64,000 nucleotides of DNA from Bacillales bacterium UBA4694 (GTDB taxonomy: Bacteria; Bacillota_I; Bacilli_A; RFN20; CAG-288): positions 32,921-96,920 of the forward strand of contig DHKM01000035.1 in the NCBI GenBank assembly GCA_002404835.1, written 5' to 3'. The notes beneath the pieces were generated by a model. It made no database searches and was not told the origin of the DNA. It worked only from the letters and a program-made list of their open reading frames with translations. The position numbers and the translations under genes were made by a program. Positions 1 through 64,000 of the stretch are shown piece by piece (position 1 is the first letter of the stretch; each line of letters starts with the position of its first letter).

Positions 1-390
1 CACAGCAGAACCACCTATGATCCTTATCTTGCCGTCAATGCCGGAACCGATACGTTCGATTCTTCCGGTTCCGAATCCCAGTATGTCTATCTGTACCGTC
101 TCAACTATGAGAAGGATCCGGAGATGGTCTGGAACATGAGAGAAGCCTGTCATCGTATCCTTTATGTCGTCGGAAATTCCGCTGCCATGAACGGCATGAG
201 CAAAGGCACCATCGTCATTCCGATCATGGGATGGTGGCAGATGGCTTTGATCGATGGCATCATCTATTCTTCCGTCCTGTTTGTCATCTTCTTAGCTTTG
301 GCTATCGTTAGTCAGCGCAAGTACAAGAACAACCTACTTACTTTGGTGGGTTCCGTCGAAACCAAGGAGGACAAGAAAAATGAGAAGTAG
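1..390 (+). CDS. GH3-like glycosidase, C-terminal fragment (5' end outside window) ending in a transmembrane anchor
   Basis: Frame 1 is open from base 1 to TAG 388-390. The tail VWNMREACHRILYVVGNSAAMNGM...WWQMALIDGIIYSSVLFVIFLALAIV aligns by eye with the C-terminus of the complete GH3 at 14432-17443 (VYWLKDATKHILYNKANSNIMQGV...WRIGMYVGWGVVGLFSVLDLAYIALVA), including the terminal hydrophobic helix. Confidence 0.6.
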   Translation, partial: HSRTTYDPYLAVNAGTDTFDSSGSESQYVYLYRLNYEKDPEMVWNMREACHRILYVVGNSAAMNGMSKGTIVIPIMGWWQMALIDGIIYSSVLFVIFLALAIVSQRKYKNNLLTLVGSVETKEDKKNEK

Positions 391-3247
391 AAAGAATAGA
401 CTTACCAAAGCCGGACTTCTATTTGTCATGGCAGGAATGCTTTCTTCCTGCGACTATTCCGATTTCTCCCTGTTCGGATTCTTCTATCACCGCTATATCG
501 ATAACCTCGAAAACAGCTACAAGAAGCCGGGGACCAATACCGGCAATTCCAATAGCGGAAACAATTCCAATGCCGGTTCCTCTTCTACGGAACCTGTCGT
601 CAAGGATTTCGCTCCGCAGGCCTATTCCATGAGCAGGGAAGAGACTATCGACAAAGGAAAGCTCGAGATCTATCAGCAGTTCACTCTCGTAAGCCAAGAG
701 CGTTATGCCCTCACCTATTACTCGAGACTTGTTACCGGTGACACAGCCAAAACCTATGAGTATTATTCCGGTGTCGGTACCTATGAGAGAAGCGGAAACA
801 CCGTCACCATCAACTATGAAGCCAATGTCTTTGCCGATGAGAAGGAGAAGACTTCCTTCTCTGTCGGAACGACGGAGGAAATCCGCAAGAAGAACGTCGA
901 ATCTGCCTTTAAGTCTGCGCTCAATACCATCGCCCTGAACAAGGACGGAAGCTTCGCCTTCGGTACCCAGGCCGATGATTCTACACTCTTTACGGGATTG
1001 TCTACAGCCAATACCTATTATGCCGAACTTGACAATCCGCGTCCTAGTTACAATGTCATCACCTTGATCGACGATACCAATTACTTCATCTCCTCCTTCA
1101 GCAAGGACAGCAAGGATCCGGAGACTCCGGTCTCTGCCTTGATCGGTCTTGGCACCTACAAGACCTATGACATCAAGGATGAATCCATCCATGGCCAGTA
1201 TGAGACGGTCCGTTTCGATAAGGGACATGGTTACATGTTCGCCATGAACGGAACCAGCCCGATGAAGTTCGACCTGAACGAAGCCGACGGTATTTCCACC
1301 TGGTATACCCAGACCTTCAACGGAACCCGTTCGATGCGTGTCACCAAGGAAGGCTATTATTATTCCGTAGAAAGCGGACTGGAGAAATACGATGTCACCA
1401 TCGGTAAGCATTCCTATGAGGTCTTGAAGACCGATGTCGATAGTGATCCGGAGACTCCGGTCGAGAAGCAGAAGTTCTTCAGCCTCAAGGGTCTTAAGAA
1501 CGACGCCTTCACTCTGGATATCTACAAGGACGGGACCTATAAGTTCTGCTTCACCACCTACAATGCCGAAGAGGAAGGTAGTTGGAAATACGATGAGGCA
1601 ACCGACAGTCTTATCCTTACTGCCAAGAAGGACGACAAGGAGAAGATCAATACCTTTGTCAAGGATGCTGAATCCGGAAACTACAAGGTCAACTACGTCT
1701 CTTTGAAGAGCGAACAGATGAGTCAGGAATTTGTCATCGACAGTCAGTCCTGGTCTGATGCCTTCGGAAGCAAGTCCTTGGGTAAGTTCCTGGGTAGCGT
1801 CAATTCCAACATCGCTCTGGAGATCTTCGACAACGGAAACTATGTCTTCAGCTATATCGATGCTTCCAAGAACATCAACTTCAGCGAGAAGGGTGCCTGG
1901 AGCTATGACGCCAAGAAGGATGAGGTCGTTCTGACTCTGGATGACAAGACCAACACCATTTCCAAGAAGGAAGACGGAAGCTATGTCTGTGACTATGTCG
2001 CCAAGGCCAATGCCGGACTGACCCAGACTTTCGTTCTGACCGGAGAACAGTTCAAGAAGACCTTCCCGGTTGTTCTGGATACCTTGAAGGGAGAGAAGAG
2101 CGACAAGTTCACCTTTGCCATCTTCTCCAATTCCACTTTTGCCTTCGCCTATGAGATCCAAAACGGTGATAATATCTTTACCGGAAAGGAAGAGGGAAGC
2201 TATGTCTATGATGAAACCAAGGACTCTGTGACCTTCACGACCCACAACAAGGAAAACGTCATGGCCTTGTCTTCCGACGGACTTAGCTACAAGCTCGAGT
2301 ATGTTTCCTATAAGAATGCCGCACTTTCTCAGACCTTCACCATGGACAGAATCAGCTTTGGCAAAGTCTTCAAGAAGGATATCCTGACTCTCTCCGGACA
2401 GAAGTCCCAGGATACCAAGATGCACTTCTATTCCGACAACACCTATACGTTTGCCTTCTCCGCCAACGGATTCCAGGTCAATGAATCCGGAACCTACGTT
2501 TATGACAAGGAAAACGACCGCCTTGCCCTTACCTGCCAGGATAAGGTCAACTACACCACCCTCAACGAAGACGGAAGCTATACGCTTGAATACATCTCCA
2601 AGAGGAGTGCCCAGATGAACCAGACCTTCATCCTCACTCTTTCCGATATGAAGTCCTCCTTTGCCGTTGAGGCACTGAAGATGAACGGAGCCAGCGGAAA
2701 ACCGATCGACATCTATGTCTATTCCAACCACTCCTATCTCTTCAGCTTTGCGGCCAACGGGTTTACCGTTACCGAGGAAGGAAGCTGGGATTATGATTCT
2801 ACAAATGACCGGGTCCTTTTCCTTCACAACAAGACGGTGAACTATCTGAAGAAGAACGGCGGAAACTACACCATGGATTATGTCTCCGACAGAAGTTCGA
2901 GCCTTACCCAGTCCTATTCCATCACGGAAGCTGAGTTCAGGAAGTCATTCCCGACTCAGCTGGTCGAGCTTTCCGGAAAGAAGAACGCATCCATCAAGTT
3001 CTACTTCTATTCCAACGGTACCTATTGCTTCTACTGGAACAATCCGCAGAGACTTATCCAGGAATACGGTGTCTATCAGTATGATGCATCCACTTCTACC
3101 TTGAACCTCTTCTGCAAGAATACGAAGAACACTCTCGTCAAAAACGAAGATGGTAGCTATACGCTTACCTATCAGACAAACCTCAATGCCGGACTCAATC
3201 AGGAATTCAGTCTGACCAAAGAGGAATTCGAGTCGATCATCGCTTAA
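380..3247 (+). CDS. surface lipoprotein with six tandem ~97-aa modules (function unknown, possible glycan-binding partner of the adjacent GH3)
   Basis: ATG 380 has AAGGAGGA at 364-371 and overlaps the upstream stop. N-terminus MRSRKNRLTKAGLLFVMAGMLSSC is a signal peptide plus lipobox Cys, followed by an N/S/G-rich linker. No catalytic motif recognised. Confidence 0.85.
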   Translation: MRSRKNRLTKAGLLFVMAGMLSSCDYSDFSLFGFFYHRYIDNLENSYKKPGTNTGNSNSGNNSNAGSSSTEPVVKDFAPQAYSMSREETIDKGKLEIYQQFTLVSQERYALTYYSRLVTGDTAKTYEYYSGVGTYERSGNTVTINYEANVFADEKEKTSFSVGTTEEIRKKNVESAFKSALNTIALNKDGSFAFGTQADDSTLFTGLSTANTYYAELDNPRPSYNVITLIDDTNYFISSFSKDSKDPETPVSALIGLGTYKTYDIKDESIHGQYETVRFDKGHGYMFAMNGTSPMKFDLNEADGISTWYTQTFNGTRSMRVTKEGYYYSVESGLEKYDVTIGKHSYEVLKTDVDSDPETPVEKQKFFSLKGLKNDAFTLDIYKDGTYKFCFTTYNAEEEGSWKYDEATDSLILTAKKDDKEKINTFVKDAESGNYKVNYVSLKSEQMSQEFVIDSQSWSDAFGSKSLGKFLGSVNSNIALEIFDNGNYVFSYIDASKNINFSEKGAWSYDAKKDEVVLTLDDKTNTISKKEDGSYVCDYVAKANAGLTQTFVLTGEQFKKTFPVVLDTLKGEKSDKFTFAIFSNSTFAFAYEIQNGDNIFTGKEEGSYVYDETKDSVTFTTHNKENVMALSSDGLSYKLEYVSYKNAALSQTFTMDRISFGKVFKKDILTLSGQKSQDTKMHFYSDNTYTFAFSANGFQVNESGTYVYDKENDRLALTCQDKVNYTTLNEDGSYTLEYISKRSAQMNQTFILTLSDMKSSFAVEALKMNGASGKPIDIYVYSNHSYLFSFAANGFTVTEEGSWDYDSTNDRVLFLHNKTVNYLKKNGGNYTMDYVSDRSSSLTQSYSITEAEFRKSFPTQLVELSGKKNASIKFYFYSNGTYCFYWNNPQRLIQEYGVYQYDASTSTLNLFCKNTKNTLVKNEDGSYTLTYQTNLNAGLNQEFSLTKEEFESIIA
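1475..3244 (+). repeat. six tandem protein-coding repeats (~97 aa each) inside the lipoprotein gene
   Basis: Units start near aa 366, 463, 563, 665, 762 and 858. Each contains FTLDIYKDGTYKF / IALEIFDNGNYVF / FTFAIFSNSTFAF / MHFYSDNTYTF / IDIYVYSNHSYLF / IKFYFYSNGTYCF. Next comes E(E/K/S)G(S/T/A)(W/Y)xYD...D..(L/V)xLT, then EDGSY(T/V)(L/C)(E/D)Y(V/I)S, then (L/M)(T/S/N)Q(T/E/S)F. Divergent at DNA level. Confidence 0.8.
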
Positions 3248-3249
3248 AA

Positions 3250-3305
3250 GCAAACAAAAAGCATTTCCAATCCTGATTCGGATGCGGAAATGCTTTTTTG
3301 TTTGC
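3250..3305. terminator. bidirectional intrinsic terminator between convergent genes
   Basis: Near-perfect inverted repeat (one mismatch, a3260/t3295) gcaaacaaaaagcatttcc (3250-3268) / ggaaatgcttttttgtttgc (3286-3305) with a 17-nt loop. A-run and T-run flanks work on both strands. Confidence 0.8.
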
Positions 3306-3314
3306 AATTTGTTT

Positions 3315-6300
3315 TCAGGAAAGAAGGAACTTGATGTCGTCATCGGATAGAGAGGAGACGCCTCCGTTTCCTTCCACGATTTCGTCGTAGAGGTCTTTCT
3401 TCTGCTTCTGAAGGCTGAGTACCTTTTCTTCGACGGTATCGCGCATGATAAGACGCAAGACGGTGACCGGCCTTGTCTGACCGATTCTGTGGGCTCTGTC
3501 GGTTGCCTGGTTTTCGGCCTGCGGATTCCACCAGGGATCGAGGTGGATTACGGTATCAGCACCGATGAGGTTGAGTCCGACGCCTCCGGCTTTGAGGGAG
3601 ACTAGCATCACCTTGATGTCGTCCTTGGTGTTGAAGTCCTCGCAGAGAGAGAGTCTATCCTTGGCCGAAGTGTCTCCGGTGATGACTCCCGATTGGATGC
3701 TCTCTTCGTCAAGAAGGCTTTTCAGGTCGAGGAGTGCGCTCTTGAAGGAGGAGAAGATGATGGCTTTGTGTCCGTTTTCGATGTTCTCCCTGACTAGGTC
3801 TACGGTGTATTCGAGCTTGGTGCTGGTCGGAAAGTCCTCCAAAAAGGAACCTGGGTCGACGCAGAGCTGACGGAGTCTGGTAAGACTTGCTAGAATCGAG
3901 ATCTTGTTCTCTCCGCTCAGTGCCCTTGCCTTGTCCAGATAAGCAAGATAGAGCATTCTTTCGCTTTCGCTCATGCTGATCAGCACGTTGTCTTCGCTCT
4001 TGCTTGGCAGATCTTTGAGGACGTCGTCCTTTCTTCTTCTTAAGAGGAATGGCCTTAACAGGGTGGCAAGTCTGGTTGCGCTGTCTTTTGTGTCGAGGAA
4101 GGACTGGAAGTCCTTTTCGTCTCCGAGGTATCCCGGCATCAGGAAGTCGAAGATGGACCAGAGGTCGAACGGGGAGTTCTCAAGCGGGGTTCCGGTCAAA
4201 GCAAGGCGGTTTGTGGACTTGAGTCCTAAAAGGGACTGATGTCGTTTGGAGAAGGAATTCTTGATGGACTGGGCTTCGTCAAGGACGATGGTGGCAAAGT
4301 GGATGTTCTTGAAGAAATCTTCGTCCCTCTTGAAGGTATCGTAGGAGATGCAGTAGAGGACTTTTCTGTTCTTCTCGATAGCGGAGATGATCTTCTCTCT
4401 TTCTTCCTTGTTGTTGTCGATGACTTTGGAGGGAAGAGAGGAGAATTTGCGGATTTCCTTTTCCCAGTTGTATAAGACGGCTTTCGGTGTGATGATAAGA
4501 ACCGGTTTTTCTTCCTTCAGAGCCTGGATGTAGCCGATGGTCTGAAGCGTCTTTCCTAGTCCCATCTCATCGGCAAGGATTCCTCCGAATCCGTAATCGT
4601 GAAGGCTGAGAAGATAACGGATTCCGTCTTTCTGGTAGGGTCTGAGTGTCTTTTCCATCTCTTCGGGAAGCTTGACTTTCCTGTCCCTGTATTCCTTGAT
4701 GGAACTCAGGATCTTTTTACAGGAGTCGTCTTCGTCAAGGGCTAGTTTCGTGTTGCCCAGGGAGAAGAGCTTATAGAGCGGAACTTTGTCGTTGGTGAGT
4801 CTGTTCTCGCTGAAGAGCTGGCTTGCTTCCTTGATTTCCTCTCCGCGCAGGAAGACGAATCCGTTCTTGAGAAGGAAGTATTTCTTCTTCTGCTGGTAGG
4901 CAGAAAGGATTTCAAGGAGTTCTTCCTTGGAATAGTCCTTGCTGTCCAAGGTCATGGAGAGATAGTCGCCTTTCTTGGTCATGGAGATGTGGAAGCTGGT
5001 AGGTTCTTTCAGGTTCGCTGGTTTGAGTCTTTCATCGAGGTAAAGGGAGGAGATGTTGGATAGCGGTGTCATATCCTGGGAGAGGAAACGGACGATGTCG
5101 TTTTCGTTCTTGATGGCTCCGTTTTCTTTTCCGCCCATGGAAGCGATAAGGGAGAGATAGGCGGATTTCATGCTCTGTCCGACCAGGGAGCTGATTTCCT
5201 TGGTTTCGTTTCCGTTTTCAAGATAGGTTGTCTTGAAGAGGAGGCCTTTTTCTTCGTCGATGGAAAGATAGAGAGCGATTTCGAAGGGCTTCTTCTCTTC
5301 CTTGCTTGCCTTCTTCTTTCTAAGCGATGTGGAGAGCTTGGGAAGAAGGTCTTTGTTGAAGATGTCCTGGATGTAGGAGAAACTATCGCTTTTTTCCTCA
5401 AGGAAATAGAGATAGGTCTGTTTCATCCTGCTGTCGCTGAAAGGATAGGAAGAGACTTCGTTCTTCTTGAAGTCGAGAGTATAGACGCACTCTTTTCCAA
5501 TCAGGGTGATAAGTTCGTTGGCCTTGTTTTCATAGGCCGGCTGGAAGAGAGGATATCCGTCTTCGTTCAAGGTGAAGGAGACGGCGTCTTTTTCCTTGAT
5601 CTTCGTCTTGACGTCGTTGAAATAGAAGGTTTCGTCCTGCATGACGTCTAACACGTTGCTGAAGACTTCGTAGGGAATCGTATGGGTGGAGACTTTTGCC
5701 ATCTTGGCAAAATGGGTGCTGTTGGAGATACTGGGAAGAATCCGGTCGTAGGGAGAGAAGAAGCTCATCGGTTCCAGGGTGATCTTCATCTTGGTGGAGA
5801 TGGGATATTCGCTTCTTTCCTTGAACCCCACCAGGAACTTTCTCAGATCCTTGACTTCGACGTTCTTCTGCTTGGCAATCAGGGTGATACTGAAACGTAT
5901 CCTTGTTTTGTCCTCGTAGTTGAAGTGGAGACAGGCTCGGACTTTGTCGCTTTGGCTTTCCGTTATGGTATCATCGTCTTTGATTCTGTCCAGCTTCTTC
6001 AGGAAGTCGAGGAATTCCTTTCTCTTCTCCATCTTCGTTTCGGCTTCTTCCGGAGTGAGTCCTTTGACCAGCTCTTCCATGGAGGTGACTTCCGAAAAAA
6101 GGCTCTTTCTTTTCTCTTCGCCAAGGGACTGTTCAAGTTCATAGATATACTGGATGAAAGGGAAGGCTATGTCCTTTTCTTCGAATTTTATCGTAGAGTT
6201 TTCGTCGACGGTGAAGGCAAGATAAGGTTCGGCAAGATTCAGATAGCAATCTGCTAGATCTTTGCAGATTGCCACATAGATGATACATTTCGGGTTGAGC

Positions 6301-6422
6301 TCATAGAAGTAATAGAGATTGTATTTTCCTTTTTTTAGATAATCGAGAGTATAAGCTCCGCATCTCTCGTTGTATGTCCTGATGGTTTTGGATAGAAAAT
6401 CATCGATTTTCGTAAGGAACAT
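3315..6422 (-). CDS. SNF2-family ATPase/helicase with long non-catalytic N-terminal region (bacterial YwqA/RapA-like class)
   Basis: Start placed at ATG 6422 (AAGGAGG 8 nt upstream; the upstream gene's TAG ends at 6424). The ORF-track start at 6485 has no SD. Motifs: LRPYQKDGIRYL, ILADEMGLGKTLQTI (I), VLDEAQSIKN (II), LALTGTPLEN (III), LKAGGVGLNL, DPWWNPQAENQATDRAHRIGQTRPVTV (VI). Confidence 0.9.
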   Translation of the reverse strand: MFLTKIDDFLSKTIRTYNERCGAYTLDYLKKGKYNLYYFYELNPKCIIYVAICKDLADCYLNLAEPYLAFTVDENSTIKFEEKDIAFPFIQYIYELEQSLGEEKRKSLFSEVTSMEELVKGLTPEEAETKMEKRKEFLDFLKKLDRIKDDDTITESQSDKVRACLHFNYEDKTRIRFSITLIAKQKNVEVKDLRKFLVGFKERSEYPISTKMKITLEPMSFFSPYDRILPSISNSTHFAKMAKVSTHTIPYEVFSNVLDVMQDETFYFNDVKTKIKEKDAVSFTLNEDGYPLFQPAYENKANELITLIGKECVYTLDFKKNEVSSYPFSDSRMKQTYLYFLEEKSDSFSYIQDIFNKDLLPKLSTSLRKKKASKEEKKPFEIALYLSIDEEKGLLFKTTYLENGNETKEISSLVGQSMKSAYLSLIASMGGKENGAIKNENDIVRFLSQDMTPLSNISSLYLDERLKPANLKEPTSFHISMTKKGDYLSMTLDSKDYSKEELLEILSAYQQKKKYFLLKNGFVFLRGEEIKEASQLFSENRLTNDKVPLYKLFSLGNTKLALDEDDSCKKILSSIKEYRDRKVKLPEEMEKTLRPYQKDGIRYLLSLHDYGFGGILADEMGLGKTLQTIGYIQALKEEKPVLIITPKAVLYNWEKEIRKFSSLPSKVIDNNKEEREKIISAIEKNRKVLYCISYDTFKRDEDFFKNIHFATIVLDEAQSIKNSFSKRHQSLLGLKSTNRLALTGTPLENSPFDLWSIFDFLMPGYLGDEKDFQSFLDTKDSATRLATLLRPFLLRRRKDDVLKDLPSKSEDNVLISMSESERMLYLAYLDKARALSGENKISILASLTRLRQLCVDPGSFLEDFPTSTKLEYTVDLVRENIENGHKAIIFSSFKSALLDLKSLLDEESIQSGVITGDTSAKDRLSLCEDFNTKDDIKVMLVSLKAGGVGLNLIGADTVIHLDPWWNPQAENQATDRAHRIGQTRPVTVLRLIMRDTVEEKVLSLQKQKKDLYDEIVEGNGGVSSLSDDDIKFLLS

Positions 6423-6423
6423 T

Positions 6424-7791
6424 CTAGTTTCCTCCTTTGTAGAGATGCATGGTCTTGAATTTCTTTCCGGACGTTTCGTAGGCAATAGCCCTTGCTATGG
6501 AGAAGGTCCCGTTATTGACGACTCTTCTGGAGTCTTCGTTGGTGAGATAGGTATAGGATGTTTTGTCGTTATATTGGATCAATCCTACCATCGTCTTGTA
6601 GCAGTCGACGAATTCGGGATTGTAATGGTTTATTTCCTCGCGGACTTCTTTCCTTGCGTCCTTTACCTCGAAGTCGTCCGGCTGATGGGAATGCTTCGGA
6701 TCATAGCCGTAGGCTTCGAGATGTTCGACATGATAGTAATAGAAACGGCTGAAAGAGGGATTGTTTTTCATGACATCGTTAATCTGGTCACCCTCGAAGA
6801 AATAGGCAAGAGGCATGTCATGGCCATGGTATCTGTTGCTTTTGACTTCTTCAAGCAGCTCGTCTTTGGTGATCAGTGCGCGTAGGGAGAAATATTCCTT
6901 CGGACTGGCAGCACTCAGGATGAGTCTTTGGGCGATTTCCTTTTTCTTGTCCTGATATCCGTGGGAGCAGAGATAACGGAGGATTTCCAGCTGGCTGTAT
7001 TCGTCGTTGTCTGTGTTCAAAGCGGAAGCATCTTCCCGCATGATGGACTCATATAGTCCGTCCGGTTTGTTCTTTTCGATATAGTAGGAAATCAGTTCGT
7101 CTGTTTTCAGACCTGCTCCGCCGTATTGGGACATGAGAAAATCCGCACAATTGTCATGGACGGAAAAGACAGGATATCTGATCAGAAGGGGAAGAAGGTC
7201 TGTTCTTTTCATTCCGATTCCGTCTTTCAGTGCCTGGATGACGCTGGCTTCCGTGGAACTGTCCAAATGGAAATCGTTTTTCATGGCCAAGGCACAATAG
7301 AAAGCGGATTTCATTTCCCACTTCAGTCCGGCTATGTTCTTTCGGATCTCCTTCAGGAAGGTATATTCGCTGGTTGTCCTCATGTTGGTGAAGATATCCA
7401 TGTGCTCCGTCAGTTCCTTTGCCATTTGGTTGGTGGGAAGGGAGGTGATATCGTAGAGAATCGATGCGGCAAGATAGCTCTTGTAGGATTTGGAGGTGGC
7501 GGAGTTGTAGTTCTCCGTTTCGATTTGGATGTTCTTCTTTATGGCATCTGTTTTCTGCATCCGATAATAGGACATGGAACTCAGAGATTCCGGACATCCT
7601 TTCGGTATCAGTTTCCGGATGGCTTCCGATGTCTTGAGTTCATCCGGAGCTCCTTTCCCGTCTTTTTCCAGAAGGACATAGGAACCGGAATAGTATTCCG
7701 GAAGGCAGAAAAGAACCTGGTACTGCATTCCGTTATCTTTGATCAGATATTCGAAGCACATTTCATTGTATCTGAGTAATGTTTTTGTCAT
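6424..7791 (-). CDS. hypothetical 455-aa protein, translationally coupled upstream partner of the SNF2 ATPase
   Basis: ATG 7791 preceded by GAGGGA. Its stop TAG (6424-6426) lies 1 nt from the SNF2 ATG. Predicted soluble, largely helical-looking, with no motif I can assign. Confidence 0.75.
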   Translation of the reverse strand: MTKTLLRYNEMCFEYLIKDNGMQYQVLFCLPEYYSGSYVLLEKDGKGAPDELKTSEAIRKLIPKGCPESLSSMSYYRMQKTDAIKKNIQIETENYNSATSKSYKSYLAASILYDITSLPTNQMAKELTEHMDIFTNMRTTSEYTFLKEIRKNIAGLKWEMKSAFYCALAMKNDFHLDSSTEASVIQALKDGIGMKRTDLLPLLIRYPVFSVHDNCADFLMSQYGGAGLKTDELISYYIEKNKPDGLYESIMREDASALNTDNDEYSQLEILRYLCSHGYQDKKKEIAQRLILSAASPKEYFSLRALITKDELLEEVKSNRYHGHDMPLAYFFEGDQINDVMKNNPSFSRFYYYHVEHLEAYGYDPKHSHQPDDFEVKDARKEVREEINHYNPEFVDCYKTMVGLIQYNDKTSYTYLTNEDSRRVVNNGTFSIARAIAYETSGKKFKTMHLYKGGN

Positions 7792-7814
7792 CTGTTTTCC
7801 CTCACATGTCTTTT

Positions 7815-7823
7815 ATTATAGCA
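7815..7823 (-). promoter_or_regulatory. extended -10 promoter element (TGcTATAAT) for the partner/SNF2 operon
   Basis: The minus strand reads tgctataat about 23 nt upstream of ATG 7791. No good -35, as usual for extended -10 promoters. Confidence 0.45.
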
Positions 7824-8209
7824 TAGGCGTTTTCTAGGACTCTCATTGATCCGTCTTTTTCTTCCTCGTTTGAGTGAAGAAAGTGGCTCGAAAACCGGGT
7901 AATGAAGATGGTTCTTTCGGAGTTTTCAATAGACCAGAAGAAATCACTTCCGTTTATTCGGCCATCAGAAAGCTACTGTGTTAGGGATTCGTTGCCTTCG
8001 AAACAGCGATTCATGAAAAATTTCAGTTTCCAGTTCTTCGGATTGTCAAAAACTCATAAACCCACATTCCGGTCTAATGTTGTTTGTAGAATTGATTTTC
8101 GTATTTTCCTTCCTGTTGTCTGGGAAGCTTTCCTTTCTTGTGATTGTCATATGGTTTTTCTTGAAATGCTTGAAGAATGTGAGACAATTCTAGGGTAGGA
8201 GGAAAAAAC

Positions 8210-8845
8210 ATGAAAGTACTGATGCTTAATGGTTCCCTGCATGAAAAGGGAAACACATATACTGCTCTAAAGGAAATACAGGAGGAGTTTCTGGAACTTG
8301 GAATCGAGTCCGAGATATTCCAGATCGGAATCAATCCGATCCGTGACTGTACGGGTTGTAGAGGATGCAAGAAATCGGGATACTGCGTCTTTGACGATGA
8401 TGCCACCAACAGGTTCATCGAAAAGGCAAAGCAGGCAGACGGTTTTGTTTTTGCCTCACCGACCTATTATGCCCATCCTTCCGGGAGAATCCTCTCCCTT
8501 CTTGACCGGGTGTTCTATTCCAATGCGAAGATGTTCGCCTTCAAGCCGTGTGCTTCTGTTGCCGTAGCCAGAAGAGGAGGGACTTCCACAACGTTCGATG
8601 TTCTGAACAAGTATGCGACGATCTCCAACATGATTCTTATCGGATCTTCGTACTGGAACAATGTCTTCGGTGCTCTTCCGGGAGAGGCAAGTCAGGATGA
8701 GGAAGGTCTTCAGACCATGAGAAATATTGCCAGGAACATGAGCTATGTCTTAAGGCTCATCGAAAACGGAAAGAAGAACGGAATCCTTCCTGAACCTGTC
8801 GAACATGATAGACATACGAATTTCATACGGACGGAAAAGAAATAG
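8210..8845 (+). CDS. flavodoxin-like fold NAD(P)H-dependent FMN reductase / iron-sulfur flavoprotein (Isf)-like
   Basis: SD GGAGGA 6 nt upstream. N-terminal MKVLMLNGSLHEKGNT is a flavodoxin-like reductase start. Compact Cys cluster DCTGCRGCKKSGYC (C-x2-C-x2-C-x5-C) as in Isf-type proteins. FASPTYY flavin-site motif. Confidence 0.75.
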   Translation: MKVLMLNGSLHEKGNTYTALKEIQEEFLELGIESEIFQIGINPIRDCTGCRGCKKSGYCVFDDDATNRFIEKAKQADGFVFASPTYYAHPSGRILSLLDRVFYSNAKMFAFKPCASVAVARRGGTSTTFDVLNKYATISNMILIGSSYWNNVFGALPGEASQDEEGLQTMRNIARNMSYVLRLIENGKKNGILPEPVEHDRHTNFIRTEKK

Positions 8846-8949
8846 CAGATAAACGTTTCGCAGTTTCGGAAAATAGACTTTCTTTTGAAAAAATGCCATA
8901 ATATGCCTACGAATTCTATTGTTTGAAAAAAATCTTAGAGGAGAAAAAC

Positions 8950-11445
8950 ATGAAAAGAAACATCCGAATATCGATCCTTGGTCTTGCCATGGTTCTATCT
9001 TCCTGTGGAAAGTCCAATACAAGTCCATCGGTCGAACCATCGAAGAACAGCAATGCTTCGATTTCCAGTCTTCCGTCCACGTCCGGAAAGGAAAGCCCGA
9101 ATAAGAGCTCTGCTATCTCACCAAGCACTTCCGATACCACTTCGCCATCTCTGCCGAGTGCGGATACGACACCGTCGGACATCTACGAATTGATCCAGTC
9201 TGCTTCGGAAAATACCAATTTCACGATTCTTGATTCTTATCAGGATTCAACGGGTGCCGATGTCGAGTATTCGACATTCTATACCAAGGATTATATCTAT
9301 TATCAGTATTCCGATGCCGGATATGTCTCTTTGGAAAGCTATGACGGAAACGGAACACAGCTGTACAATTTCAGCAAGAGGCAGGCAGTCGAACTCGAGG
9401 ATGCTGTTTTCTACACGGATCCTGATACCAAGGAAGCTACTCCGATCAAGAAGACGGAAACCCTCAATCCTCTGATCGACGGCATCAAGAATGTCACGGC
9501 CGCGTCTTTTGAGACCAATGGCAGGTATTATTACTGCAAGGACAGCGTTCTGATCGAGGCTTTTGCCTATTTCCTCGGTGCCTCCGACTTTGTCGGAAGC
9601 ATGGCTGCTGTTACCTTCTCTTTGAGTACCTCCCTGGATTCTCTGGAATTCGGCTTTGCTCCAAACTTCAAGGGAAGTGATTCTGATACGTCTCTGATTG
9701 ATTCTCTTCATGGCGAACTGTTCGATGTCGGAAATACTTCCGTTCCAGAGCTGGACAGCTATCACTCTTCCTATATCCTTCCTACGACAAAACTGAGTGA
9801 TGATCTGCTTCTTAGTTTGGCTGATGAGATGTCCTATTCCACGAAGGTCGTCTACAGCTATCAGGGAAACAAGGAAGATGTCATAGAGCAGGAAGATGAT
9901 ATCATCCTGACGAATAGCGTAAGACAAATCACCCGTCATGTAAGCAAGATTGTTTCTCCTACTTATTCCTATCTGACAAAGGATTCTACGAATCAGAATG
10001 CTATCGACAACTATATTTCCTATGACAACAAAATCATAAAAGAGGATACGGGAGAGAAATTCGATTCTCTGGTCAAGAAACCAAGAAGCCTCTTCGAAAA
10101 AGATGCTTTCCGTCTCATGGATGACGGAAAGACCTATCATTATTTTGGGTATAAAGGAAGAAGTCTTATTGAAGACCTTACCGGATTCGATACGGGAAAC
10201 CTCAAGTCCATCGATGTGGTCGTCGAAGAAGGAAAGATAAAGTCTCTTCACGCTATCACTCCTCTGAGAAAGGATACCTATTCCCAGACGATGTATTATG
10301 ATGTGACAGTGGAATTCCAAAAGACTTCTACCATCAAACCTCTTGTTTGCTATCCGGAAAGCGATAGCGACACAAATCCTGTCCGCTACAACCTCAGCAA
10401 GGCAATCAGCAACTTCGGCTTTGATTTCGGCTCCATTTTCTATTCTTTCACGGCTACGATGAGTACGAAGAACACAAATAACTATAAGACGACACTTAAG
10501 GCTTTCAAGCAGAAGGAATCCGATTATGAGATGGATACCCTTCTTTTCGATAAGGAATTCGTGGATACGTCCACTGGTTCTATGGGTGACAAGATCCATG
10601 TCCAGACCGGATATTACAAGAAAGACAACTCTACTATTATTCCCTTCAAGGTCGTTGACGGAAAGGCCGTATCTTCTGGTCCGAACATCAAAGGCAATCT
10701 TGGAACGATTCTCGGATTTGATATTTCCGCCGATATCTTCGATGTCAAGGATACAAACGATTCAAAGTCCTATGACCATACGTATCAGGCAAGGACAGAG
10801 GCAAAGAATCTTTCCGGACATTTCCTCGGCTATGATAATCAGGACAGCATGATTCCCTCTTCTCTTACTATTCATACCGGTTCTTCTCAGTCTGCGTATG
10901 GTACGCTTGCCGTCATCGATTCCATCGAATACGAGTTCAACGGAGAGGACATCTATAAGGGAAAGGATGTTGTCTCTTTCACGGACTATGATAAGACCAA
11001 GGCACCGACCGACATCGATTTTTCCACGCTCAAGGATTGGGTGGAACCGAAGACCTGGAAAGAAGGAGTTTCCTCGGAAATCTCGGAAAAGATCGATTCA
11101 TCCTTGGGAGATGGAATGTCTTCCAAGATTCCGTTCCTTTATGACAAGGAGATGGAGGACAATTGGGAAATCGACTGCTATGACAACACGACCGATATGT
11201 CGGGTAAGGCAATCAGCTGGATCAATCTCTTCAACATGACCTATGCCGTTTCCGACAACAATGCCAGGAGTGATTATCTTACCAAGTATGCGACGCTTCT
11301 CAAGGATAACGGCTTTGTGGAAAAGCAGTATCCTCTGGCTAATCTCGGCCAGGGAACACAGCTTTACAGCGAGACTCTTGATCTGTACTGCAGAATCGCG
11401 GACAGCGTTTCTTCCGGAATTCGTTTCCTGAAATACATCGACTGA
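8950..11445 (+). CDS. surface lipoprotein (831 aa), paralog of the lipoprotein at 29024-31258
   Basis: Start moved to ATG 8950 (AGAGGAG 6 nt upstream). MKRNIRISILGLAMVLSSC is a signal peptide plus lipobox, followed by an S/T/P-rich linker. Shares ELIQ...NFT(I/L), SKIP(F/Y)L and Y(L/I)T(K/R)Y...L...G(F/Y) landmarks with 29024-31258. Confidence 0.8.
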   Translation: MKRNIRISILGLAMVLSSCGKSNTSPSVEPSKNSNASISSLPSTSGKESPNKSSAISPSTSDTTSPSLPSADTTPSDIYELIQSASENTNFTILDSYQDSTGADVEYSTFYTKDYIYYQYSDAGYVSLESYDGNGTQLYNFSKRQAVELEDAVFYTDPDTKEATPIKKTETLNPLIDGIKNVTAASFETNGRYYYCKDSVLIEAFAYFLGASDFVGSMAAVTFSLSTSLDSLEFGFAPNFKGSDSDTSLIDSLHGELFDVGNTSVPELDSYHSSYILPTTKLSDDLLLSLADEMSYSTKVVYSYQGNKEDVIEQEDDIILTNSVRQITRHVSKIVSPTYSYLTKDSTNQNAIDNYISYDNKIIKEDTGEKFDSLVKKPRSLFEKDAFRLMDDGKTYHYFGYKGRSLIEDLTGFDTGNLKSIDVVVEEGKIKSLHAITPLRKDTYSQTMYYDVTVEFQKTSTIKPLVCYPESDSDTNPVRYNLSKAISNFGFDFGSIFYSFTATMSTKNTNNYKTTLKAFKQKESDYEMDTLLFDKEFVDTSTGSMGDKIHVQTGYYKKDNSTIIPFKVVDGKAVSSGPNIKGNLGTILGFDISADIFDVKDTNDSKSYDHTYQARTEAKNLSGHFLGYDNQDSMIPSSLTIHTGSSQSAYGTLAVIDSIEYEFNGEDIYKGKDVVSFTDYDKTKAPTDIDFSTLKDWVEPKTWKEGVSSEISEKIDSSLGDGMSSKIPFLYDKEMEDNWEIDCYDNTTDMSGKAISWINLFNMTYAVSDNNARSDYLTKYATLLKDNGFVEKQYPLANLGQGTQLYSETLDLYCRIADSVSSGIRFLKYID

Positions 11446-11481
11446 AAAAATCTTCCTGCTCTCTTGGGCGGGAAGCTTTTG
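11445..11481. terminator. bidirectional intrinsic terminator
   Basis: Stem cttcctgc (11452-11459) / gcgggaag (11468-11475) with one G-U pair and an 8-nt loop. A6 upstream and T-rich downstream. Lies between convergent genes. Confidence 0.55.
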
Positions 11482-11494
11482 CTTTGGAATCGAA

Positions 11495-13468
11495 TTATCT
11501 TTGTTTTTTCGTTTCCTTCCGGTAGAGGACAAAAGAGAGAAGGAAATCAAGAGCAAGGTACAATAGTGTAAGCGGGATTCCGAAAAGGAAGAAGGTCATT
11601 CCTTTCGATTGGATCAGAGCCAGAAGTCCGGAGAGAAGGAAGGAGACCGATAGGGAGAGAAGAAGCGGAAGATAGGAGAGAAGGAAAAGCGATTTCCGGC
11701 TCATACCGGATGAATATAGAAAAAGGAAATCGTGCCGATGCTTCTTCAGGATGTAATCGTAGTAGATAAGTTCGATAAAGAGGGAAATAAGAAGGAAGAA
11801 ATAGAGCATGAGGGAGTAGGAATACACGCTGTTGCTGTATGTGCTTGTGTTCTGATAGACTGTTTTGAATATGGATTCCACTTTTTTGTTTTTGTAGGGG
11901 GCATTGACGTGCAGACTGTTTTTATACAGGTACCATGCCAAGGAAGATTGGTTTCTGTCTGTCAGATAGGCTATTCTTGTGTGTTTCTGGTATTCCCGTA
12001 ATATCTTTCTGATGGTCGTGTCCGCCAAAACGATGGTTCCGTCCTCCTTGGGACCGAGATAGACGCAGTCCACGCCACCAGGAAAGAACTCGTTGTAGTT
12101 CAGTTGGAAGCTTGCGTTTTTCGAATGAGATGGTAAAAAGTAGAAATCCGAGATCTTTTCTGAGGAATAATATCTCTCGTCAAGGACATAGAAGGTGTTT
12201 TCCTGGAAATCATAATCCTTATACTCGGGATTCTGTCTCACAAAGCGGGTAGAGGAGATGAGCAAAACGGGAAAGCTGATCTCGGACATCATTTCCTCTA
12301 TGCTCTTTTTGTCCGTGGCATAATAGAAATAGTATTCTAACAAAGCGATATTCGTTGGGTCGTTTTCCGTTTTCCTTTTGAAGAAAAGACCATCGGGAAA
12401 GCTGTCGTCTTTGATGATTGGATATGTTTCGTTGTTTGAAACGACAAGTCTGCCGTCTACGATCAGTTTCCCGTTTTGCGAATCTTTTGACTTTTCCAGA
12501 TATTCCTCGTAGGTCTTGTTTGTGCAATAGGCAGTGTCGCTTTTCTCTGCCTTATCGGAATACACAAGAGGAACGTTGTAATCGGCGCAAACAAAACTCT
12601 GATCTGCATAGGATTCCATAAGCCTATCGTTGTCGAAAAAATTTGTCGAGTCCACAGTGATATATTCGGAATTCCGGATTCCGTCCAACAGATAGAAAAA
12701 ACAATCGTTTCTTAAGGCATACAGGGAAATATAGACCAATGTGAAAAGCAAAGTAAAGCAGATGGTGTTCAGAAAGGTCTTGGATTTCAGATTCCAAAGG
12801 AAACGGGAAAAGATGGATCCTTTGTTTATCGAGAAGGAATGCCCGCTTTCCTGTTCCGGCTTTTCTTCTTCTTCGGATTTTCTAATACAGGTCAAAGTAT
12901 GATTCTCAAGAAGAAATACGGAACTTGCCAAGTCAATCAGAGAGACATCATGGGATACGAGGATGACCAGACAATGATTGGATAGTTCCTTTATTTTGCC
13001 GATGACCGTTTTTCTATTTTCCATATCCAGGGAAGAAAGGACCTCATCGAGAAGGAAAATCTTCTTGTTCTGGTTCAGGGCTGAATCCAGAATGGCTTTT
13101 TGCTGCTGGCCTTGGGAATATTGGTGGATGGGTGTATTCGTTTTTGGTTTCTCTTTGGAATATAGGTTCTGGTTTCTTTCGATGGAAAGGAATGATACCA
13201 TGTTCTGTTTCTGAAGGACATAGACGATATTGTCCTTACGGAATCGGGTTCTCGTTTTCTCTTTGGATTGTTTTAGATTCTTTCCATCATAAAGGATGTC
13301 TCCTTCGTAGGAGGTATCGATTAGGGAAAGCATATTGAAAAGAGTGGTTTTTCCGCATCCATTTTCCCCTTTGATGATGATCAATCCTTTGGCGGGAAAG
13401 GAGATGTCATCGATATGGAAGAGAATCTTTCCGTCGAAGGATTTTGTGATGTTTCTAAGTGTGATCAT
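11495..13468 (-). CDS. single-polypeptide ABC transporter: N-terminal ATPase fused to FtsX/MacB-like permease with large extracytoplasmic loop
   Basis: Walker A GENGCGKTT, degenerate signature YSQGQQQK, Walker B IFLLDE, H-loop VSHD in aa 1-200. Then one TM (FLNTICFTLLFTLVYISLYAL), a ~290-aa loop and three C-terminal TM helices. Confidence 0.8.
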   Translation of the reverse strand: MITLRNITKSFDGKILFHIDDISFPAKGLIIIKGENGCGKTTLFNMLSLIDTSYEGDILYDGKNLKQSKEKTRTRFRKDNIVYVLQKQNMVSFLSIERNQNLYSKEKPKTNTPIHQYSQGQQQKAILDSALNQNKKIFLLDEVLSSLDMENRKTVIGKIKELSNHCLVILVSHDVSLIDLASSVFLLENHTLTCIRKSEEEEKPEQESGHSFSINKGSIFSRFLWNLKSKTFLNTICFTLLFTLVYISLYALRNDCFFYLLDGIRNSEYITVDSTNFFDNDRLMESYADQSFVCADYNVPLVYSDKAEKSDTAYCTNKTYEEYLEKSKDSQNGKLIVDGRLVVSNNETYPIIKDDSFPDGLFFKRKTENDPTNIALLEYYFYYATDKKSIEEMMSEISFPVLLISSTRFVRQNPEYKDYDFQENTFYVLDERYYSSEKISDFYFLPSHSKNASFQLNYNEFFPGGVDCVYLGPKEDGTIVLADTTIRKILREYQKHTRIAYLTDRNQSSLAWYLYKNSLHVNAPYKNKKVESIFKTVYQNTSTYSNSVYSYSLMLYFFLLISLFIELIYYDYILKKHRHDFLFLYSSGMSRKSLFLLSYLPLLLSLSVSFLLSGLLALIQSKGMTFFLFGIPLTLLYLALDFLLSFVLYRKETKKQR

Positions 13469-13761
13469 TTATGGACGTAGGACGATGCTTTCTGTGGCAT
13501 TGGATTCGAAAGTATCCAGTGCGGTATGTGATCATGATAGGTATCGAGCTTTAGATCTATGGTTATTTTATTCGGCTTTTTTGAGCTTTCAACGCCGAAT
13601 GCACCATAGAACGTGAAATCAAATGGGTCATCTTCGTCCTTTCTATTTTTGCAGGTAATATAGTCATGTTTGATTTTGGATTCCACTTGCTTGAAATTAC
13701 TGCTAGAAGCACTCATCAGTAAAATGGATAAGGGGATACAGGTTAATTTTTTAAAATTCAT
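13465..13761 (-). CDS. small secreted protein (98 aa), first gene of the ABC operon
   Basis: SD AAAGGA 8 nt upstream. Signal peptide MNFKKLTCIPLSILLMSASS. Its stop overlaps the ABC start (ATGA). Confidence 0.6.
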   Translation of the reverse strand: MNFKKLTCIPLSILLMSASSSNFKQVESKIKHDYITCKNRKDEDDPFDFTFYGAFGVESSKKPNKITIDLKLDTYHDHIPHWILSNPMPQKASSYVHK

Positions 13762-13851
13762 AATTTATATCCTTTTGTCTATATTTTAAAAAAATGAGCA
13801 ATAGAATAAAGAACAAATATGAGTATAATTGTGCATTAAGGGGATGAAATT

Positions 13852-14322
13852 ATGGACTCAAGATTCGAAAACAAGAGAAAGATGATATTCGATGGCTTGA
13901 CTTCTTTTCTGCAAATTCACGAAGAAAAGGAGCTGAACATATCACTTTTATGCCTTTTTTCTAAAATCCAAAGACATTGTTTCTATAACCATTACGAAAA
14001 TCTTTTGCAGTTGTATGATGACTATTCCAAAGACTTGATGGAAACTATCGAAAAAGATATTCATTTGAAATCCCCTGCTTCGGTTACCATGGAAGAAAAA
14101 ATACAGGCTTTTCTTGACGTCATTGAGAAGAACAAACAAAGGATGAACGCATATTATAGGATTCTGAAATACGAATTCTCGCGTGCGAGATTCTACGCCT
14201 TGGAAAAGGCAAGCTTAATTCAGGATTCTGGGTATTCTTTTGAAAACCAAATTCAGGGAAAATTCGTGATGGCTGGAATCAATGCTGTGATTCACAATTT
14301 CTTTTTTTGTCAAAAAGACTGA
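13852..14322 (+). CDS. putative TetR/AcrR-like transcriptional regulator (divergent from the ABC operon)
   Basis: SD AAGGGGA. The N-terminal segment ISLLCLFSKIQRHCFYNHYENLLQL resembles the TetR HTH tail (..FYxHFxxKxxL). The size of 156 aa is rather short for the family. Weak assignment. Confidence 0.45.
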   Translation: MDSRFENKRKMIFDGLTSFLQIHEEKELNISLLCLFSKIQRHCFYNHYENLLQLYDDYSKDLMETIEKDIHLKSPASVTMEEKIQAFLDVIEKNKQRMNAYYRILKYEFSRARFYALEKASLIQDSGYSFENQIQGKFVMAGINAVIHNFFFCQKD

Positions 14323-14395
14323 CGATTCTAAGAAACACATGGTCATGTATGTCGCTTCTTTGATTAAGAAAAATTTGTAATATTTATAGAAAACA

Positions 14396-14423
14396 CGGCA
14401 GCACAGGATGTTCTGTGCTGCCG
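14396..14423. terminator. bidirectional intrinsic terminator
   Basis: 11-bp perfect stem cggcagcacag / ctgtgctgccg with a 6-nt loop, followed by gggttttgttt on the plus strand and tgttttct on the minus strand. Lies between convergent genes. Confidence 0.85.
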
Positions 14424-14431
14424 GGTTTTGT

Positions 14432-17400
14432 TTAGTATTCTTCGCCGCTTTCGGTTTCTTTGACTGCTTTTTCCTTGACTTTGACTTTATCGGTTGCAAC
14501 AAGGGCAATGTAGGCTAAATCAAGAACGGAGAACAGTCCGACAACACCCCATCCGACATACATGCCGATACGCCATGGGGCTGTGGAAGTGACAACGTGT
14601 GCTCCTGGTGCGACACCTTGCATGATGTTGGAATTGGCTTTGTTGTAAAGAATATGCTTGGTAGCATCTTTCAACCAATAGACTGCGGTTGCACTTTCGG
14701 TATCGTAAAGTCCGTTGTTTCCGTTGTTGCTTAGAGTCAAGGCACCGCCTTTTCTGAGCATCTGGTCGGTGTTCATGTAGGTAGTCGGTTCTCCACCGGC
14801 ATCGGTGATGGTGGTTCCGATGTATCCGAACTCATCTCTGAGGATATCGTTGATGGAATCGGAAGCTCCGGCATAAGTGGCTCCGACTCTGTTGTAGGAG
14901 GTCATGATTCCGGTTGCTGCCGGCATCGTAGTCTTCTTCATCTCGTACTTGCCTTCGCTGTCTGTACCATAATAGCTGATTTCCATCGTGGCTTCCTTGA
15001 TATAGATTTCCCAGCCTCTGACATAGACTTCTCTGAAGGCCTGTTCGTTGACATAGGCACAGTATCCGTTCTTCTGACGGTTGGTTTCCTGTTCGTTGAG
15101 GACATAGTGCTTCATGAAGGTGATGAGACCTTTTTCGCTGGCGGCACTTGCTTCGGCTGCAGCCATCTTTCCGGCAAGGAGAGCATCCTCGGAATAGTAC
15201 TCGTAGTTTCTTCCTCCGAAGGCGGAACGGTGGACATTGAGACCGTATCCGTATAGTCCGGTGATGAGAGAACCTCCGGAAAGCTTGTTTCCGTAGGATT
15301 CCTCGGCAAAGGCTTCGCCAACCTTCCTTGCAATCGTCGTATTGAACGTGGCAGCGACCATCGGATCTCCGCAGTACCACTTGTTGACGTTGTTTATCTT
15401 CAGAGCGTGGGCATAGTATCCGTATGGAGAGTCGGCATCATAGGAAATCGGGACTCCGTTTTCGTCATCGGCGAGTTCGTTCCAACCACCGTTCGAGAAC
15501 ATGTTGACCATGCTGTCAAGGGTGAACTGGTTCATGTAGTCGTCCCATTTCGGATCGTTGTAGCTCACACCTCTCATATCGGCCAGGGTATAACTGGTTT
15601 CATCGGTGTTGACACTGGGCATTTCCTTTATCGTATTGTTCTCGTCGGCCCAGACGTCGAACTTGGCTACCTGCTTCAGGGCTCTTTCGTCCTTCATGAC
15701 AAGATCGTCCTTGGTCGGAGCGGTCGGGAAGGATTTCTTGAAGTCGGCTCTGGAGAAATCGTGGATATATCCGTCTCCGGTGCTTCCTTCCTGGTAGGAC
15801 TTGAACTTGTAGTTCAGTTCGTTGTCTTCCTTGTTGGTTGCAACCGTGAGGTCTGTCTTTCTTTTTCCAGCCTTTCCGTCCTTGTAGATCAGAGTATCGG
15901 AATAGGTATAGGTGAAAAGGTGTTTTGCCTTTTCGGAAGAGGATTCCTTATCGATATTTGCCCAGGAATGTGCATCGTCTGCAAGATAGAAATTGTAGTC
16001 GCCTTTGTCCATGACATAACATTTTTCGTTCTTGTAGTCATAGGAGGTGAAGTAGTCTTCCTTGACGTTGATGTCGATGACTTCGCTCTCTCCTTTGTTT
16101 AGGAGCTTTGTCTTAGCAAATCCGGCAAGGAGGACATGGGATTTTTCAATTCCGCCTTTGGTATATGGGGCACTGACATAGATCTGGGCGACTTTCTTTC
16201 CGGCCATGTCTCCTTTGTTGGTGACCTTGACCTTGAAAGCAAATTCTCCGGTGTCCTTGTTGTAGGTCGGTGTTCCTTCGTATTCCATGGAGAAGTCGGT
16301 ATAGCTTAGACCGTATCCGAACGGATAGACAACAGCTTCATCGTAGTCGAATCCGGAATAGTTTCCTTTCATGCTTTCATAGGCAGCTGTCTCATAGTAG
16401 CGGTATCCGGAATAGATGCCTTCTTCGTATTCGACGAAGAAAGTCTCGTCCTGGTAGGAGTTCAGGGATTTGGAGTTGGTGTATTTGAAGGAACCGAAGT
16501 TGTTGAAGGTAGGATCCTTGGTGAGGTCTCTGGCATAGGTATCGACAAGATGTCCGCTGGGGTTGGTGGTTCCGTCGAGGATGTTGGCGATTGCCTTTCC
16601 GCCCTGGCTTCCGCAGCATCCTGCCCAGAAGGCACCCTGGATTTTGGACATGTCGTATTTCTGGGTCTTGTTATACGGATCAGTGTACATCATGTTGCTA
16701 TCCATGTTGGGATCGTTCTTGTCGAGGAATCCCAGTTCCATGGTATTGGCAGCGTTGATGACGACGATGACTTTCTTGAAATGCTTCGAGGCATAGTCGA
16801 GAAGCTTGAGTTCGGAATTCTTGAGCGTAAGTCCGGTCCTGTTCTGCTCGGATGCACCGGCGTTCATGGACTGGTCGTTTCCTTCTCCGGAATTCCTCTT
16901 CAAAGTGACGATGGCAGTGTCATAGACGCTGAAGGAATCGAGTGCGGAATCCAAGGCGGATTGGGGATCGTCGAAGTCGCCTTTTGTGCTCTCTGCCTCA
17001 TAGATTTCGTTCACCTTGGTATTGGTGTCGAACTTTTCCTGGATGCCTTTGGCGATGCTTACGGCTCCTTTGGTCGTGGCGGGATCTTCGCCGCCGGACA
17101 TGTTGTTGTGCCAGGAATAATATCCGAGAATGGTGACTTTTGCCTTCTTTTCAAGCGGAAGGGCATTGTTTTCGTTCTTCAGAAGGGTGATACCTTCTTC
17201 GGCGGTGAGCTGAGTGATGTCCTGGGCATTCTTCAAGGCCTCGTCCTGGCTTTTTACCTTGAAGTCGATATAGTCTGCGGAAAGACCGCTTCCGGTATCG
17301 GTGACGGTGCTTTTTCCCGGAAAGAGTAGATCGAGGTTCTTCCCGTTCATATTGGCGGCGATGGTAAGACCGGTAGCCAGGGCAAGTACACTGACTCCGA

Positions 17401-17443
17401 TGATACTCATGGTTCTTATTCTGGATTTTTTTGCTTTGTTCAT
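14432..17443 (-). CDS. glycoside hydrolase family 3 (beta-glucosidase/xylosidase type) with reversed domain order, N-terminal signal/anchor and C-terminal TM helix
   Basis: SD GAAGGAG. The N-terminal half carries GH3 C-domain and Fn3-like landmarks (LLKNENNALPL, PFGYGLSYTDF, KVKVTNKGDMAGKKVAQIY). The C-terminal half carries barrel landmarks (GGRNYEYYSEDALLAG, KHYVLNEQETNR, IMTSYNRVG, GYIGTTITDAGG with the nucleophile Asp). Last 45 aa contain WRIGMYVGWGVVGLFSVLDLAYIALVA. Confidence 0.9.
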   Translation of the reverse strand: MNKAKKSRIRTMSIIGVSVLALATGLTIAANMNGKNLDLLFPGKSTVTDTGSGLSADYIDFKVKSQDEALKNAQDITQLTAEEGITLLKNENNALPLEKKAKVTILGYYSWHNNMSGGEDPATTKGAVSIAKGIQEKFDTNTKVNEIYEAESTKGDFDDPQSALDSALDSFSVYDTAIVTLKRNSGEGNDQSMNAGASEQNRTGLTLKNSELKLLDYASKHFKKVIVVINAANTMELGFLDKNDPNMDSNMMYTDPYNKTQKYDMSKIQGAFWAGCCGSQGGKAIANILDGTTNPSGHLVDTYARDLTKDPTFNNFGSFKYTNSKSLNSYQDETFFVEYEEGIYSGYRYYETAAYESMKGNYSGFDYDEAVVYPFGYGLSYTDFSMEYEGTPTYNKDTGEFAFKVKVTNKGDMAGKKVAQIYVSAPYTKGGIEKSHVLLAGFAKTKLLNKGESEVIDINVKEDYFTSYDYKNEKCYVMDKGDYNFYLADDAHSWANIDKESSSEKAKHLFTYTYSDTLIYKDGKAGKRKTDLTVATNKEDNELNYKFKSYQEGSTGDGYIHDFSRADFKKSFPTAPTKDDLVMKDERALKQVAKFDVWADENNTIKEMPSVNTDETSYTLADMRGVSYNDPKWDDYMNQFTLDSMVNMFSNGGWNELADDENGVPISYDADSPYGYYAHALKINNVNKWYCGDPMVAATFNTTIARKVGEAFAEESYGNKLSGGSLITGLYGYGLNVHRSAFGGRNYEYYSEDALLAGKMAAAEASAASEKGLITFMKHYVLNEQETNRQKNGYCAYVNEQAFREVYVRGWEIYIKEATMEISYYGTDSEGKYEMKKTTMPAATGIMTSYNRVGATYAGASDSINDILRDEFGYIGTTITDAGGEPTTYMNTDQMLRKGGALTLSNNGNNGLYDTESATAVYWLKDATKHILYNKANSNIMQGVAPGAHVVTSTAPWRIGMYVGWGVVGLFSVLDLAYIALVATDKVKVKEKAVKETESGEEY

Positions 17444-18087
17444 TATTTGGTTTGCTCCTTCTTTCTAGAAAGGCTGATCTGCCTTCCGAGCTTCTTCTGG
17501 TAGATAAGGATGGCTGCGTCACAGGCTTTGACTGCTGCAGTCACAATGGAGACGATGAGAATGAGTGTCGGATAGAATGTTTTATGGAACATGACTTCCC
17601 CGTTAAGTGCCGGGAGCAGGTATTCCTTATAGTAGTTCTGATATGAGTCGTGGACTTGTGAGGCGTTCTGGATGGCAAACTTGTCGCAGTTGAAGAGCAT
17701 GATGCCTCCGAAAATGGCAAGTACTGCCATGATGATCTCGACGATGGCTTTTTTCTTGTTGGTGCCTTTGCGGTTGAAGTTCTTCATCAGAATGATCGAG
17801 GTGACGATCAGTCCGATAAGCGGGACGAAAAGACCCAAGCAGTTATAGATGTTGAAGGTGAATTCCGTGTAGTTCTGGATGATCATCTCGCCGACGCCGT
17901 AGTAGATGCACTGCCAACCCGGATAAGTGAACGGGTTTTCGTATTTCGTTCCTGGAAGAGTCTGGATTGTGAAGACTCCGGCGAAATTGAAACAGACAAG
18001 CAGGACAGCCAATGCCAAAGAGAATCCTAACGATACGTAGAAGAAGATTCGGTTAAGCTTCTTCACAAGATTCATTCTTTCTTCCAT
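17443..18087 (-). CDS. polytopic membrane protein (214 aa, ~5 TM), unknown function
   Basis: SD GGAGG 6 nt upstream. Several hydrophobic helices (IFFYVSLGFSLALAVLLVCF, LGLFVPLIGLIVTSIILM, IVEIIMAVLAIFGGIMLF, PTLILIVSIVTAAV). Its stop overlaps the GH3 start. Confidence 0.75.
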   Translation of the reverse strand: MEERMNLVKKLNRIFFYVSLGFSLALAVLLVCFNFAGVFTIQTLPGTKYENPFTYPGWQCIYYGVGEMIIQNYTEFTFNIYNCLGLFVPLIGLIVTSIILMKNFNRKGTNKKKAIVEIIMAVLAIFGGIMLFNCDKFAIQNASQVHDSYQNYYKEYLLPALNGEVMFHKTFYPTLILIVSIVTAAVKACDAAILIYQKKLGRQISLSRKKEQTK

Positions 18088-18088
18088 T

Positions 18089-19294
18089 CTATGCCTCCGG
18101 TGTATAGGTCAAGGTGACGTCGATGGTCGAGGTTCCGAAGAAGCTCTTTACCGTAATCTGGAAGGCATAGACGAATTTTCCTTCTTCGTTCTTTATGACT
18201 TCGGTTGGTTCTTCGCCTTCGAAGGTGAGAACGAACTTGTCGCCTTCCTTGGTGTAGGTTCCCTTTTTGCTCAAGGTGTTTCCGGTATAGAGATACATGC
18301 CGTTTTCGTGATCCGTGAGATTGAGGCTGACTTGTTTTTCTCCACCGTCAGGTCCGCTGGTCGTATAGCTTCCCTTGAACTGGTATAGGGTCTTTCCGTC
18401 GAAGTTTTCGTTTGTCATCTGGTCGTTTGTGACGGAAGAGGAGGTGGAGCAGAAGAAGGTGATGGAGCTATAGGAAAGCCTGTAGCCGGGCTTTGAACTG
18501 TCAATGGAATTCTCGGCGACGGTTTCTTTTCCGTTGTCGATCAAAACGAAATTGCTTCCGTCCTTCTTCCATTTGAGATCCAAGGTGACTTTCCGGTCGG
18601 AATCCTTTGCGGTATTGAAGACGACGCTTCCGTTTTTATGGGCATAGAGATAGGCCGTAGCAACGGAATTGTTGTTTCCGGTTGTCGCTCCTTCGAAGAT
18701 ATAGTCGGAATCTCTTTCGTCCCAGGTCTTGTAATCGCTGGGAAGGGTCTTTCCGAAGGCGGAATCCTTAGATTGGAAGAGGGCCACTGCACTTCCTTCA
18801 TCCGTCGTCACGTTGTAATAGAACTGATGTCTTCCCTGGATCTTGATATAATCCGTATGAAGGACGCTGTTCTGGCTGTCTTTGAGGGTGAGGACATAGC
18901 CTTGCTTGTCCTCTAGAATCCATGATCCGCTGACTGTGAAGTCGTATTTGGTGAAGTCTGTTTCTTCTTCCTGGCTGGTGGTATTGGCGTTTTGGGTGTT
19001 GGCATTGAATCCGCCAAGACCACCCGGCCCCATGCCTCCGCCTTGGTTTTTGACTTTTCCGGTGCAGGTTCCTTTGAAGAGAAGGCTTTTGTCCTTGGCT
19101 AGGTCGAAGGCGAGCTTGTACTTGTGGCTTCCTACGGTAACTTCCGTATCAAAGTCTGTCTTGGTGCAGGCGACAAACCTGACATCCTCGTCCTTGGCCT
19201 TGTCGGACTCTTTCTTTTTGTCATCGCACCCTACCAAAAGTACGGGCGTAAGAACAAAAAGCGATAAAAACGAACGTCTTAATAAAGGTTTCAT
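18089..19294 (-). CDS. surface lipoprotein (401 aa) built from the same module type as 380-3247
   Basis: SD AAAGGAA. MKPLLRRSFLSLFVLTPVLLVGC is a signal peptide plus lipobox. Modules such as LNLTDHENGMYLYTGNTLSKKGTYTKEGDKFVLTFEG...EEGKFVYAFQI match the hxhxxxDGxYxF...G(T/S)(Y/W)x...xLT pattern of the 955-aa lipoprotein. Confidence 0.85.
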   Translation of the reverse strand: MKPLLRRSFLSLFVLTPVLLVGCDDKKKESDKAKDEDVRFVACTKTDFDTEVTVGSHKYKLAFDLAKDKSLLFKGTCTGKVKNQGGGMGPGGLGGFNANTQNANTTSQEEETDFTKYDFTVSGSWILEDKQGYVLTLKDSQNSVLHTDYIKIQGRHQFYYNVTTDEGSAVALFQSKDSAFGKTLPSDYKTWDERDSDYIFEGATTGNNNSVATAYLYAHKNGSVVFNTAKDSDRKVTLDLKWKKDGSNFVLIDNGKETVAENSIDSSKPGYRLSYSSITFFCSTSSSVTNDQMTNENFDGKTLYQFKGSYTTSGPDGGEKQVSLNLTDHENGMYLYTGNTLSKKGTYTKEGDKFVLTFEGEEPTEVIKNEEGKFVYAFQITVKSFFGTSTIDVTLTYTPEA

Positions 19295-19354
19295 TTGCTT
19301 AATTTCCTTTCTGGACGATATTTTAGGAAATCAAAAAAAGCGATTCATTCCTTT

Positions 19355-19429
19355 TATGCAAGTGGATACATAAACGGAATTAAATCGCTTTCATATGTAT
19401 GTAAACGGCAATTTTTGCTATGTAAGCGG
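19355..19429. promoter_or_regulatory. cluster of four LytTR-box-like direct repeats upstream of the lipoprotein/membrane/GH3 operon
   Basis: Plus strand: tatgcaagtgg (19355-65), tacataaacgg (19367-77), tatgtaaacgg (19398-408), tatgtaagcgg (19419-29). The last two are exactly 21 bp apart. Read in the direction of the minus-strand operon they are CCGYTTACATA. A TAAAAT -10 candidate lies at 19320-19325 (minus). Confidence 0.6.
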
Positions 19430-20161
19430 TTAGAAAGCCAAAATACTATTCTTTTCGCATAGCTCAAGGAAACGCTTCTTTACCATCTGGAGTTTCCTTC
19501 TGGATATCATCAGTTCCTTGTTGTTCTTCAAAGTCAAAGTCATATCGGTATTGATGCTTTTTATATATTGGAAATTGACCAGATAGCCTTTGTGGATGCG
19601 GATGAATCCTTCGTCATAGAGCTCGGCTTCGAGTTCTTCCATCTTTGAGGATATCAGAATCTTCTCTTCCTCCTTTTTGTTCAGGAATACGTTCTGATAG
19701 ACACCGTTTCCTTCGATATAGAGGATGTCGGATATATCGACATTGATTTTGCTTCCTTGGGATGGTAGGAGGATTTTCCTTTTGACCGGGTTATCCTTTT
19801 TTTCCTTGCAGTATCTCTGGATGACTTCCGCAATGTCCTGCAGGAAGTTCGACTTGCGGACAAAGGCATAGGGCTGCACTTTGAATGTGTCGAAGACCCT
19901 CTCTTCTCTGGACGAGATGAAGATGATGTCCGCATTCTTGTTTGTTTCCCGTATTTCCATGGCCAGCTGGATGCCGTCGACTTCCGGCAGGTTGATGTCC
20001 AAAAAGAATAGATCGAATTCCAAAAGGTGGTTCTTCAGCTGGCTGGGTTTGCTGAAGAGATGGATTTCGGCTATTGTCCTACAGGATTCGAATTCCTTTT
20101 CGATGGCCCCTTTCATGACATTGATGACGCTTTGGTTGTCATCAAGAAGAGCGATGTTCAT
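19430..20161 (-). CDS. LytTR-family response regulator (AgrA/ComE class)
   Basis: SD AAGGAGGA inside the kinase 3' end. The receiver domain has the phospho-acceptor context FDLFFLDINLPEVDG. The C-terminal LytTR domain has ILYIEGNGVYQNVFL...GFIRIHKGYLVNFQYI. Confidence 0.9.
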   Translation of the reverse strand: MNIALLDDNQSVINVMKGAIEKEFESCRTIAEIHLFSKPSQLKNHLLEFDLFFLDINLPEVDGIQLAMEIRETNKNADIIFISSREERVFDTFKVQPYAFVRKSNFLQDIAEVIQRYCKEKKDNPVKRKILLPSQGSKINVDISDILYIEGNGVYQNVFLNKKEEEKILISSKMEELEAELYDEGFIRIHKGYLVNFQYIKSINTDMTLTLKNNKELMISRRKLQMVKKRFLELCEKNSILAF

Positions 20162-21506
20162 TCTCGTTTTCCTCCTTCATTTCCTCTTCCGGATAGCTAA
20201 GCATGATTTTGATGCTGTAGATCGACTCGTTTATGGAGACGTTTTTGGTTCCGTTGTACTTCTTGATGATGGAGGAGATGATTTTCCTTCCAAAGCCGTG
20301 GAGGTTCTTGTCCTCCTTGGTCGTCTTTATTGTTTCCAGTTCCGTCAGTGTGATTCCGTCTTTTACGGGATTCCGGATGTCGATATAGAAAAACTTCTGG
20401 TATTCCCTTAGCCGTATTGTCACGGTCGGGTTCTTCGAACTCTCTTTTGCTCCCCGTATGGCATTGTCAAGGAGATTGCAGAGAAGCGAAGTCAGATCTG
20501 TGGCCAGGATAGGAAGAGAGGCAGGCAGGGCGGTTTTGCAGTCGAAATCGACTTTTAAGGCCCGTGCTTTTGCATATTCCATGTTCAAGATGGAGGAAAT
20601 AATCGGGTTTTTTGTATGGATGAAGGACAGGGGTTCGAGAATTCCGTCTCCGTATTCCTGGAAGAATCTTTCCAGGTCGTCATACCGCTTTTCCTCAAGA
20701 AGGATTTTCATATAGGCGTACTGGTTCTTGCTGTCATGCTTGAGCTCTCTCAGTTTCTCGAGGTTCTGGTCCGAAACCATCAGAAGCTCCTGGTTCTTCT
20801 CCAATTCGTAGTTCTTGGCCTGCAACTTTATTCTTTCCTGGTTTGCAAAGCAGATTTTGTACATCATGATATAGGAGACGATGTTGGTGAGGATGAGGAA
20901 GAAAAAGATGATGAACTGATAGAGACTTAAAGTGATGGTGTTGATATGGATATAGTAGGTGGAGTAGAAGGTGATGCCGACTTCTCCGATGCAGAGAAGC
21001 GAAGAAAAGGCGATTGTGGGGAGCGGAATGTTCTTGATTTTCTTGAAGGGGAATTTGTTCAGAAGAAGGGAATAGGGGATTTCCATTCCCGTAATCAGGT
21101 TTCGGATGATGGTATCGACTTCTTTTCCGAAGGTCATGTCCCTTACTAGAAGAGGAAGGCTTCCGCCGAGTTCTCCGAGAAGGAAGGCCATTCCATAGGT
21201 GCAGTAGAAAGAGATGAACAGGGCCTTGAGGTTTGCTTTTGTCATCAGATAATTATAAAGCAGATAAAAGAGTCCGAGAATCAGATACTTCAGATAGAAA
21301 TGGATGGTCAGTCTTATCGGGATCAGAGGCAGAAGGAAAGTCAGAAGGAAAGAAAGCAGGAAGAGGACGCAAAATTCGGCTAGACAGATTGCTTTCTTTT
21401 TCTTGAAAGGCACGGAAGAGATGACTAATGCTAATACGTAGCTGAGGTTTCCGATGATGATGCTCGGTTCAAATAGGAAATCATTTATGATTTTATCAAT
21501 GGTCAT
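20142..21506 (-). CDS. AgrC/ComD-type (HPK10) membrane sensor histidine kinase
   Basis: About 6-7 N-terminal TM helices. H-box LRELKHDSKNQYAYM, N-box LLCNLLDNAIRG, G-box NLHGFGRKII. The 3' end overlaps the regulator gene by 20 nt. No SD before ATG 21506 (possible leaderless mRNA). Confidence 0.85.
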   Translation of the reverse strand: MTIDKIINDFLFEPSIIIGNLSYVLALVISSVPFKKKKAICLAEFCVLFLLSFLLTFLLPLIPIRLTIHFYLKYLILGLFYLLYNYLMTKANLKALFISFYCTYGMAFLLGELGGSLPLLVRDMTFGKEVDTIIRNLITGMEIPYSLLLNKFPFKKIKNIPLPTIAFSSLLCIGEVGITFYSTYYIHINTITLSLYQFIIFFFLILTNIVSYIMMYKICFANQERIKLQAKNYELEKNQELLMVSDQNLEKLRELKHDSKNQYAYMKILLEEKRYDDLERFFQEYGDGILEPLSFIHTKNPIISSILNMEYAKARALKVDFDCKTALPASLPILATDLTSLLCNLLDNAIRGAKESSKNPTVTIRLREYQKFFYIDIRNPVKDGITLTELETIKTTKEDKNLHGFGRKIISSIIKKYNGTKNVSINESIYSIKIMLSYPEEEMKEENENEHRSS

Positions 21507-21552
21507 AGATAGGAATATTTTACATGTTTTGGCTTTGTAAGGCGTTTCAAAC

Positions 21553-21584
21553 TATGCAAATGGTCGTATTTTCCATGTAAGTGG
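21553..21584. promoter_or_regulatory. pair of LytTR-box-like direct repeats upstream of the kinase-regulator operon
   Basis: tatgcaaatgg (21553-63) and catgtaagtgg (21574-84) are 21 bp apart, on the same strand and with the same consensus as the 19355-19429 cluster. The proximal repeat lies 8 bp upstream of the expected -35. TAAAAT -10 at 21517-21522 (minus). Confidence 0.6.
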
Positions 21585-21806
21585 ATTTCCGTTGTTTTTC
21601 ATGGTGCTCTCTTTTGAGGATGGTTTGTCGGATTTCAGGAAAAAGATGTGAAAAAGAGTCAAAATATGCGTTTATCATCTTTATCTGAAATCCATCCGTC
21701 TTTTTCCTTCCTGGCGCTTGTCTTTTTGTTCCGGTTTTCTTTTCCCGGTGTTAAAATTAACCTGTTACGATTTGTGTTCGAAACGTGTTTATACGGAGGG
21801 CAAAGC

Positions 21807-24800
21807 ATGGTCGACAAACAATACATCAGGATCAATGTCTCGGTAGGAAAAAGCTTTTCCTACCTGGAATATCATACCGATTCCATCATCAAGGCAAGCA
21901 GTACGGACATTTATTACACGGAGTATTCTCTCATCAGGAAAATCGAAATCGACAATCAGTTCGACGAGGATTACGAGAACCTTCTTGTCCACATGGAATT
22001 TTCGAACGAGATTTTCTCTTCTGCGGATTTCTGCACTGGGAAGATACCGGCCAGGAAGAAGACCATCGTCAAAGTGGATCCCAAGATCAGAGTGGATGAG
22101 AAGAGCCTTTACCGCCAGAACGGTGTCTCCACATCGACCATCTTCATCTCTTTGAGGAACCCGAAAGACAATGCGGAGCTTTCTTCTCTTACCAAGACCA
22201 TCAAGGTCCTTCCCCTTACTCAGGCTAGTGACGAGGTTTCCAAGACTCCTCTTCTTTTTGCCAAGTACTGTATCACCTCTTTTCCTCAACTTGTCAGGCT
22301 TCAGCTTGCTGCCAACAAGGAAAAGTCCCTTCTTTCCGGTGTGGAGCATTCCGACATCGTCGGATACCAGAACTCGTCGGTCAACGATATCGTAAACGAG
22401 GTTTCCTGTATTTATCGTGCGGTTCATAATTCCTGCGATATCACTTATTCCAATCCTCCGAATTCTTCTGAAGCCGTCCAGAATGTAAGATTACCGGGTA
22501 CTGTCTTGAAGACGACTCTGGGTACCTGCCTTGATCTGGCCATCCTTTTCTCTTCCTGTCTTCTTCAGGTCGGGCTGCATCCGATTCTTGTCCTGACAGA
22601 CGGTCATGCTTTCTGCGGGTGCTTTCTTCATGAATACGATTCCTTCTCCGGACTTCTCGAAACCAAACCCAATGTCGTCTATTCCGAGGCTGTCGGCGAG
22701 CAAAAAAGCCTCATCCTTTTCGAATGCACGACGGCAACCAATTCTTTTTCTGTTCCTTTCAGCGAGGCGATGAAGATAGGGCAGGAGAACCTTAGAGCCT
22801 ATCGTGGATCTTTTGCCGCCATCGACGTTTATCGTTCCCAGCAGTCCGTATTCAAGCCGATTCCGATTCCCGATGATCAGGGAATCGTCGATTTCAAGGT
22901 TCCTTTCGTCAAATTGAATCCGGAGGAGCTGGAAGACATCAACGAATATCAGGGAACTCCGATACCGGAAAGCGACACCAATGACCGTTTTGCGACTTGG
23001 GAAAAGAAGCTTCTGGATCTTTCCAATTCCAACAAACTGGTCAATTTCCGCTTTTCCAGGGACAAATCCAATTATTCTCTTGTTATTCCGCCCAACGGAA
23101 AAGGGAAGGAAGTCTATGAATTTTTGAAGGAAAAGGATGGCAGTTTTTCCTTGCTTCCTTTTTTGTCTTCGACCATGGACAAGATGGCTTTCGATGCGGC
23201 TGAAAGCAAGAGGAAGGAAAATACGCTTCTTTCCACCGCCGATTGCAAAGTGATGAAGAATCTGATCCGCAAGGACAATGAATCCAGGGAAGAGACCGGT
23301 TCACCGACTCTCTATCTTTCTATCGGTCTTCTGAAAGGAAGTGATACAAGCGGAAAATATACCAGGGAAATCATGGCACCTTTCCTTCTTCTCCCTGTCA
23401 AAATCACGAAGGATAGATACGGAGAAAAGTTCAAGGTCACCTATGATATCGAGGAGATGATGGTCAACAAGACTTTCTTCGAATATTACAAGATGAAAAA
23501 GGGAACCGACTACGACAATCTTTATTCGGTTTCCTCCCACAATGATTTCGATGACATTCTTGCGACTTTGAGAAGCAACCACAGCGGCGACATACAGGTC
23601 GACGAGAACGTCTGCTTCTTTGCCAATTTCCTTTTCACCCACATGGTCATGTGGCAGGACATCGTTGACCGTCAGGACGTTTTGAAGAAAAATGTCATCA
23701 TCCACTCCCTTCTGGAAAACAGATCCTTTGTCAATGACGAGCCTCTGACGGTGGATAATGCCGACGAACTTGACCATATGATCGATTTTGCGGCACCGCT
23801 TCCCTATGATTCCACCCAGCTTCGCGCCATACGGGAGTGCGCCAAAGGAAATTCCTTCATCCTCGACGGGCCTCCAGGGACAGGAAAGAGCCAGACGATC
23901 GTCAATATGATCGTCAATGCCTTCTATCATGGTAAAACAGTGCTCTTCGTCGCCGAAAAACAGGCGGCGCTTGAGGTCGTCAGGCAGCGTCTAGCCACTT
24001 TAGGCCTGGACCAGTTTGCTTTGCAGCTATATTCCTCCAAGACGAACAAGCAGGCTTTCTTCTCCCAACTCCAGAAGGCGATGGATTATGGAAAAAAGAG
24101 CAGCGAAGAAGATTTCGGTAAGACTTGCGAGGATATCGAAGAGGATAAGAGATACATCAATGATGAACTCAGGAGGCTTCATTCCCACAAGAAGCATTTC
24201 TACTCTCTTTATGAAGCCATAACCAAGGAACTTGCCACAAACGACATCAAGAATACGATGGTCTTCTCACCGGAATTCCTTTCTTCCTACAATTCGGAGA
24301 TAAACCAACGCGTCCGCAATGATCTTCATCATATTGTCAAGACGATGAAGGAATTCGACAAGAGCGAGGAGGAGGTCTATCTTTCTAGCATCCAGTTCAG
24401 ACATTACACCTATCAGGATCAGACAAAGACAAGCGCTATTTTTTCTAGGCTTCTTTCTTCTTTGAACAGGCTGAAGGAAAAATATGGGTATTTCATCTCC
24501 CAGCTGAACGTGGAATTCACTCCGACTTTCAATAATATCCAGTATGTGGCTGAGCTTCTCTCTATTTTGAGGGAAAACGAAGTGCGCATTGACTGCTTTG
24601 CAAAGGCGGATGCTTCTTCCTATCTTAAGGATGTAAAGGAATCCATGCTTCAGATCGAATCCTTTGCCAGGCTTGAAAACAGCCTTCTTGGTCAATACGA
24701 TGTCACAAAGATTCCTCTCGTGGATGGAAAAAAGGCCAGAACAGCATATAGCAAGGGAACCAATATCTTCAACAGAAAGAAAGCCAGGAAGAATGCTTTG

Positions 24801-27602
24801 GAAATCCTCTCTCCGATGCTGATTCAGAACAAGGACACGATGGAGGAGGAAGATATCCTCAAAGCCATCGATGCTGCCGAAGAATACAACGAACTTAGAA
24901 ACAATGCGATGCGGTATAAGTTCGTTCTCTCGGATTTCTTCCAGTCTTCCGTCTTGGATGATTTGAAGAACTTTGAGGCCTATCAGAGAATTCTAGGTAA
25001 CACACAGAAACTCTATGATGCTCTCTACCATAATGACATGAGACTATTCGACAGGATCTATACGGTACTTACCGGAATCAATCCAATCCAGAAGGCAGGC
25101 TTGTATCGGGAATATGATTCTTTCCGGGCCGAACTGGATTCCTTCAATCAGGAACTCGAACAGATAGTCAAAGAGTATCCGATGGATTTTTCTTCCATGA
25201 AAAACATGGATTTCTTCAAATCCTATGAAGGACTATTCAGATTGTTTGCTGATGACGAAGGCCAATACAAGATCGACCAGTACACGAAACTTCTGAAGGA
25301 CTTCGATGATTTGAATTCTCTCGGACTTCAGGATTTTGTCCTTTCCATCCAGAAAGGAGAGATTCCGGTTTTGGAAATCGAGCGGACATTCGAACATATT
25401 CTCTGTCATTCTTTTGTGGTGACGAGTTTTGTCATGGATGATGAGAACAACGACTTCGATTCCAAATCCTATGAAGAGAAAATCAAAGATTATCAGGATC
25501 TGATCAGACGATACAACAGCCTTTGCATCGGCGAGACCATTGAGCGGATTACGGACAAATTCCAGGATCCAGAACTCAAGAGGTCGTCTACTACACCGGT
25601 GGGGGCTTTAAGGAAAATCGTCATGAATTCGGGTAAAGGCATATCCATCCGCAATGTCCTCTTCCGCTTCGAGGATCTGATTCGGATGTATTTCCCATGT
25701 TTCTTGATGTCACCTTTGGCAGCTGCTCAGTATCTGGATGTCAATTCAAAGAAATTCGATATCGTCATTTTCGACGAAGCCAGCCAGATTCCGACTTCCG
25801 AAGCCGTGGGTCCGATTGCCAGAGGAAACTCTCTTATTGTTGCCGGCGATCCCCAGCAGATGCCTCCTTCCAACTATTTTGCTGTCGGAATGAAGTCGGA
25901 CGATGAGACTCAGGACGATATGGCCCTCTATCAGGATGCCGAGTCCCTTCTTGATGACTGCATCGCCATCGACATGCCTCGGATCCGTCTTGCTTTCCAC
26001 TATCGATCCAAGCATGAATCCTTGATCCAGTTCTCCAATATGAACTTCTATGGTGGAGATCTTTTCACTTTCCCGTCCAGGGACAATCTTGCTTCGCATA
26101 TCTCCTTTGTCCATGTAAACGGGGACGGAAAGAAGAAGGGCAGCGATATTTCTTCCGAGGAAGTCCAGACGATTCTCCATATTCTTTCCGATATCCTGGA
26201 TAATCCCAAGACGCAGAAGAAGTCTATAGGCATCATCGTCTTCAATTCCAATCAGCAGGAGAAACTTGAGGAGGAAGTGGATGCTTTCCTCAATCGGAAC
26301 CAGAACTATCTTGCCTTGACGCATTGGAATGAAGAGGATTCCACGAAGAAACTCTTTGTGAAGAATCTCGAGAATGTCCAGGGCGATGAAAGGGATATCA
26401 TCATTATGTCCGTCGGTTTTGCCAAAGGAAACGACGGAAAGGCTTTGATCAACGGACCTTTGAGTCTGCCAAAAGGGGAGAGAAGGCTCAATGTCGCTGC
26501 CAGTAGAAGTATCGAGCAGATGATCGTCGTTTCGACTATCTATGCCAGCGATATCGATGAGACGGGAAGGAAGAATCTCGGTGCCAAGAATCTGAAGGAT
26601 TTCCTTCTCTTCAGTCAGAACTGCAAAGAATTTGCCTTCAATGCCTCCAACGATTCGCCGAACAAGGATCTTGCCTATTTCATCAGCAAGGAACTCAAGG
26701 ACAAAGGATATGACTGTGATGTGGCTGTCGGTTCAAGCGAATTCAAGGTCGATCTTGCCGTCAGGAAGAAGGGGCAGAACGATTATCTTCTTGGAATCCT
26801 TCTCGATGAGAAGCCGCTCAATCCCAATGTCTCCTGCCGTGATCGTTTCTATGTGGAGCCGGTCATATTGAAAAATCTCGGCTGGAGGATCGTCCGTGTT
26901 TATACCGTTTCTTTCCTAAGATATCGGCAGCGGACGATCAAGAAGCTTATCGAGATGGTGGAATCCATTCAGGACGAGAGCCAGACGGAAGAGACTCTTT
27001 ATGTTCCTCCGGTCCTTACCGAACATCATGTCACAAGTCAGGACTATGGAATCGTCCCTTATGAACCTTATGAGTTTGTTCCGGATTCTCCTCTTGTCGG
27101 AGATCTTGATCCGGAGGAATACTATTCCGGACTTTCCCAGTTCCTTTCTGAGCTCATCAAAAAAGAGTATCCGATATCAGAAGACCGGATACTCGAACTT
27201 TCCAAGAAGAAAATGGGCCTAAGCAGGCTCAGCCAGAGGAATGTTCAGACCATTCTTGCCCATATCAGGATGCTGAAACCTGTTGAGACAAAGGATCTCG
27301 AGGACAAGACGTTCTACTGGCCTAATGGCTGTGAACTTGCCGTGAAGAATTTCCGTTCTTCCGACCGCGATATTCTCGATATCAGCAAGGAGGAATTCCT
27401 CCCGTTGATCAACAACATCATTCGCATCTACAAGGATATCGACAAAGAAGAACTGATACGTGTCCTGGCTTTACAAATGTCCATCACCAGCATCAATTCG
27501 AAGGTGAGAAGGAAGCTGGAGTATGTGATCCATACCCTCAAAGAAGAGGGAAAGCTGGAAACTGGATATCATGAGCTTTCCGGCTACTTGATGAATTCGT
27601 AA
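21807..27602 (+). CDS. 1931-aa Upf1/DNA2-like SF1 helicase with N-terminal transglutaminase-like core, PD-(D/E)xK-like nuclease module and long C-terminal domain (DUF4011/DUF3320-type architecture)
   Basis: Start placed at ATG 21807 (GGAGGG 6 nt upstream). The GTG 21648 extension is hydrophobic junk-like. Motifs: LDGPPGTGKSQT, FDIVIFDEASQI, IVAGDPQQMPP, HYRSKHESLIQFSN, VQGDERDIIIMSVGF, RLNVAASRS. Nuclease-like EFKVDLAV...GILLDEKP. N-terminal GTCLDLAILF...LTDGHAF. Confidence 0.9.
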   Translation: MVDKQYIRINVSVGKSFSYLEYHTDSIIKASSTDIYYTEYSLIRKIEIDNQFDEDYENLLVHMEFSNEIFSSADFCTGKIPARKKTIVKVDPKIRVDEKSLYRQNGVSTSTIFISLRNPKDNAELSSLTKTIKVLPLTQASDEVSKTPLLFAKYCITSFPQLVRLQLAANKEKSLLSGVEHSDIVGYQNSSVNDIVNEVSCIYRAVHNSCDITYSNPPNSSEAVQNVRLPGTVLKTTLGTCLDLAILFSSCLLQVGLHPILVLTDGHAFCGCFLHEYDSFSGLLETKPNVVYSEAVGEQKSLILFECTTATNSFSVPFSEAMKIGQENLRAYRGSFAAIDVYRSQQSVFKPIPIPDDQGIVDFKVPFVKLNPEELEDINEYQGTPIPESDTNDRFATWEKKLLDLSNSNKLVNFRFSRDKSNYSLVIPPNGKGKEVYEFLKEKDGSFSLLPFLSSTMDKMAFDAAESKRKENTLLSTADCKVMKNLIRKDNESREETGSPTLYLSIGLLKGSDTSGKYTREIMAPFLLLPVKITKDRYGEKFKVTYDIEEMMVNKTFFEYYKMKKGTDYDNLYSVSSHNDFDDILATLRSNHSGDIQVDENVCFFANFLFTHMVMWQDIVDRQDVLKKNVIIHSLLENRSFVNDEPLTVDNADELDHMIDFAAPLPYDSTQLRAIRECAKGNSFILDGPPGTGKSQTIVNMIVNAFYHGKTVLFVAEKQAALEVVRQRLATLGLDQFALQLYSSKTNKQAFFSQLQKAMDYGKKSSEEDFGKTCEDIEEDKRYINDELRRLHSHKKHFYSLYEAITKELATNDIKNTMVFSPEFLSSYNSEINQRVRNDLHHIVKTMKEFDKSEEEVYLSSIQFRHYTYQDQTKTSAIFSRLLSSLNRLKEKYGYFISQLNVEFTPTFNNIQYVAELLSILRENEVRIDCFAKADASSYLKDVKESMLQIESFARLENSLLGQYDVTKIPLVDGKKARTAYSKGTNIFNRKKARKNALEILSPMLIQNKDTMEEEDILKAIDAAEEYNELRNNAMRYKFVLSDFFQSSVLDDLKNFEAYQRILGNTQKLYDALYHNDMRLFDRIYTVLTGINPIQKAGLYREYDSFRAELDSFNQELEQIVKEYPMDFSSMKNMDFFKSYEGLFRLFADDEGQYKIDQYTKLLKDFDDLNSLGLQDFVLSIQKGEIPVLEIERTFEHILCHSFVVTSFVMDDENNDFDSKSYEEKIKDYQDLIRRYNSLCIGETIERITDKFQDPELKRSSTTPVGALRKIVMNSGKGISIRNVLFRFEDLIRMYFPCFLMSPLAAAQYLDVNSKKFDIVIFDEASQIPTSEAVGPIARGNSLIVAGDPQQMPPSNYFAVGMKSDDETQDDMALYQDAESLLDDCIAIDMPRIRLAFHYRSKHESLIQFSNMNFYGGDLFTFPSRDNLASHISFVHVNGDGKKKGSDISSEEVQTILHILSDILDNPKTQKKSIGIIVFNSNQQEKLEEEVDAFLNRNQNYLALTHWNEEDSTKKLFVKNLENVQGDERDIIIMSVGFAKGNDGKALINGPLSLPKGERRLNVAASRSIEQMIVVSTIYASDIDETGRKNLGAKNLKDFLLFSQNCKEFAFNASNDSPNKDLAYFISKELKDKGYDCDVAVGSSEFKVDLAVRKKGQNDYLLGILLDEKPLNPNVSCRDRFYVEPVILKNLGWRIVRVYTVSFLRYRQRTIKKLIEMVESIQDESQTEETLYVPPVLTEHHVTSQDYGIVPYEPYEFVPDSPLVGDLDPEEYYSGLSQFLSELIKKEYPISEDRILELSKKKMGLSRLSQRNVQTILAHIRMLKPVETKDLEDKTFYWPNGCELAVKNFRSSDRDILDISKEEFLPLINNIIRIYKDIDKEELIRVLALQMSITSINSKVRRKLEYVIHTLKEEGKLETGYHELSGYLMNS

Positions 27603-28864
27603 TCGATAGGATTTTCATCCACATTCCACTGGGAATCGAAATGAGAGATTTCCTTTCCCTGTGTGATGTGGATTTTTGCGTTGTCGGAATACCAGAGAAT
27701 CATTCCCTGTACTGTCTTTGCAGTGGATGGAAGATAGATGTCTGTAAGGGAACTGCATAACGAGAAGGCTTCTTCCTGAATGATTTTGATATTGTCAGGC
27801 AGTTTCAGTTTTTTAAGGCTCAGGCATCCGGAGAAGGCTTTTTTCTGGATTTCGATGATGGTTGATGCTAACTGGATTGACTCTAGATGAATGCAGTTCC
27901 GGAAAGCGGATTCTCCGATTTTCTGTATTCCTTCTTCCAGAAATACTGTTTTAATCTGATGGTTGTTAAGGAAGGCATCTTTTCCTATTTCTAAAATGTA
28001 GTATGTTGAGTCGTTGTAGTGGATGCTGGATGGTATCATGATGTCTAATGTGCTTTCGACTGCCTTTCTTACGATGGCATTATGGCCTTTTATCTCATAG
28101 AATAGATTGTCTACTTGAATCATATCCGATGTTTTTTCTTCTTTGATGATAGGTACTTCTTCTTCCGACGCTTCTTCTTTCTTTACGACCGGATCGATTG
28201 TGACCGGTTCGACGACGGGTATGACTTTTTTTATTGGATTCTTTTCCTCTTTTTTCTCTTCTTTATAAGAATAGTCGAAGTTCAGTTTCGGAGCTTTATA
28301 TTGGGCGTGAAAATCTTTTTCATGATAGATGTATTTTTGGCTTGTGAGCTCGCTTTTTCCTTTTTTGGAGACATAGTGGGCATAGACGATATAGGTGATT
28401 TCTTCTTTGTCTTCCTTTCTCTGGAAATAGGAGGAAAGCATGTCGGATTCCAACTTCCGGTATTTCTTTTCCTTGATTTTTGTCTGACGAATCGTGTCAA
28501 TCGGTGTTTTGGTATTCTGAACGGTTTCGTCGAAGAGTTGGACGTATTTTCTGTAATAGTAGAGATTAGTCTTCCTCCTGATGGTCTTTTCCTGGAGTTC
28601 TTTGAGTCTGGATTTCAATATCTTGTCAGGATCGAACCCGGTTACGCTTTTTCTGGCTTTGTATTCTACCCTTTCCCTCATGGTATGGTTATAGGATATA
28701 TCCCAGGAAGGGAATCTGTTGTTGAGTTCTTCCAGCTTTTTAATGATGAGTGAGGTGTTTTTGACTTTTTTCTGTCTTTGCTTCTTTAACTCACAATAGA
28801 GGATGAAAAAGAGGATGAGACAGAAGATGATGATGACAAATATACAGCTTATGATATTGGACAT
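27584..28864 (-). CDS. N-terminally membrane-anchored protein with C-terminal BspA-type leucine-rich repeats (LRR_5-like)
   Basis: TM IISCIFVIIIFCLILFFILY is followed by KKQRQKKVK, then a K/E-rich middle region. C-terminal repeats: ILEIGKDAFLNNHQIKTVFLEEGIQKIGESAFRNCIHLESIQLASTIIEIQKKAFSGCLSLKKLKLPDNIKIIQEEAFSLCSSLTDIYLP. The 3' end overlaps the helicase 3' end by 19 nt. Confidence 0.8.
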   Translation of the reverse strand: MSNIISCIFVIIIFCLILFFILYCELKKQRQKKVKNTSLIIKKLEELNNRFPSWDISYNHTMRERVEYKARKSVTGFDPDKILKSRLKELQEKTIRRKTNLYYYRKYVQLFDETVQNTKTPIDTIRQTKIKEKKYRKLESDMLSSYFQRKEDKEEITYIVYAHYVSKKGKSELTSQKYIYHEKDFHAQYKAPKLNFDYSYKEEKKEEKNPIKKVIPVVEPVTIDPVVKKEEASEEEVPIIKEEKTSDMIQVDNLFYEIKGHNAIVRKAVESTLDIMIPSSIHYNDSTYYILEIGKDAFLNNHQIKTVFLEEGIQKIGESAFRNCIHLESIQLASTIIEIQKKAFSGCLSLKKLKLPDNIKIIQEEAFSLCSSLTDIYLPSTAKTVQGMILWYSDNAKIHITQGKEISHFDSQWNVDENPIDYEFIK

Positions 28865-29023
28865 GACCTTGACCTCGGTTTAGTTTACCATAAAGTGATA
28901 ATCCTAATAGTGTTTTAAATGGATTTTCTTTTCGTTTTATGCCTGTTTCTATGTGTTTTGTTTTCTTTAGAATGTCGGATTTGCTAAAATGAAGACTATC
29001 CGTATTTTTGAAAGGATAATAAT

Positions 29024-31258
29024 ATGAGAAAAACTAGAATTCTTTCTCTTTTTCTTCTTCTTGCCTTGATCTCGTCTTGCCGGAATAACTCTGCTTCGGT
29101 TTCTCCAACCAGTCCTTCTGCTATTTCAAAGAATTCCCAGACAGGAGGTAGTCATCCTTCTTCTACTTCCCATTCTTCATCTGTTTCTTCTTCGTCCTCT
29201 CCTTCTGTTTTGACTCAAGAACTGATTCAGGATACTTTGTCCCGGATGAAGCAGGGCAACTTTACTTTGGAGTATGATATCGGCTCGAATCATTTTAAGG
29301 ATGTTCTCACCGACCGCTATTTCTATACGGGATATATCAATACGGGTTCTGTTCTTCTTAGGACTTTTTCCGATACTCCTATCAGCTATGATTTTCAGTT
29401 AGTGGATGATGGAAACGATATCGAATTGAAAGGACAGACGTTCAATTCGGAACAGACGGCGCAGGGTCTTACGGATATTTCATACGCAAACAAACTGAAG
29501 AATCTCGATGTTACGGATATTGAGACGTTCCAGGAGGGCAACGTTTTCAAGGTCATGGATTCCGACGTAGTGAATGCTCTTGCGAATCAGCTGGATTTCA
29601 ATGGTTCTCTTGTCCGTGCGGATTTCTACATGGAGAATGGTAAAATCGTCTTCGAGCTGAAGGATTTCGATTCGACGACCAACAAATATTTCACGCCAGA
29701 GGGTGGGAAGGTCACGATTTCCGACGTTGGCTCTTCTTCTTTGGAAGCCATGGAGAATTTTTTGGCGAGCTATAAAAGACCGACTGAGAATCTTGTCTCT
29801 AAGGCAGACAATCTTTTCGGGAATGTTTACTTCGAGTCCGCAGTCTACGATTACACTCTTGATTATAACCGTGCGGATCTGAAAGGATATTCCAATCTCG
29901 AGATTTATCAGGATTTTATCCGAAAAACGGAAATCAACGATGAAGGAATTCCTTATATTGAAACGTATCATAAAAACTCGGATAATACACTGAATGTTGT
30001 TGGTGTTAATGCCAGAAATGAAGTTGTTGATAGAAAGACAACTAAAACATTTGACGATTTTCGACTTGTTGGAAAAGACGGATTTGAATTGAATTTGTTC
30101 TGCAAAATCAGAGAGGATGATGAGTATTATCTTTATTTGGGAAGTGATGCGAAAAAACTTGCTTATAGTATTACCCAGAGTTCTATTTTTTCCAAATATC
30201 CTTGTTTGAAGATACAGGCTAAAGTCAGTGAAGGAAAGGTGACTGAACTTCATTTCTATACGGGTGTTATGCAGGATCGGGACACCGGTGAGTATTTTTT
30301 CTATCGTATTGATACTATGGTTCATGAAGCGAATGTCATCGAACCACCAACTAAGAAAATACCTTCCAAAGACGATTCTAAGATCAAGGGATATCTATCC
30401 AATCTGAACCAAAACGACAGCGTATTTAAAGTGACTGTCGAGGATTCGGCATGGGAAGGAAATGCCAAGACGGAATATTTGAAGGGAAAAGATTTCTATA
30501 TCAAAAAGGATTATGCAAAATCGGGTGAGAATATGAACCCGACCCTTATCCGCGGATACTATAAGAAGAATGGGAAAATCTATCCGTTCTCTTATGATTA
30601 TGAGGAAAAGGTAGAACTTTCCGGTGCTTATGAGGAAAGGGAACTTAAGGACATTGTCGGATTTTCTCTCTCTTCGGAAGTTCTTTCCCTGGAAGGAGAC
30701 AAGATTTCGACTACAGGCGACATTCTTGATCTGGGAAAATCCATTGCTTTTTCTTCCTATCCGGATTATCTGGACCCGACTTCCTTTGTAATGAATGTTA
30801 CCAACGGAAGAATTTCCAACTTGTCCTATGAATATGGTGGGAGCGGATTCAGTGGAAACGAAACCTTCGCTTTCGATTATTCTGATGTGACGATGGATTC
30901 TTCTCTTAAATCATCCTTGGATGAGAAAATCAATGCTCTTCCTCAAAAACTTACATGGGAAGCCAACAACAAATCCATGTATGAGGAAATGGTTGATTAT
31001 TTCGGTGAGGAATTTGCAAGCAAGATTCCGTATCTGAACACCAACCTGGTTTTTGATCATGGAATGGATGATGGAATCTATTTTGGAGTTTATATTTCTT
31101 CAGCCGACATCGGAGATTATATTACCCGGTACAAGGCTTATCTTCTGACTCTTGGATATACGAGCAATGATGATACGACTTTTGTTAATGAAAAAGATAA
31201 AGTAAAACTTGTGGTTTCGACAGACAAGGATGAGTTCTTATCCATTTACAAGCTTTGA
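29024..31258 (+). CDS. surface lipoprotein (744 aa), paralog of 8950-11445
   Basis: SD AAAGGA. MRKTRILSLFLLLALISSC is a signal peptide plus lipobox, followed by a Ser-rich linker. Shared landmarks with 8950-11445 are listed there. Confidence 0.85.
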   Translation: MRKTRILSLFLLLALISSCRNNSASVSPTSPSAISKNSQTGGSHPSSTSHSSSVSSSSSPSVLTQELIQDTLSRMKQGNFTLEYDIGSNHFKDVLTDRYFYTGYINTGSVLLRTFSDTPISYDFQLVDDGNDIELKGQTFNSEQTAQGLTDISYANKLKNLDVTDIETFQEGNVFKVMDSDVVNALANQLDFNGSLVRADFYMENGKIVFELKDFDSTTNKYFTPEGGKVTISDVGSSSLEAMENFLASYKRPTENLVSKADNLFGNVYFESAVYDYTLDYNRADLKGYSNLEIYQDFIRKTEINDEGIPYIETYHKNSDNTLNVVGVNARNEVVDRKTTKTFDDFRLVGKDGFELNLFCKIREDDEYYLYLGSDAKKLAYSITQSSIFSKYPCLKIQAKVSEGKVTELHFYTGVMQDRDTGEYFFYRIDTMVHEANVIEPPTKKIPSKDDSKIKGYLSNLNQNDSVFKVTVEDSAWEGNAKTEYLKGKDFYIKKDYAKSGENMNPTLIRGYYKKNGKIYPFSYDYEEKVELSGAYEERELKDIVGFSLSSEVLSLEGDKISTTGDILDLGKSIAFSSYPDYLDPTSFVMNVTNGRISNLSYEYGGSGFSGNETFAFDYSDVTMDSSLKSSLDEKINALPQKLTWEANNKSMYEEMVDYFGEEFASKIPYLNTNLVFDHGMDDGIYFGVYISSADIGDYITRYKAYLLTLGYTSNDDTTFVNEKDKVKLVVSTDKDEFLSIYKL

Positions 31259-31274
31259 TCGGAGGAAAATTCAA

Positions 31275-31943
31275 ATGAGAAAAGAAATCGATATGGAGAC
31301 TTACCCTAAAAGAAACCAATACCGGTGGTTTTCGACTTTTCAGGATCCGACTTATGGTTTTGATGTCGATATCGATGTCAATGACCTTGTTCTTCTGACG
31401 AAGAAAAGAAAGCAGTCTTTCTTCATTTATTTCTATTACATCATTCTCCGTGCCATCGACAGAGTCGATGAGATGAAGATGAGGGAAGTGAACGGGAAGG
31501 TTTATCTCTATGATACGATCAATCCCACCATGACGGTTATGACCGATTATGGTATTTATCAGAATGCGGGGACTGAAATGGAATGGGATTTCAAGAAATT
31601 CTATAAAAAACTCCGGTCTGTGATCGATGAAGCCAAGCATCTACCACCGAGCGATGATCTTGATCGCTATCCGGTCTGTTCCAGGCCCGATTGCCTTTAT
31701 ACGACCTGTATTCCGATTCTATCCATCAAGTCGATGACACACCCGACTCCCAGCGGAAATCGTGACTCACTGTCTGTTCCCAGAATCTGCTTCGACAGAT
31801 ACGAAATCAAACAGGATGGGAGATATCATCTGACATTGAACATTACGGTTTCCCACACATTGGTCGATGGATTCCCACTTGCCAGGTGTTTCAACTATAT
31901 CAAAGCGGATTGTAAGAAAGTCGACGAGATTTTCAAGGAATAA
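31275..31943 (+). CDS. chloramphenicol acetyltransferase (type A CAT) family protein
   Basis: Start moved to ATG 31275 (GGAGGA 8 nt upstream). METYPKRNQYRWF..., ...INPTMTV..., and LNITVSHTLVDGFPLARCF correspond to the CAT ..VHHAVCDGFH.. catalytic segment, with the catalytic His retained. Confidence 0.7.
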   Translation: MRKEIDMETYPKRNQYRWFSTFQDPTYGFDVDIDVNDLVLLTKKRKQSFFIYFYYIILRAIDRVDEMKMREVNGKVYLYDTINPTMTVMTDYGIYQNAGTEMEWDFKKFYKKLRSVIDEAKHLPPSDDLDRYPVCSRPDCLYTTCIPILSIKSMTHPTPSGNRDSLSVPRICFDRYEIKQDGRYHLTLNITVSHTLVDGFPLARCFNYIKADCKKVDEIFKE

Positions 31944-31946
31944 GAA

Positions 31947-31982
31947 AAAGGACGGAAAACATAACTTGTCTTTCCGTCCTTT
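31947..31982. terminator. bidirectional intrinsic terminator
   Basis: 12-bp stem aaaggacggaaa / tttccgtccttt with a 12-nt loop, between convergent genes. Confidence 0.8.
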
Positions 31983-31986
31983 TCCT

Positions 31987-32490
31987 TTATCTATTTTTAA
32001 GGGTCACTTTTTTCCCGTCGAAACGATAGCCGTAGTCCAATGCAGAATAAGTATAGATGTTTCCGATTTGGAATTCTTCGCCATGGATAAAGAAGAAGAA
32101 TGTCTTATCGTCTCCTGCTTCAAAATAGTATTCCAAATTTGTGAACCGGACGGAGAAATTCATCGAATGACTGCCATCATCGTTCTTTGTCAAATCTTTC
32201 TTCCGGAATTGGAAAAGAATGTTTTCTTTGTAGGAGGAGGACATTGCGGGATTGCTATCTACGATAGAGAAAAGGGTGTTTTCTTGAATGGGGGCTTCTT
32301 TTTCGCTATAGAATGTCCCTTTTAGTTCGTAACCAGGTGTGATTATAGATGACAGTTTGAAATCGACGCCGATCCGGTCGTTTTCCTTGTTGCCATCTCC
32401 GTAGCCGAACTGGATTTCGTAGTTTCTTACCGAGTCGCAACTCGACAGCAGGATTGAAGTGAGAAAGAGATAAATATATTTTCTTTTCAT
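31987..32490 (-). CDS. small lipoprotein (167 aa), unknown function
   Basis: SD AAGGAG. MKRKYIYLFLTSILLSSC is a signal peptide plus lipobox. Confidence 0.8.
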   Translation of the reverse strand: MKRKYIYLFLTSILLSSCDSVRNYEIQFGYGDGNKENDRIGVDFKLSSIITPGYELKGTFYSEKEAPIQENTLFSIVDSNPAMSSSYKENILFQFRKKDLTKNDDGSHSMNFSVRFTNLEYYFEAGDDKTFFFFIHGEEFQIGNIYTYSALDYGYRFDGKKVTLKNR

Positions 32491-32715
32491 AGGTTTCTCC
32501 TTATTCCATTATAACATTGGCTTCTTTGTCCTGGTATGTTGTTTGTGTTTTTTATTTCGCTGTTCTTTGTTTCGATTCTTGCTTATTTTTCCTATGCAGC
32601 AGTTCTTAGGGTTTCGAAAAGTTCATCTTTTCAGTCACTATTTTGAGATGAAAATTATGGAATTTGAATTGAATTTTCGAAGACTGGTGTATAATCATGG
32701 AAAAAGAGGGAACTT

Positions 32716-34146
32716 ATGAAAAAAGAAAAGAAATGGTCTACAAAGAAGAAAGTCATAATTGCTGTCTTGGCTTCCGTCCTTTCGCTCTTTGTGATCCTAG
32801 GAGCCACTATCGGTGGATTTGTCCTATATTCGAAAGCTTATTCGGTCAAGAAAGGGAGTACGACATCCAAGAATCAGAACGGACTTATCATGCAGGGCCA
32901 TGAAGACCAGGACAGGCGCTCTTTGTATGACAAAAACGGTAACAAGATCGTTTTAAGAGGTGTCAATGCCGGAAACATACTTCTTCAGGAGGGATGGATG
33001 TCTCCTTTTGCGTTGGAACCGAAGGACGATAAGAATGGTGACCTTGTCAAGGACAAAGACGGGAATCTGAGCTATCCGGAGTTTACTCAAGAGGACTTTC
33101 TGTCTGCGCTTGACATGAATCCGAATCTGAAGGATTCCAAGGATGAACTGCTCGATAGTTATTACAAGACCTTCTTTTCCGAAGATGATTTCCGGATTGT
33201 CAAAGAGGAACTGAAGTTCAATTGCATCCGTCTTCCTTTCTATTGGAGAAATATCCTCAATGATGACTACAGCCGAAAAGAGGAATCGGTTGCTTTTTCG
33301 TATCTTGATTGGTTTTTGGAAAACTGCAGCAAGTATGAACTTTATCTGATTCTGGATCTTCATGGTGCTCCGCAAAGTCAGAACGGATATGAGCATTCGG
33401 GCATCATTCAGGATAAGGCTATGCTTTACAACGACAAGAAGGCTATGGAAGCTACCATCAATCTTTGGGGATATGTATCGGACTATTATACCAATCGTAA
33501 GCCGGAGCTTGGATCCTATATTGCCACATATGATCTTCTCAATGAACCTCAGACGGAAAAGAACACTCCGGAAGCAAAGGAATGTTTTGATCTCCAGGAT
33601 AAAATTTATCAGAGAATCAGGAAAAACAACGATAAACACCTTATTACCATCGAATCGGTGTGGGATTTTTCCGTATCACCGGATCCAAAAGAATATGGAT
33701 GGGAAAACATCATGTATGAGTACCATCATTACAATTGGAACAACAAAATTGTAACTATGGATGCCTTTATGGCGTATCACGACATGAAGCATATCGGTGC
33801 AGATTATGATGTCCCTATCTTCATCGGGGAATTTACCTATTTTGAAAACCGGAACAGTTGGAAAACGGCATTGGTGGATTGGTATGGGAAACGGGACTAT
33901 AGCTGGACCATTTGGTCATATAAGTGTACAGTTACCGGTTATTGGACGACTTCATGGGGCGTCTATACCGTGAATCTGAACTTGGATACAGAAAAAGAAG
34001 AAAAGAAATGCAACGTCTCTACGTGCACGAAGGAAGAATTCCTTTCTGCCGTAGAGAAGACGAAGACGGAAAACTGCAGCAAAGGAACTCTTTATGAGGT
34101 CATTCAGTCTTATCAGAAGGAATTCGACTCGGGTGCTTCTGATTGA
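32716..34146 (+). CDS. glycoside hydrolase family 5 (exo-beta-1,3-glucanase/cellulase-like), N-terminal TM anchored
   Basis: N-terminal anchor VIIAVLASVLSLFVILGATIGGFVLY. GH5 landmarks: LRGVNAGN, NCIRLPFYW, LDLHGAPQSQNG, acid/base YDLLNEPQ, YEYHHY, nucleophile IFIGEFTYF. Confidence 0.85.
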   Translation: MKKEKKWSTKKKVIIAVLASVLSLFVILGATIGGFVLYSKAYSVKKGSTTSKNQNGLIMQGHEDQDRRSLYDKNGNKIVLRGVNAGNILLQEGWMSPFALEPKDDKNGDLVKDKDGNLSYPEFTQEDFLSALDMNPNLKDSKDELLDSYYKTFFSEDDFRIVKEELKFNCIRLPFYWRNILNDDYSRKEESVAFSYLDWFLENCSKYELYLILDLHGAPQSQNGYEHSGIIQDKAMLYNDKKAMEATINLWGYVSDYYTNRKPELGSYIATYDLLNEPQTEKNTPEAKECFDLQDKIYQRIRKNNDKHLITIESVWDFSVSPDPKEYGWENIMYEYHHYNWNNKIVTMDAFMAYHDMKHIGADYDVPIFIGEFTYFENRNSWKTALVDWYGKRDYSWTIWSYKCTVTGYWTTSWGVYTVNLNLDTEKEEKKCNVSTCTKEEFLSAVEKTKTENCSKGTLYEVIQSYQKEFDSGASD

Positions 34147-34681
34147 AATATTCCTTCAGTCTTTCTTCTCCGAGCATCTTGTATCCGTCTATGGATTGGG
34201 ATTCGTATTTATCGACCCAGTGATTCAGAAGAAGGTATGGGTGTTCTTCCCCGGTTATTTTGAGGATTGTTTCCTCTGATGGTCTATACCCTTCTTTTTC
34301 GATTCTTCTGAAATTGCAATCCTCATCGGTCCTATTGTAGATAAGATGGCCTTCATACTTCGTTATGACAGCCTGATATGGGGTGTAGATGCAGTTTGTG
34401 GGACGGATATCATGAATCAGACAGCATTTCTCGGTTCGAAAGTAGCATTTGCGGTTCTTTCTGAAATTCTCTTCCACCTGTGCTCTTATTTGGTCATCGT
34501 TATCTAGTAGTTTTTTGATTTTTATCCACTCGTCTTCCCGGATATCGATATCATTGTCGATGCAGCATTTTCCTTTGAACGGGCAGTTGTTGCATTTCTT
34601 CCAGAAAGGATCTTTTTCCTCGAGTTCTTCGATTTCTTTGAACAGCTCTTTTTTGATTTCGTCCAGCGTATGGTTTTTCAT
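34100..34681 (-). CDS. YkgJ-family cysteine-cluster (putative Zn/Fe-binding) protein
   Basis: CNNCPFKGKCC (CxxCxxxxxCC) plus a second cluster KCYFRTEKCCLIHDIRPTNC. Weak SD. The 3' end overlaps the GH5 3' end by 47 nt. Confidence 0.65.
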   Translation of the reverse strand: MKNHTLDEIKKELFKEIEELEEKDPFWKKCNNCPFKGKCCIDNDIDIREDEWIKIKKLLDNDDQIRAQVEENFRKNRKCYFRTEKCCLIHDIRPTNCIYTPYQAVITKYEGHLIYNRTDEDCNFRRIEKEGYRPSEETILKITGEEHPYLLLNHWVDKYESQSIDGYKMLGEERLKEYFNQKHPSRIPSDKTE

Positions 34682-34794
34682 TCCTGTATTTTACGTCGAA
34701 AAAAAGCAAGTATATCAAACATTGATGTGAAAGAGCTTCCATACACTTCTTGTTTCTTTTATAATAGATATATGTAAAAAAGGAGGTAAATGAA

Positions 34795-35730
34795 ATGCCA
34801 TTCAAGAAAGTTGTTGTTGCCGGAGGCGGGGTTTTGGGATCACAAATTGCTTTTCAATGTGCAGTTAAAGGATTCGATGTCACTATCTGGCTAAGAAGCG
34901 AAGGTTCCATTGCCAGATGCAAACCAAAACTGGCAAAGAACAAAGAGGCTTATCTGAATGCTGTGGAAGATATGAAGAAGGGGATAACAGTCAGAGGCTT
35001 GTATGATGGAACTGGATTCAATCTTGCCATTGCCGATAAGCTGATCAGTCAGATTGAAAATGCTTCTTTGTCCATCAAACTGGAAACGGACCTCAAGAAG
35101 GCTGTTGAGGACTGCGATATTTTGATTGAGTCTATGGCCGAAAACAAAGAGGATAAGATTGCATTCTATAAGACGGTCGCTCCTCTTCTTCCGGAAAAGA
35201 CGGTTATCGTTACCAATTCTTCCACGATGCTTCCTTCGACATTTGCTAAATTCACCGGTCGTCCGGAAAAGTATCTTTCCCTTCATTTCGCCAATGAAAT
35301 CTGGAAGAACAATACGGCTGAAATCATGGGACAGGAAAAAACAGAGAAGAAGTACTATGATGAAGTCGTTGAATTCGCTTCCGGAATCGGTATGGAGCCT
35401 CTTAAGCTTCATAAGGAGAAGAATGGCTATATTCTCAACTCGATGCTGGTTCCTTTCCTTTTCTCGGCACTCGATCTTTACGCTACCGGAGTCTCCGATC
35501 CTGAAACCATCGACAAGACTTGGGTAATGGGAACCGGAGCTCCTGCTGGACCATTCCATATCATGGATGTCGTCGGCCTTCAGACGGTCTACAACATTGT
35601 CATGATGTATGTAAAGATTCCTTCGTTCCTTGCTCCGTATCATTTCAAGGAAATGGCCAAGCTTGTGAAGAAGATGCTTGATGAAGGAAAGACGGGAAGA
35701 GGAGCCGGAGAAGGTTTCTTCAAGTATTGA
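34795..35730 (+). CDS. 3-hydroxyacyl-CoA dehydrogenase family protein
   Basis: SD AAGGAGG. Rossmann VVVAGGGVLGSQIA, NSSTMLPS, HFANEIWKNNTAEIM, GYILNSMLVP and a C-terminal dimerisation-domain pattern typical of the 3HCDH family. Confidence 0.8.
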   Translation: MPFKKVVVAGGGVLGSQIAFQCAVKGFDVTIWLRSEGSIARCKPKLAKNKEAYLNAVEDMKKGITVRGLYDGTGFNLAIADKLISQIENASLSIKLETDLKKAVEDCDILIESMAENKEDKIAFYKTVAPLLPEKTVIVTNSSTMLPSTFAKFTGRPEKYLSLHFANEIWKNNTAEIMGQEKTEKKYYDEVVEFASGIGMEPLKLHKEKNGYILNSMLVPFLFSALDLYATGVSDPETIDKTWVMGTGAPAGPFHIMDVVGLQTVYNIVMMYVKIPSFLAPYHFKEMAKLVKKMLDEGKTGRGAGEGFFKY

Positions 35731-35736
35731 TGTTCG

Positions 35737-35766
35737 ACAGGGCTTTATGCCCTGTTTCTTTTTTTG
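35737..35766 (+). terminator. intrinsic terminator
   Basis: Stem acagggc / gccctgt with loop tttat, followed by ttctttttttg. Confidence 0.8.
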
Positions 35767-35779
35767 AGCATTCTTTTCT

Positions 35780-35808
35780 TTGGAAAAATAATCGCTGTCG
35801 GTTATAAT
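35780..35808 (+). promoter_or_regulatory. sigma70-type promoter
   Basis: TTGGAA (35780-85), a 17-nt spacer, then TATAAT (35803-08), 28 nt upstream of ATG 35837. Confidence 0.6.
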
Positions 35809-35836
35809 GAACTTCGTTTTTTGAAAGGATTCGAAT

Positions 35837-37324
35837 ATGAGAATTGGTTTTGACAACGACAAGTATCTGGAAATGCAATCCGAACAGATTCAGAAAAGGA
35901 TTGAAAAGTTCGGAGGGAAACTTTATTTGGAATTCGGAGGTAAGCTTTTCGACGACTACCATGCTTCAAGGGTTCTTCCCGGCTTTCTTCCCGATAGTAA
36001 ACTCCGTCTCCTTCTCAAGATGAAGGACAAGGCGGAAATTGTCATTGTCATTTCCGCTGAGACCATCGAACAGGCCAAAATCCGCGCTGACCTTGGTATC
36101 ACCTATGATCAGGATGTGTTCCGTCTTATCGATGCTTTCCAGGCAGCTGGACTTTATGTCGGAAGCGTCTGCCTGACTCATTTTGACAACAGCCAGAAGA
36201 AGGCGAAGGCATTTGAGAAGACGCTTGAGAAGCAAGGCATCAAGACCTATAGGCATTATGTCATCAAGGGGTATCCTTATGATGTGGATACGATTGTCTC
36301 GGATAACGGACTGGGAAAGAACGAGTACATTGAAACGACTCGCTCCCTTGTTGTGGTCACAGCCCCAGGACCGGGTGCCGGGAAGATGGCAACCTGCATC
36401 TCGCAGATCTACCAGGACAGCAAACGGGGAATCAAATCCGGCTATGCGAAGTTCGAGACCTTCCCGGTCTGGAATCTTCCTTTGAAACATCCGGTCAATC
36501 TGGCCTATGAGGCAGCAACGGCTGATCTTGATGATATCAATATGATTGATCCCTATCATCTCGAAGCGTATCAGATTGCCACGGTGAATTACAACCGGGA
36601 TATCGAAATCTATCCTGTCCTGAGAAGATTGTTCGAGAAGATTTTCACTATGTGCCCGTATTTATCTCCTACGGATATGGGAGTCAATATGGCCGGATAC
36701 TGCATCGTCGACGACAAAGTCTGCCGGGAGGCCTCAAGACAGGAAATCATCCGCCGATACCTGAAGGCTCTGATTGATTTCCGGAATGAGAAGATCTCCG
36801 AATCTACTTTGAGGAAAATCGAGGGTATCATGCAGGAAAATTCCATCTCAGTCAATGAACGGAAATGTGTCCAACCTTGCATAGAGAAGGCAAACCGCCT
36901 CGGACAACCTGTATCCTGCATGGAGCTTGAGGATGGAACTCTGATTCTTGGAAAGAACTCGACACTGCTTGGTGCGACATCTGCTATGCTTTTGAACGCA
37001 TTGAAGCACTTGGCCGGAATCTCCGACAAGGTCCTCCTTCTTCCGCCTTCGGTCCTGGAACCGGTCTGCAGGCTGAAGACACATGAACTTGGCGGTCACA
37101 ATCCTAGACTTCATGTCAACGAGATTCTGATTGTATTATCCATTTCTGCACTTACCAATCCACTTGCCAGTCTTGCCTTGGAACAGCTTGATAAACTGAA
37201 AGGCTGTCAAAGCCATTCTTCGGTCATTCTTTCCCAAGTGGATCTTGATACGCTTAAGAAACTGGGAATCGATCATACCTGCCAGGCCAAATACGAGACC
37301 AAGAAGTTATATCACGCAAAATGA
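35837..37324 (+). CDS. DUF1846/UPF0371 family protein
   Basis: N-terminus MRIGFDNDKYLEMQSEQIQKRIEKFGGKLYLEFGGKLFDDYHASRVLPGF matches the conserved start of UPF0371 proteins of Firmicutes. Length of ~495 aa is typical. Confidence 0.8.
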   Translation: MRIGFDNDKYLEMQSEQIQKRIEKFGGKLYLEFGGKLFDDYHASRVLPGFLPDSKLRLLLKMKDKAEIVIVISAETIEQAKIRADLGITYDQDVFRLIDAFQAAGLYVGSVCLTHFDNSQKKAKAFEKTLEKQGIKTYRHYVIKGYPYDVDTIVSDNGLGKNEYIETTRSLVVVTAPGPGAGKMATCISQIYQDSKRGIKSGYAKFETFPVWNLPLKHPVNLAYEAATADLDDINMIDPYHLEAYQIATVNYNRDIEIYPVLRRLFEKIFTMCPYLSPTDMGVNMAGYCIVDDKVCREASRQEIIRRYLKALIDFRNEKISESTLRKIEGIMQENSISVNERKCVQPCIEKANRLGQPVSCMELEDGTLILGKNSTLLGATSAMLLNALKHLAGISDKVLLLPPSVLEPVCRLKTHELGGHNPRLHVNEILIVLSISALTNPLASLALEQLDKLKGCQSHSSVILSQVDLDTLKKLGIDHTCQAKYETKKLYHAK

Positions 37325-37326
37325 GA

Positions 37327-37373
37327 AAAAGAGGACTGCCTGACTTTAGAAGCGGGGCGGTCCTCTTTTGTTT
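37327..37373 (+). terminator. intrinsic terminator
   Basis: Stem aaaagaggac (37327-36) / gtcctctttt (37360-69), then gttt. The loop is large at 23 nt. Confidence 0.55.
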
Positions 37374-37376
37374 CAT

Positions 37377-37402
37377 ATAAAAAACGGCACCTTGAGGTGC
37401 CG
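37377..37402 (-). terminator. intrinsic terminator for the minus-strand lipoprotein/membrane operon
   Basis: Stem cggcacc / ggtgccg with a 4-nt loop. The minus strand continues with T6. Confidence 0.8.
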
Positions 37403-37407
37403 TAAAT

Positions 37408-37995
37408 TTACCCGGCCTTGTTCTTGTTGCTGTAATAGGCTCCTCCGAAAAGAAGAGCAAGGGAACCGGTATAGAGCATGGTTTCGAACATTTTTGCCAA
37501 CGAGAAGGCTTCGCTGTTGACAAGACTGATGATGAGAACGACGATGTAGGATACCATGACGAAAAAGGCATAGCCTAGACAGGAGAAACTGAATATCATT
37601 CCTAAAAGTTTCTCCGGAATGAAGAGCATGACCACTCCGCAGACGAGAATGAGCAGATAGAACATTTCGGCTATGGAGGTGATGACGCTGTTGGCTATCT
37701 GGTTTCCGAAGTTCATGGAATAGTGGCCTACGATGATCAGTATCAGTAGGGAAGGTGCAATCGCTGTTGTTGTCGACAGATTGTCTCTTGTCTTGAATAG
37801 GATGAAAAAGTAGAAAAAGAAGAGAAGGAAGATGACAAAGACATCGACGATGAAATTCATTACGGAAACAACAGTGTTTCCTATAGAGGGTACGCCTTTT
37901 TTGATGAGGTAGTAGATGATCAGCGTGATTCCGGAAATCAGAAAGAGGGCGTGACTCAAGGATATTCTTCGTTTTGTGGTTTTGTTTTTTGCCAT
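37408..37995 (-). CDS. polytopic membrane protein (195 aa), unknown function
   Basis: Five to six hydrophobic helices (ALFLISGITLIIYYLI, FIVDVFVIFLLFFFYFFILF, APSLLILIIVGHY, MFYLLILVCGVVMLFI, GYAFFVMVSYIVVLIISLV). Starts 11 nt after the upstream lipoprotein stop. Confidence 0.75.
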   Translation of the reverse strand: MAKNKTTKRRISLSHALFLISGITLIIYYLIKKGVPSIGNTVVSVMNFIVDVFVIFLLFFFYFFILFKTRDNLSTTTAIAPSLLILIIVGHYSMNFGNQIANSVITSIAEMFYLLILVCGVVMLFIPEKLLGMIFSFSCLGYAFFVMVSYIVVLIISLVNSEAFSLAKMFETMLYTGSLALLFGGAYYSNKNKAG

Positions 37996-38006
37996 ATTTT
38001 ATTTCC

Positions 38007-40319
38007 CTATTTTCCTAAACGAATGATCAAAACCTTCGATGAAGTCAGAGATGAGACATAGATTCTCATGGTTCCTTTTCCTCCGAGGATTTTCGCAGTC
38101 GTCATCATGCTTCCATCCGTGGAATCAACAAAGTCCAGGGAGAGTTTGTCTTTCAGGTCCTTCTTGATTTCACCAAGCAGCTGATAGGCCTTTTCGGAAT
38201 CGTTTCCTTCGGTGGAAAGAACGATATAGAGGTTATTGTTGACGTTGTTGAGGATGGTGTAACGATAAAGCTTCTGAACGAGTTCTGAAGAAAAGATGTT
38301 GATGGAATCCAGATTGGTGTTTTTTCCATAAAGGTTTTCGAGGAGGTCTTTTCCGGTTTCCTTCAAGGCGTTTCCGTTGCTGTCGATAATGTCTTTCATC
38401 TCGGCATAGTTTTTCACGGTTGTAAAGGTGCTGTAGGAAGAGAAGTCTGCAGTTTCCAGAGGAATGGAGGATGTGGATTTGATGTTTGAGAAATCCTCGA
38501 CATATTTCCCTTCTTTGGTGTTGTAGGTAAAGCCTTTGAAGACGCCAGCCTTACTGACGGTTAGTTCAAGTGTGGTTGCGTCCGAGGCACTGGAATCGGT
38601 TGTGAGTACGGTGGCGACATAGGCTGGATTGAGTTCCTTCTTCAGAGTGAAATGATAGTCTTCATCGTTTTTCTCTTCGTAGTCGAAGAGTTCCTTTGCG
38701 AATTGGAAGGTGGGGAGCCCGCTTCTTTGCGAAAGGACTTTGTATTCTCCTTTAGCGATTTTGTTTCCCTCTTCGCTAGAATAATAGTCGAAATCATTTT
38801 CGTTTACTTTGTGGACTCCGGAATAGACTTCGCTTGAAAGCTGGATGTCCGTTGTTTCGTTTAAGGTTCCGGAATAGATGAATTCACCCTTGATGCTGAT
38901 CTCTGGATTTGTGGCGGAGGACAAATCAAGCTTCAGTGTTTTTCCGTTTTCCTGGAAAAGAAGCTTGTTCGAACCGTCATAAGGCCAGTCTTTTCCGTGT
39001 CCGACTTGCGCCGTTGTCGGGTCATAGGTGAAGGTAGCGACGATTTCGCCGCCTTCGTTTCTGCTCACTTCACAGGAATAGGGTGTCGTGCTTTCTTTGC
39101 CGTTTGTCTCTGTCGAGGTGCAGACCAGGGTATACTTTCCGTCCAGACTTGTGTAGATGGTTTTTGTGTTCTTGATGTTTCCTGCTTTGTATGTCCTATA
39201 GTAATCGTAGAGACTATATCCTTCTTCCGTGATATATCCCTTGGATTCCCTTAGAAGGATTCCAGATTCATCCTTATATTGGCTGCTATAGGTATAGCTT
39301 CCTTCTCTTAATTCCTTTAAGGCTTTATCCAGGGTATCGAAATAGTCTTTCTCATCGCTCTTGATGGAATAAGGTTTTACTTCTATGTCTTCCATGGTGA
39401 CGGTTGTCTCGTTAACTGCGGCGATGTCTGTGGCAAAGCTTGCCTCGAATTTTGCTTTTCCGACACTTCCGAAGTCGGCAAGGTCGAGACTCATGCTATA
39501 GGTTCCGCCATAGCCGACGATATCTCTGTTGTCTGTGATGACGTAAGCATCTTTTAACCGGATGTTTCCGGCCTGGAACGCATTTTGGAATGTGGATAAA
39601 GTCGGATGCGTGTTCGGATTTATGGTCATTCGGAATACGTCGTTGAATCTTTGCAAGGCATTCCTGTCGGAAATGGAAAAATAATCATAGGCAAAGTAGT
39701 CTTTTTCATCCACTGTTTTATCGTATGTGAAATCTTCTGCCTCCAAGGAACCGAGCACATTTTGGAAGATGAGGTCATCGAATTTGATTTCCTTGTAATT
39801 GGAATCATAGACCGGGGCGATGGCAACTGTATTGTTGATATCTGGGTCGGTGTAATAGCAGGCGATTCCTTTGTCATCTCTGAAATAGCCTGTTTTCGTT
39901 GTCACATCACCGATTTCGTAGGTGTCTTCATCCGTCACTTCCTTGGACGTAACGGTTTCCTGGTAGAAGCCGTCGGACATTCTGGTTGTGGTTTTGCTTT
40001 CGTGGTTCTCTACGGATGTTTCAAGGCCTTTTTCCACGGTAATCTTGAGATTGTAATCGGTCGTGAGAGTAATGCTTTTTCCTGAAACGAGGTCAATGTC
40101 TTCTTGGCTGAGTTCTTTTTCGGTCGGGACGTTGCTTTCGCTTGTGTGGCTTGTCGAGTTGTCGCTTTTCTTGTCAGTGGTTTTATCTGTTCTCTGGCTT
40201 GCGGTCAAATGCGAGTTCTGGTTTTCGCTGTTTTTGCTATCCGCTGTGGTGCTTTTTTTACTGCAACCGGCTAGCAGTAAGCATAACGACAATATACTGA
40301 TGATGTTTTTTTGTCTCAT
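38007..40319 (-). CDS. surface lipoprotein (770 aa), unknown function
   Basis: SD AAGGAG. MRQKNIISILSLCLLLAGC is a signal peptide plus lipobox, followed by an S/T/N/K-rich linker. Confidence 0.85.
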   Translation of the reverse strand: MRQKNIISILSLCLLLAGCSKKSTTADSKNSENQNSHLTASQRTDKTTDKKSDNSTSHTSESNVPTEKELSQEDIDLVSGKSITLTTDYNLKITVEKGLETSVENHESKTTTRMSDGFYQETVTSKEVTDEDTYEIGDVTTKTGYFRDDKGIACYYTDPDINNTVAIAPVYDSNYKEIKFDDLIFQNVLGSLEAEDFTYDKTVDEKDYFAYDYFSISDRNALQRFNDVFRMTINPNTHPTLSTFQNAFQAGNIRLKDAYVITDNRDIVGYGGTYSMSLDLADFGSVGKAKFEASFATDIAAVNETTVTMEDIEVKPYSIKSDEKDYFDTLDKALKELREGSYTYSSQYKDESGILLRESKGYITEEGYSLYDYYRTYKAGNIKNTKTIYTSLDGKYTLVCTSTETNGKESTTPYSCEVSRNEGGEIVATFTYDPTTAQVGHGKDWPYDGSNKLLFQENGKTLKLDLSSATNPEISIKGEFIYSGTLNETTDIQLSSEVYSGVHKVNENDFDYYSSEEGNKIAKGEYKVLSQRSGLPTFQFAKELFDYEEKNDEDYHFTLKKELNPAYVATVLTTDSSASDATTLELTVSKAGVFKGFTYNTKEGKYVEDFSNIKSTSSIPLETADFSSYSTFTTVKNYAEMKDIIDSNGNALKETGKDLLENLYGKNTNLDSINIFSSELVQKLYRYTILNNVNNNLYIVLSTEGNDSEKAYQLLGEIKKDLKDKLSLDFVDSTDGSMMTTAKILGGKGTMRIYVSSLTSSKVLIIRLGK

Positions 40320-40586
40320 ATGTGCTCCTTGTTATCGTGAATAGTTTAAACGTTCCTTTCCGGATTTCAAATCTATAAATGACAAACTTGTAAAATCAAG
40401 GTATTCCCCTTTAAAAGTGAAGCGCTTTCATGACTTCATGGCGCTTCGAATTTGGAGATTCTTTTTGTTTTGTATAATTTCTGTTTTTATTCCACGGTTT
40501 TAACGATATAATTATGGTTATCACACTAAAAGGGTTTTAGTATGGTTATTTGCTGAATATGTAATTTCGGCATGAAAGGATAACTT

Positions 40587-43500
40587 ATGAAGAAAAAAGT
40601 CACAAAGATCGTCTCTATTGCAGCCTTAGCCTTACTTCTTGCTTCCTGCAACAACACTTCTAACAGCCAAAGCAAAACGAGCCACAATTCTGAGGCACCG
40701 ATCAGCAATCGTACTTCGACTACGGATCAAAAAGATTCCAAGAAGACGAATTCGGCTAAGCCCTCTTCGGATAAGGAAAGTGAAAAGACAAATTCCGGTT
40801 CTTCTAGCACGACAAAGTCTGATTCTACAGACCCGATTGTCTACTATACGGTTACTTTCGATCTTGATGGTGGCACTATTGCCGATCCAACTGCCGTAAA
40901 AACTCAGAAAGTCCAGGAAGGACGATGGGCCAAGAAGCCGATTATCTCACCGACCAAGGACCATTGCGAATTTTTAGGTTGGTATGATTCAGAATTCCTT
41001 TATAACTTCAATCAGCCTGTCTATGGCAATCTCAACCTCAAGGCAAAGTGGAGTGTGAACGAAGAGGAAAAGGTCACTCTTACCATCGATCCTAACAATG
41101 GCCAAAGCACTTATACAGTTGATACATTCCTGGGAGATTATGTTTCCTTGGATACTCCTTCAAAGGAAGGCATGGTTTTCACTGGATGGTATCTGAATGA
41201 CGATGAAAGTCAGAAATTCACGGGACGTGTCACAGAAGAAGCACGCGATTCTTCAAGAATCGTCGCTCATTATGAGAAACAGTCCTTCAATTACAAGTTT
41301 ATTGTGAACGATGATGGTACTGTGACGATTACCGGCATTTATGATATTGATTCCGTCGTTTTGAATATCCCGTCAACTATCAATGGCAGAAATGTTACGG
41401 CTATCGGAGAGAATGCTTTCAACAGCCGCATCAGTATTACCGATATCGATATTCCAAGTACCGTCACTTCGATTTCTCCTAAGGCTTTCGTGGGTGCCCG
41501 TGCCCTGAAATCTATTACCGTCAACAGCAACAACACGGCTTTTGAATCCGATGGCGGAGTCCTTTATACCAAAGGTAAGACGGAAATCGTTTTCTGCCCT
41601 CCGAAATATACGACATCTGCTTTCACACTTCCGGATACAGTAGTCAAAGTCGGGGACTATGCGTTCTATGGGCATAGCGATTCCGGTATTTCTTCCATCA
41701 ATTTCAATGAAGGACTTGAGGAAATCGGTGCCTATGCCTTCTATGAAAACGAAAAAATCACTTCGCTTACTTTCCCAAGCACATTGAAGAAGATCGGTGG
41801 TCATGCGTTTTATTCCAATGGACAAGGAACGAATCAATTGAACCTTTCCTGGAACGAGGGACTTGAGGAAATCGGTGAGGATGCTTTCCTTGGCCAATAT
41901 ATCAAGGGAACTCTTTCATTCCCAAGTACAGTCAAAGTAATTGGCGATTATAGTTTCTGTACTCCAGCCGACTCGCACTGTGCGATTACCAAAGTTGAAC
42001 TTCCTGCTTCTCTTGAAACATTCGGAAACGGCGCATTCTTCTATGGTGTAGGTATCGAATCCATCAGCATTCCGGATTCCAACAAGAATTTCAAGGTCGT
42101 CGATGATGTCCTTTACTCCAAGGATGGGACCAAATTGGTTTGGTGTCCTAGCGATATGGCCGTCCATCAGAACATTTCCGAATTCGATATTCCTTCCGGT
42201 GTGATCGAACTTCTTCCTCATTCTATGAGTGATATCCGTTATGTTGACGGCATCAACTTCCCTTCAACTCTCAAGAAAATCGATGATAATGCCTTCCATA
42301 ACAATTATTACCTTACTTCTCTTGTCATTCCGGATAGCGTAACCGAAATCGGAGAAGAAGCTTTCATGATGATGGATAAACTTACTTCCGTCACCTTCGG
42401 AAAGGGAGTGAAGAACATTCCTGAGGCAGCCTTCTATGAATGTTCCTCTATGACGGATGTGGAAATCCCTGCTTTTATCGATACAGTCGAAAAGGATGCC
42501 TTCTTCGGATGCAATCTGAAGAGTGTTACCTTCCATGAAGGTCTTAAGTCTATCGGCGATACTGCTTTTGCCGCCTATACGACCGGAAGTGGAAAAATCA
42601 CCAGTCTTGTCTTCCCGGATTCTCTTCAGTCCATCGGAGCAAGCGCATTTGCCGGTCAAAGCAATATCAAGACGATTACTTTCGGAAAGAACATCAATAA
42701 CATCGGAGGCAACGCCTTTGGAGAATATGGCGGAAATGCTGCTCCGGTGCCTAGCGAACTTCTCGCTACACCAGATGCCATTCAGGCCGGCCTGAAGGTG
42801 GCTAATGATACTCTGATTTCCGCAGATGGAAAGAAAGCCATGTACTGTGTGGCTGGTTATACAGGTGCCATTGTTCTTCCTGAAGGTGTCGAAGAGGTTT
42901 CTCCTTATGCGTTCAAGAGAGTCAAAGCCACTTCGGTTAAGCTTCCCTCTACTTTGAAGACAATCGGAGAAGGTGCTTTCGAATATGCCTTTGTCTATAA
43001 GAAAGGTGAAACGGAAGTCAAATTGGATATTCCTGCTAGTGTTTCTACAATCGGAGAAGGTGCTTTCTACTTCTCCAATGTTGCTTCTTTGACCCTTCAT
43101 CAGGGACTTGAGGAAATCGGTACTTCAGCATTTGAGATGGCGATGGATCTGACAGGAAGCGTCGAATTCCCGGCATCCGTAAAGAAAATCGGTGATGATG
43201 CTTTTGCAAATTCCAGCCTTTTAGGTATTACGTTCAATGAAGGACTCGAAGAAATCGGAAAAGAAGCTTTCTTAGGAAACAATCAGCTGAGCGGTGTCTT
43301 AGCTCTTCCGTCAACTTTGAAATCCATCGGTGAAGCAGCCTTTGTCGGAAGACGTAATTCCTATTCCAACAGTCTTACTGATATCACGCTTCCGAATGGT
43401 TCGAACTATTTTGCTGTCGAAAATACCGCTCTTTACAACAAGGATAAGACAAGACTTGTCTATGTCCCGGCAAGAACCACACAGACTTCGATTACATTTG

Positions 43501-43799
43501 CTTCTACGTTGAAGACAATCGACTCTTATGCCATCAGCGGAAACCAGAATCTGACAGACGTCGTCCTTCCGGATGGACTTGAAACCATCAGCGAAGGGGC
43601 ATTTGCCTATTGTCCGTTTATGTCAACCAAGACATCCCTTGTTATTCCAAGTTCCATCACAGCTATCGGCTACCGTGCCTTCGATGGTTGGAAATCGACC
43701 CAGAAGATCGCCATGCCGTGGAGTGAGGATAAGACATTGATGAATATCGGTGACGATTGGAAGAATAGCTGCCGTGCAACAATCACCTATAAGGACTAA
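40587..43799 (+). CDS. lipoprotein with Listeria-Bacteroides (Flg_new-type) repeats and a long BspA-type LRR_5 array
   Basis: MKKKVTKIVSIAALALLLASC lipobox. YTVTFDLDGGTI...EFLGWYD and MVFTGWYLNDD repeats. From aa ~255 to the end there are about 30 units of the type (I/L)P(S/D)(S/T)(V/L)xxIGxxAFxxC/Nxx(L/I)(T/K)S(I/V)x(F/L). Confidence 0.85.
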   Translation: MKKKVTKIVSIAALALLLASCNNTSNSQSKTSHNSEAPISNRTSTTDQKDSKKTNSAKPSSDKESEKTNSGSSSTTKSDSTDPIVYYTVTFDLDGGTIADPTAVKTQKVQEGRWAKKPIISPTKDHCEFLGWYDSEFLYNFNQPVYGNLNLKAKWSVNEEEKVTLTIDPNNGQSTYTVDTFLGDYVSLDTPSKEGMVFTGWYLNDDESQKFTGRVTEEARDSSRIVAHYEKQSFNYKFIVNDDGTVTITGIYDIDSVVLNIPSTINGRNVTAIGENAFNSRISITDIDIPSTVTSISPKAFVGARALKSITVNSNNTAFESDGGVLYTKGKTEIVFCPPKYTTSAFTLPDTVVKVGDYAFYGHSDSGISSINFNEGLEEIGAYAFYENEKITSLTFPSTLKKIGGHAFYSNGQGTNQLNLSWNEGLEEIGEDAFLGQYIKGTLSFPSTVKVIGDYSFCTPADSHCAITKVELPASLETFGNGAFFYGVGIESISIPDSNKNFKVVDDVLYSKDGTKLVWCPSDMAVHQNISEFDIPSGVIELLPHSMSDIRYVDGINFPSTLKKIDDNAFHNNYYLTSLVIPDSVTEIGEEAFMMMDKLTSVTFGKGVKNIPEAAFYECSSMTDVEIPAFIDTVEKDAFFGCNLKSVTFHEGLKSIGDTAFAAYTTGSGKITSLVFPDSLQSIGASAFAGQSNIKTITFGKNINNIGGNAFGEYGGNAAPVPSELLATPDAIQAGLKVANDTLISADGKKAMYCVAGYTGAIVLPEGVEEVSPYAFKRVKATSVKLPSTLKTIGEGAFEYAFVYKKGETEVKLDIPASVSTIGEGAFYFSNVASLTLHQGLEEIGTSAFEMAMDLTGSVEFPASVKKIGDDAFANSSLLGITFNEGLEEIGKEAFLGNNQLSGVLALPSTLKSIGEAAFVGRRNSYSNSLTDITLPNGSNYFAVENTALYNKDKTRLVYVPARTTQTSITFASTLKTIDSYAISGNQNLTDVVLPDGLETISEGAFAYCPFMSTKTSLVIPSSITAIGYRAFDGWKSTQKIAMPWSEDKTLMNIGDDWKNSCRATITYKD

Positions 43800-43802
43800 G
43801 CA

Positions 43803-45026
43803 ATGAAATACGCAAAAACAATTTTGACACTTCTGTCTGTTTTCACGTTGGCATCCTGCGGTGGAAACTCATCCGGAAACTCTACGACAAATACCGGAAC
43901 GGGAAGCGGAAATCCTTACGCTTCCCAAAATTCCGCTAAATCGGATGTGGAAGATACTTCTACAAAGTTTGTCATCAATGCACCAGGAAAAGAAGATGAT
44001 ATCTATAAAAATCTTTCTATGGATCTGACAAAGCCTAGCCACCCTGCAATCGAAGGATATGCGTTCGAAGGCTGGTATACAGAAAAGGAAGGTGGAAGAA
44101 AAGTCGATTTTTCCAAATCGCAGCCCAAAATCTGTTATGGACATTGGACAGACTACAGTCAGTTGACCGCAAGCGAAAAGCTTGAATATTTCATCAATAC
44201 GCTTACGGAATATTCCGGGGAAGTCGTTCATACCGATGCGGATGAATCCGTCGCCTACCAGAGTGCTTTGTCTGAGGATATCTATGTCGGAACAGATCAT
44301 TTCTTTGCCGACAGATATGAAGACACATTTGTCAATTTCGATCATTATACTCCTTATTATGCTTATACAGAGGATGATATCGCTGATGAAGACAAGAAGT
44401 ATTCTTTGGCTGAGATAAACAAAATCAATCATCGAATCCAGATTCAGGAATTCTATCAGGATGGTAATGTCTATTCGGTCGGAAAATTCGACCCTGAATT
44501 CCGTAATTACAGCAAAGTGGATATGAAGGATGGATATTCCAAGAGCAAGATGAATCTTGCTAAAGCTAAATCTACCTTATCTATCGGTTTTGAATCCTAT
44601 TTTCTCGGCTATCCGAGCCAGCTTCTTACCTATATGCAGAAGAACCATGAGTTCTATGAGGCTTCTTCTATAAGCGGTGACGAAGGCAAAGAAGGCGATT
44701 ACTATTACTTTAAGAATATCGATGTTACCGGTGTTGATCCGTATTTGGATTCTGGAATCGATTTTGAAATCGGATTTGCAATTACTTCGACTAGCGGTGA
44801 TTACAACATGACCAGCATTTATCAGGCAACATCAGGAATTGCTTTTAAGAATGGTAAAATTGCACATTGCAATATGACAAAGGTTATAGGTAGTTCCTTG
44901 AACAATGAACTTCTTGAAGTGTATTCCTATTCGAATTTCTATGATTTCACTCAAGGTGATATCAACCGCCCATACGATGGCGTGAAGTTCAAACTGTCTG
45001 ATTTCGAAGAACTTGAAGACGAATAA
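43803..45026 (+). CDS. lipoprotein (407 aa) with one Flg_new-type repeat
   Basis: Starts 3 nt after the upstream stop. MKYAKTILTLLSVFTLASC lipobox. AIEGYAFEGWYTEKEGGRKVDF repeat. Confidence 0.8.
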   Translation: MKYAKTILTLLSVFTLASCGGNSSGNSTTNTGTGSGNPYASQNSAKSDVEDTSTKFVINAPGKEDDIYKNLSMDLTKPSHPAIEGYAFEGWYTEKEGGRKVDFSKSQPKICYGHWTDYSQLTASEKLEYFINTLTEYSGEVVHTDADESVAYQSALSEDIYVGTDHFFADRYEDTFVNFDHYTPYYAYTEDDIADEDKKYSLAEINKINHRIQIQEFYQDGNVYSVGKFDPEFRNYSKVDMKDGYSKSKMNLAKAKSTLSIGFESYFLGYPSQLLTYMQKNHEFYEASSISGDEGKEGDYYYFKNIDVTGVDPYLDSGIDFEIGFAITSTSGDYNMTSIYQATSGIAFKNGKIAHCNMTKVIGSSLNNELLEVYSYSNFYDFTQGDINRPYDGVKFKLSDFEELEDE

Positions 45027-45028
45027 GT

Positions 45029-45066
45029 AAAAAAGTCAGGACTTTTCTTAGGCCCTGACTTTTTTT
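45029..45066 (+). terminator. intrinsic terminator
   Basis: aaaaagtcagg / cctgacttttt inverted repeat with a 13-nt loop and a T7 tail. Confidence 0.75.
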
Positions 45067-45071
45067 GTACA

Positions 45072-45100
45072 CAAAAAGCCTCCGCTAATAAACGGAGGCT
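45072..45100 (-). terminator. intrinsic terminator
   Basis: Stem agcctccg / cggaggct with an 8-nt loop. The minus strand continues with ttttt. Confidence 0.8.
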
Positions 45101-45109
45101 AGAAATCAT

Positions 45110-48100
45110 TTAAGCGATGGCTGAAAATCCTGTGGCAAGGAAGATTACCGTATCATCAATCTCGTAACGTTCATCCGGAGTGAATATCTTCTTCTCTTCA
45201 TCGATGGTGAATAGGACTGCTTTTCCGTTTAATGTGACGGAGAGTTTTGTTCCCTCGATTGTATAGGCGACATTGGTGTTTTTGGCATTGCTTCCACCAA
45301 GTGGACTTGTCTTGCTTGCCCCATATCCGGCTGAGGTAGATAAGGTCATTTCTTTGTCGGAGAAGACGAAGAACATATCCTTTTCTTCGCTGGTCGATCC
45401 ATATTCCTCGTCTTCATAGGTAATAGAGACAGACCCCTTGAAAGTTTTTCCTTTCAACCATTCCGGAATGACGACTGCTTCTTTCTTGACCGCTGTATAG
45501 GTCTTTGCGGCCGTATCGAGAGTAACGGTATAGGTGTTTTCTCCTTCAACGACTTCAATAGTCCCATCCTCTTTTTTCGTATAGGTGATGGTTTTATCAC
45601 CCATGGTTCCTGTGCCATCTCCGTTGAGGACAAGCTTTCCGGTTGTCTCGTTTTCGTATTCTTCTTTGACGGCACTTTCGACTATGGTAAGTTTTCCGTT
45701 TTCGTTCTTCATGTTGATGACTTCGTTGTCCGTGGTCGTGAAGGTGAATTCGGTTCCATCGGTCTTGATGGTTTCCGGTGTGTTGATTGTTCCCCAAATA
45801 TAATTGGTTCCATCATAATAGACAGAGGAATAAGAAGAATCCTTTGCACCGGTGGACGGGTTGTTCATGGTTGCTACCAAATTATTTCCTGTCTTGGCAT
45901 TCAGAACCTGGAGGTTGCAGTGGCTTAATGCCATCTCATCGATCTTGGTGGAGAGGAAATATACCATGGAAGGAGAATACTGATAGATGGCATCTTTTCC
46001 GTCCGGTGAGACCCAGAATGGTTCGCTGCTTCCGAATTCCAATGCACCGCTATCCAGAACATGGATATCTTTGCTTGCAGAATAAATTGCACTATTTGTT
46101 CTGAAATCACCCTGGAAACTATCATTCAGGATCATGTTTGCAAAGGAATCTGTACTGCTGAGCCTTGCACCGCGGAAAGTTCCTACACCATAGTTTATCG
46201 GCGTATAGGTGTTATCCTCTTTGACCATAAGGTTATAGGAAGCTTCACCGAATGTGAACTTCAAGGCAGAACCGCCAAGGCTGGTATAGCTTCCGTTTTC
46301 TTCAGTGCCATCCTCTTTGGTAAGAACCGCACTGCCGAAACCATCGACCTTGATGCTTCCGAATTTGCCGGTGATGGTCTTTTCTTCACCTTTGACATAA
46401 TCGTTCAGCTTGCCTTTCTTGTTTTCGAAGTAAAGCGTATTTGCCCCGTCGCTGACGCTGAAGATTGCACCATCTGTGCTGAAGGAGTCCTTTCCGTTCT
46501 TGACTTCGACTGTAACAGCTTTGGCATCGACATTGTAAAATGATCCATAGAGTGAAGCCTTTGTCAGTTTGAGATAGACAAATTTGCTCTTCTGGTCATC
46601 GCCGATTTCGGCAACATAGGATCTGACTGTGGCACTATAATCATCGCTGTAGACGATATTCTTCTTTGTGATAGTGTCGACTCCATCGATGAAGAAGTCG
46701 ATTTGGTTGAGGGATGTAGCCTGATTCTGCTTGGCTGTTGTTACACTGTATGCGGAATATTCGTTCACATAAATTAAATCAGTACTGAGTTTCTTTCCTG
46801 GGTAATAATAGGTTCCATTGGTAAGGATGAAATCATCGCTTGTTGAATTATAATCGTTAAGATAGATGCTTTGATGGTTAAGTGTTCCATAACCGGTGGA
46901 AGAAAGATCCAACGTCTTTGTTGTAGAAAGCCTGTCGTTTCCGTAACTGCTATAGGCAACACCAGCTTTCTTTCCCAAGAGAACATCACCAGCCTTGAGA
47001 ACAACGTTTCCTTCCTCCACAGTGAAAGTAAGGGTGTCGTTTTCTTTTCTGTCCGGGACACAAAAATCCTTGTCGGTGTAATATCCGTCTTCCGTTCCGA
47101 GAGTTAAGGCATTTCCGGACCCACGCTGTACACTGATGGTCTTGATACCGTAGTTGTCTTCATCGGTCAATGTGGCTTTGATATAAACCTGATCGGTTTT
47201 TCTGACGCCAGCAAGAGGAGCTTCTGTATAGGTAGCAGCTCCATTCTCATCGAGGGTCTTGAGATATGCTTTCAAAGTGACATGATCAGAATTTACAAGG
47301 TTGATCTTGTATCTTCTGGCTTTTGTTGTGATCTTAAGATCGACGCTGGAGGAAGGCATTTCGAATTCGTATTTTCCGGTCTCTTCATTGAGGGTTGCCA
47401 GAATTCCGTTGGCCTCAATCTTGTCGATATCATAGTAGTCGTTACCGTTCACAGTGACGGAAACCTTATCCTTGTAGATGGAATAATCGGCGACGCTGAC
47501 ATTGTCCTTCAGGGTAAGCTTGTGTTTTGTATCCGTAGTTTCGAATTCTTCGCCATCCACGATGCGAGGATTGATCTTGAAAATAGATGCAGTGGTCTTC
47601 CTTGTGATTGTTACCGGACCATCGGGCATAATGAAAGTATAGGATCCGTCTTCGTTCTTGGTATATTCGACGTTGGCTTCTTCTTCTGTTTTTCCGTCTC
47701 TTGTGATGACAACTTCTCCGTCGAATTCATATCCTGCTTCAAGACCGATACGGAAATTGACGCTTTCGCCTTTGCTGGCTGCGGTAGGACCGGAAACAAT
47801 GGCACCATCTCCTGCTTTATCGGTGATGGAGAATTTTGCAGGAGCATCGGATAAGGTGACAACAACATCCATATCTTTACCGGTATTTATGAAACTTCCT
47901 TCAAATGTTTTGGCAGAACCATCTACCGCATGCATCATAACTTCGTCGTCATCTGCTTTTACGATTGGAGAAGTCTTTGTTTCATCTCCAATGGTAACAC
48001 GGACTGTAACAAGTTCTAATTTCTTTGCTTTCGTAGTAGAAACAGCTATGGTTGCTCCCGGAATTTGGGCAACATTGATGTTGTAAAGTTTATCTTCGGT

Positions 48101-48529
48101 TTTGGCAGTAACCGTCAAAGCGTTATCCGGCATGACGAAGGAATAAGTTCCCTCTTCGTCAGCTTCCAGGACATTTACGCCATCGATGGTAATATAGGAA
48201 AGAACTTTTTCTTCTTCTAGTTGTGCAGTAAAACTTATCTTATCTCCCTTTTTGGCTTCATTAGGAATGCCATTCAAGGTCACCCCTTCTGCATCGATTG
48301 TAATCGGATGAGGAAGAAGTTTTTCAGTGGTATCGGTTTTGCTGGTAGTTGTCGATGTTGAACTTCCAGCCGTCGAATGATTGCTCTTGTTACTTTCGCT
48401 GGAGTTCATAGAAGTCTTATCGGATTTGTCACTACTGCCGGTGATGTTGGAATCGGATTTGTGATTGTTGCATCCTGCTAACAAAAATAGACTCAATAAA
48501 CTGATAGCGATTGTGTTTCTTTTCTTCAT
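45110..48529 (-). CDS. large surface lipoprotein (1139 aa) with N-terminal tandem Ig-like/beta-sandwich modules
   Basis: SD GGAGGA. MKKRNTIAISLLSLFLLAGC lipobox. About five ~75-aa units with the pattern G(D/E)x(I/V)xF...(V/I)xxIx(V/I)(D/N)G...(D/E)GxYxFxMPxxx(V/L)x(V/I). Remainder unassigned. Confidence 0.85.
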   Translation of the reverse strand: MKKRNTIAISLLSLFLLAGCNNHKSDSNITGSSDKSDKTSMNSSESNKSNHSTAGSSTSTTTSKTDTTEKLLPHPITIDAEGVTLNGIPNEAKKGDKISFTAQLEEEKVLSYITIDGVNVLEADEEGTYSFVMPDNALTVTAKTEDKLYNINVAQIPGATIAVSTTKAKKLELVTVRVTIGDETKTSPIVKADDDEVMMHAVDGSAKTFEGSFINTGKDMDVVVTLSDAPAKFSITDKAGDGAIVSGPTAASKGESVNFRIGLEAGYEFDGEVVITRDGKTEEEANVEYTKNEDGSYTFIMPDGPVTITRKTTASIFKINPRIVDGEEFETTDTKHKLTLKDNVSVADYSIYKDKVSVTVNGNDYYDIDKIEANGILATLNEETGKYEFEMPSSSVDLKITTKARRYKINLVNSDHVTLKAYLKTLDENGAATYTEAPLAGVRKTDQVYIKATLTDEDNYGIKTISVQRGSGNALTLGTEDGYYTDKDFCVPDRKENDTLTFTVEEGNVVLKAGDVLLGKKAGVAYSSYGNDRLSTTKTLDLSSTGYGTLNHQSIYLNDYNSTSDDFILTNGTYYYPGKKLSTDLIYVNEYSAYSVTTAKQNQATSLNQIDFFIDGVDTITKKNIVYSDDYSATVRSYVAEIGDDQKSKFVYLKLTKASLYGSFYNVDAKAVTVEVKNGKDSFSTDGAIFSVSDGANTLYFENKKGKLNDYVKGEEKTITGKFGSIKVDGFGSAVLTKEDGTEENGSYTSLGGSALKFTFGEASYNLMVKEDNTYTPINYGVGTFRGARLSSTDSFANMILNDSFQGDFRTNSAIYSASKDIHVLDSGALEFGSSEPFWVSPDGKDAIYQYSPSMVYFLSTKIDEMALSHCNLQVLNAKTGNNLVATMNNPSTGAKDSSYSSVYYDGTNYIWGTINTPETIKTDGTEFTFTTTDNEVINMKNENGKLTIVESAVKEEYENETTGKLVLNGDGTGTMGDKTITYTKKEDGTIEVVEGENTYTVTLDTAAKTYTAVKKEAVVIPEWLKGKTFKGSVSITYEDEEYGSTSEEKDMFFVFSDKEMTLSTSAGYGASKTSPLGGSNAKNTNVAYTIEGTKLSVTLNGKAVLFTIDEEKKIFTPDERYEIDDTVIFLATGFSAIA

Positions 48530-48807
48530 TATAGATCCTCCGCGTAACGCTATGTATATATTGTAAACTTTATTGTGGGAAATAGGGCGGAAAATTAATA
48601 TTAAATTTTGAATGTTTGGTAATCCTTTTACCTATTTGCCGATAAATTACGTACTTTTTACATATTGGCGAAACAAAACAATTAAATTGTAATCGCTTAC
48701 ATTTTAAGCAAGCTATAACTCTGATCAGATCAAAAAAACATTGTTGTTTCTGAAGATAATCTACTTCCGTTATTCATGTTTTCATCCTAAATTGTTTTTG
48801 ATGACAA

Positions 48808-48834
48808 ATAAAAAACCGATGAATAATTCATCGG
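48808..48834 (-). terminator. intrinsic terminator of the tRNA-Pro transcription unit
   Basis: Stem ccgatgaa / ttcatcgg with a 3-nt loop. The minus strand continues with ttttttat. Confidence 0.75.
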
Positions 48835-48847
48835 TCGCATTTATCGA

Positions 48848-48924
48848 TGGTTGAAGCGATGGGATTTGAACCCATGACCTCTTGGTCCCGAACCAAGCGT
48901 GCTACCAAGCTGCACCACGCCTCA
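48848..48924 (-). tRNA. tRNA-Pro (anticodon CGG), CCA-encoded, unusual U1-A72 acceptor pair
   Basis: Hand-folded cloverleaf on the minus strand: TGAGGCG-TG-GTGC-AGCTTGGTA-GCAC-G-CTTGG-TTCGGGA-CCAAG-AGGTC-ATGGG-TTCAAAT-CCCAT-CGCTTCA-A-CCA (77 nt). All stems pair, with one G-U at 4:69. Has U8, A14, G18G19, T54-loop TTCAAAT and G37. Confidence 0.8.
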
Positions 48925-48940
48925 ATTTAGATGCTTGTTT

Positions 48941-48969
48941 ATTATAGCCATCCTCCTATTCCAATTCAA
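48941..48969 (-). promoter_or_regulatory. sigma70-type promoter of tRNA-Pro
   Basis: The minus strand reads TTGAAT (48969-64), a 17-nt spacer, then TATAAT (48946-41), about 16 nt upstream of the tRNA 5' end. Confidence 0.7.
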
Positions 48970-49010
48970 GAGAAAATTAAATTTTTCTGAGATATTTTTG
49001 AAAAAAAGAA

Positions 49011-49039
49011 AAAGGTGGGAAGTTTTTCTTCCCACCTTT
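49011..49039 (-). terminator. intrinsic terminator
   Basis: 12-bp stem aaaggtgggaag / cttcccaccttt with a 5-nt loop. The minus strand continues with ttttcttttttt, 3 nt after stop 49043. Confidence 0.85.
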
Positions 49040-49042
49040 AGA

Positions 49043-51706
49043 TCACTTCTTGAAGTCAATCGGCTTGACTGGTTTGATTGCTGTCGGTTTTGGACGATTT
49101 GCTGGTGCTGTAGTTTTCTTTACCTGTAGCGGAGCAACAGGTCTGACAACATCTGGCTTAATGGAAGCCGGTTTTTCTTCTTTCTTTTCGGATGTTTCGA
49201 CAGGTTTGATCGGAGCAATCGGTTTGATTGTTTTCTTCTCTTCCTGTTTTTCTTCAACAGGCGGCTGCTCTACCTTGATTTCATCGGCTCTGTTAGCCTT
49301 TAAGAGATCACGGATGGAAGTTGCTTTCTGCATCGAATTGTCAACAGCAAGAGGTTTGATTGGCTTGAGGTTGTTGGTGTTTTTAACGACATTGATATTC
49401 TCGTAACCATTCTTTCTGATTTCTTCCTGTCTTCTCCTTTGCTTCCAAGAGGAGTCGTTGTTTTGTCCGGCAAAGATAGGCTGAGCAGTTGGCTGGACCT
49501 TTGTAACACCCTTGAGGAATGCTTCTTCAGAGGTAAGACTTCCTTGGTAAGTCTTGATTCGATACTTGGAAAGTTCGAATTTGACTTTTCTTGCCTTAAT
49601 CGGTTTGATGTCTTTCGGAGCTTCTCGCTTGGCGACTTGATGCATCGGACCGGAGATTTTTTCTAGTTTCTTCGTTTCTTCAGCAACAGGTTCAGGGGAG
49701 GTTTCTTCATGTTTGATTGGAGCAATCGGGGCAACTTTAGGTTTATTCACTTGGTCGTTTGGTTTGTGGATAGGATTCATCTTGATGACTTTAACTGTTG
49801 GACCAGGTTTTGGTTGAGGTTGTGGAGCAGGTTTGACTTCTTCTTTCTTCTCTTCTTCGACAGGCTTAACTTCTGCTTCCGGATCATAAGGAGGCAATGT
49901 CCAAGAATCGTCAATGGCTACAGGTTTTGTTTCAAGTACTTTGAAGTCAGGCTTTGCGTCTTCCTCAGCCTTCTTTCTTCTTTCCTCTTCTTCCTTGCGG
50001 CTTCTTTCTTCTTCTTCGGCAAATTCTTTCTGCTTCCTTGCTTCCTCTTCTTCGGCAAGTTTCTTAAGCTTTTCTTCTTCGGCAAGCTTTTGCCTCTGTT
50101 TTTCTTCTTCTAACTTCCTACGTTCTTCTTCTATTCTTCTCTTCTCTTCTTCCAACTCTTTCCTTGCTTGTTCAAGGGCTTCTTGTTCAGCTTTTCTCTT
50201 CTCTTCTTCTGGATCATAGCTTGGCAAAATCCAACTATTGTCGATATCTGTTGGTTTTGTTTCTATGATCTTATCTTCCTCGACTTTTTCTTCCTGAGGT
50301 TCTTTCTGAGGTGTTTCTTCAACGATTTCCTCTACTGGTTGAATCGCTTCTTTTGTCTCTTCAACTGTTTCAGATACCGTCTTTTCAACTGGTTCCGGCT
50401 CAGGTTCAGGTGTTGACTCTTCCTGTTTTTCTTCTTTGACTTCTTCAAGTGGCTCAGGAGCTTTTTCTTCGAAGACAGGTTGCTTTTCTGCTTCTTCCGA
50501 AGCTAGGTCTGTCATGTCTTCCTCAACTAATGCTTCTTCTTTGACTGGAGGGATTGGTTCGATGATCTTCTCTTCCATAGGTTTGATATCAGCTTCCCAT
50601 GGATTAGCAGACCATTCATCGATTCCCGGAAGCACATCGACAGGTTTTATGTCTTCCTGTTCTTCGTCAGGTAGATTTGCTTTCTTCAGATTGTTTGGTT
50701 CAAGATCTTCGATGATTTCGTTTTCGTCATCATGATAGATACCGGGTAGCTCATCGATGGTATGCAAGGAGAAGGGTTCTAATGTATTAAGGATGGATAA
50801 TTCACGCTTTGTAATCGGTTTTTTCTTCTCAGGAGCAGGCTCTTGTTCTTTCTTTACGGCCTCGACAAGATGTTCCTCTTCTGTTTTTTCTTCTTTCTCG
50901 GCTACTGGTTCACTGGCGTTGATTGGAACAGGGGTTGGCTCGTTTGTAGTGTCGGATTGATTTTCTTTCTGTTCTTTGTCGTCATTGACAATTTCTTCTT
51001 TTTTACTTGGTTCAGTCTCTTCTTCAGCATCTTCTTCCAACTGTTTCCTTGATTTGGATTGTGGGAGATAGACAAGTAGGAGATAAATCAAATTGAACAG
51101 AATATAGATGATGAAGATCCAGAAGGCTCCAATCATTTTCGCATCATTCAAATGTTTGAACAAGGAGAAGAATGAAATGTCTTTTAAGATTCCACCAAAC
51201 TTAGTTGTGACAAGGTTTGTATATTCGTTAAGCTTATCTCCGAAGATTCCGAGCTTATCAGAGAAAGGAATCAGGCAGATGCAAGCTAGCAGGCAAATAT
51301 CGATGATTGCCAGAAGAGCCAGGAAGAAGCGCCTCAAACCAATTTTTGATTTGTGTGCTCTTTTCACGCTTCCCATCAGGGAGAAGGATTTGAGAATGAA
51401 GTAAATATTGATGATAAGCACGCTCAGGAATCCAAGTGACATGACCCAACCGTTCTTATAAGCATTCTGTGTGAAGGCTGTGCTTGAGAATCCATACCAT
51501 GTGTCTAGCTTGTTTCCTACTTTGGTGATGAAGTTGCTCATTCCATTTTGGAACCCGGCTTGACCTAATGTCGCATTGTAAGCGGCTGGTAGAAATACCA
51601 ATATGCCCAAGGCAATCAATACTATGAATAGTATGATAAAGATTGTCCTGAACGCGATGGTAGAACCTGGTGTTGGTTCCCTCACCTTGTTGTTTTTCTT
51701 ACTCAT
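49043..51706 (-). CDS. 887-aa membrane protein: four-TM N-terminal domain plus ~670-aa highly charged, Pro/Glu/Lys-rich tail with central E/K/R helix
   Basis: SD AAGGAG 8 nt upstream. TM helices in aa 17-215. The tail has no globular-looking motif. See the repeat feature. Confidence 0.8.
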   Translation of the reverse strand: MSKKNNKVREPTPGSTIAFRTIFIILFIVLIALGILVFLPAAYNATLGQAGFQNGMSNFITKVGNKLDTWYGFSSTAFTQNAYKNGWVMSLGFLSVLIINIYFILKSFSLMGSVKRAHKSKIGLRRFFLALLAIIDICLLACICLIPFSDKLGIFGDKLNEYTNLVTTKFGGILKDISFFSLFKHLNDAKMIGAFWIFIIYILFNLIYLLLVYLPQSKSRKQLEEDAEEETEPSKKEEIVNDDKEQKENQSDTTNEPTPVPINASEPVAEKEEKTEEEHLVEAVKKEQEPAPEKKKPITKRELSILNTLEPFSLHTIDELPGIYHDDENEIIEDLEPNNLKKANLPDEEQEDIKPVDVLPGIDEWSANPWEADIKPMEEKIIEPIPPVKEEALVEEDMTDLASEEAEKQPVFEEKAPEPLEEVKEEKQEESTPEPEPEPVEKTVSETVEETKEAIQPVEEIVEETPQKEPQEEKVEEDKIIETKPTDIDNSWILPSYDPEEEKRKAEQEALEQARKELEEEKRRIEEERRKLEEEKQRQKLAEEEKLKKLAEEEEARKQKEFAEEEERSRKEEEERRKKAEEDAKPDFKVLETKPVAIDDSWTLPPYDPEAEVKPVEEEKKEEVKPAPQPQPKPGPTVKVIKMNPIHKPNDQVNKPKVAPIAPIKHEETSPEPVAEETKKLEKISGPMHQVAKREAPKDIKPIKARKVKFELSKYRIKTYQGSLTSEEAFLKGVTKVQPTAQPIFAGQNNDSSWKQRRRQEEIRKNGYENINVVKNTNNLKPIKPLAVDNSMQKATSIRDLLKANRADEIKVEQPPVEEKQEEKKTIKPIAPIKPVETSEKKEEKPASIKPDVVRPVAPLQVKKTTAPANRPKPTAIKPVKPIDFKK
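49877..50263 (-). repeat. duplicated 19-aa motif flanking an ~85-aa E/K/R-only segment (coding)
   Basis: aa 482-500 ETKPTDIDNSWILPSYDPE and aa 592-610 ETKPVAIDDSWTLPPYDPE bracket EEKRKAEQEALEQARKELEEEKRRIEEERRKLEEEKQRQKLAEEEKLKKLAEEEEARKQKEFAEEEERSRKEEEERRKKAEEDAK. Confidence 0.8.
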
Positions 51707-51865
51707 ATCTTTGGCTCCTTTACTATCCTCTAATATAAGATTTGTATTAGTTTACCACTAGAAAGTTATTGTTTACAAGATTTTTTCTACTAATTATTAA
51801 GAATTCTTAGAGAAACAACTTATTAATGGACGCGGTGCTAGTTTAATTGCTTCTTGAAAAGAGAA

Positions 51866-51901
51866 AAAACTCACATGTTATTGACTAATCATGTGAGTTT
51901 T
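51866..51901. terminator. orphan terminator-like hairpin in a divergent intergenic region
   Basis: 12-bp stem aaaactcacatg (51866-77) / catgtgagtttt (51890-901) with a 12-nt loop. T-runs on both strands. No annotated gene ends here. Confidence 0.4.
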
Positions 51902-52030
51902 CTCTGTGTGCTATTCAATGGAATTTATTTGCGCTTTTTATTTCATGAATATTTTATTCAATTATCTTTCTAAAAGCAAATACAATTTTTAAAAATAAAT
52001 CGATTACAATTGATTTATAGAAGTTGGTAA

Positions 52031-52059
52031 TTGATAGAAATACGAATCTTTGCTATATT
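52031..52059 (+). promoter_or_regulatory. sigma70-type promoter with extended -10
   Basis: TTGATA (52031-36), a 17-nt spacer ending in TGc, then TATATT (52054-59), about 60 nt upstream of ATG 52120. An imperfect palindrome aaatcgatt-ac-aattgattt lies at 51997-52016 just upstream. Confidence 0.6.
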
Positions 52060-52119
52060 TATTTAAATTCTTTTAAATGTGATTTTCCTATGATAAAATA
52101 AATAAGTGAGGTGTATTTT

Positions 52120-52857
52120 ATGAAAAATAATGACTTAAAAGCGGTCTTTTTTGATTGTTGGTCTACAGTTATATCCTTTGCTGAAAAACAACCGGATTGG
52201 AATACCGCCCCATTAAAAAGGCATGCAAAAAATAATTCGGATATCGATTGGGCGAAGGTCGACTCGTTTTCTTGCGATTTTTTTGATCGATATTATGCTA
52301 CAACTAAATTTGAAATTAAGTACAACCAATTTCTAAATTTGATAATTACATTATTTCATATTGAAATTGATTGCCCTTTATCTGAACTGAATCACGAGGT
52401 ATTTCAGGGGTTGGATCCAAAACCTATTAAAGGGATTGAAGCATTTCTTTCTTATCTGACCAAACATGGATTATATCATGCCATTTTGTCGAATACGATT
52501 TATGAAGATGCTGATTCTTTTTCTTTAGTAAAAAGGTTGATTCCATCTTCTGATTTTGGCTATTTTTTTGGCTCATCTAATGTTGGCGTAAAAAAACCGG
52601 ATTCCGTTTTCTTTCAGACTGCAGTCAAGCCGAGTGGCTTTTTACTTGAGCAATCCATGTATATTGGGGATACATTTTATCAGGATGTCTTTGGTTCCTA
52701 TTCGGCCGGATTCCGTAATTCGGTCTGGATCAATACTAGAAAAAAGAAGAAGGAGGCTTACTCTTCTTTCTGCGATATTTCCATACCCATGTTTACGGAA
52801 GTCTCTGATTATGATGAACTGATATCCTTGTTTGAAAAAGGAGTGTTCGACAAATGA
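52120..52857 (+). CDS. HAD-superfamily hydrolase (subfamily IA-like)
   Basis: Start at ATG 52120 (GTGAGG 8 nt upstream). Motif I AVFFDCWSTV (D-x-W-x-T, aromatic at +2 as in 2-haloacid-dehalogenase-like members), motif II ILSNT, motif III KKPD, motif IV YIGDTFYQDV. Confidence 0.75.
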   Translation: MKNNDLKAVFFDCWSTVISFAEKQPDWNTAPLKRHAKNNSDIDWAKVDSFSCDFFDRYYATTKFEIKYNQFLNLIITLFHIEIDCPLSELNHEVFQGLDPKPIKGIEAFLSYLTKHGLYHAILSNTIYEDADSFSLVKRLIPSSDFGYFFGSSNVGVKKPDSVFFQTAVKPSGFLLEQSMYIGDTFYQDVFGSYSAGFRNSVWINTRKKKKEAYSSFCDISIPMFTEVSDYDELISLFEKGVFDK

Positions 52858-53603
52858 TATTGGATAAACCAAAAACAAATGAGATTGAAAGACTGGCAAA
52901 GACCTTTTCTTTTCATGCGGATTCTTTTTTACCGAATGTGTCTTTGCAGGAACTCGGACTGGTTTTTCAGGAACTTGCAGGGAAACAAGTGGATTTGCTT
53001 GGAATCGGAAGTGAATATTCTAAGAGAACGAACAATGTCTATGTTCTGTGCCGTGAGAAGATGCTCTTTCTGAAAGAACTGAAACTAGGAGAGAACTATA
53101 CTCTTGTTACGTATCCTCTGACTCCAGGAAAATTACAAATGCAAAGAGAAGCCTATCTTCTGGATTCATTGGACGAGGTAGTGTTAAAGCTTGATTCAAT
53201 TTGGGTTCTTGTCGACTATGTGACTAGACGGATGAAACGTACAACGGATGTTGCATCAGCTCAATCCAAATATCCTGCATTTGATACTTTTGTCCCTTTG
53301 TTTGAAAAGAGACTCGAGGCTTTAGGGGAAATGGAAAGAGAATCGATGGATTTGTTGCTTACTCATAAGGTTTCGGAATCTGATCTAGATTCGAATAATC
53401 ATATGAACAATACGATTTATCTTCGACTTGTACAGCCTTTTGTCGCTAAGGGAATCAGTGAAGTTGAAATCGATTTTGAGAAGGAATGTCTTTTGGGTGA
53501 GACGCTTTCTATTTATAAGAAGGAAGAAAAAGATTTTGTTTCCTTTATGGGATATAAAGAGGATGATTGTCTTTCCTTTAAGGCTAGAATCTCTTTCTTT
53601 TGA
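52854..53603 (+). CDS. acyl-ACP thioesterase family protein
   Basis: ATGA overlap with the HAD gene. Double hot-dog length (~249 aa). DLDSNNHMNNTIYLRLV matches the D.D...H(V/M)NN..Y signature of the acyl-ACP thioesterase family. Confidence 0.7.
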   Translation: MILDKPKTNEIERLAKTFSFHADSFLPNVSLQELGLVFQELAGKQVDLLGIGSEYSKRTNNVYVLCREKMLFLKELKLGENYTLVTYPLTPGKLQMQREAYLLDSLDEVVLKLDSIWVLVDYVTRRMKRTTDVASAQSKYPAFDTFVPLFEKRLEALGEMERESMDLLLTHKVSESDLDSNNHMNNTIYLRLVQPFVAKGISEVEIDFEKECLLGETLSIYKKEEKDFVSFMGYKEDDCLSFKARISFF

Positions 53604-53653
53604 TTTGGACAAAATCATTTTATAAGGTCCATCATCCATGGGAGGTATCTTCT

Positions 53654-54808
53654 GTGGATGATTTTATTTGCCCGAAATGTGGAAACAAGGATAAAAGATA
53701 CATTGGGTTTAAACATGGACAACCCTATTGCCGACTTTGTATTTCGTTTCAAGGAAAAGAAGCTAAGAAAGATTATTCAGTCAGGAAAGGAATTTCGCTT
53801 TCTCTCGAGTACCCTCTCAGCACAAAACAGAAGGAAGTTTCGGATTCGGTTCTTGCTGCTGTTTGCCAAGGAAAGAACGTTTTTATTCATGCAGTGACTG
53901 GCGCTGGGAAAACCGAATTGGTCTACCAAAGTATGGAATATATCCTGAAGAAACAAGGACATGTCGGTTTTGCGACTCCCAGAAAAGACGTGGTGATCGA
54001 TTTAGAACCTAGAATTCAACAGGCTTTTCCGAAGGCATCGGTCATTTCCGTTTATGGTGAACATACTTCAAGAATCGAAGGCGATATTATATGCCTTACT
54101 ACTCATCAGCTTTACCGTTACCCAAAATACTTTGATCTGCTCATAGTGGATGAGATTGACGCTTTCCCCTATAAAGATAATGAATTGTTGCATTCTTTTT
54201 TCTCGAGGTCGTTGAGAGGAAATTATATTCTTCTTTCCGCTACGCCTACAAAAGAAGATCTTGCCGGTGTCGAGAATGACAACGGTGTCGTTGTTACTCT
54301 GTTTGAAAGATACCACCATGGCCTCCTTCCTCTTCCGGAATTTGTTTCTTCAAGACTGGCATTTATGAAAGTGCAATGCCTTAGATTACTCGCGTCTCTA
54401 TTGAGACAAAATAAACCAGTTTTCGTTTTTGCACCTACCATTGAAAGCGGAAGTAGACTCTATTTGTTTCTGTCCTTTTTTTTAAAAGGCGGAAGCTTTG
54501 TCTGTTCTGAATCGTCCAATCGGGCCATAGACATTGAACGGTTCAAAAACGGGGAACTGCGATATTTGGTAACTACTTCGATTTTGGAAAGAGGCGTTAC
54601 AGTCAAGGATTTGCAAGTGATTGTCTTTAAAGCGGATGATGATATATATAATCAGGCTACACTGGTTCAGATTGCTGGCAGAGTCGGACGTAAGATCGGT
54701 GCAACAAGCGGAAAAGTATATTTCATCGGTGAGGAAAAGAATCTTTTTGTGAAAGGGGCTATTGATGAAATTGAAAGATATAATAATGAATCAAGACAAA
54801 ACAGATGA
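53654..54808 (+). CDS. comFA: ComFA-like DEAD/DEAH-box helicase (competence/DNA uptake ATPase)
   Basis: GTG 53654 has GGGAGG 8 nt upstream; an alternative TTG at 53600 has no SD. Zn-finger CPKCGN...CRLC, Walker A HAVTGAGKTE, DEID box LLIVDEIDAF, LLSATP, helicase-C QIAGRVGR. Confidence 0.8.
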   Translation: MDDFICPKCGNKDKRYIGFKHGQPYCRLCISFQGKEAKKDYSVRKGISLSLEYPLSTKQKEVSDSVLAAVCQGKNVFIHAVTGAGKTELVYQSMEYILKKQGHVGFATPRKDVVIDLEPRIQQAFPKASVISVYGEHTSRIEGDIICLTTHQLYRYPKYFDLLIVDEIDAFPYKDNELLHSFFSRSLRGNYILLSATPTKEDLAGVENDNGVVVTLFERYHHGLLPLPEFVSSRLAFMKVQCLRLLASLLRQNKPVFVFAPTIESGSRLYLFLSFFLKGGSFVCSESSNRAIDIERFKNGELRYLVTTSILERGVTVKDLQVIVFKADDDIYNQATLVQIAGRVGRKIGATSGKVYFIGEEKNLFVKGAIDEIERYNNESRQNR

Positions 54809-55427
54809 ATTTTGTGTTTCTTGTTTTGAAAAAATAAATTTGAATCCGTTTCGGAAAATCATCGAAAACAATCCTATTCTTTGTGATAAATGCATTTCAC
54901 AAGTGAAGACGAAATTGTCAATTGAAAAAATAAATGGTATTTATGTTCTGTTCTTAGGTGACTATGATGGTATTATGAAAACGTGGTTGATGAATTTCAA
55001 GGAGTATGGTGATATTGAGCTGGCAAAGTGTTTTTTGTCTTTGTATCTTCCGATTCTAAAGATTTTATTTAAAAACTACATTTACCTTCCATGCCCATCT
55101 AGCCATAAGCGGAACCAGAATAGAGGTTTTGTTCATCTTGAGGAAATGCTGAAAGCATATAAATTTCCGTATTGTTTAGCTTTAGAAAAGACTTCTGATG
55201 AGGAAAACAAGAACCAATCTGTTTCTCAGAGGAATGCTGTTTCTTCTTCTATTCGGATTAATTCCAATGCATCGTATCTATCCGGAAAGAAGGTAGTTGT
55301 TTTTGATGATGTCTTTACGACAGGTAATACGTTCCGTTCGTCTTGCCAAGCCATCGAAACGATTCATCCAAAGAAAATACGTGGCCTGATTTTGATGAAA
55401 ACGAAGGAACCTGATTATCATCTTTGA
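54765..55427 (+). CDS. comFC: ComFC/ComF-family phosphoribosyltransferase-like protein
   Basis: ATG 54765 has AAAGGGG 6 nt upstream and overlaps the comFA 3' end. N-terminal CVSC...CDKC zinc motif. PRTase loop KKVVVFDDVFTTGNT. Confidence 0.8.
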   Translation: MKLKDIIMNQDKTDEFCVSCFEKINLNPFRKIIENNPILCDKCISQVKTKLSIEKINGIYVLFLGDYDGIMKTWLMNFKEYGDIELAKCFLSLYLPILKILFKNYIYLPCPSSHKRNQNRGFVHLEEMLKAYKFPYCLALEKTSDEENKNQSVSQRNAVSSSIRINSNASYLSGKKVVVFDDVFTTGNTFRSSCQAIETIHPKKIRGLILMKTKEPDYHL

Positions 55428-55484
55428 CCCTTTATAAGACATTATATTTTATATATAATATACTTTAGCTTTGCTGGAGGTCTT

Positions 55485-57479
55485 ATGAACAAACTTTTGA
55501 AAAAACAACGCTTGTTTGCTTCTTATGCTCTTTTGATTAAATCCTTGCTTATCGTGGCGTTGTCTCTTTTTTATATATTCATTCCTGAATTTCAATTTTA
55601 TTTTCATATTTCTATAGTTCTTTTGGCTTTGTTTTCTATTTTTGATGTGGCATCTTTGATTGCATTCAACCTTTATTTTCAAAAAGCCAAAGGTAAGGCA
55701 GAGACGACCAGCGCGGAAATTATGGGAAACGAATTGAATGAAGCCTATAATTTTGGAGAAATCGGATTGGCCGTTACCAACAAGGAAAATGACATTCTTT
55801 GGGTCAATGACTTCCTTGGAAAGAGAATTCCGGACATCGTAGATGAGAAAATCGATGCCGTTTTTCCTAAATTAGCTGATTTACTGAAGGAAAACTCAAC
55901 ACAAAGTCAGGCAAATATCAAATATGAGAATCATTCCTATCATGTGGAATATCTGAAAGACGTCAAATTGTTTGTTTTCAAGGATACTACGGAACTCGAC
56001 AATGTATCTCTCCTCAATCAGAGGCAGGCCCCGGTAGTCGGTTATATTATGATCGACAATTATTCCGACATTCAAATGTATGTCTCAGATGAAATCCGTT
56101 TTGCCGATATGGCGGCAAAGACAAGAAATCTGATTCAAGAATTTGCCTTGAAGTACAATGCTATGCTTAGAAGGCTTAAGGAAGATAGGTATTTCTTTGT
56201 TACAACGAAAGAAAACTTCGACAAACTTTTCGAAGACAAGTTCCCTATCATCGATGAGGTCAGGAAGTCGTTCGATAATGGTTTCACGCTTTCTATAGGT
56301 GTTGCCTTTAAGTTCGATGATTATGCAAAACTCAGCGAATTGGCTTCTTCTGCTTTGGACGTTGCTTTATCCAGAGGTGGTGACCAAGCGGTTATTTCAC
56401 CTTTTGGCGAATCTCTGATTTATGTCGGCGGAAAGACCGAGCTTAAGCCAAACCGTAACCGAGTTCAGGTCCGTGAATTATCTCGGTCGCTTCTTGCTAT
56501 TCTCAAATCCTATCCCAAGATTCTCATCATGGGCCATGATACGGCTGATTTCGATGCTGTAGGTAGTGCTCTTGGGGCTTATCTGCTTTGCCAACATATC
56601 GGTAAGAATGCCAAAATCTGTTGGGAAGATCAACATGTCGAAGATAATGCCCGTATTGCGGTTCGGTCTAGCTTTACTCAGGAAGAGATGGATAAAATAT
56701 TCATTAACTACAAAGATTGCAACGAATGGATAGATAAGAACACTCTTCTTCTGGCCGTGGATCATAACAATCCTTCGATTGCCATGTTCCCCGAAATAGT
56801 CAAGAAGATGAGCAATATTGCGGTTATCGACCATCATAGACCCGGCCCTATTTCTTATTCCAATTATGTGTTCAATGGTATTGATAGCAGTGCCTCCAGT
56901 GCAAGTGAAATCATTACATCTTATTGTACCTATAACTCTGATAAAATCGAAATCGACGATCGTACAGCCACTTTCCTTTTAAGCGGTATAGCCCTAGATA
57001 CCCATTTCTTTAAGGAAAAAGCAACTGAAGCAACATTTGAAATTGCTGCACAACTTAAGAATTTCAATGCCAATAGCGCTAAAGTGGATGACTTCCTAAA
57101 AGAAAATCTTGAAGAGTATAAGCAGAAAATCTCTATTCTTAATTCCAATAAGATGTATCAGTCTGATATTATGATCTGCTGGGCTCCAGACAATGAATTC
57201 GTGAATTCGGTCATGCTTTCGAAAGTGGCAACGGAAGCTATCAATATTCGTGGTATCGTCTGTGCATTCTGTATTGGTAGAGTCAGTGAGACGGATGTAA
57301 AGATCTCTGCAAGAAGCGACGGAAGTGTGAATTGTCAGATTTTGATGCAGAAATTGGGTGGTGGTGGACATTTCGCTATGGCTGCCTGCCAGAATTCCAA
57401 TATTGATATCGAGACAATGATAAAGAAATTGGAAGCGGTATTGAATGATTATCTTGATGATGCCAGAATCAAAGGTTGA
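55485..57479 (+). CDS. gdpP: GdpP-type DHH/DHHA1 phosphodiesterase (c-di-AMP phosphodiesterase)
   Basis: SD GGAGG. Two N-terminal TM helices, then a PAS-like and degenerate GGDEF-like region (GYIMIDNY...LSIGVAF...SRGGDQAV). DHH motifs IMGHDTADFDAVGS, AVDHNN, VIDHHRP. DHHA1 GGGGHFAMAA. Classic position upstream of rplI-dnaB. Confidence 0.9.
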   Translation: MNKLLKKQRLFASYALLIKSLLIVALSLFYIFIPEFQFYFHISIVLLALFSIFDVASLIAFNLYFQKAKGKAETTSAEIMGNELNEAYNFGEIGLAVTNKENDILWVNDFLGKRIPDIVDEKIDAVFPKLADLLKENSTQSQANIKYENHSYHVEYLKDVKLFVFKDTTELDNVSLLNQRQAPVVGYIMIDNYSDIQMYVSDEIRFADMAAKTRNLIQEFALKYNAMLRRLKEDRYFFVTTKENFDKLFEDKFPIIDEVRKSFDNGFTLSIGVAFKFDDYAKLSELASSALDVALSRGGDQAVISPFGESLIYVGGKTELKPNRNRVQVRELSRSLLAILKSYPKILIMGHDTADFDAVGSALGAYLLCQHIGKNAKICWEDQHVEDNARIAVRSSFTQEEMDKIFINYKDCNEWIDKNTLLLAVDHNNPSIAMFPEIVKKMSNIAVIDHHRPGPISYSNYVFNGIDSSASSASEIITSYCTYNSDKIEIDDRTATFLLSGIALDTHFFKEKATEATFEIAAQLKNFNANSAKVDDFLKENLEEYKQKISILNSNKMYQSDIMICWAPDNEFVNSVMLSKVATEAINIRGIVCAFCIGRVSETDVKISARSDGSVNCQILMQKLGGGGHFAMAACQNSNIDIETMIKKLEAVLNDYLDDARIKG

Positions 57480-57496
57480 TTAAAGGAGATAGAAAA

Positions 57497-57955
57497 ATGA
57501 AAGTATTGATGAAAGAAGAAGTAAGAAAGGTCGGTAAGAAAGGTCAGATTGTTGAGGTAAGCGATGGATATGGTGCCAATTATCTGATTCCAAGAGGGCT
57601 TGCTGTCCTTTATACAAGCCAGGCTCAAAAAGAATATGATCGCGAGCAGGCCGAGCTTGCCAAATTGGATGCCGAAAAAAGAGAGGAAGCAAAAAAACTT
57701 GCGGAAACTTTGAAAGGTATTACTTTGGAATTCCAGGCATCTGCTGGCAGACATGGTGATATGATCGGTACAGTATCTACCAAGGAAATCATCAAAGCCC
57801 TTAGAGAGAAACATGAGATTGTCATCAATAAAAACCAGATTGTGGATAAGGATGTCATCGTCAATGGTTTTGGAAAGACTACTTTGAAAGTCGATCTTTA
57901 TAAGGGAGTCATAGGAGAAATCAACATTCATGTCTCTTTGAAGGAGAAGAAGTAG
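57497..57955 (+). CDS. rplI: 50S ribosomal protein L9
   Basis: ATG 57497 has AAGGAG 8 nt upstream. MKVLMKEEVRKVGKKGQIVEVSDGYGANYLIPRGLA is the canonical L9 N-terminus. Confidence 0.95.
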   Translation: MKVLMKEEVRKVGKKGQIVEVSDGYGANYLIPRGLAVLYTSQAQKEYDREQAELAKLDAEKREEAKKLAETLKGITLEFQASAGRHGDMIGTVSTKEIIKALREKHEIVINKNQIVDKDVIVNGFGKTTLKVDLYKGVIGEINIHVSLKEKK

Positions 57956-57957
57956 AA

Positions 57958-59460
57958 ATGGCTTTGGAAGACGATGGGAAGTTTTCGACCAATTTGAATG
58001 AAGCCAGTATTTTGGCTGACATTCTTTTGGATAAGAGCGGAAACGATATTCTCAGCGTTTCTACGGCACTTGCCGCGGAGGATTTCCAGGATCTTAGGAA
58101 CAGGACCATCTATTCCGCTTTGATGAATATGAATAAGAAATCCATCAAACCGGATATTACCACACTCATTACGGAACTTGAGCAGACCAAACAGATGGAA
58201 AATGCCGGGGGAATGGAATACATTACTTTTTTGGTGACCAATTTTCCTTCTTTGGGACCGGTTGTCAATTATGTCAATAATGTCAAAGACCAATCTCTTT
58301 TTGCCAAATTCCTTTTGACGTTGGATAAAATCAAAAAAGAGGCTACGGATTCCTCTATCGACAATATACCTGAATTCATCGGAAAAGCGGAAACGGAAAT
58401 TGTTGCTGTTGCCAAAGAAAGAAGAGTCAACCAGGTCATTGACATGAAATCGGTATCCGATGCCATTGTCAACAATCTCGTCAGTCAGACGGAATATTTC
58501 AAGGAACATGGCAGAAAACCTAATGGCGTCACCGGAATCGAGACCGGATACGCTGAGATGGATAAACTTACCAAAGGCTGGCATCCTGGTGATATGGTTG
58601 TTATCGGTGCCCGTCCTTCTGTTGGAAAGACTGCATTTGTCCTGAATCTTCTTTATAATGTGGCAAAAAAAGGAATTCCTGTCATTTTCTTCTCTCTGGA
58701 AATGGATGCCCTTCATATCGGACTTAGACTTCTTCAAAGGACATCTGGTCTTACGGGAGACGAAATCAATTCTCTGGATTATAGAAGAGGGAGTTCGGTC
58801 GATCGGATTTTGATTAACCCGAAAAACGATTTGGAAATGGTGATTATCGAGAAACTTCAGAGGGGTATCGATGAACTGAAGAAGCTTCCGTTTTACATCG
58901 ATGATACTCCTAATGGTATGATGATGGATATCACTTCCAAGGCAAAGAAGCTTTGCAACATGATCCAAAATCCGAAAGTAGGCATGATTGCCATCGATTA
59001 TATCGGTCTGATTACCAGCCCGAGCAAGTCTAATTCTGCCAGCCGTCAACAGGAGGTTTCTGATATTTCAAGACAACTCAAGCAGTTGGCGAGAACTCTA
59101 CAGGTTCCGATTCTTGCTCTGTCACAGCTTTCCCGTGAAACGGAAAAAAGACCGAATCATGAACCGCAGCTCAGCGATATCCGAGATTCGGGTTCTATCG
59201 AACAGGATGCCGATATGATTTTCACTTTGTATCGAAAGGATTATTATGACCTTCAAGGTGGTGCGGGGACTGGTAAACCGGAAGAACAGCCGGTACAGGC
59301 TGTCAACAGTAATCCGATTTCCCAGGTTCAGGTCGGACTTCTGAAAAACCGTAATGGACAGATCGGCAACCTCGCTTTTTCCTTCGACAAGGAACATTGT
59401 ACTTTCTCGGCTATTGATCTTGAACATGAAGATGGGTCTGGACCGGATAGTGTGTTTTAA
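57958..59460 (+). CDS. dnaB: replicative DNA helicase DnaB (DnaC in Bacillus nomenclature)
   Basis: Walker A GARPSVGKTAF, FSLEM, IAIDYIGLI, SQLSRE, IRDSGSIEQDADM. Conserved position after rplI. Confidence 0.95.
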   Translation: MALEDDGKFSTNLNEASILADILLDKSGNDILSVSTALAAEDFQDLRNRTIYSALMNMNKKSIKPDITTLITELEQTKQMENAGGMEYITFLVTNFPSLGPVVNYVNNVKDQSLFAKFLLTLDKIKKEATDSSIDNIPEFIGKAETEIVAVAKERRVNQVIDMKSVSDAIVNNLVSQTEYFKEHGRKPNGVTGIETGYAEMDKLTKGWHPGDMVVIGARPSVGKTAFVLNLLYNVAKKGIPVIFFSLEMDALHIGLRLLQRTSGLTGDEINSLDYRRGSSVDRILINPKNDLEMVIIEKLQRGIDELKKLPFYIDDTPNGMMMDITSKAKKLCNMIQNPKVGMIAIDYIGLITSPSKSNSASRQQEVSDISRQLKQLARTLQVPILALSQLSRETEKRPNHEPQLSDIRDSGSIEQDADMIFTLYRKDYYDLQGGAGTGKPEEQPVQAVNSNPISQVQVGLLKNRNGQIGNLAFSFDKEHCTFSAIDLEHEDGSGPDSVF

Positions 59461-59462
59461 TT

Positions 59463-60227
59463 ATGCAATTTGATGTTATATCCAGCGGATCAAAGGGTAA
59501 TGCCACTTTGATCCTTTCCAAAGGAGAGGTCATCCTATTGGATTTTGGCATATCAAAACGGAAAGTGGAGACCGCACTTTCCGCCTATGGCTTCGGATTC
59601 AATGATATTGAAGCTTTTTTTGTGACTCACGACCATTCCGACCATGCGAGCAATATCTTCAATGCTCCGGTCGAAAAGGTATATTCCGGCTGTCCGACTC
59701 TTCCTAAAATGGAATCCAGCCTGGCTAGCGGAAATCTTCTTCGTCCTTTTTCCCAGGTAAGGATTGGGTGTTTCAATATCACATCGATTCCCCTTTCGCA
59801 CGACGCGAAGAATACTCTCGGTTTTGTTGTGGATGATTCTGAAGAATCGTTGGTATATCTTACGGATACGGGTTTTGTCCCGGAAAAGGATTTTCCTTAC
59901 ATCAAAGGGAAGACTTATTATATTTTTGAATCCAACCATGATCCGGAGATGCTGTTTTCTTCTAAAAGACCGGATTACCTCATTCGCAGGATCATTTCCG
60001 ACAAAGGACATCTTTCGAATGCCGATTCTGCCTATTATCTTTCCAATCTTATCGGGGATATGACAAAAGAAGTCGTACTTTCCCATTTGAGTGATGAGTG
60101 CAACACCAAGGAGAAGGCCATGGAAACTTACGATAAGGTCATGCAGTCTCAGCTCGGTTTTATTCCGGATGCTTTGGTAAGGTGTGCTTCGGATAAGTCC
60201 GAGACAAAAGGCGGAACCAAGTCATGA
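59463..60227 (+). CDS. MBL-fold metallo-hydrolase (YycJ/WalJ-like)
   Basis: MQFDVISSGSKGNATLI...LLDFG...FVTHDHSDH metallo-beta-lactamase motif. ESNHD, GHLSN. Confidence 0.85.
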   Translation: MQFDVISSGSKGNATLILSKGEVILLDFGISKRKVETALSAYGFGFNDIEAFFVTHDHSDHASNIFNAPVEKVYSGCPTLPKMESSLASGNLLRPFSQVRIGCFNITSIPLSHDAKNTLGFVVDDSEESLVYLTDTGFVPEKDFPYIKGKTYYIFESNHDPEMLFSSKRPDYLIRRIISDKGHLSNADSAYYLSNLIGDMTKEVVLSHLSDECNTKEKAMETYDKVMQSQLGFIPDALVRCASDKSETKGGTKS

Positions 60228-60697
60228 CCATCCGCTTTCTTGTTTTCGGAAAAGCCAGGGAAGATTATTTGAAGTCCGGCTTTTCCGAATATGCAAAACG
60301 CCTTTCCAAATATGCAAAGGTTTCGATTGAGACTTTGAATGAAGAGAGCATAAAGATCCCTAACGAATCCAACATCGCCAGGGCACTCGATCTTGAAGCC
60401 ACGAGGGCTTTGAACCAAATAAAGGAGAACGATTTCCTTTGCCTTTCGGACATTCATGCGCCGAAGGTGGATACTATGGGATTTGCCAGGAAACTGGATG
60501 GTATTTCTTCTCGGAACGGAAACATTGTTTTTCTTTTTGGATCGAGTTACGGTTTAAGTGATAGATTAAGAAAAAGGTCGGATTTTTCTTTTTCTCTCTC
60601 TGATTTGACGTTTACTCATTATATGGCGCTTCTCATTACGATGGAGCAGGTTTATCGAGCTATGAAAATCAATCATAATGAGGTTTATGACAAATAA
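60224..60697 (+). CDS. rlmH: 23S rRNA (pseudouridine1915-N3)-methyltransferase RlmH
   Basis: ATGA overlap. MTIRFLVFGKAREDYLKSGFSEYAKRLSKYAKVSIETL and C-terminal SLSDLTFTHYMALLITMEQVYRAMKI match the SPOUT RlmH family. 157 aa. Confidence 0.9.
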   Translation: MTIRFLVFGKAREDYLKSGFSEYAKRLSKYAKVSIETLNEESIKIPNESNIARALDLEATRALNQIKENDFLCLSDIHAPKVDTMGFARKLDGISSRNGNIVFLFGSSYGLSDRLRKRSDFSFSLSDLTFTHYMALLITMEQVYRAMKINHNEVYDK

Positions 60698-60709
60698 TTT
60701 TTATTTTTA

Positions 60710-60738
60710 TTGACTAAGACCCGCTTTATGAGTATAAT
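60710..60738 (+). promoter_or_regulatory. near-consensus sigma70 promoter of tRNA-Gln
   Basis: TTGACT (60710-15), a 17-nt spacer, then TATAAT (60733-38), 13 nt before the tRNA 5' end. Confidence 0.8.
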
Positions 60739-60751
60739 TCATTCTTGCGAT

Positions 60752-60826
60752 TGGGGTATAGTCAAGCGGTAAGACAGCAGTCTCTGAAACTGTGATGCCT
60801 TGGTTCGAATCCAAGTACCCCAGCCA
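60752..60826 (+). tRNA. tRNA-Gln (anticodon CUG), CCA-encoded
   Basis: Hand-folded: TGGGGTA-TA-GTC-AAGCGGTAA-GAC-A-GCAGT-CTCTGAA-ACTGT-GATGC-CTTGG-TTCGAAT-CCAAG-TACCCCA-G-CCA. U1-A72 and G73 are typical of bacterial tRNA-Gln. Confidence 0.85.
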
Positions 60827-60837
60827 ATCGAATAATT

Positions 60838-60861
60838 CCGGAGAGCAACTCCGGTTTTTTT
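60838..60861 (+). terminator. intrinsic terminator
   Basis: Stem ccggag / ctccgg with loop agcaa, followed by T7. Confidence 0.8.
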
Positions 60862-61021
60862 CTTTATGGGAATCCGTCTTTACAACTCATATTCTTCTGT
60901 AAGCACTGTTGTTTGATCTTTTTTGTTGATAATGTTGACTTGAGGGGCTAAAATCAAGAAAAGCGAGTCAGAAGGGCTATCTTTATTTGCCCATCGTTTT
61001 TTGATAAAATATAAGAGTATT

Positions 61022-61378
61022 ATGGCAATGAAAATTACACAGAAAAACAAATTAGGATCCGTAGAAGTATCTTTGGAGGCTATTGCCGACCTTGCTGGCT
61101 TGACCGCAAGCTCTGTCTATGGAATTGTCGGATTGGTCAACAAGAAAAACTTTGCGAATCCGCTGAGTCAGTTCCTCAACAAAGAGGATTATGCCGATGG
61201 CGTCTCTGCAAGGAAAGGTCAGAAGGGATACGAAGTTTCCCTCTATCTTGTTGTCAGCAAAGATGTCAAAGTCGCGGAAGTTGTCTATGAGGTCCAGAAA
61301 CAGGTTGGATATGTGCTGAAAAAGAACTTCGGAATGGATTTCAGCAAGATTAACGTCTTTGTTCAGGCGGTACGATAA
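61022..61378 (+). CDS. Asp23/Gls24-family envelope stress protein (YloU-like)
   Basis: LGSVEVSLEAIADLAGLTASSVYGIVGL and ...VSLYLVVSKDVKVAEVVYEVQKQV match Asp23 family patterns. Start uncertain (ATG 61022 or 61028, TTG 61001). Confidence 0.8.
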   Translation: MAMKITQKNKLGSVEVSLEAIADLAGLTASSVYGIVGLVNKKNFANPLSQFLNKEDYADGVSARKGQKGYEVSLYLVVSKDVKVAEVVYEVQKQVGYVLKKNFGMDFSKINVFVQAVR

Positions 61379-61401
61379 TTTGAAAGGTAGCTAACTTTAA
61401 C

Positions 61402-63195
61402 ATGATTAAAATTGATGGTGTCATTCTCAAACAGATGATTATTTCCGGTTCCAACAATCTCTATAATTTCTATCCGGAAGTCGATGCTTTGAATGTTTTT
61501 CCGGTACCGGATGGAGATACTGGTACAAATATGAATTTGACCATGTCTTCCGGCGCAAAGGAAGTCTTCAATAAGAATGAAAACAATATCGGCAAGGTTG
61601 CCAGCGATTTTGCACGTGGCCTTCTGATGGGAGCCAGAGGAAACTCCGGTGTCATTCTTTCTCAGATCTTCCGTGGATTTGCCGAAGGACTCAGCGGAAA
61701 GGAAAGCGTCGATGCCTTGGGACTTGCTTCTGCTTTCATGCACGGAAAGGAAGTAGCCTATACTGCTGTTATGACTCCGGTCGAGGGAACCATCCTTACT
61801 GTTATCCGTGAATCTTCTGCCGCGTTGTATGAGAAGGCGGAAAAAGGCATGCCGATTGATGTGGCTTTGGATATCCTTTATGATGAAGCGATGAAGTCCT
61901 TGGAACGTACTCCGGATCTTCTTCCTGTTCTTAAGGAAGTGGGAGTTGTTGATAGCGGAGGTGCCGGACTTTGCAAAATTTTCGAAGGTTTCAAGAAGGC
62001 TCTCCACAATGAAATCGTAGAAAAGGAGATGGCTACGGTTACGGAAAAGACCCCTTCTTACACTACTGGGAAAATGCCTTCCAAGCAGGTTGAAGGACAT
62101 GGTTCGGTCCAAGCCAAATTCAATCACGAAGAATTCGGATATTGTACTCAGTTCCTTCTCAAACTTGCTGATCAGAATGATCTGAAGGGAAAGAAAGCCT
62201 TCAACGAAAAGAGATTCAAGGCTGTTTTGGAAGCCCATGGTAATTCCATTGTCTTCATTCATTTGGACGATCTTGTCAAGGTTCATATCCATACCATGAA
62301 GCCTGGCAACATATTCACTTATGCCCAGCAGTTCGGCGAATTCAAGACGATGAAATGCGACAATATGTCCGAACAGCATGAAGAGCTGATGGATGATTTC
62401 GAAAACGAGAAAGAAAAATTAGGCATCCAGCAGGACGGAGAGAAGTTCGATGTGGCTCTCAAGGCTGATGCCACTCTCTCCAAAGAGGAGCAGGAAAAGC
62501 ATCTCGGAATCGAGAGCAAACCTGCTGAAAAGAAAAAGTATGGTATCATTGCTGTCGGTGCTGGTGAGGGGGTAAGCAATCTCTTCAAGGAAACCAACGT
62601 CGATTATGTTGTCAGCGGTGGTCAGACGATGAATCCATCTACGGCTGATTTCGTAAAGGCAATCGAACAGGTCAATGCGGAAAACATCTTCATCCTTCCC
62701 AACAACGGAAACATCTATCTTGCGGCAAAGCAGGCCGGCGAGGTTCAGGACAAGGTTCATGTCGAAGTCATTCCGACCAAGACGATTCCGGAAGGACTTG
62801 TCGCTGCCCTTGTATTCAATCCTGACGCCGATGTCTCCGAAAATGTCCAGAACATGATTGAAAACATCAAAGGCATCAAATCCGGTGAAGTCACCTATGC
62901 CATCAAGGATACAACAATCGACGGTGTTACGGTCGAAAAGGACAAATTCATGGGTATCAGCGGAAAGAAAATCCTCTGCTGCCACAAGCATAAGACAAAT
63001 ACGCTCCTTGATCTGGTTTCTTCCATGGTCGATGAGGATTCTTCCATCATAACCGTGATCTGCGGTCAGGATGTGACTGAAGAAGAAAAGAAAGCTGTCA
63101 CCGATCTTCTTAACGAGAAGTATGGCGATGCCTGTGATATTGTTGTCCAGGACGGCGGTCAGCCGGTCTATTCCTTCTTTGTCTCAGTCGAATAG
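61402..63195 (+). CDS. DAK2 domain fusion protein YloV-like
   Basis: IDGVILKQMIISGSNNL...VFPVPDGDTGTNMNLTM...ARGNSGVILSQIFRG is the Dak2 phosphatase-domain signature, with a C-terminal YloV-type extension. Conserved asp23-yloV pairing. Confidence 0.9.
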   Translation: MIKIDGVILKQMIISGSNNLYNFYPEVDALNVFPVPDGDTGTNMNLTMSSGAKEVFNKNENNIGKVASDFARGLLMGARGNSGVILSQIFRGFAEGLSGKESVDALGLASAFMHGKEVAYTAVMTPVEGTILTVIRESSAALYEKAEKGMPIDVALDILYDEAMKSLERTPDLLPVLKEVGVVDSGGAGLCKIFEGFKKALHNEIVEKEMATVTEKTPSYTTGKMPSKQVEGHGSVQAKFNHEEFGYCTQFLLKLADQNDLKGKKAFNEKRFKAVLEAHGNSIVFIHLDDLVKVHIHTMKPGNIFTYAQQFGEFKTMKCDNMSEQHEELMDDFENEKEKLGIQQDGEKFDVALKADATLSKEEQEKHLGIESKPAEKKKYGIIAVGAGEGVSNLFKETNVDYVVSGGQTMNPSTADFVKAIEQVNAENIFILPNNGNIYLAAKQAGEVQDKVHVEVIPTKTIPEGLVAALVFNPDADVSENVQNMIENIKGIKSGEVTYAIKDTTIDGVTVEKDKFMGISGKKILCCHKHKTNTLLDLVSSMVDEDSSIITVICGQDVTEEEKKAVTDLLNEKYGDACDIVVQDGGQPVYSFFVSVE

Positions 63196-63208
63196 TTCTA
63201 TCTTCTAT

Positions 63209-63234
63209 AGCTCCAGCTTGTCTGGAGCTTTTTC
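63209..63234 (+). terminator. intrinsic terminator
   Basis: Stem agctccag / ctggagct with loop cttgt, followed by tttt. Confidence 0.75.
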
Positions 63235-63239
63235 AATGG

Positions 63240-63261
63240 AAAACGGCACCTTTCGGTGCCG
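63240..63261 (-). terminator. intrinsic terminator for the EF-G-like gene
   Basis: Stem cggcacc / ggtgccg with loop tttc. The minus strand continues with ttttcc (short T-run). Confidence 0.6.
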
Positions 63262-63267
63262 CTTGTT

Positions 63268-64000
63268 TTAACGGTTCTCTTCGATGACTTTCTCTTCCAG
63301 GTTTTTCGGAAGAGGCTCATAGCTGTTGAACTCGAGATTGAAATAGGCGGTTGCCTTGGACAGGGATTTCAGTTCGTTTGCGTATTCCATGATTTCGCTT
63401 TCCGGTGCTAGACAGATGATGTCCAAAGTATCGCCGCTGGCGTCGTTTGTCTCGAGAATCCTAGCTCTCCTCTTTGTCAGATCCGATAGAATGCTCCCTA
63501 AATATTCGTTCGGAACGTTTACGGTGATTTTGTCATAAGGTTCCAAAATAATCGGAGCACACTCCTTATAGGCGTTTCTGAAGGCGAGGATGCTGGCATT
63601 CTTGAAGGCCATTTCGTTGCTGTCGACGCTATGTTCTTTTCCGTCTTTGAGGATGGCTTTTACGCGGATGACCGGTGCTTGAATCAGACTTCCGTGTTCC
63701 AGGGCTTCATGGAATCCTTTTTCTACGGCAGGATAATAACCTTTTGAGACGTGTCCTCCGAAGACCTGCGATTCAAAGGCAATGTCGGGATTTGGAACGA
63801 ACTCCATCGTGACCACTCCATAATATCCGCTTCCGCCAGACTGTTTGATATATCTACCTTCTGCCGTTGCTTTTTTGGTAATGGTCTCACGATAGGAAAT
63901 CTTTCTTCTTTCTTCCTTGAAATGAATTTGGTATTCGTTTCTCAACTTATCCATGAAATAATTGAGGTGAGTTAGGTTGAGACCACCTAAAAGAAGCTGT
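63268..64000 (-). CDS. elongation factor G-family GTPase paralog, C-terminal part (5' end outside window)
   Basis: The reading frame stays open past the listed ATG (63954) to the window edge. YRETITKKA..GRYIKQSGGSGYYG, EHSVDSNEMAFKNA and ILEPYDKITVNVPNEYLGSILSDLTKRRARI correspond to EF-G domains III-V. It deviates from canonical FusA (GGRGQYG, YHDVDSS). Confidence 0.8.
   Translation of the reverse strand, partial: QLLLGGLNLTHLNYFMDKLRNEYQIHFKEERRKISYRETITKKATAEGRYIKQSGGSGYYGVVTMEFVPNPDIAFESQVFGGHVSKGYYPAVEKGFHEALEHGSLIQAPVIRVKAILKDGKEHSVDSNEMAFKNASILAFRNAYKECAPIILEPYDKITVNVPNEYLGSILSDLTKRRARILETNDASGDTLDIICLAPESEIMEYANELKSLSKATAYFNLEFNSYEPLPKNLEEKVIEENR

What the first reader, a model, noticed from the sequence alone, without database searches (positions are those of the whole stretch)
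21807..27602. Stand-alone 1931-aa SF1 helicase-nuclease of an uncharacterised family: candidate single-gene defence or genome-surveillance system
Seen:
- A complete Upf1/DNA2-like SF1B motif set: LDGPPGTGKSQT near nt 23868, FDIVIFDEASQ with Asp at nt 25773, GDPQQMPP, HYRSKHESLIQFSN, QGDERDIIIMSVGF, RLNVAASRS.
- About 630 residues are inserted between Walker A and Walker B.
- Downstream, EFKVDLAV (Asp codon 26751) and GILLDEKP (DEK at 26805-26813), 18 residues apart, fit a PD-(D/E)xK nuclease core.
- A further ~300-aa tail follows.

Established: this layout corresponds to proteins usually labelled only DUF4011/AAA_11/AAA_12/DUF3320. Helicases of this class fused to nucleases act in phage defence (Nhi, Hna, Mokosh-type helicases).

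Inference: the gene has its own SD, no methyltransferase or other partner, sits between unrelated surface-protein genes and next to a quorum-type two-component system, and is the largest gene in an accessory-looking region. No function has been shown for this exact architecture as far as I know.
Basis: partly seen in the sequence, partly recalled or inferred. Interest (0 to 1): 0.7.

Follow-up and report, generated by a model that had tools for sequence, protein, structure and literature searches.

The report
Divergent ProA-like anti-phage helicase-nuclease gene
This 1931-residue gene is real, but it is a divergent relative of a helicase-nuclease family that databases already label as anti-phage (ProA, Hhe), and in its lineage it always sits beside a small membrane-anchored leucine-rich-repeat gene, so it may not work alone.

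Summary

Its domains, in order, are:
- an N-terminal beta-sandwich
- a transglutaminase-like Cys-His-Glu core
- DUF4011
- an SF1B (Upf1/DNA2-type) helicase split by a ~550-aa helical insertion
- a Vsr-type MTES_1575 nuclease
- two winged helices

The family is not uncharacterised. The protein matches NCBIfam NF058533 'anti-phage protein ProA' end to end at 1176 bits, below the 1500-bit equivalog cut-off. It also matches PADLOC candidate PDC-S37 (1.4e-240) and, in part, Hhe. The same domain layout was described computationally in 2013. Relatives that are 27-28% identical pass the ProA cut-off, so this is a sister clade from gut Bacillota.

'Stand-alone' is doubtful. In 9 of 10 loci of the clade at or above about 43% identity, across five different flank contexts, a homologous 390-436-aa gene lies convergent to the helicase gene, usually overlapping its 3' end. 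That gene encodes a membrane-anchored LRR_5 protein and co-diverges with the helicase.

The gene is also not in an accessory island. The helicase-LRR block holds a conserved chromosomal position in three related genomes. The neighbouring two-component/GH3 block is the variable part.

Verdict: an ordinary new member of a known kind, with one lead worth testing.

The parts
21795..21799 (+). Shine-Dalgarno GGAGG, 7 nt before ATG 21807
   Evidence: Read directly from the sequence.
21807..27602 (+). ProA-like helicase-nuclease gene, 1931 aa
   Evidence: Translation. NCBIfam ProA 1176 bits, covering profile positions 7-1900 of 1903. PADLOC PDC-S37 1.4e-240. 241 homologues at E<=1e-10.
21807..22211 (+). 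N-terminal beta-sandwich (aa 1-135)
   Evidence: AF2 model with pLDDT 91.5, strands at 7-134. Foldseek gives weak hits to PapD-like/Ig-like sandwiches.
22359..22841 (+). Transglutaminase-like (papain-fold) core, aa ~185-345; Cys241, His267, Glu306
   Evidence: Sub-threshold Pfam DUF553 and Transglut_core hits. C241 in 42/46, H267 in 43/46, E/D306 in 42/46, D340 in 46/46. Weak Foldseek hits to PNGase, 3isr, 3kd4 and TG2. Homologue P0247 reaches the Transglut_core cut-off. Domain named in PMC3710099.
23007..23483 (+). DUF4011 (aa 401-559)
   Evidence: Pfam 1.4e-20.
23805..24083 (+). Helicase RecA1, N-terminal part with Walker A GPPGTGKSQT (K694)
   Evidence: Pfam AAA_11. K694 invariant in 46/46. 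Profile hits to IGHMBP2, Sen1, DNA2 and Upf1.
24084..25676 (+). ~530-aa poorly conserved insertion in RecA1, probably a helical bundle or coiled coil
   Evidence: Mean identity 0.22, against 0.57-0.70 for the helicase cores. Weak profile matches to long helical bundles, E 0.003-0.5.
25677..26546 (+). Helicase motifs II-VI (DEAS D1323/E1324, GDPQQMPP, HYRS, QGDERD, RRLNVAASR)
   Evidence: Pfam AAA_12. All tested residues invariant in 46/46.
26682..26954 (+). Vsr-type restriction-endonuclease-fold domain MTES_1575 (aa 1626-1716); D1649, D1667, K1669, R1678, D1679, W1693
   Evidence: Pfam 54.7 bits, cut-off 38.2. The AF2 model has alpha-beta-beta-beta-alpha-beta topology, with D1649 at the start of strand 2 and D1667 just after strand 3. 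Foldseek 3hrl and 3r3p with TMt 0.65-0.77 but E>0.1. Residue conservation.
27126..27551 (+). Two winged-helix domains (aa ~1774-1915), the DUF3320 equivalent
   Evidence: AF2 pLDDT >94 for most of the stretch. Foldseek hits to Fur/Zur, BlaI, ROQ and ScpB, all E>0.1. The ProA and PDC-S37 profiles cover it. PMC3710099 states that the wHTH pair overlaps DUF3320.
27584..28864 (-). Conserved convergent neighbour: 426-aa protein with an N-terminal TM helix, a conserved N-domain, a KE-rich linker and a C-terminal LRR_5 unit; its 3' end overlaps the helicase gene by 19 nt
   Evidence: Pfam LRR_5. Alignment of 9 orthologues. Same position in L001/2, L003, L007, L088, L090, L123, L124 and L125. Co-divergence r=0.98. 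Only 13 full-length homologue clusters.
27165..27194 (-). Terminator-like hairpin (11-bp stem plus T run) on the minus strand inside the helicase 3' coding region; possible terminator of the LRR gene
   Evidence: A similar hairpin sits at the homologous place in L123 but not in L124. The total count of such sites is not above the shuffle expectation.

Best explanation
The gene encodes a large, ATP-driven, nucleic-acid-targeting immunity enzyme of the DUF4011 helicase-nuclease kind. It belongs to a sister clade of ProA and is more distant from Hhe.

Shown by computation:
- An intact SF1B (Upf1/DNA2/IGHMBP2-type) motor.
- A Vsr/MTES_1575 restriction-endonuclease-fold domain with conserved Asp1649 and Asp1667 in the canonical strand-2 and strand-3 positions.
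- Two C-terminal winged helices.
- An N-terminal beta-sandwich plus a transglutaminase-like Cys-His-Glu module.

Inferred mechanism: the winged helices and DUF4011 bind invader DNA, such as replication or entry intermediates. The motor translocates 5'->3' using ATP. The Vsr-type domain nicks or cleaves the DNA it is fed. The N-terminal transglutaminase-like module and the long helical insertion act as a sensor or autoinhibitory element, or as a second catalytic activity (cysteine peptidase or cross-linker).

In this Bacillota clade the enzyme is inherited together with a membrane-anchored LRR_5 protein whose LRR is predicted to face the cytoplasm. That protein may localise or regulate the enzyme.
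For: Family matches:
- End-to-end match to NCBIfam 'anti-phage protein ProA'. The N-terminal 390 aa match only ProA, at 1.4e-50.
- PADLOC PDC-S37 at 1.4e-240 and Hhe at 1.8e-102.
- Homologues P0066, P0114 and P0079 pass the ProA cut-off at 1950-2212 bits.

Domains:
- Helicase motifs invariant in 46/46. Profile hits to IGHMBP2, Sen1, DNA2 and Upf1.
- MTES_1575 above the Pfam cut-off. AF2 core topology and structural neighbours 3hrl and 3r3p.
- Transglutaminase-like triad conserved, with a confident AF2 model.

Distribution typical of defence genes:
- More than 596 hits among GTDB species representatives, in many phyla.
- 460 plasmids.
- About 10 full-length copies in IMG/VR contigs.
- Neighbours of homologues include Wadjet JetABCD, a PLD-DEAD-DUF3427 helicase, Schlafen-AlbA_2/HATPase_c_4 proteins and a serine recombinase.
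Against: - The score is below the ProA equivalog cut-off (1176 against 1500) and far below that of Hhe (524 against 2000).
- I could not retrieve the publication behind the ProA name in 10 paper searches, so the anti-phage evidence rests on a database label.
- The canonical Glu of the family's E-x-D-G motif is Leu1665 here (Leu in 34 and Ile in 7 of 46 homologues) and the canonical His is Asn. Nuclease activity is therefore unproven.
- In this genome the gene lies in a conserved chromosomal locus with no defence island.
- A DUF4011 gene is a core gene in P. aeruginosa (PMC10250203).
- No experiment exists for this clade.
Confidence: 0.65

Rival explanations
1. It is not a single-gene system. 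The helicase-nuclease and the convergent membrane-anchored LRR_5 protein form an obligate two-gene unit. The LRR protein would act as a membrane-proximal sensor, tether or regulator, and the helicase-nuclease as the effector.
For: - A homologous LRR_5 gene sits in the same convergent position in 9 of 10 loci of the clade at or above about 43% identity. Its 3' end overlaps the helicase gene in 7 of the 9.
- Flanks differ on both sides in five contexts.
- Pairwise identities of the two proteins correlate, Pearson 0.98.
- Only 13 full-length homologue clusters exist. Five of them share their exact longest-contig length with a helicase cluster, three of them pairs not otherwise examined.
- A strongly basic stretch follows the TM helix in all nine orthologues, which predicts a cytoplasmic LRR by the positive-inside rule.
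Against: - The genes are convergent, so they are not co-transcribed.
- The partner is absent next to P0015, P0021, P0025 and P0038 and from all 80 remote loci. ProA-type proteins clearly exist without it.
- BspA-type LRR_5 proteins are usually surface proteins, and another large one lies in the window.
- The topology is only predicted.
- Three of the loci share wider synteny, so part of the signal is vertical inheritance.
- The reciprocal locus search found nothing usable.
Confidence: 0.25
2. It is a chromosomal genome-maintenance enzyme (repair, R-loop or replication-intermediate processing, or restriction of plasmid DNA) and not a phage-defence gene. The 'anti-phage' label would not transfer to this clade.
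For: - The block is at the same locus in three related genomes, with conserved flanks: FMN reductase 76%, CAT 82%, 3HCDH 86.5% identity.
- The window carries DnaB, GdpP, RlmH and FakA and no other defence system.
- There are no flanking repeats and no adjacent tRNA.
- The P. aeruginosa DUF4011 gene is present in every isolate.
- The nearest solved relatives are DNA2, Sen1, IGHMBP2 and Upf1.
Against: - Other clade members sit in different contexts.
- Family members are plasmid-borne and found in viral contigs.
- Homologues lie next to Wadjet and other defence-type genes.
- Curated ProA and Hhe models and the PADLOC candidate are all defence labels.
- The helicase (70% identity to L123) and especially the LRR partner (50%) evolve faster than the flanking metabolic genes.
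Confidence: 0.15
3. The Vsr-type domain is catalytically degenerate in this clade. The protein would act as a translocase or sensor whose effector is the transglutaminase-like cysteine enzyme (proteolysis, deamidation or cross-linking), or it would act by ATP-dependent displacement alone.
For: - The canonical Glu (E-x-D-G, as in P0114 and P0119) is Leu1665, and the canonical His is Asn1672.
- K1669 is only 20/46 conserved.
- The Cys-His-Glu triad is at least as well conserved as the nuclease residues.
- A helicase-less protein, P0303, combines the transglutaminase-like module with SAP and DUF3320 domains.
Against: - D1649 (42/46), D1667 (44/46), R1678, D1679 and W1693 remain conserved.
- D1649...D1667-x-K1669 sits exactly where a classical PD-(D/E)xK site lies in the AF2 model.
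- Members that pass the ProA cut-off, such as P0066, also lack the Glu.
- E. coli Vsr itself lacks the second acidic residue (from my own knowledge).
Confidence: 0.1

Closest known systems
ProA (NCBIfam NF058533.1, 'anti-phage protein ProA', equivalog, 1903-position profile)
   Same: The architecture and length are collinear from end to end, covering profile positions 7-1900. The beta-sandwich/transglutaminase-like N-terminus is included, and no other NCBIfam or PADLOC model covers it. Aligned homologues at 27-28% identity pass the cut-off.
   Different: The score of 1176 bits is below the 1500-bit equivalog cut-off. This is a separate clade of gut Bacillota MAGs, as are P0025 and P0042 at about 1170-1195 bits. 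This clade carries a conserved LRR_5 neighbour that was not seen next to remote family members. I did not find the primary literature for ProA.
Hhe (Gao et al. 2020, Science 369:1077, from memory; NCBIfam NF042953; PADLOC PDLC02194; DefenseFinder Gao_Hhe)
   Same: DUF4011, an SF1 helicase, a Vsr-type nuclease and a DUF3320 tail. It is a single large protein reported as anti-phage.
   Different: Only the C-terminal half matches well: 524 bits against a cut-off of 2000, and PADLOC covers aa 1221-1719. No Hhe model matches the N-terminal 390 aa. DefenseFinder detects Gao_Hhe only in Proteobacteria (PMC9090908).
PDC-S37 (PADLOC-DB v2 single-gene phage-defence candidate)
   Same: A 1.4e-240 match covering aa 390-1919 against profile positions 5-1540 of 1550.
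   Different: The PDC-S37 profile starts at DUF4011 and lacks the N-terminal module. It is a computational candidate, and I found no paper that mentions it.
MTES_1575-type architecture (Anantharaman et al. 2013, PMC3710099)
   Same: Transglutaminase + SF-I helicase + Vsr-family REase + two wHTH that overlap DUF3320.
   Different: The prototype also carries a HEPN RNase domain. No HEPN domain was detected here.
Nhi, Hna and Mokosh MkoA/MkoC (Upf1-like helicase defence proteins)
   Same: An SF1B Upf1-like motor combined with a nuclease in phage defence. There are weak MkoA/MkoC matches to the RecA2 region.
   Different: Domain order and nuclease type differ. These proteins have no DUF4011, no transglutaminase-like module and no wHTH tail. 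The similarity is limited to the helicase core.

Membership tests
ProA (NCBIfam NF058533 equivalog) | Whole-protein HMM score at or above the curated cut-off of 1500 bits | tested here: not met
   1176 bits. P0066, P0114 and P0079 score 1950-2212 bits and pass.
ProA (NCBIfam NF058533 equivalog) | Collinear full-length architecture including the N-terminal module | tested here: met
   One stretch, aa 38-1892 against profile positions 7-1900 of 1903. N-terminal 390 aa at 1.4e-50, tail at 8.4e-13.
ProA (NCBIfam NF058533 equivalog) | Demonstrated anti-phage activity | not testable with these tools
   Needs an experiment. The source publication was not found.
Hhe (NCBIfam NF042953 / PADLOC Hhe) | Whole-protein HMM score at or above 2000 bits | tested here: not met
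   524 bits, with the best stretch at aa 980-1731 only.
PDC-S37 (PADLOC) | Near full-length match to the PDLC05009 profile | tested here: met
   1.4e-240, profile positions 5-1540 of 1550. No curated cut-off is given, and the protein has about 390 extra N-terminal residues.
SF1B Upf1-like helicase | Walker A, DEAS Walker B, motif III, motif V/VI arginines | tested here: met
   K694, D1323, E1324, Q1351, R1400, R1529, R1560 and R1567 all 46/46. AAA_11 and AAA_12 above cut-off. PDB profile hits to IGHMBP2, Sen1, DNA2 and Upf1.
Vsr-type REase MTES_1575 (PD-(D/E)xK clan) | Pfam PF18741 score above the gathering cut-off | tested here: met
   54.7 bits against 38.2, aa 1626-1716.
Vsr-type REase MTES_1575 (PD-(D/E)xK clan) | Restriction-endonuclease core fold | tested here: inconclusive
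   The AF2 model shows alpha-beta-beta-beta-alpha-beta at pLDDT about 86-95. Foldseek 3hrl, 3r3p and 4qbo give TMt 0.59-0.77, but all E>0.1 because the model is multi-domain.
Vsr-type REase MTES_1575 (PD-(D/E)xK clan) | Complete canonical catalytic set (D ... E-x-D-G ... H) | tested here: not met
   D1649 and D1667 are kept. The Glu is Leu1665 and the His is Asn1672. An alternative D1667-x-K1669 is present, with K in 20/46.
Transglutaminase-like / papain-fold cysteine enzyme | Pfam Transglut_core or DUF553 above cut-off | tested here: not met
   14.4 against 23 and 15.3 against 20.5 bits. Homologue P0247 reaches 23.4 against 23.
Transglutaminase-like / papain-fold cysteine enzyme | Conserved Cys-His-Asp/Glu triad on the expected helix and strands | tested here: met
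   C241 in 42/46 at a helix N-terminus, H267 in 43/46 and E/D306 in 42/46 on strands. The 3-D geometry was not measured.
Transglutaminase-like / papain-fold cysteine enzyme | Fold similarity to solved transglutaminase-fold proteins | tested here: inconclusive
   Foldseek hits to PNGase (2f4m, 3esw), 3isr, 3kd4 and TG2 at E 8e-4 to 9e-3, with low TM scores for the two-domain model.

The most novel reading that the evidence does not exclude
In this Bacillota clade the ProA-like enzyme is the effector half of a previously unrecognised two-gene system. Its partner is a fast-evolving, membrane-anchored protein with a cytoplasm-facing LRR. That partner senses infection at the membrane, or tethers the enzyme there. 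The conserved Cys-His-Glu transglutaminase-like domain is catalytically active and takes part in activation. The logic of a membrane sensor paired with a helicase-nuclease is loosely comparable to Zorya, but the parts are unrelated.
Probability: 0.2. Interest if true: 0.6.

Novelty: new member of a known kind. Interest (0 to 1): 0.33.

Why it matters
If the defence reading holds, this clade extends the ProA/Hhe kind of giant helicase-nuclease into uncultured gut Bacillota. The current equivalog models and DefenseFinder's Hhe rule do not name them there.

Two features would deserve experiments. One is the conserved Cys-His-Glu transglutaminase-like module, whose role in any member is unknown to me. 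The other is the co-inherited membrane-anchored LRR gene, which could be a sensor or regulator.

Otherwise this is an annotation refinement, not a discovery.

Tried and rejected
- Ten literature searches for ProA, PDC-S37, DUF4011 and transglutaminase-helicase defence found no paper describing ProA. Gao 2020 is not held.
- I tried to obtain an E. coli PGAP name through an Enterobacterales homologue. There was no match.
- I tried a reciprocal test of the LRR partner in metagenome contigs. The first alignment was too divergent. The second returned one irrelevant fragment. I replaced this test by matching contig lengths between protein clusters.
- Direct sequence search of the PDB found only helicase cores and no solved ProA or Hhe.
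- Foldseek on both AF2 models gave consistent but statistically weak hits.
- I rejected the longer ORF from GTG 21648 and the 1978-aa call of P0001 as the true start.
- I rejected a mobile-element context. There are no flanking repeats, and no integrase or tRNA next to the gene.
- I rejected a link to the LytTR two-component system. It lies in a block that is absent from L123.
- I rejected L004's convergent 411-aa gene as a partner homologue, at 16% identity.
Full report
**Observation**

The ORF from ATG 21807 to the stop at 27602 translates to 1931 residues. The mechanical ORF list extends it upstream to GTG 21648, and a public gene call of the identical protein is 1978 aa (P0001). ATG 21807 is the better start for two reasons. 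It is preceded by GGAGG at 21795-21799. All 45 aligned homologues start at the aligned Met.

Walker A Lys694 and Walker B Asp1323 are 629 residues apart. An ORF of this length with these profile scores is far beyond chance.

**Anatomy**

Pfam finds four domains:
- DUF4011 at 401-559
- AAA_11 at 667-857
- AAA_12 at 1380-1576
- the Vsr-type nuclease MTES_1575 at 1626-1716 (54.7 bits, cut-off 38.2)

All helicase motif residues tested are invariant in 46 sequences. A family profile finds IGHMBP2, Sen1, DNA2 and Upf1 as the nearest solved proteins, that is, the SF1B Upf1-like group.

The stretch between the two halves of RecA1, about aa 760-1290, is the least conserved part. Its mean identity is 0.22, against 0.57-0.70 for the motor. 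It weakly resembles long helical bundles.

**N-terminal module**

The model shows a beta-sandwich (1-135) followed by an alpha/beta domain.

Several lines of evidence assign that second domain to the transglutaminase-like fold:
- Sub-threshold Pfam hits to DUF553 and Transglut_core.
- A conserved G-T-C241-L-D motif, G-H267-A-F, and E306. One homologue reads F-D-P-T at this position, which from my own knowledge resembles the classical transglutaminase motif.
- Weak Foldseek hits to PNGase, the putative cysteine proteases 3isr and 3kd4, and transglutaminase 2.
- A homologue of the module that just reaches the Pfam Transglut_core cut-off (P0247).

**Nuclease and tail**

The C-terminal 342 residues were modelled at pLDDT 86.8. 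The model shows an alpha-beta-beta-beta-alpha-beta core. Asp1649 lies at the start of strand 2 and Asp1667-Glu-Lys1669 directly after strand 3. Two three-helix winged-helix units follow.

Structural neighbours are Vsr-like or REase-like proteins (3hrl, 3r3p, 4qbo) and winged-helix regulators. All have E>0.1 because the model is a string of small domains.

[quoted passage not shown] They noted that the wHTH pair overlaps DUF3320 (PMC3710099).

**Nuclease site**

The details differ, however.

Canonical family members such as P0114 and P0119 read G-V-E-C-D-G-A-M-Y-H. In the window protein and most relatives the Glu is Leu1665 (Leu in 34 and Ile in 7 of 46) and the His is not kept. Asp1649 (42/46), Asp1667 (44/46), Arg1678, Asp1679 and Trp1693 are conserved.

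Lys1669 is present in 20 of 46 sequences, mostly the nearer relatives. It gives a classical D...D-x-K arrangement. Members that pass the ProA cut-off, such as P0066, also lack the Glu. Activity is plausible but unproven.

**What it is related to**

- NCBIfam's equivalog NF058533 'anti-phage protein ProA' matches in one stretch from aa 38 to 1892 (profile positions 7-1900 of 1903). The score is 1176 bits, below the curated 1500.
- The N-terminal 390 aa match ProA only, at 1.4e-50. They match no PADLOC model and not Hhe.
- PADLOC's single-gene candidate PDC-S37 matches aa 390-1919 at 1.4e-240. Hhe matches the C-terminal half.
- Three aligned homologues that are only 27-28% identical to the window protein pass the ProA cut-off at 1950-2212 bits. 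Two nearer ones, P0025 and P0042, score about 1170-1195 like the window protein.

The protein therefore belongs to a sister clade of ProA with the same architecture. By NCBI's own criterion it is not a ProA equivalog. I could not find the paper behind the ProA name, so the anti-phage attribution rests on the database label.

**Size and spread of the family**

- 241 homologues at E<=1e-10 in the 90% clusters.
- 980 representative clusters at E<=1e-10 for the N-terminal module alone. Most are about 1900-2000 aa.
- More than 596 hits in GTDB species representatives, spread over Bacillota, Bacteroidota, Pseudomonadota, Verrucomicrobiota, Planctomycetota and others.
- 460 plasmids.
- About ten full-length copies in IMG/VR contigs.

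**Context in the window**

The window is chromosomal. It carries DnaB, GdpP, RlmH, FakA, an EF-G-like protein and two tRNAs. Apart from a generic SNF2/SNF2_assoc helicase at 3315-6485, it holds no other PADLOC-recognisable protein. No repeats bracket the gene.

I compared the window with L123 (helicase 70% identical) and L001 (64%). The downstream genes are syntenic:
- the LRR gene
- a 744-aa unknown protein (66% identical to its L123 counterpart)
- CAT (82%)
- 3HCDH (86.5%)

The genes that directly precede the helicase in L123 are an FMN reductase (76%) and an 829-aa protein (67%). In the window they lie at 8210-11445.

So the roughly 10-kb stretch at 11.5-21.5 kb is the variable segment. It holds an ABC ATPase, GH3, two unknown proteins, and the LytTR regulator with its kinase. 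The helicase itself is not the variable part.

**Conserved neighbour**

The gene at 27584-28864(-) encodes a 426-aa protein with four parts:
- an N-terminal hydrophobic helix followed by a strongly basic stretch
- a conserved ~170-aa region with no family match
- a Lys/Glu-rich linker
- one BspA-type LRR_5 unit

By the positive-inside rule the bulk of the protein should face the cytoplasm. This is an inference.

Homologues of 387-436 aa, 23-50% identical over the full length, occupy the same convergent position next to helicase homologues of about 45-70% identity in L001/L002, L003, L007, L088, L090, L123, L124 and L125. Across the nine loci the overlap or gap between the two genes is 19, 4, 8, -1, -82, 16, 16, 16 and 26 nt.

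The loci fall into five groups whose other flanks differ on both sides. Pairwise identities of the two proteins track each other (Pearson 0.98, Spearman 0.70). The LRR protein is always the more divergent of the two.

A database search finds only 13 full-length homologue clusters. All other hits share only the LRR unit. Five of the 13 have exactly the same longest-contig length as a helicase cluster, including three pairs I had not looked up.

The partner is absent next to P0015 (a serine recombinase sits there instead), P0021 (next to Wadjet and SbcCD), P0025 and P0038. It is also absent from all 80 remote loci.

The pair thus looks like a co-inherited two-gene unit specific to this clade. 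Whether the link is functional is open.

**Mechanism**

My best-supported reading has a confidence of about 0.65 for the general statement and much less for the steps. The protein is an ATP-driven helicase-nuclease that acts on foreign nucleic acid, as inferred for ProA and Hhe.
- The winged helices and DUF4011 would bind DNA.
- The SF1B motor would translocate 5'->3'.
- The Vsr-type domain would cut.
- The N-terminal transglutaminase-like module and the helical insertion would sense or gate.

Rivals are listed with their tests: an obligate two-gene system with the LRR protein, a chromosomal genome-maintenance enzyme, and a nuclease-degenerate variant whose effector is the cysteine enzyme. The maintenance reading draws on the fixed locus in three relatives. 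It also draws on the report that a DUF4011 gene is a core gene flanking a defence hotspot in P. aeruginosa (PMC10250203).

**Verdict**

The interpretation as a helicase-nuclease defence candidate is reasonable, but it is already embodied in public models. 'Uncharacterised', 'stand-alone' and 'accessory region' are not supported.

This is a new, sub-threshold member of a known kind. The one lead with some novelty is the co-inherited membrane-anchored LRR gene. The unexplained but conserved transglutaminase-like catalytic triad also deserves attention.

Noticed in passing
window 27584-28864 (-): A 426-aa membrane-anchored LRR_5 protein is convergent to the helicase gene and overlaps it by 19 nt. 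Orthologues hold the same position in 9 of 10 related loci and co-diverge with the helicase. The basic stretch after the TM helix predicts a cytoplasmic LRR domain.
   Followed up: yes
window 11495-21506: This roughly 10-kb block holds an ABC-type ATPase (657 aa), a GH3 glycosidase, two unknown proteins, a LytTR response regulator and a GHKL kinase. It is absent from the syntenic locus L123, where the FMN-reductase gene and an 829-aa gene directly precede the helicase. The spot upstream of the helicase is therefore variable between relatives.
   Followed up: partly
window 27165-27194 (-): A strong terminator-like hairpin (11-bp stem, T run) lies on the minus strand about 390 nt inside the helicase 3' coding region. 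It overlaps the conserved E-Y-P-I-S codons. A similar hairpin is found at the same place in L123 but not in L124. If used, the LRR transcript would be antisense to the helicase 3' end.
   Followed up: partly
window 27126-27380 (aa ~1778-1851 of the helicase): The first winged-helix unit gives a weak, sub-threshold match to NCBIfam 'retron St85 family effector protein' (3.8e-05, 23.5 bits against a cut-off of 100).
   Followed up: no
P0303 (1145 aa): This helicase-less protein combines a SAP domain, the same transglutaminase-like module (residues 601-925) and DUF3320. The module and the winged-helix tail therefore also occur without the motor.
   Followed up: partly
L004 1-7754; L007 3196-6072 and 13559-16394; L088 4985-7861; L125 194-2893: Homologues of the helicase lie next to a complete Wadjet JetABCD plus SbcCD (L004). 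In L007, L088 and L125 they lie next to a DEAD-helicase/DUF3427 protein, which also carries a PLD-nuclease domain in L007 and L088. NUDIX (L007, L088) and Schlafen-AlbA_2/HATPase_c_4 genes (L007) are also nearby.
   Followed up: partly
window 29024-31258 (+), 8923-11445 (+), 38007-40319 (-), 49043-51706 (-): These are large proteins (744-887 aa) with no Pfam, NCBIfam or PADLOC match. The 744-aa gene is divergently transcribed from the LRR gene and is syntenic in L123 and L001.
   Followed up: no
window 3315-6485 (-): A 1056-aa SNF2 helicase with the bacterial SNF2_assoc domain matches ZorD, DpdE and DrmD models in PADLOC. No other component of those systems is present in the window.
   Followed up: partly
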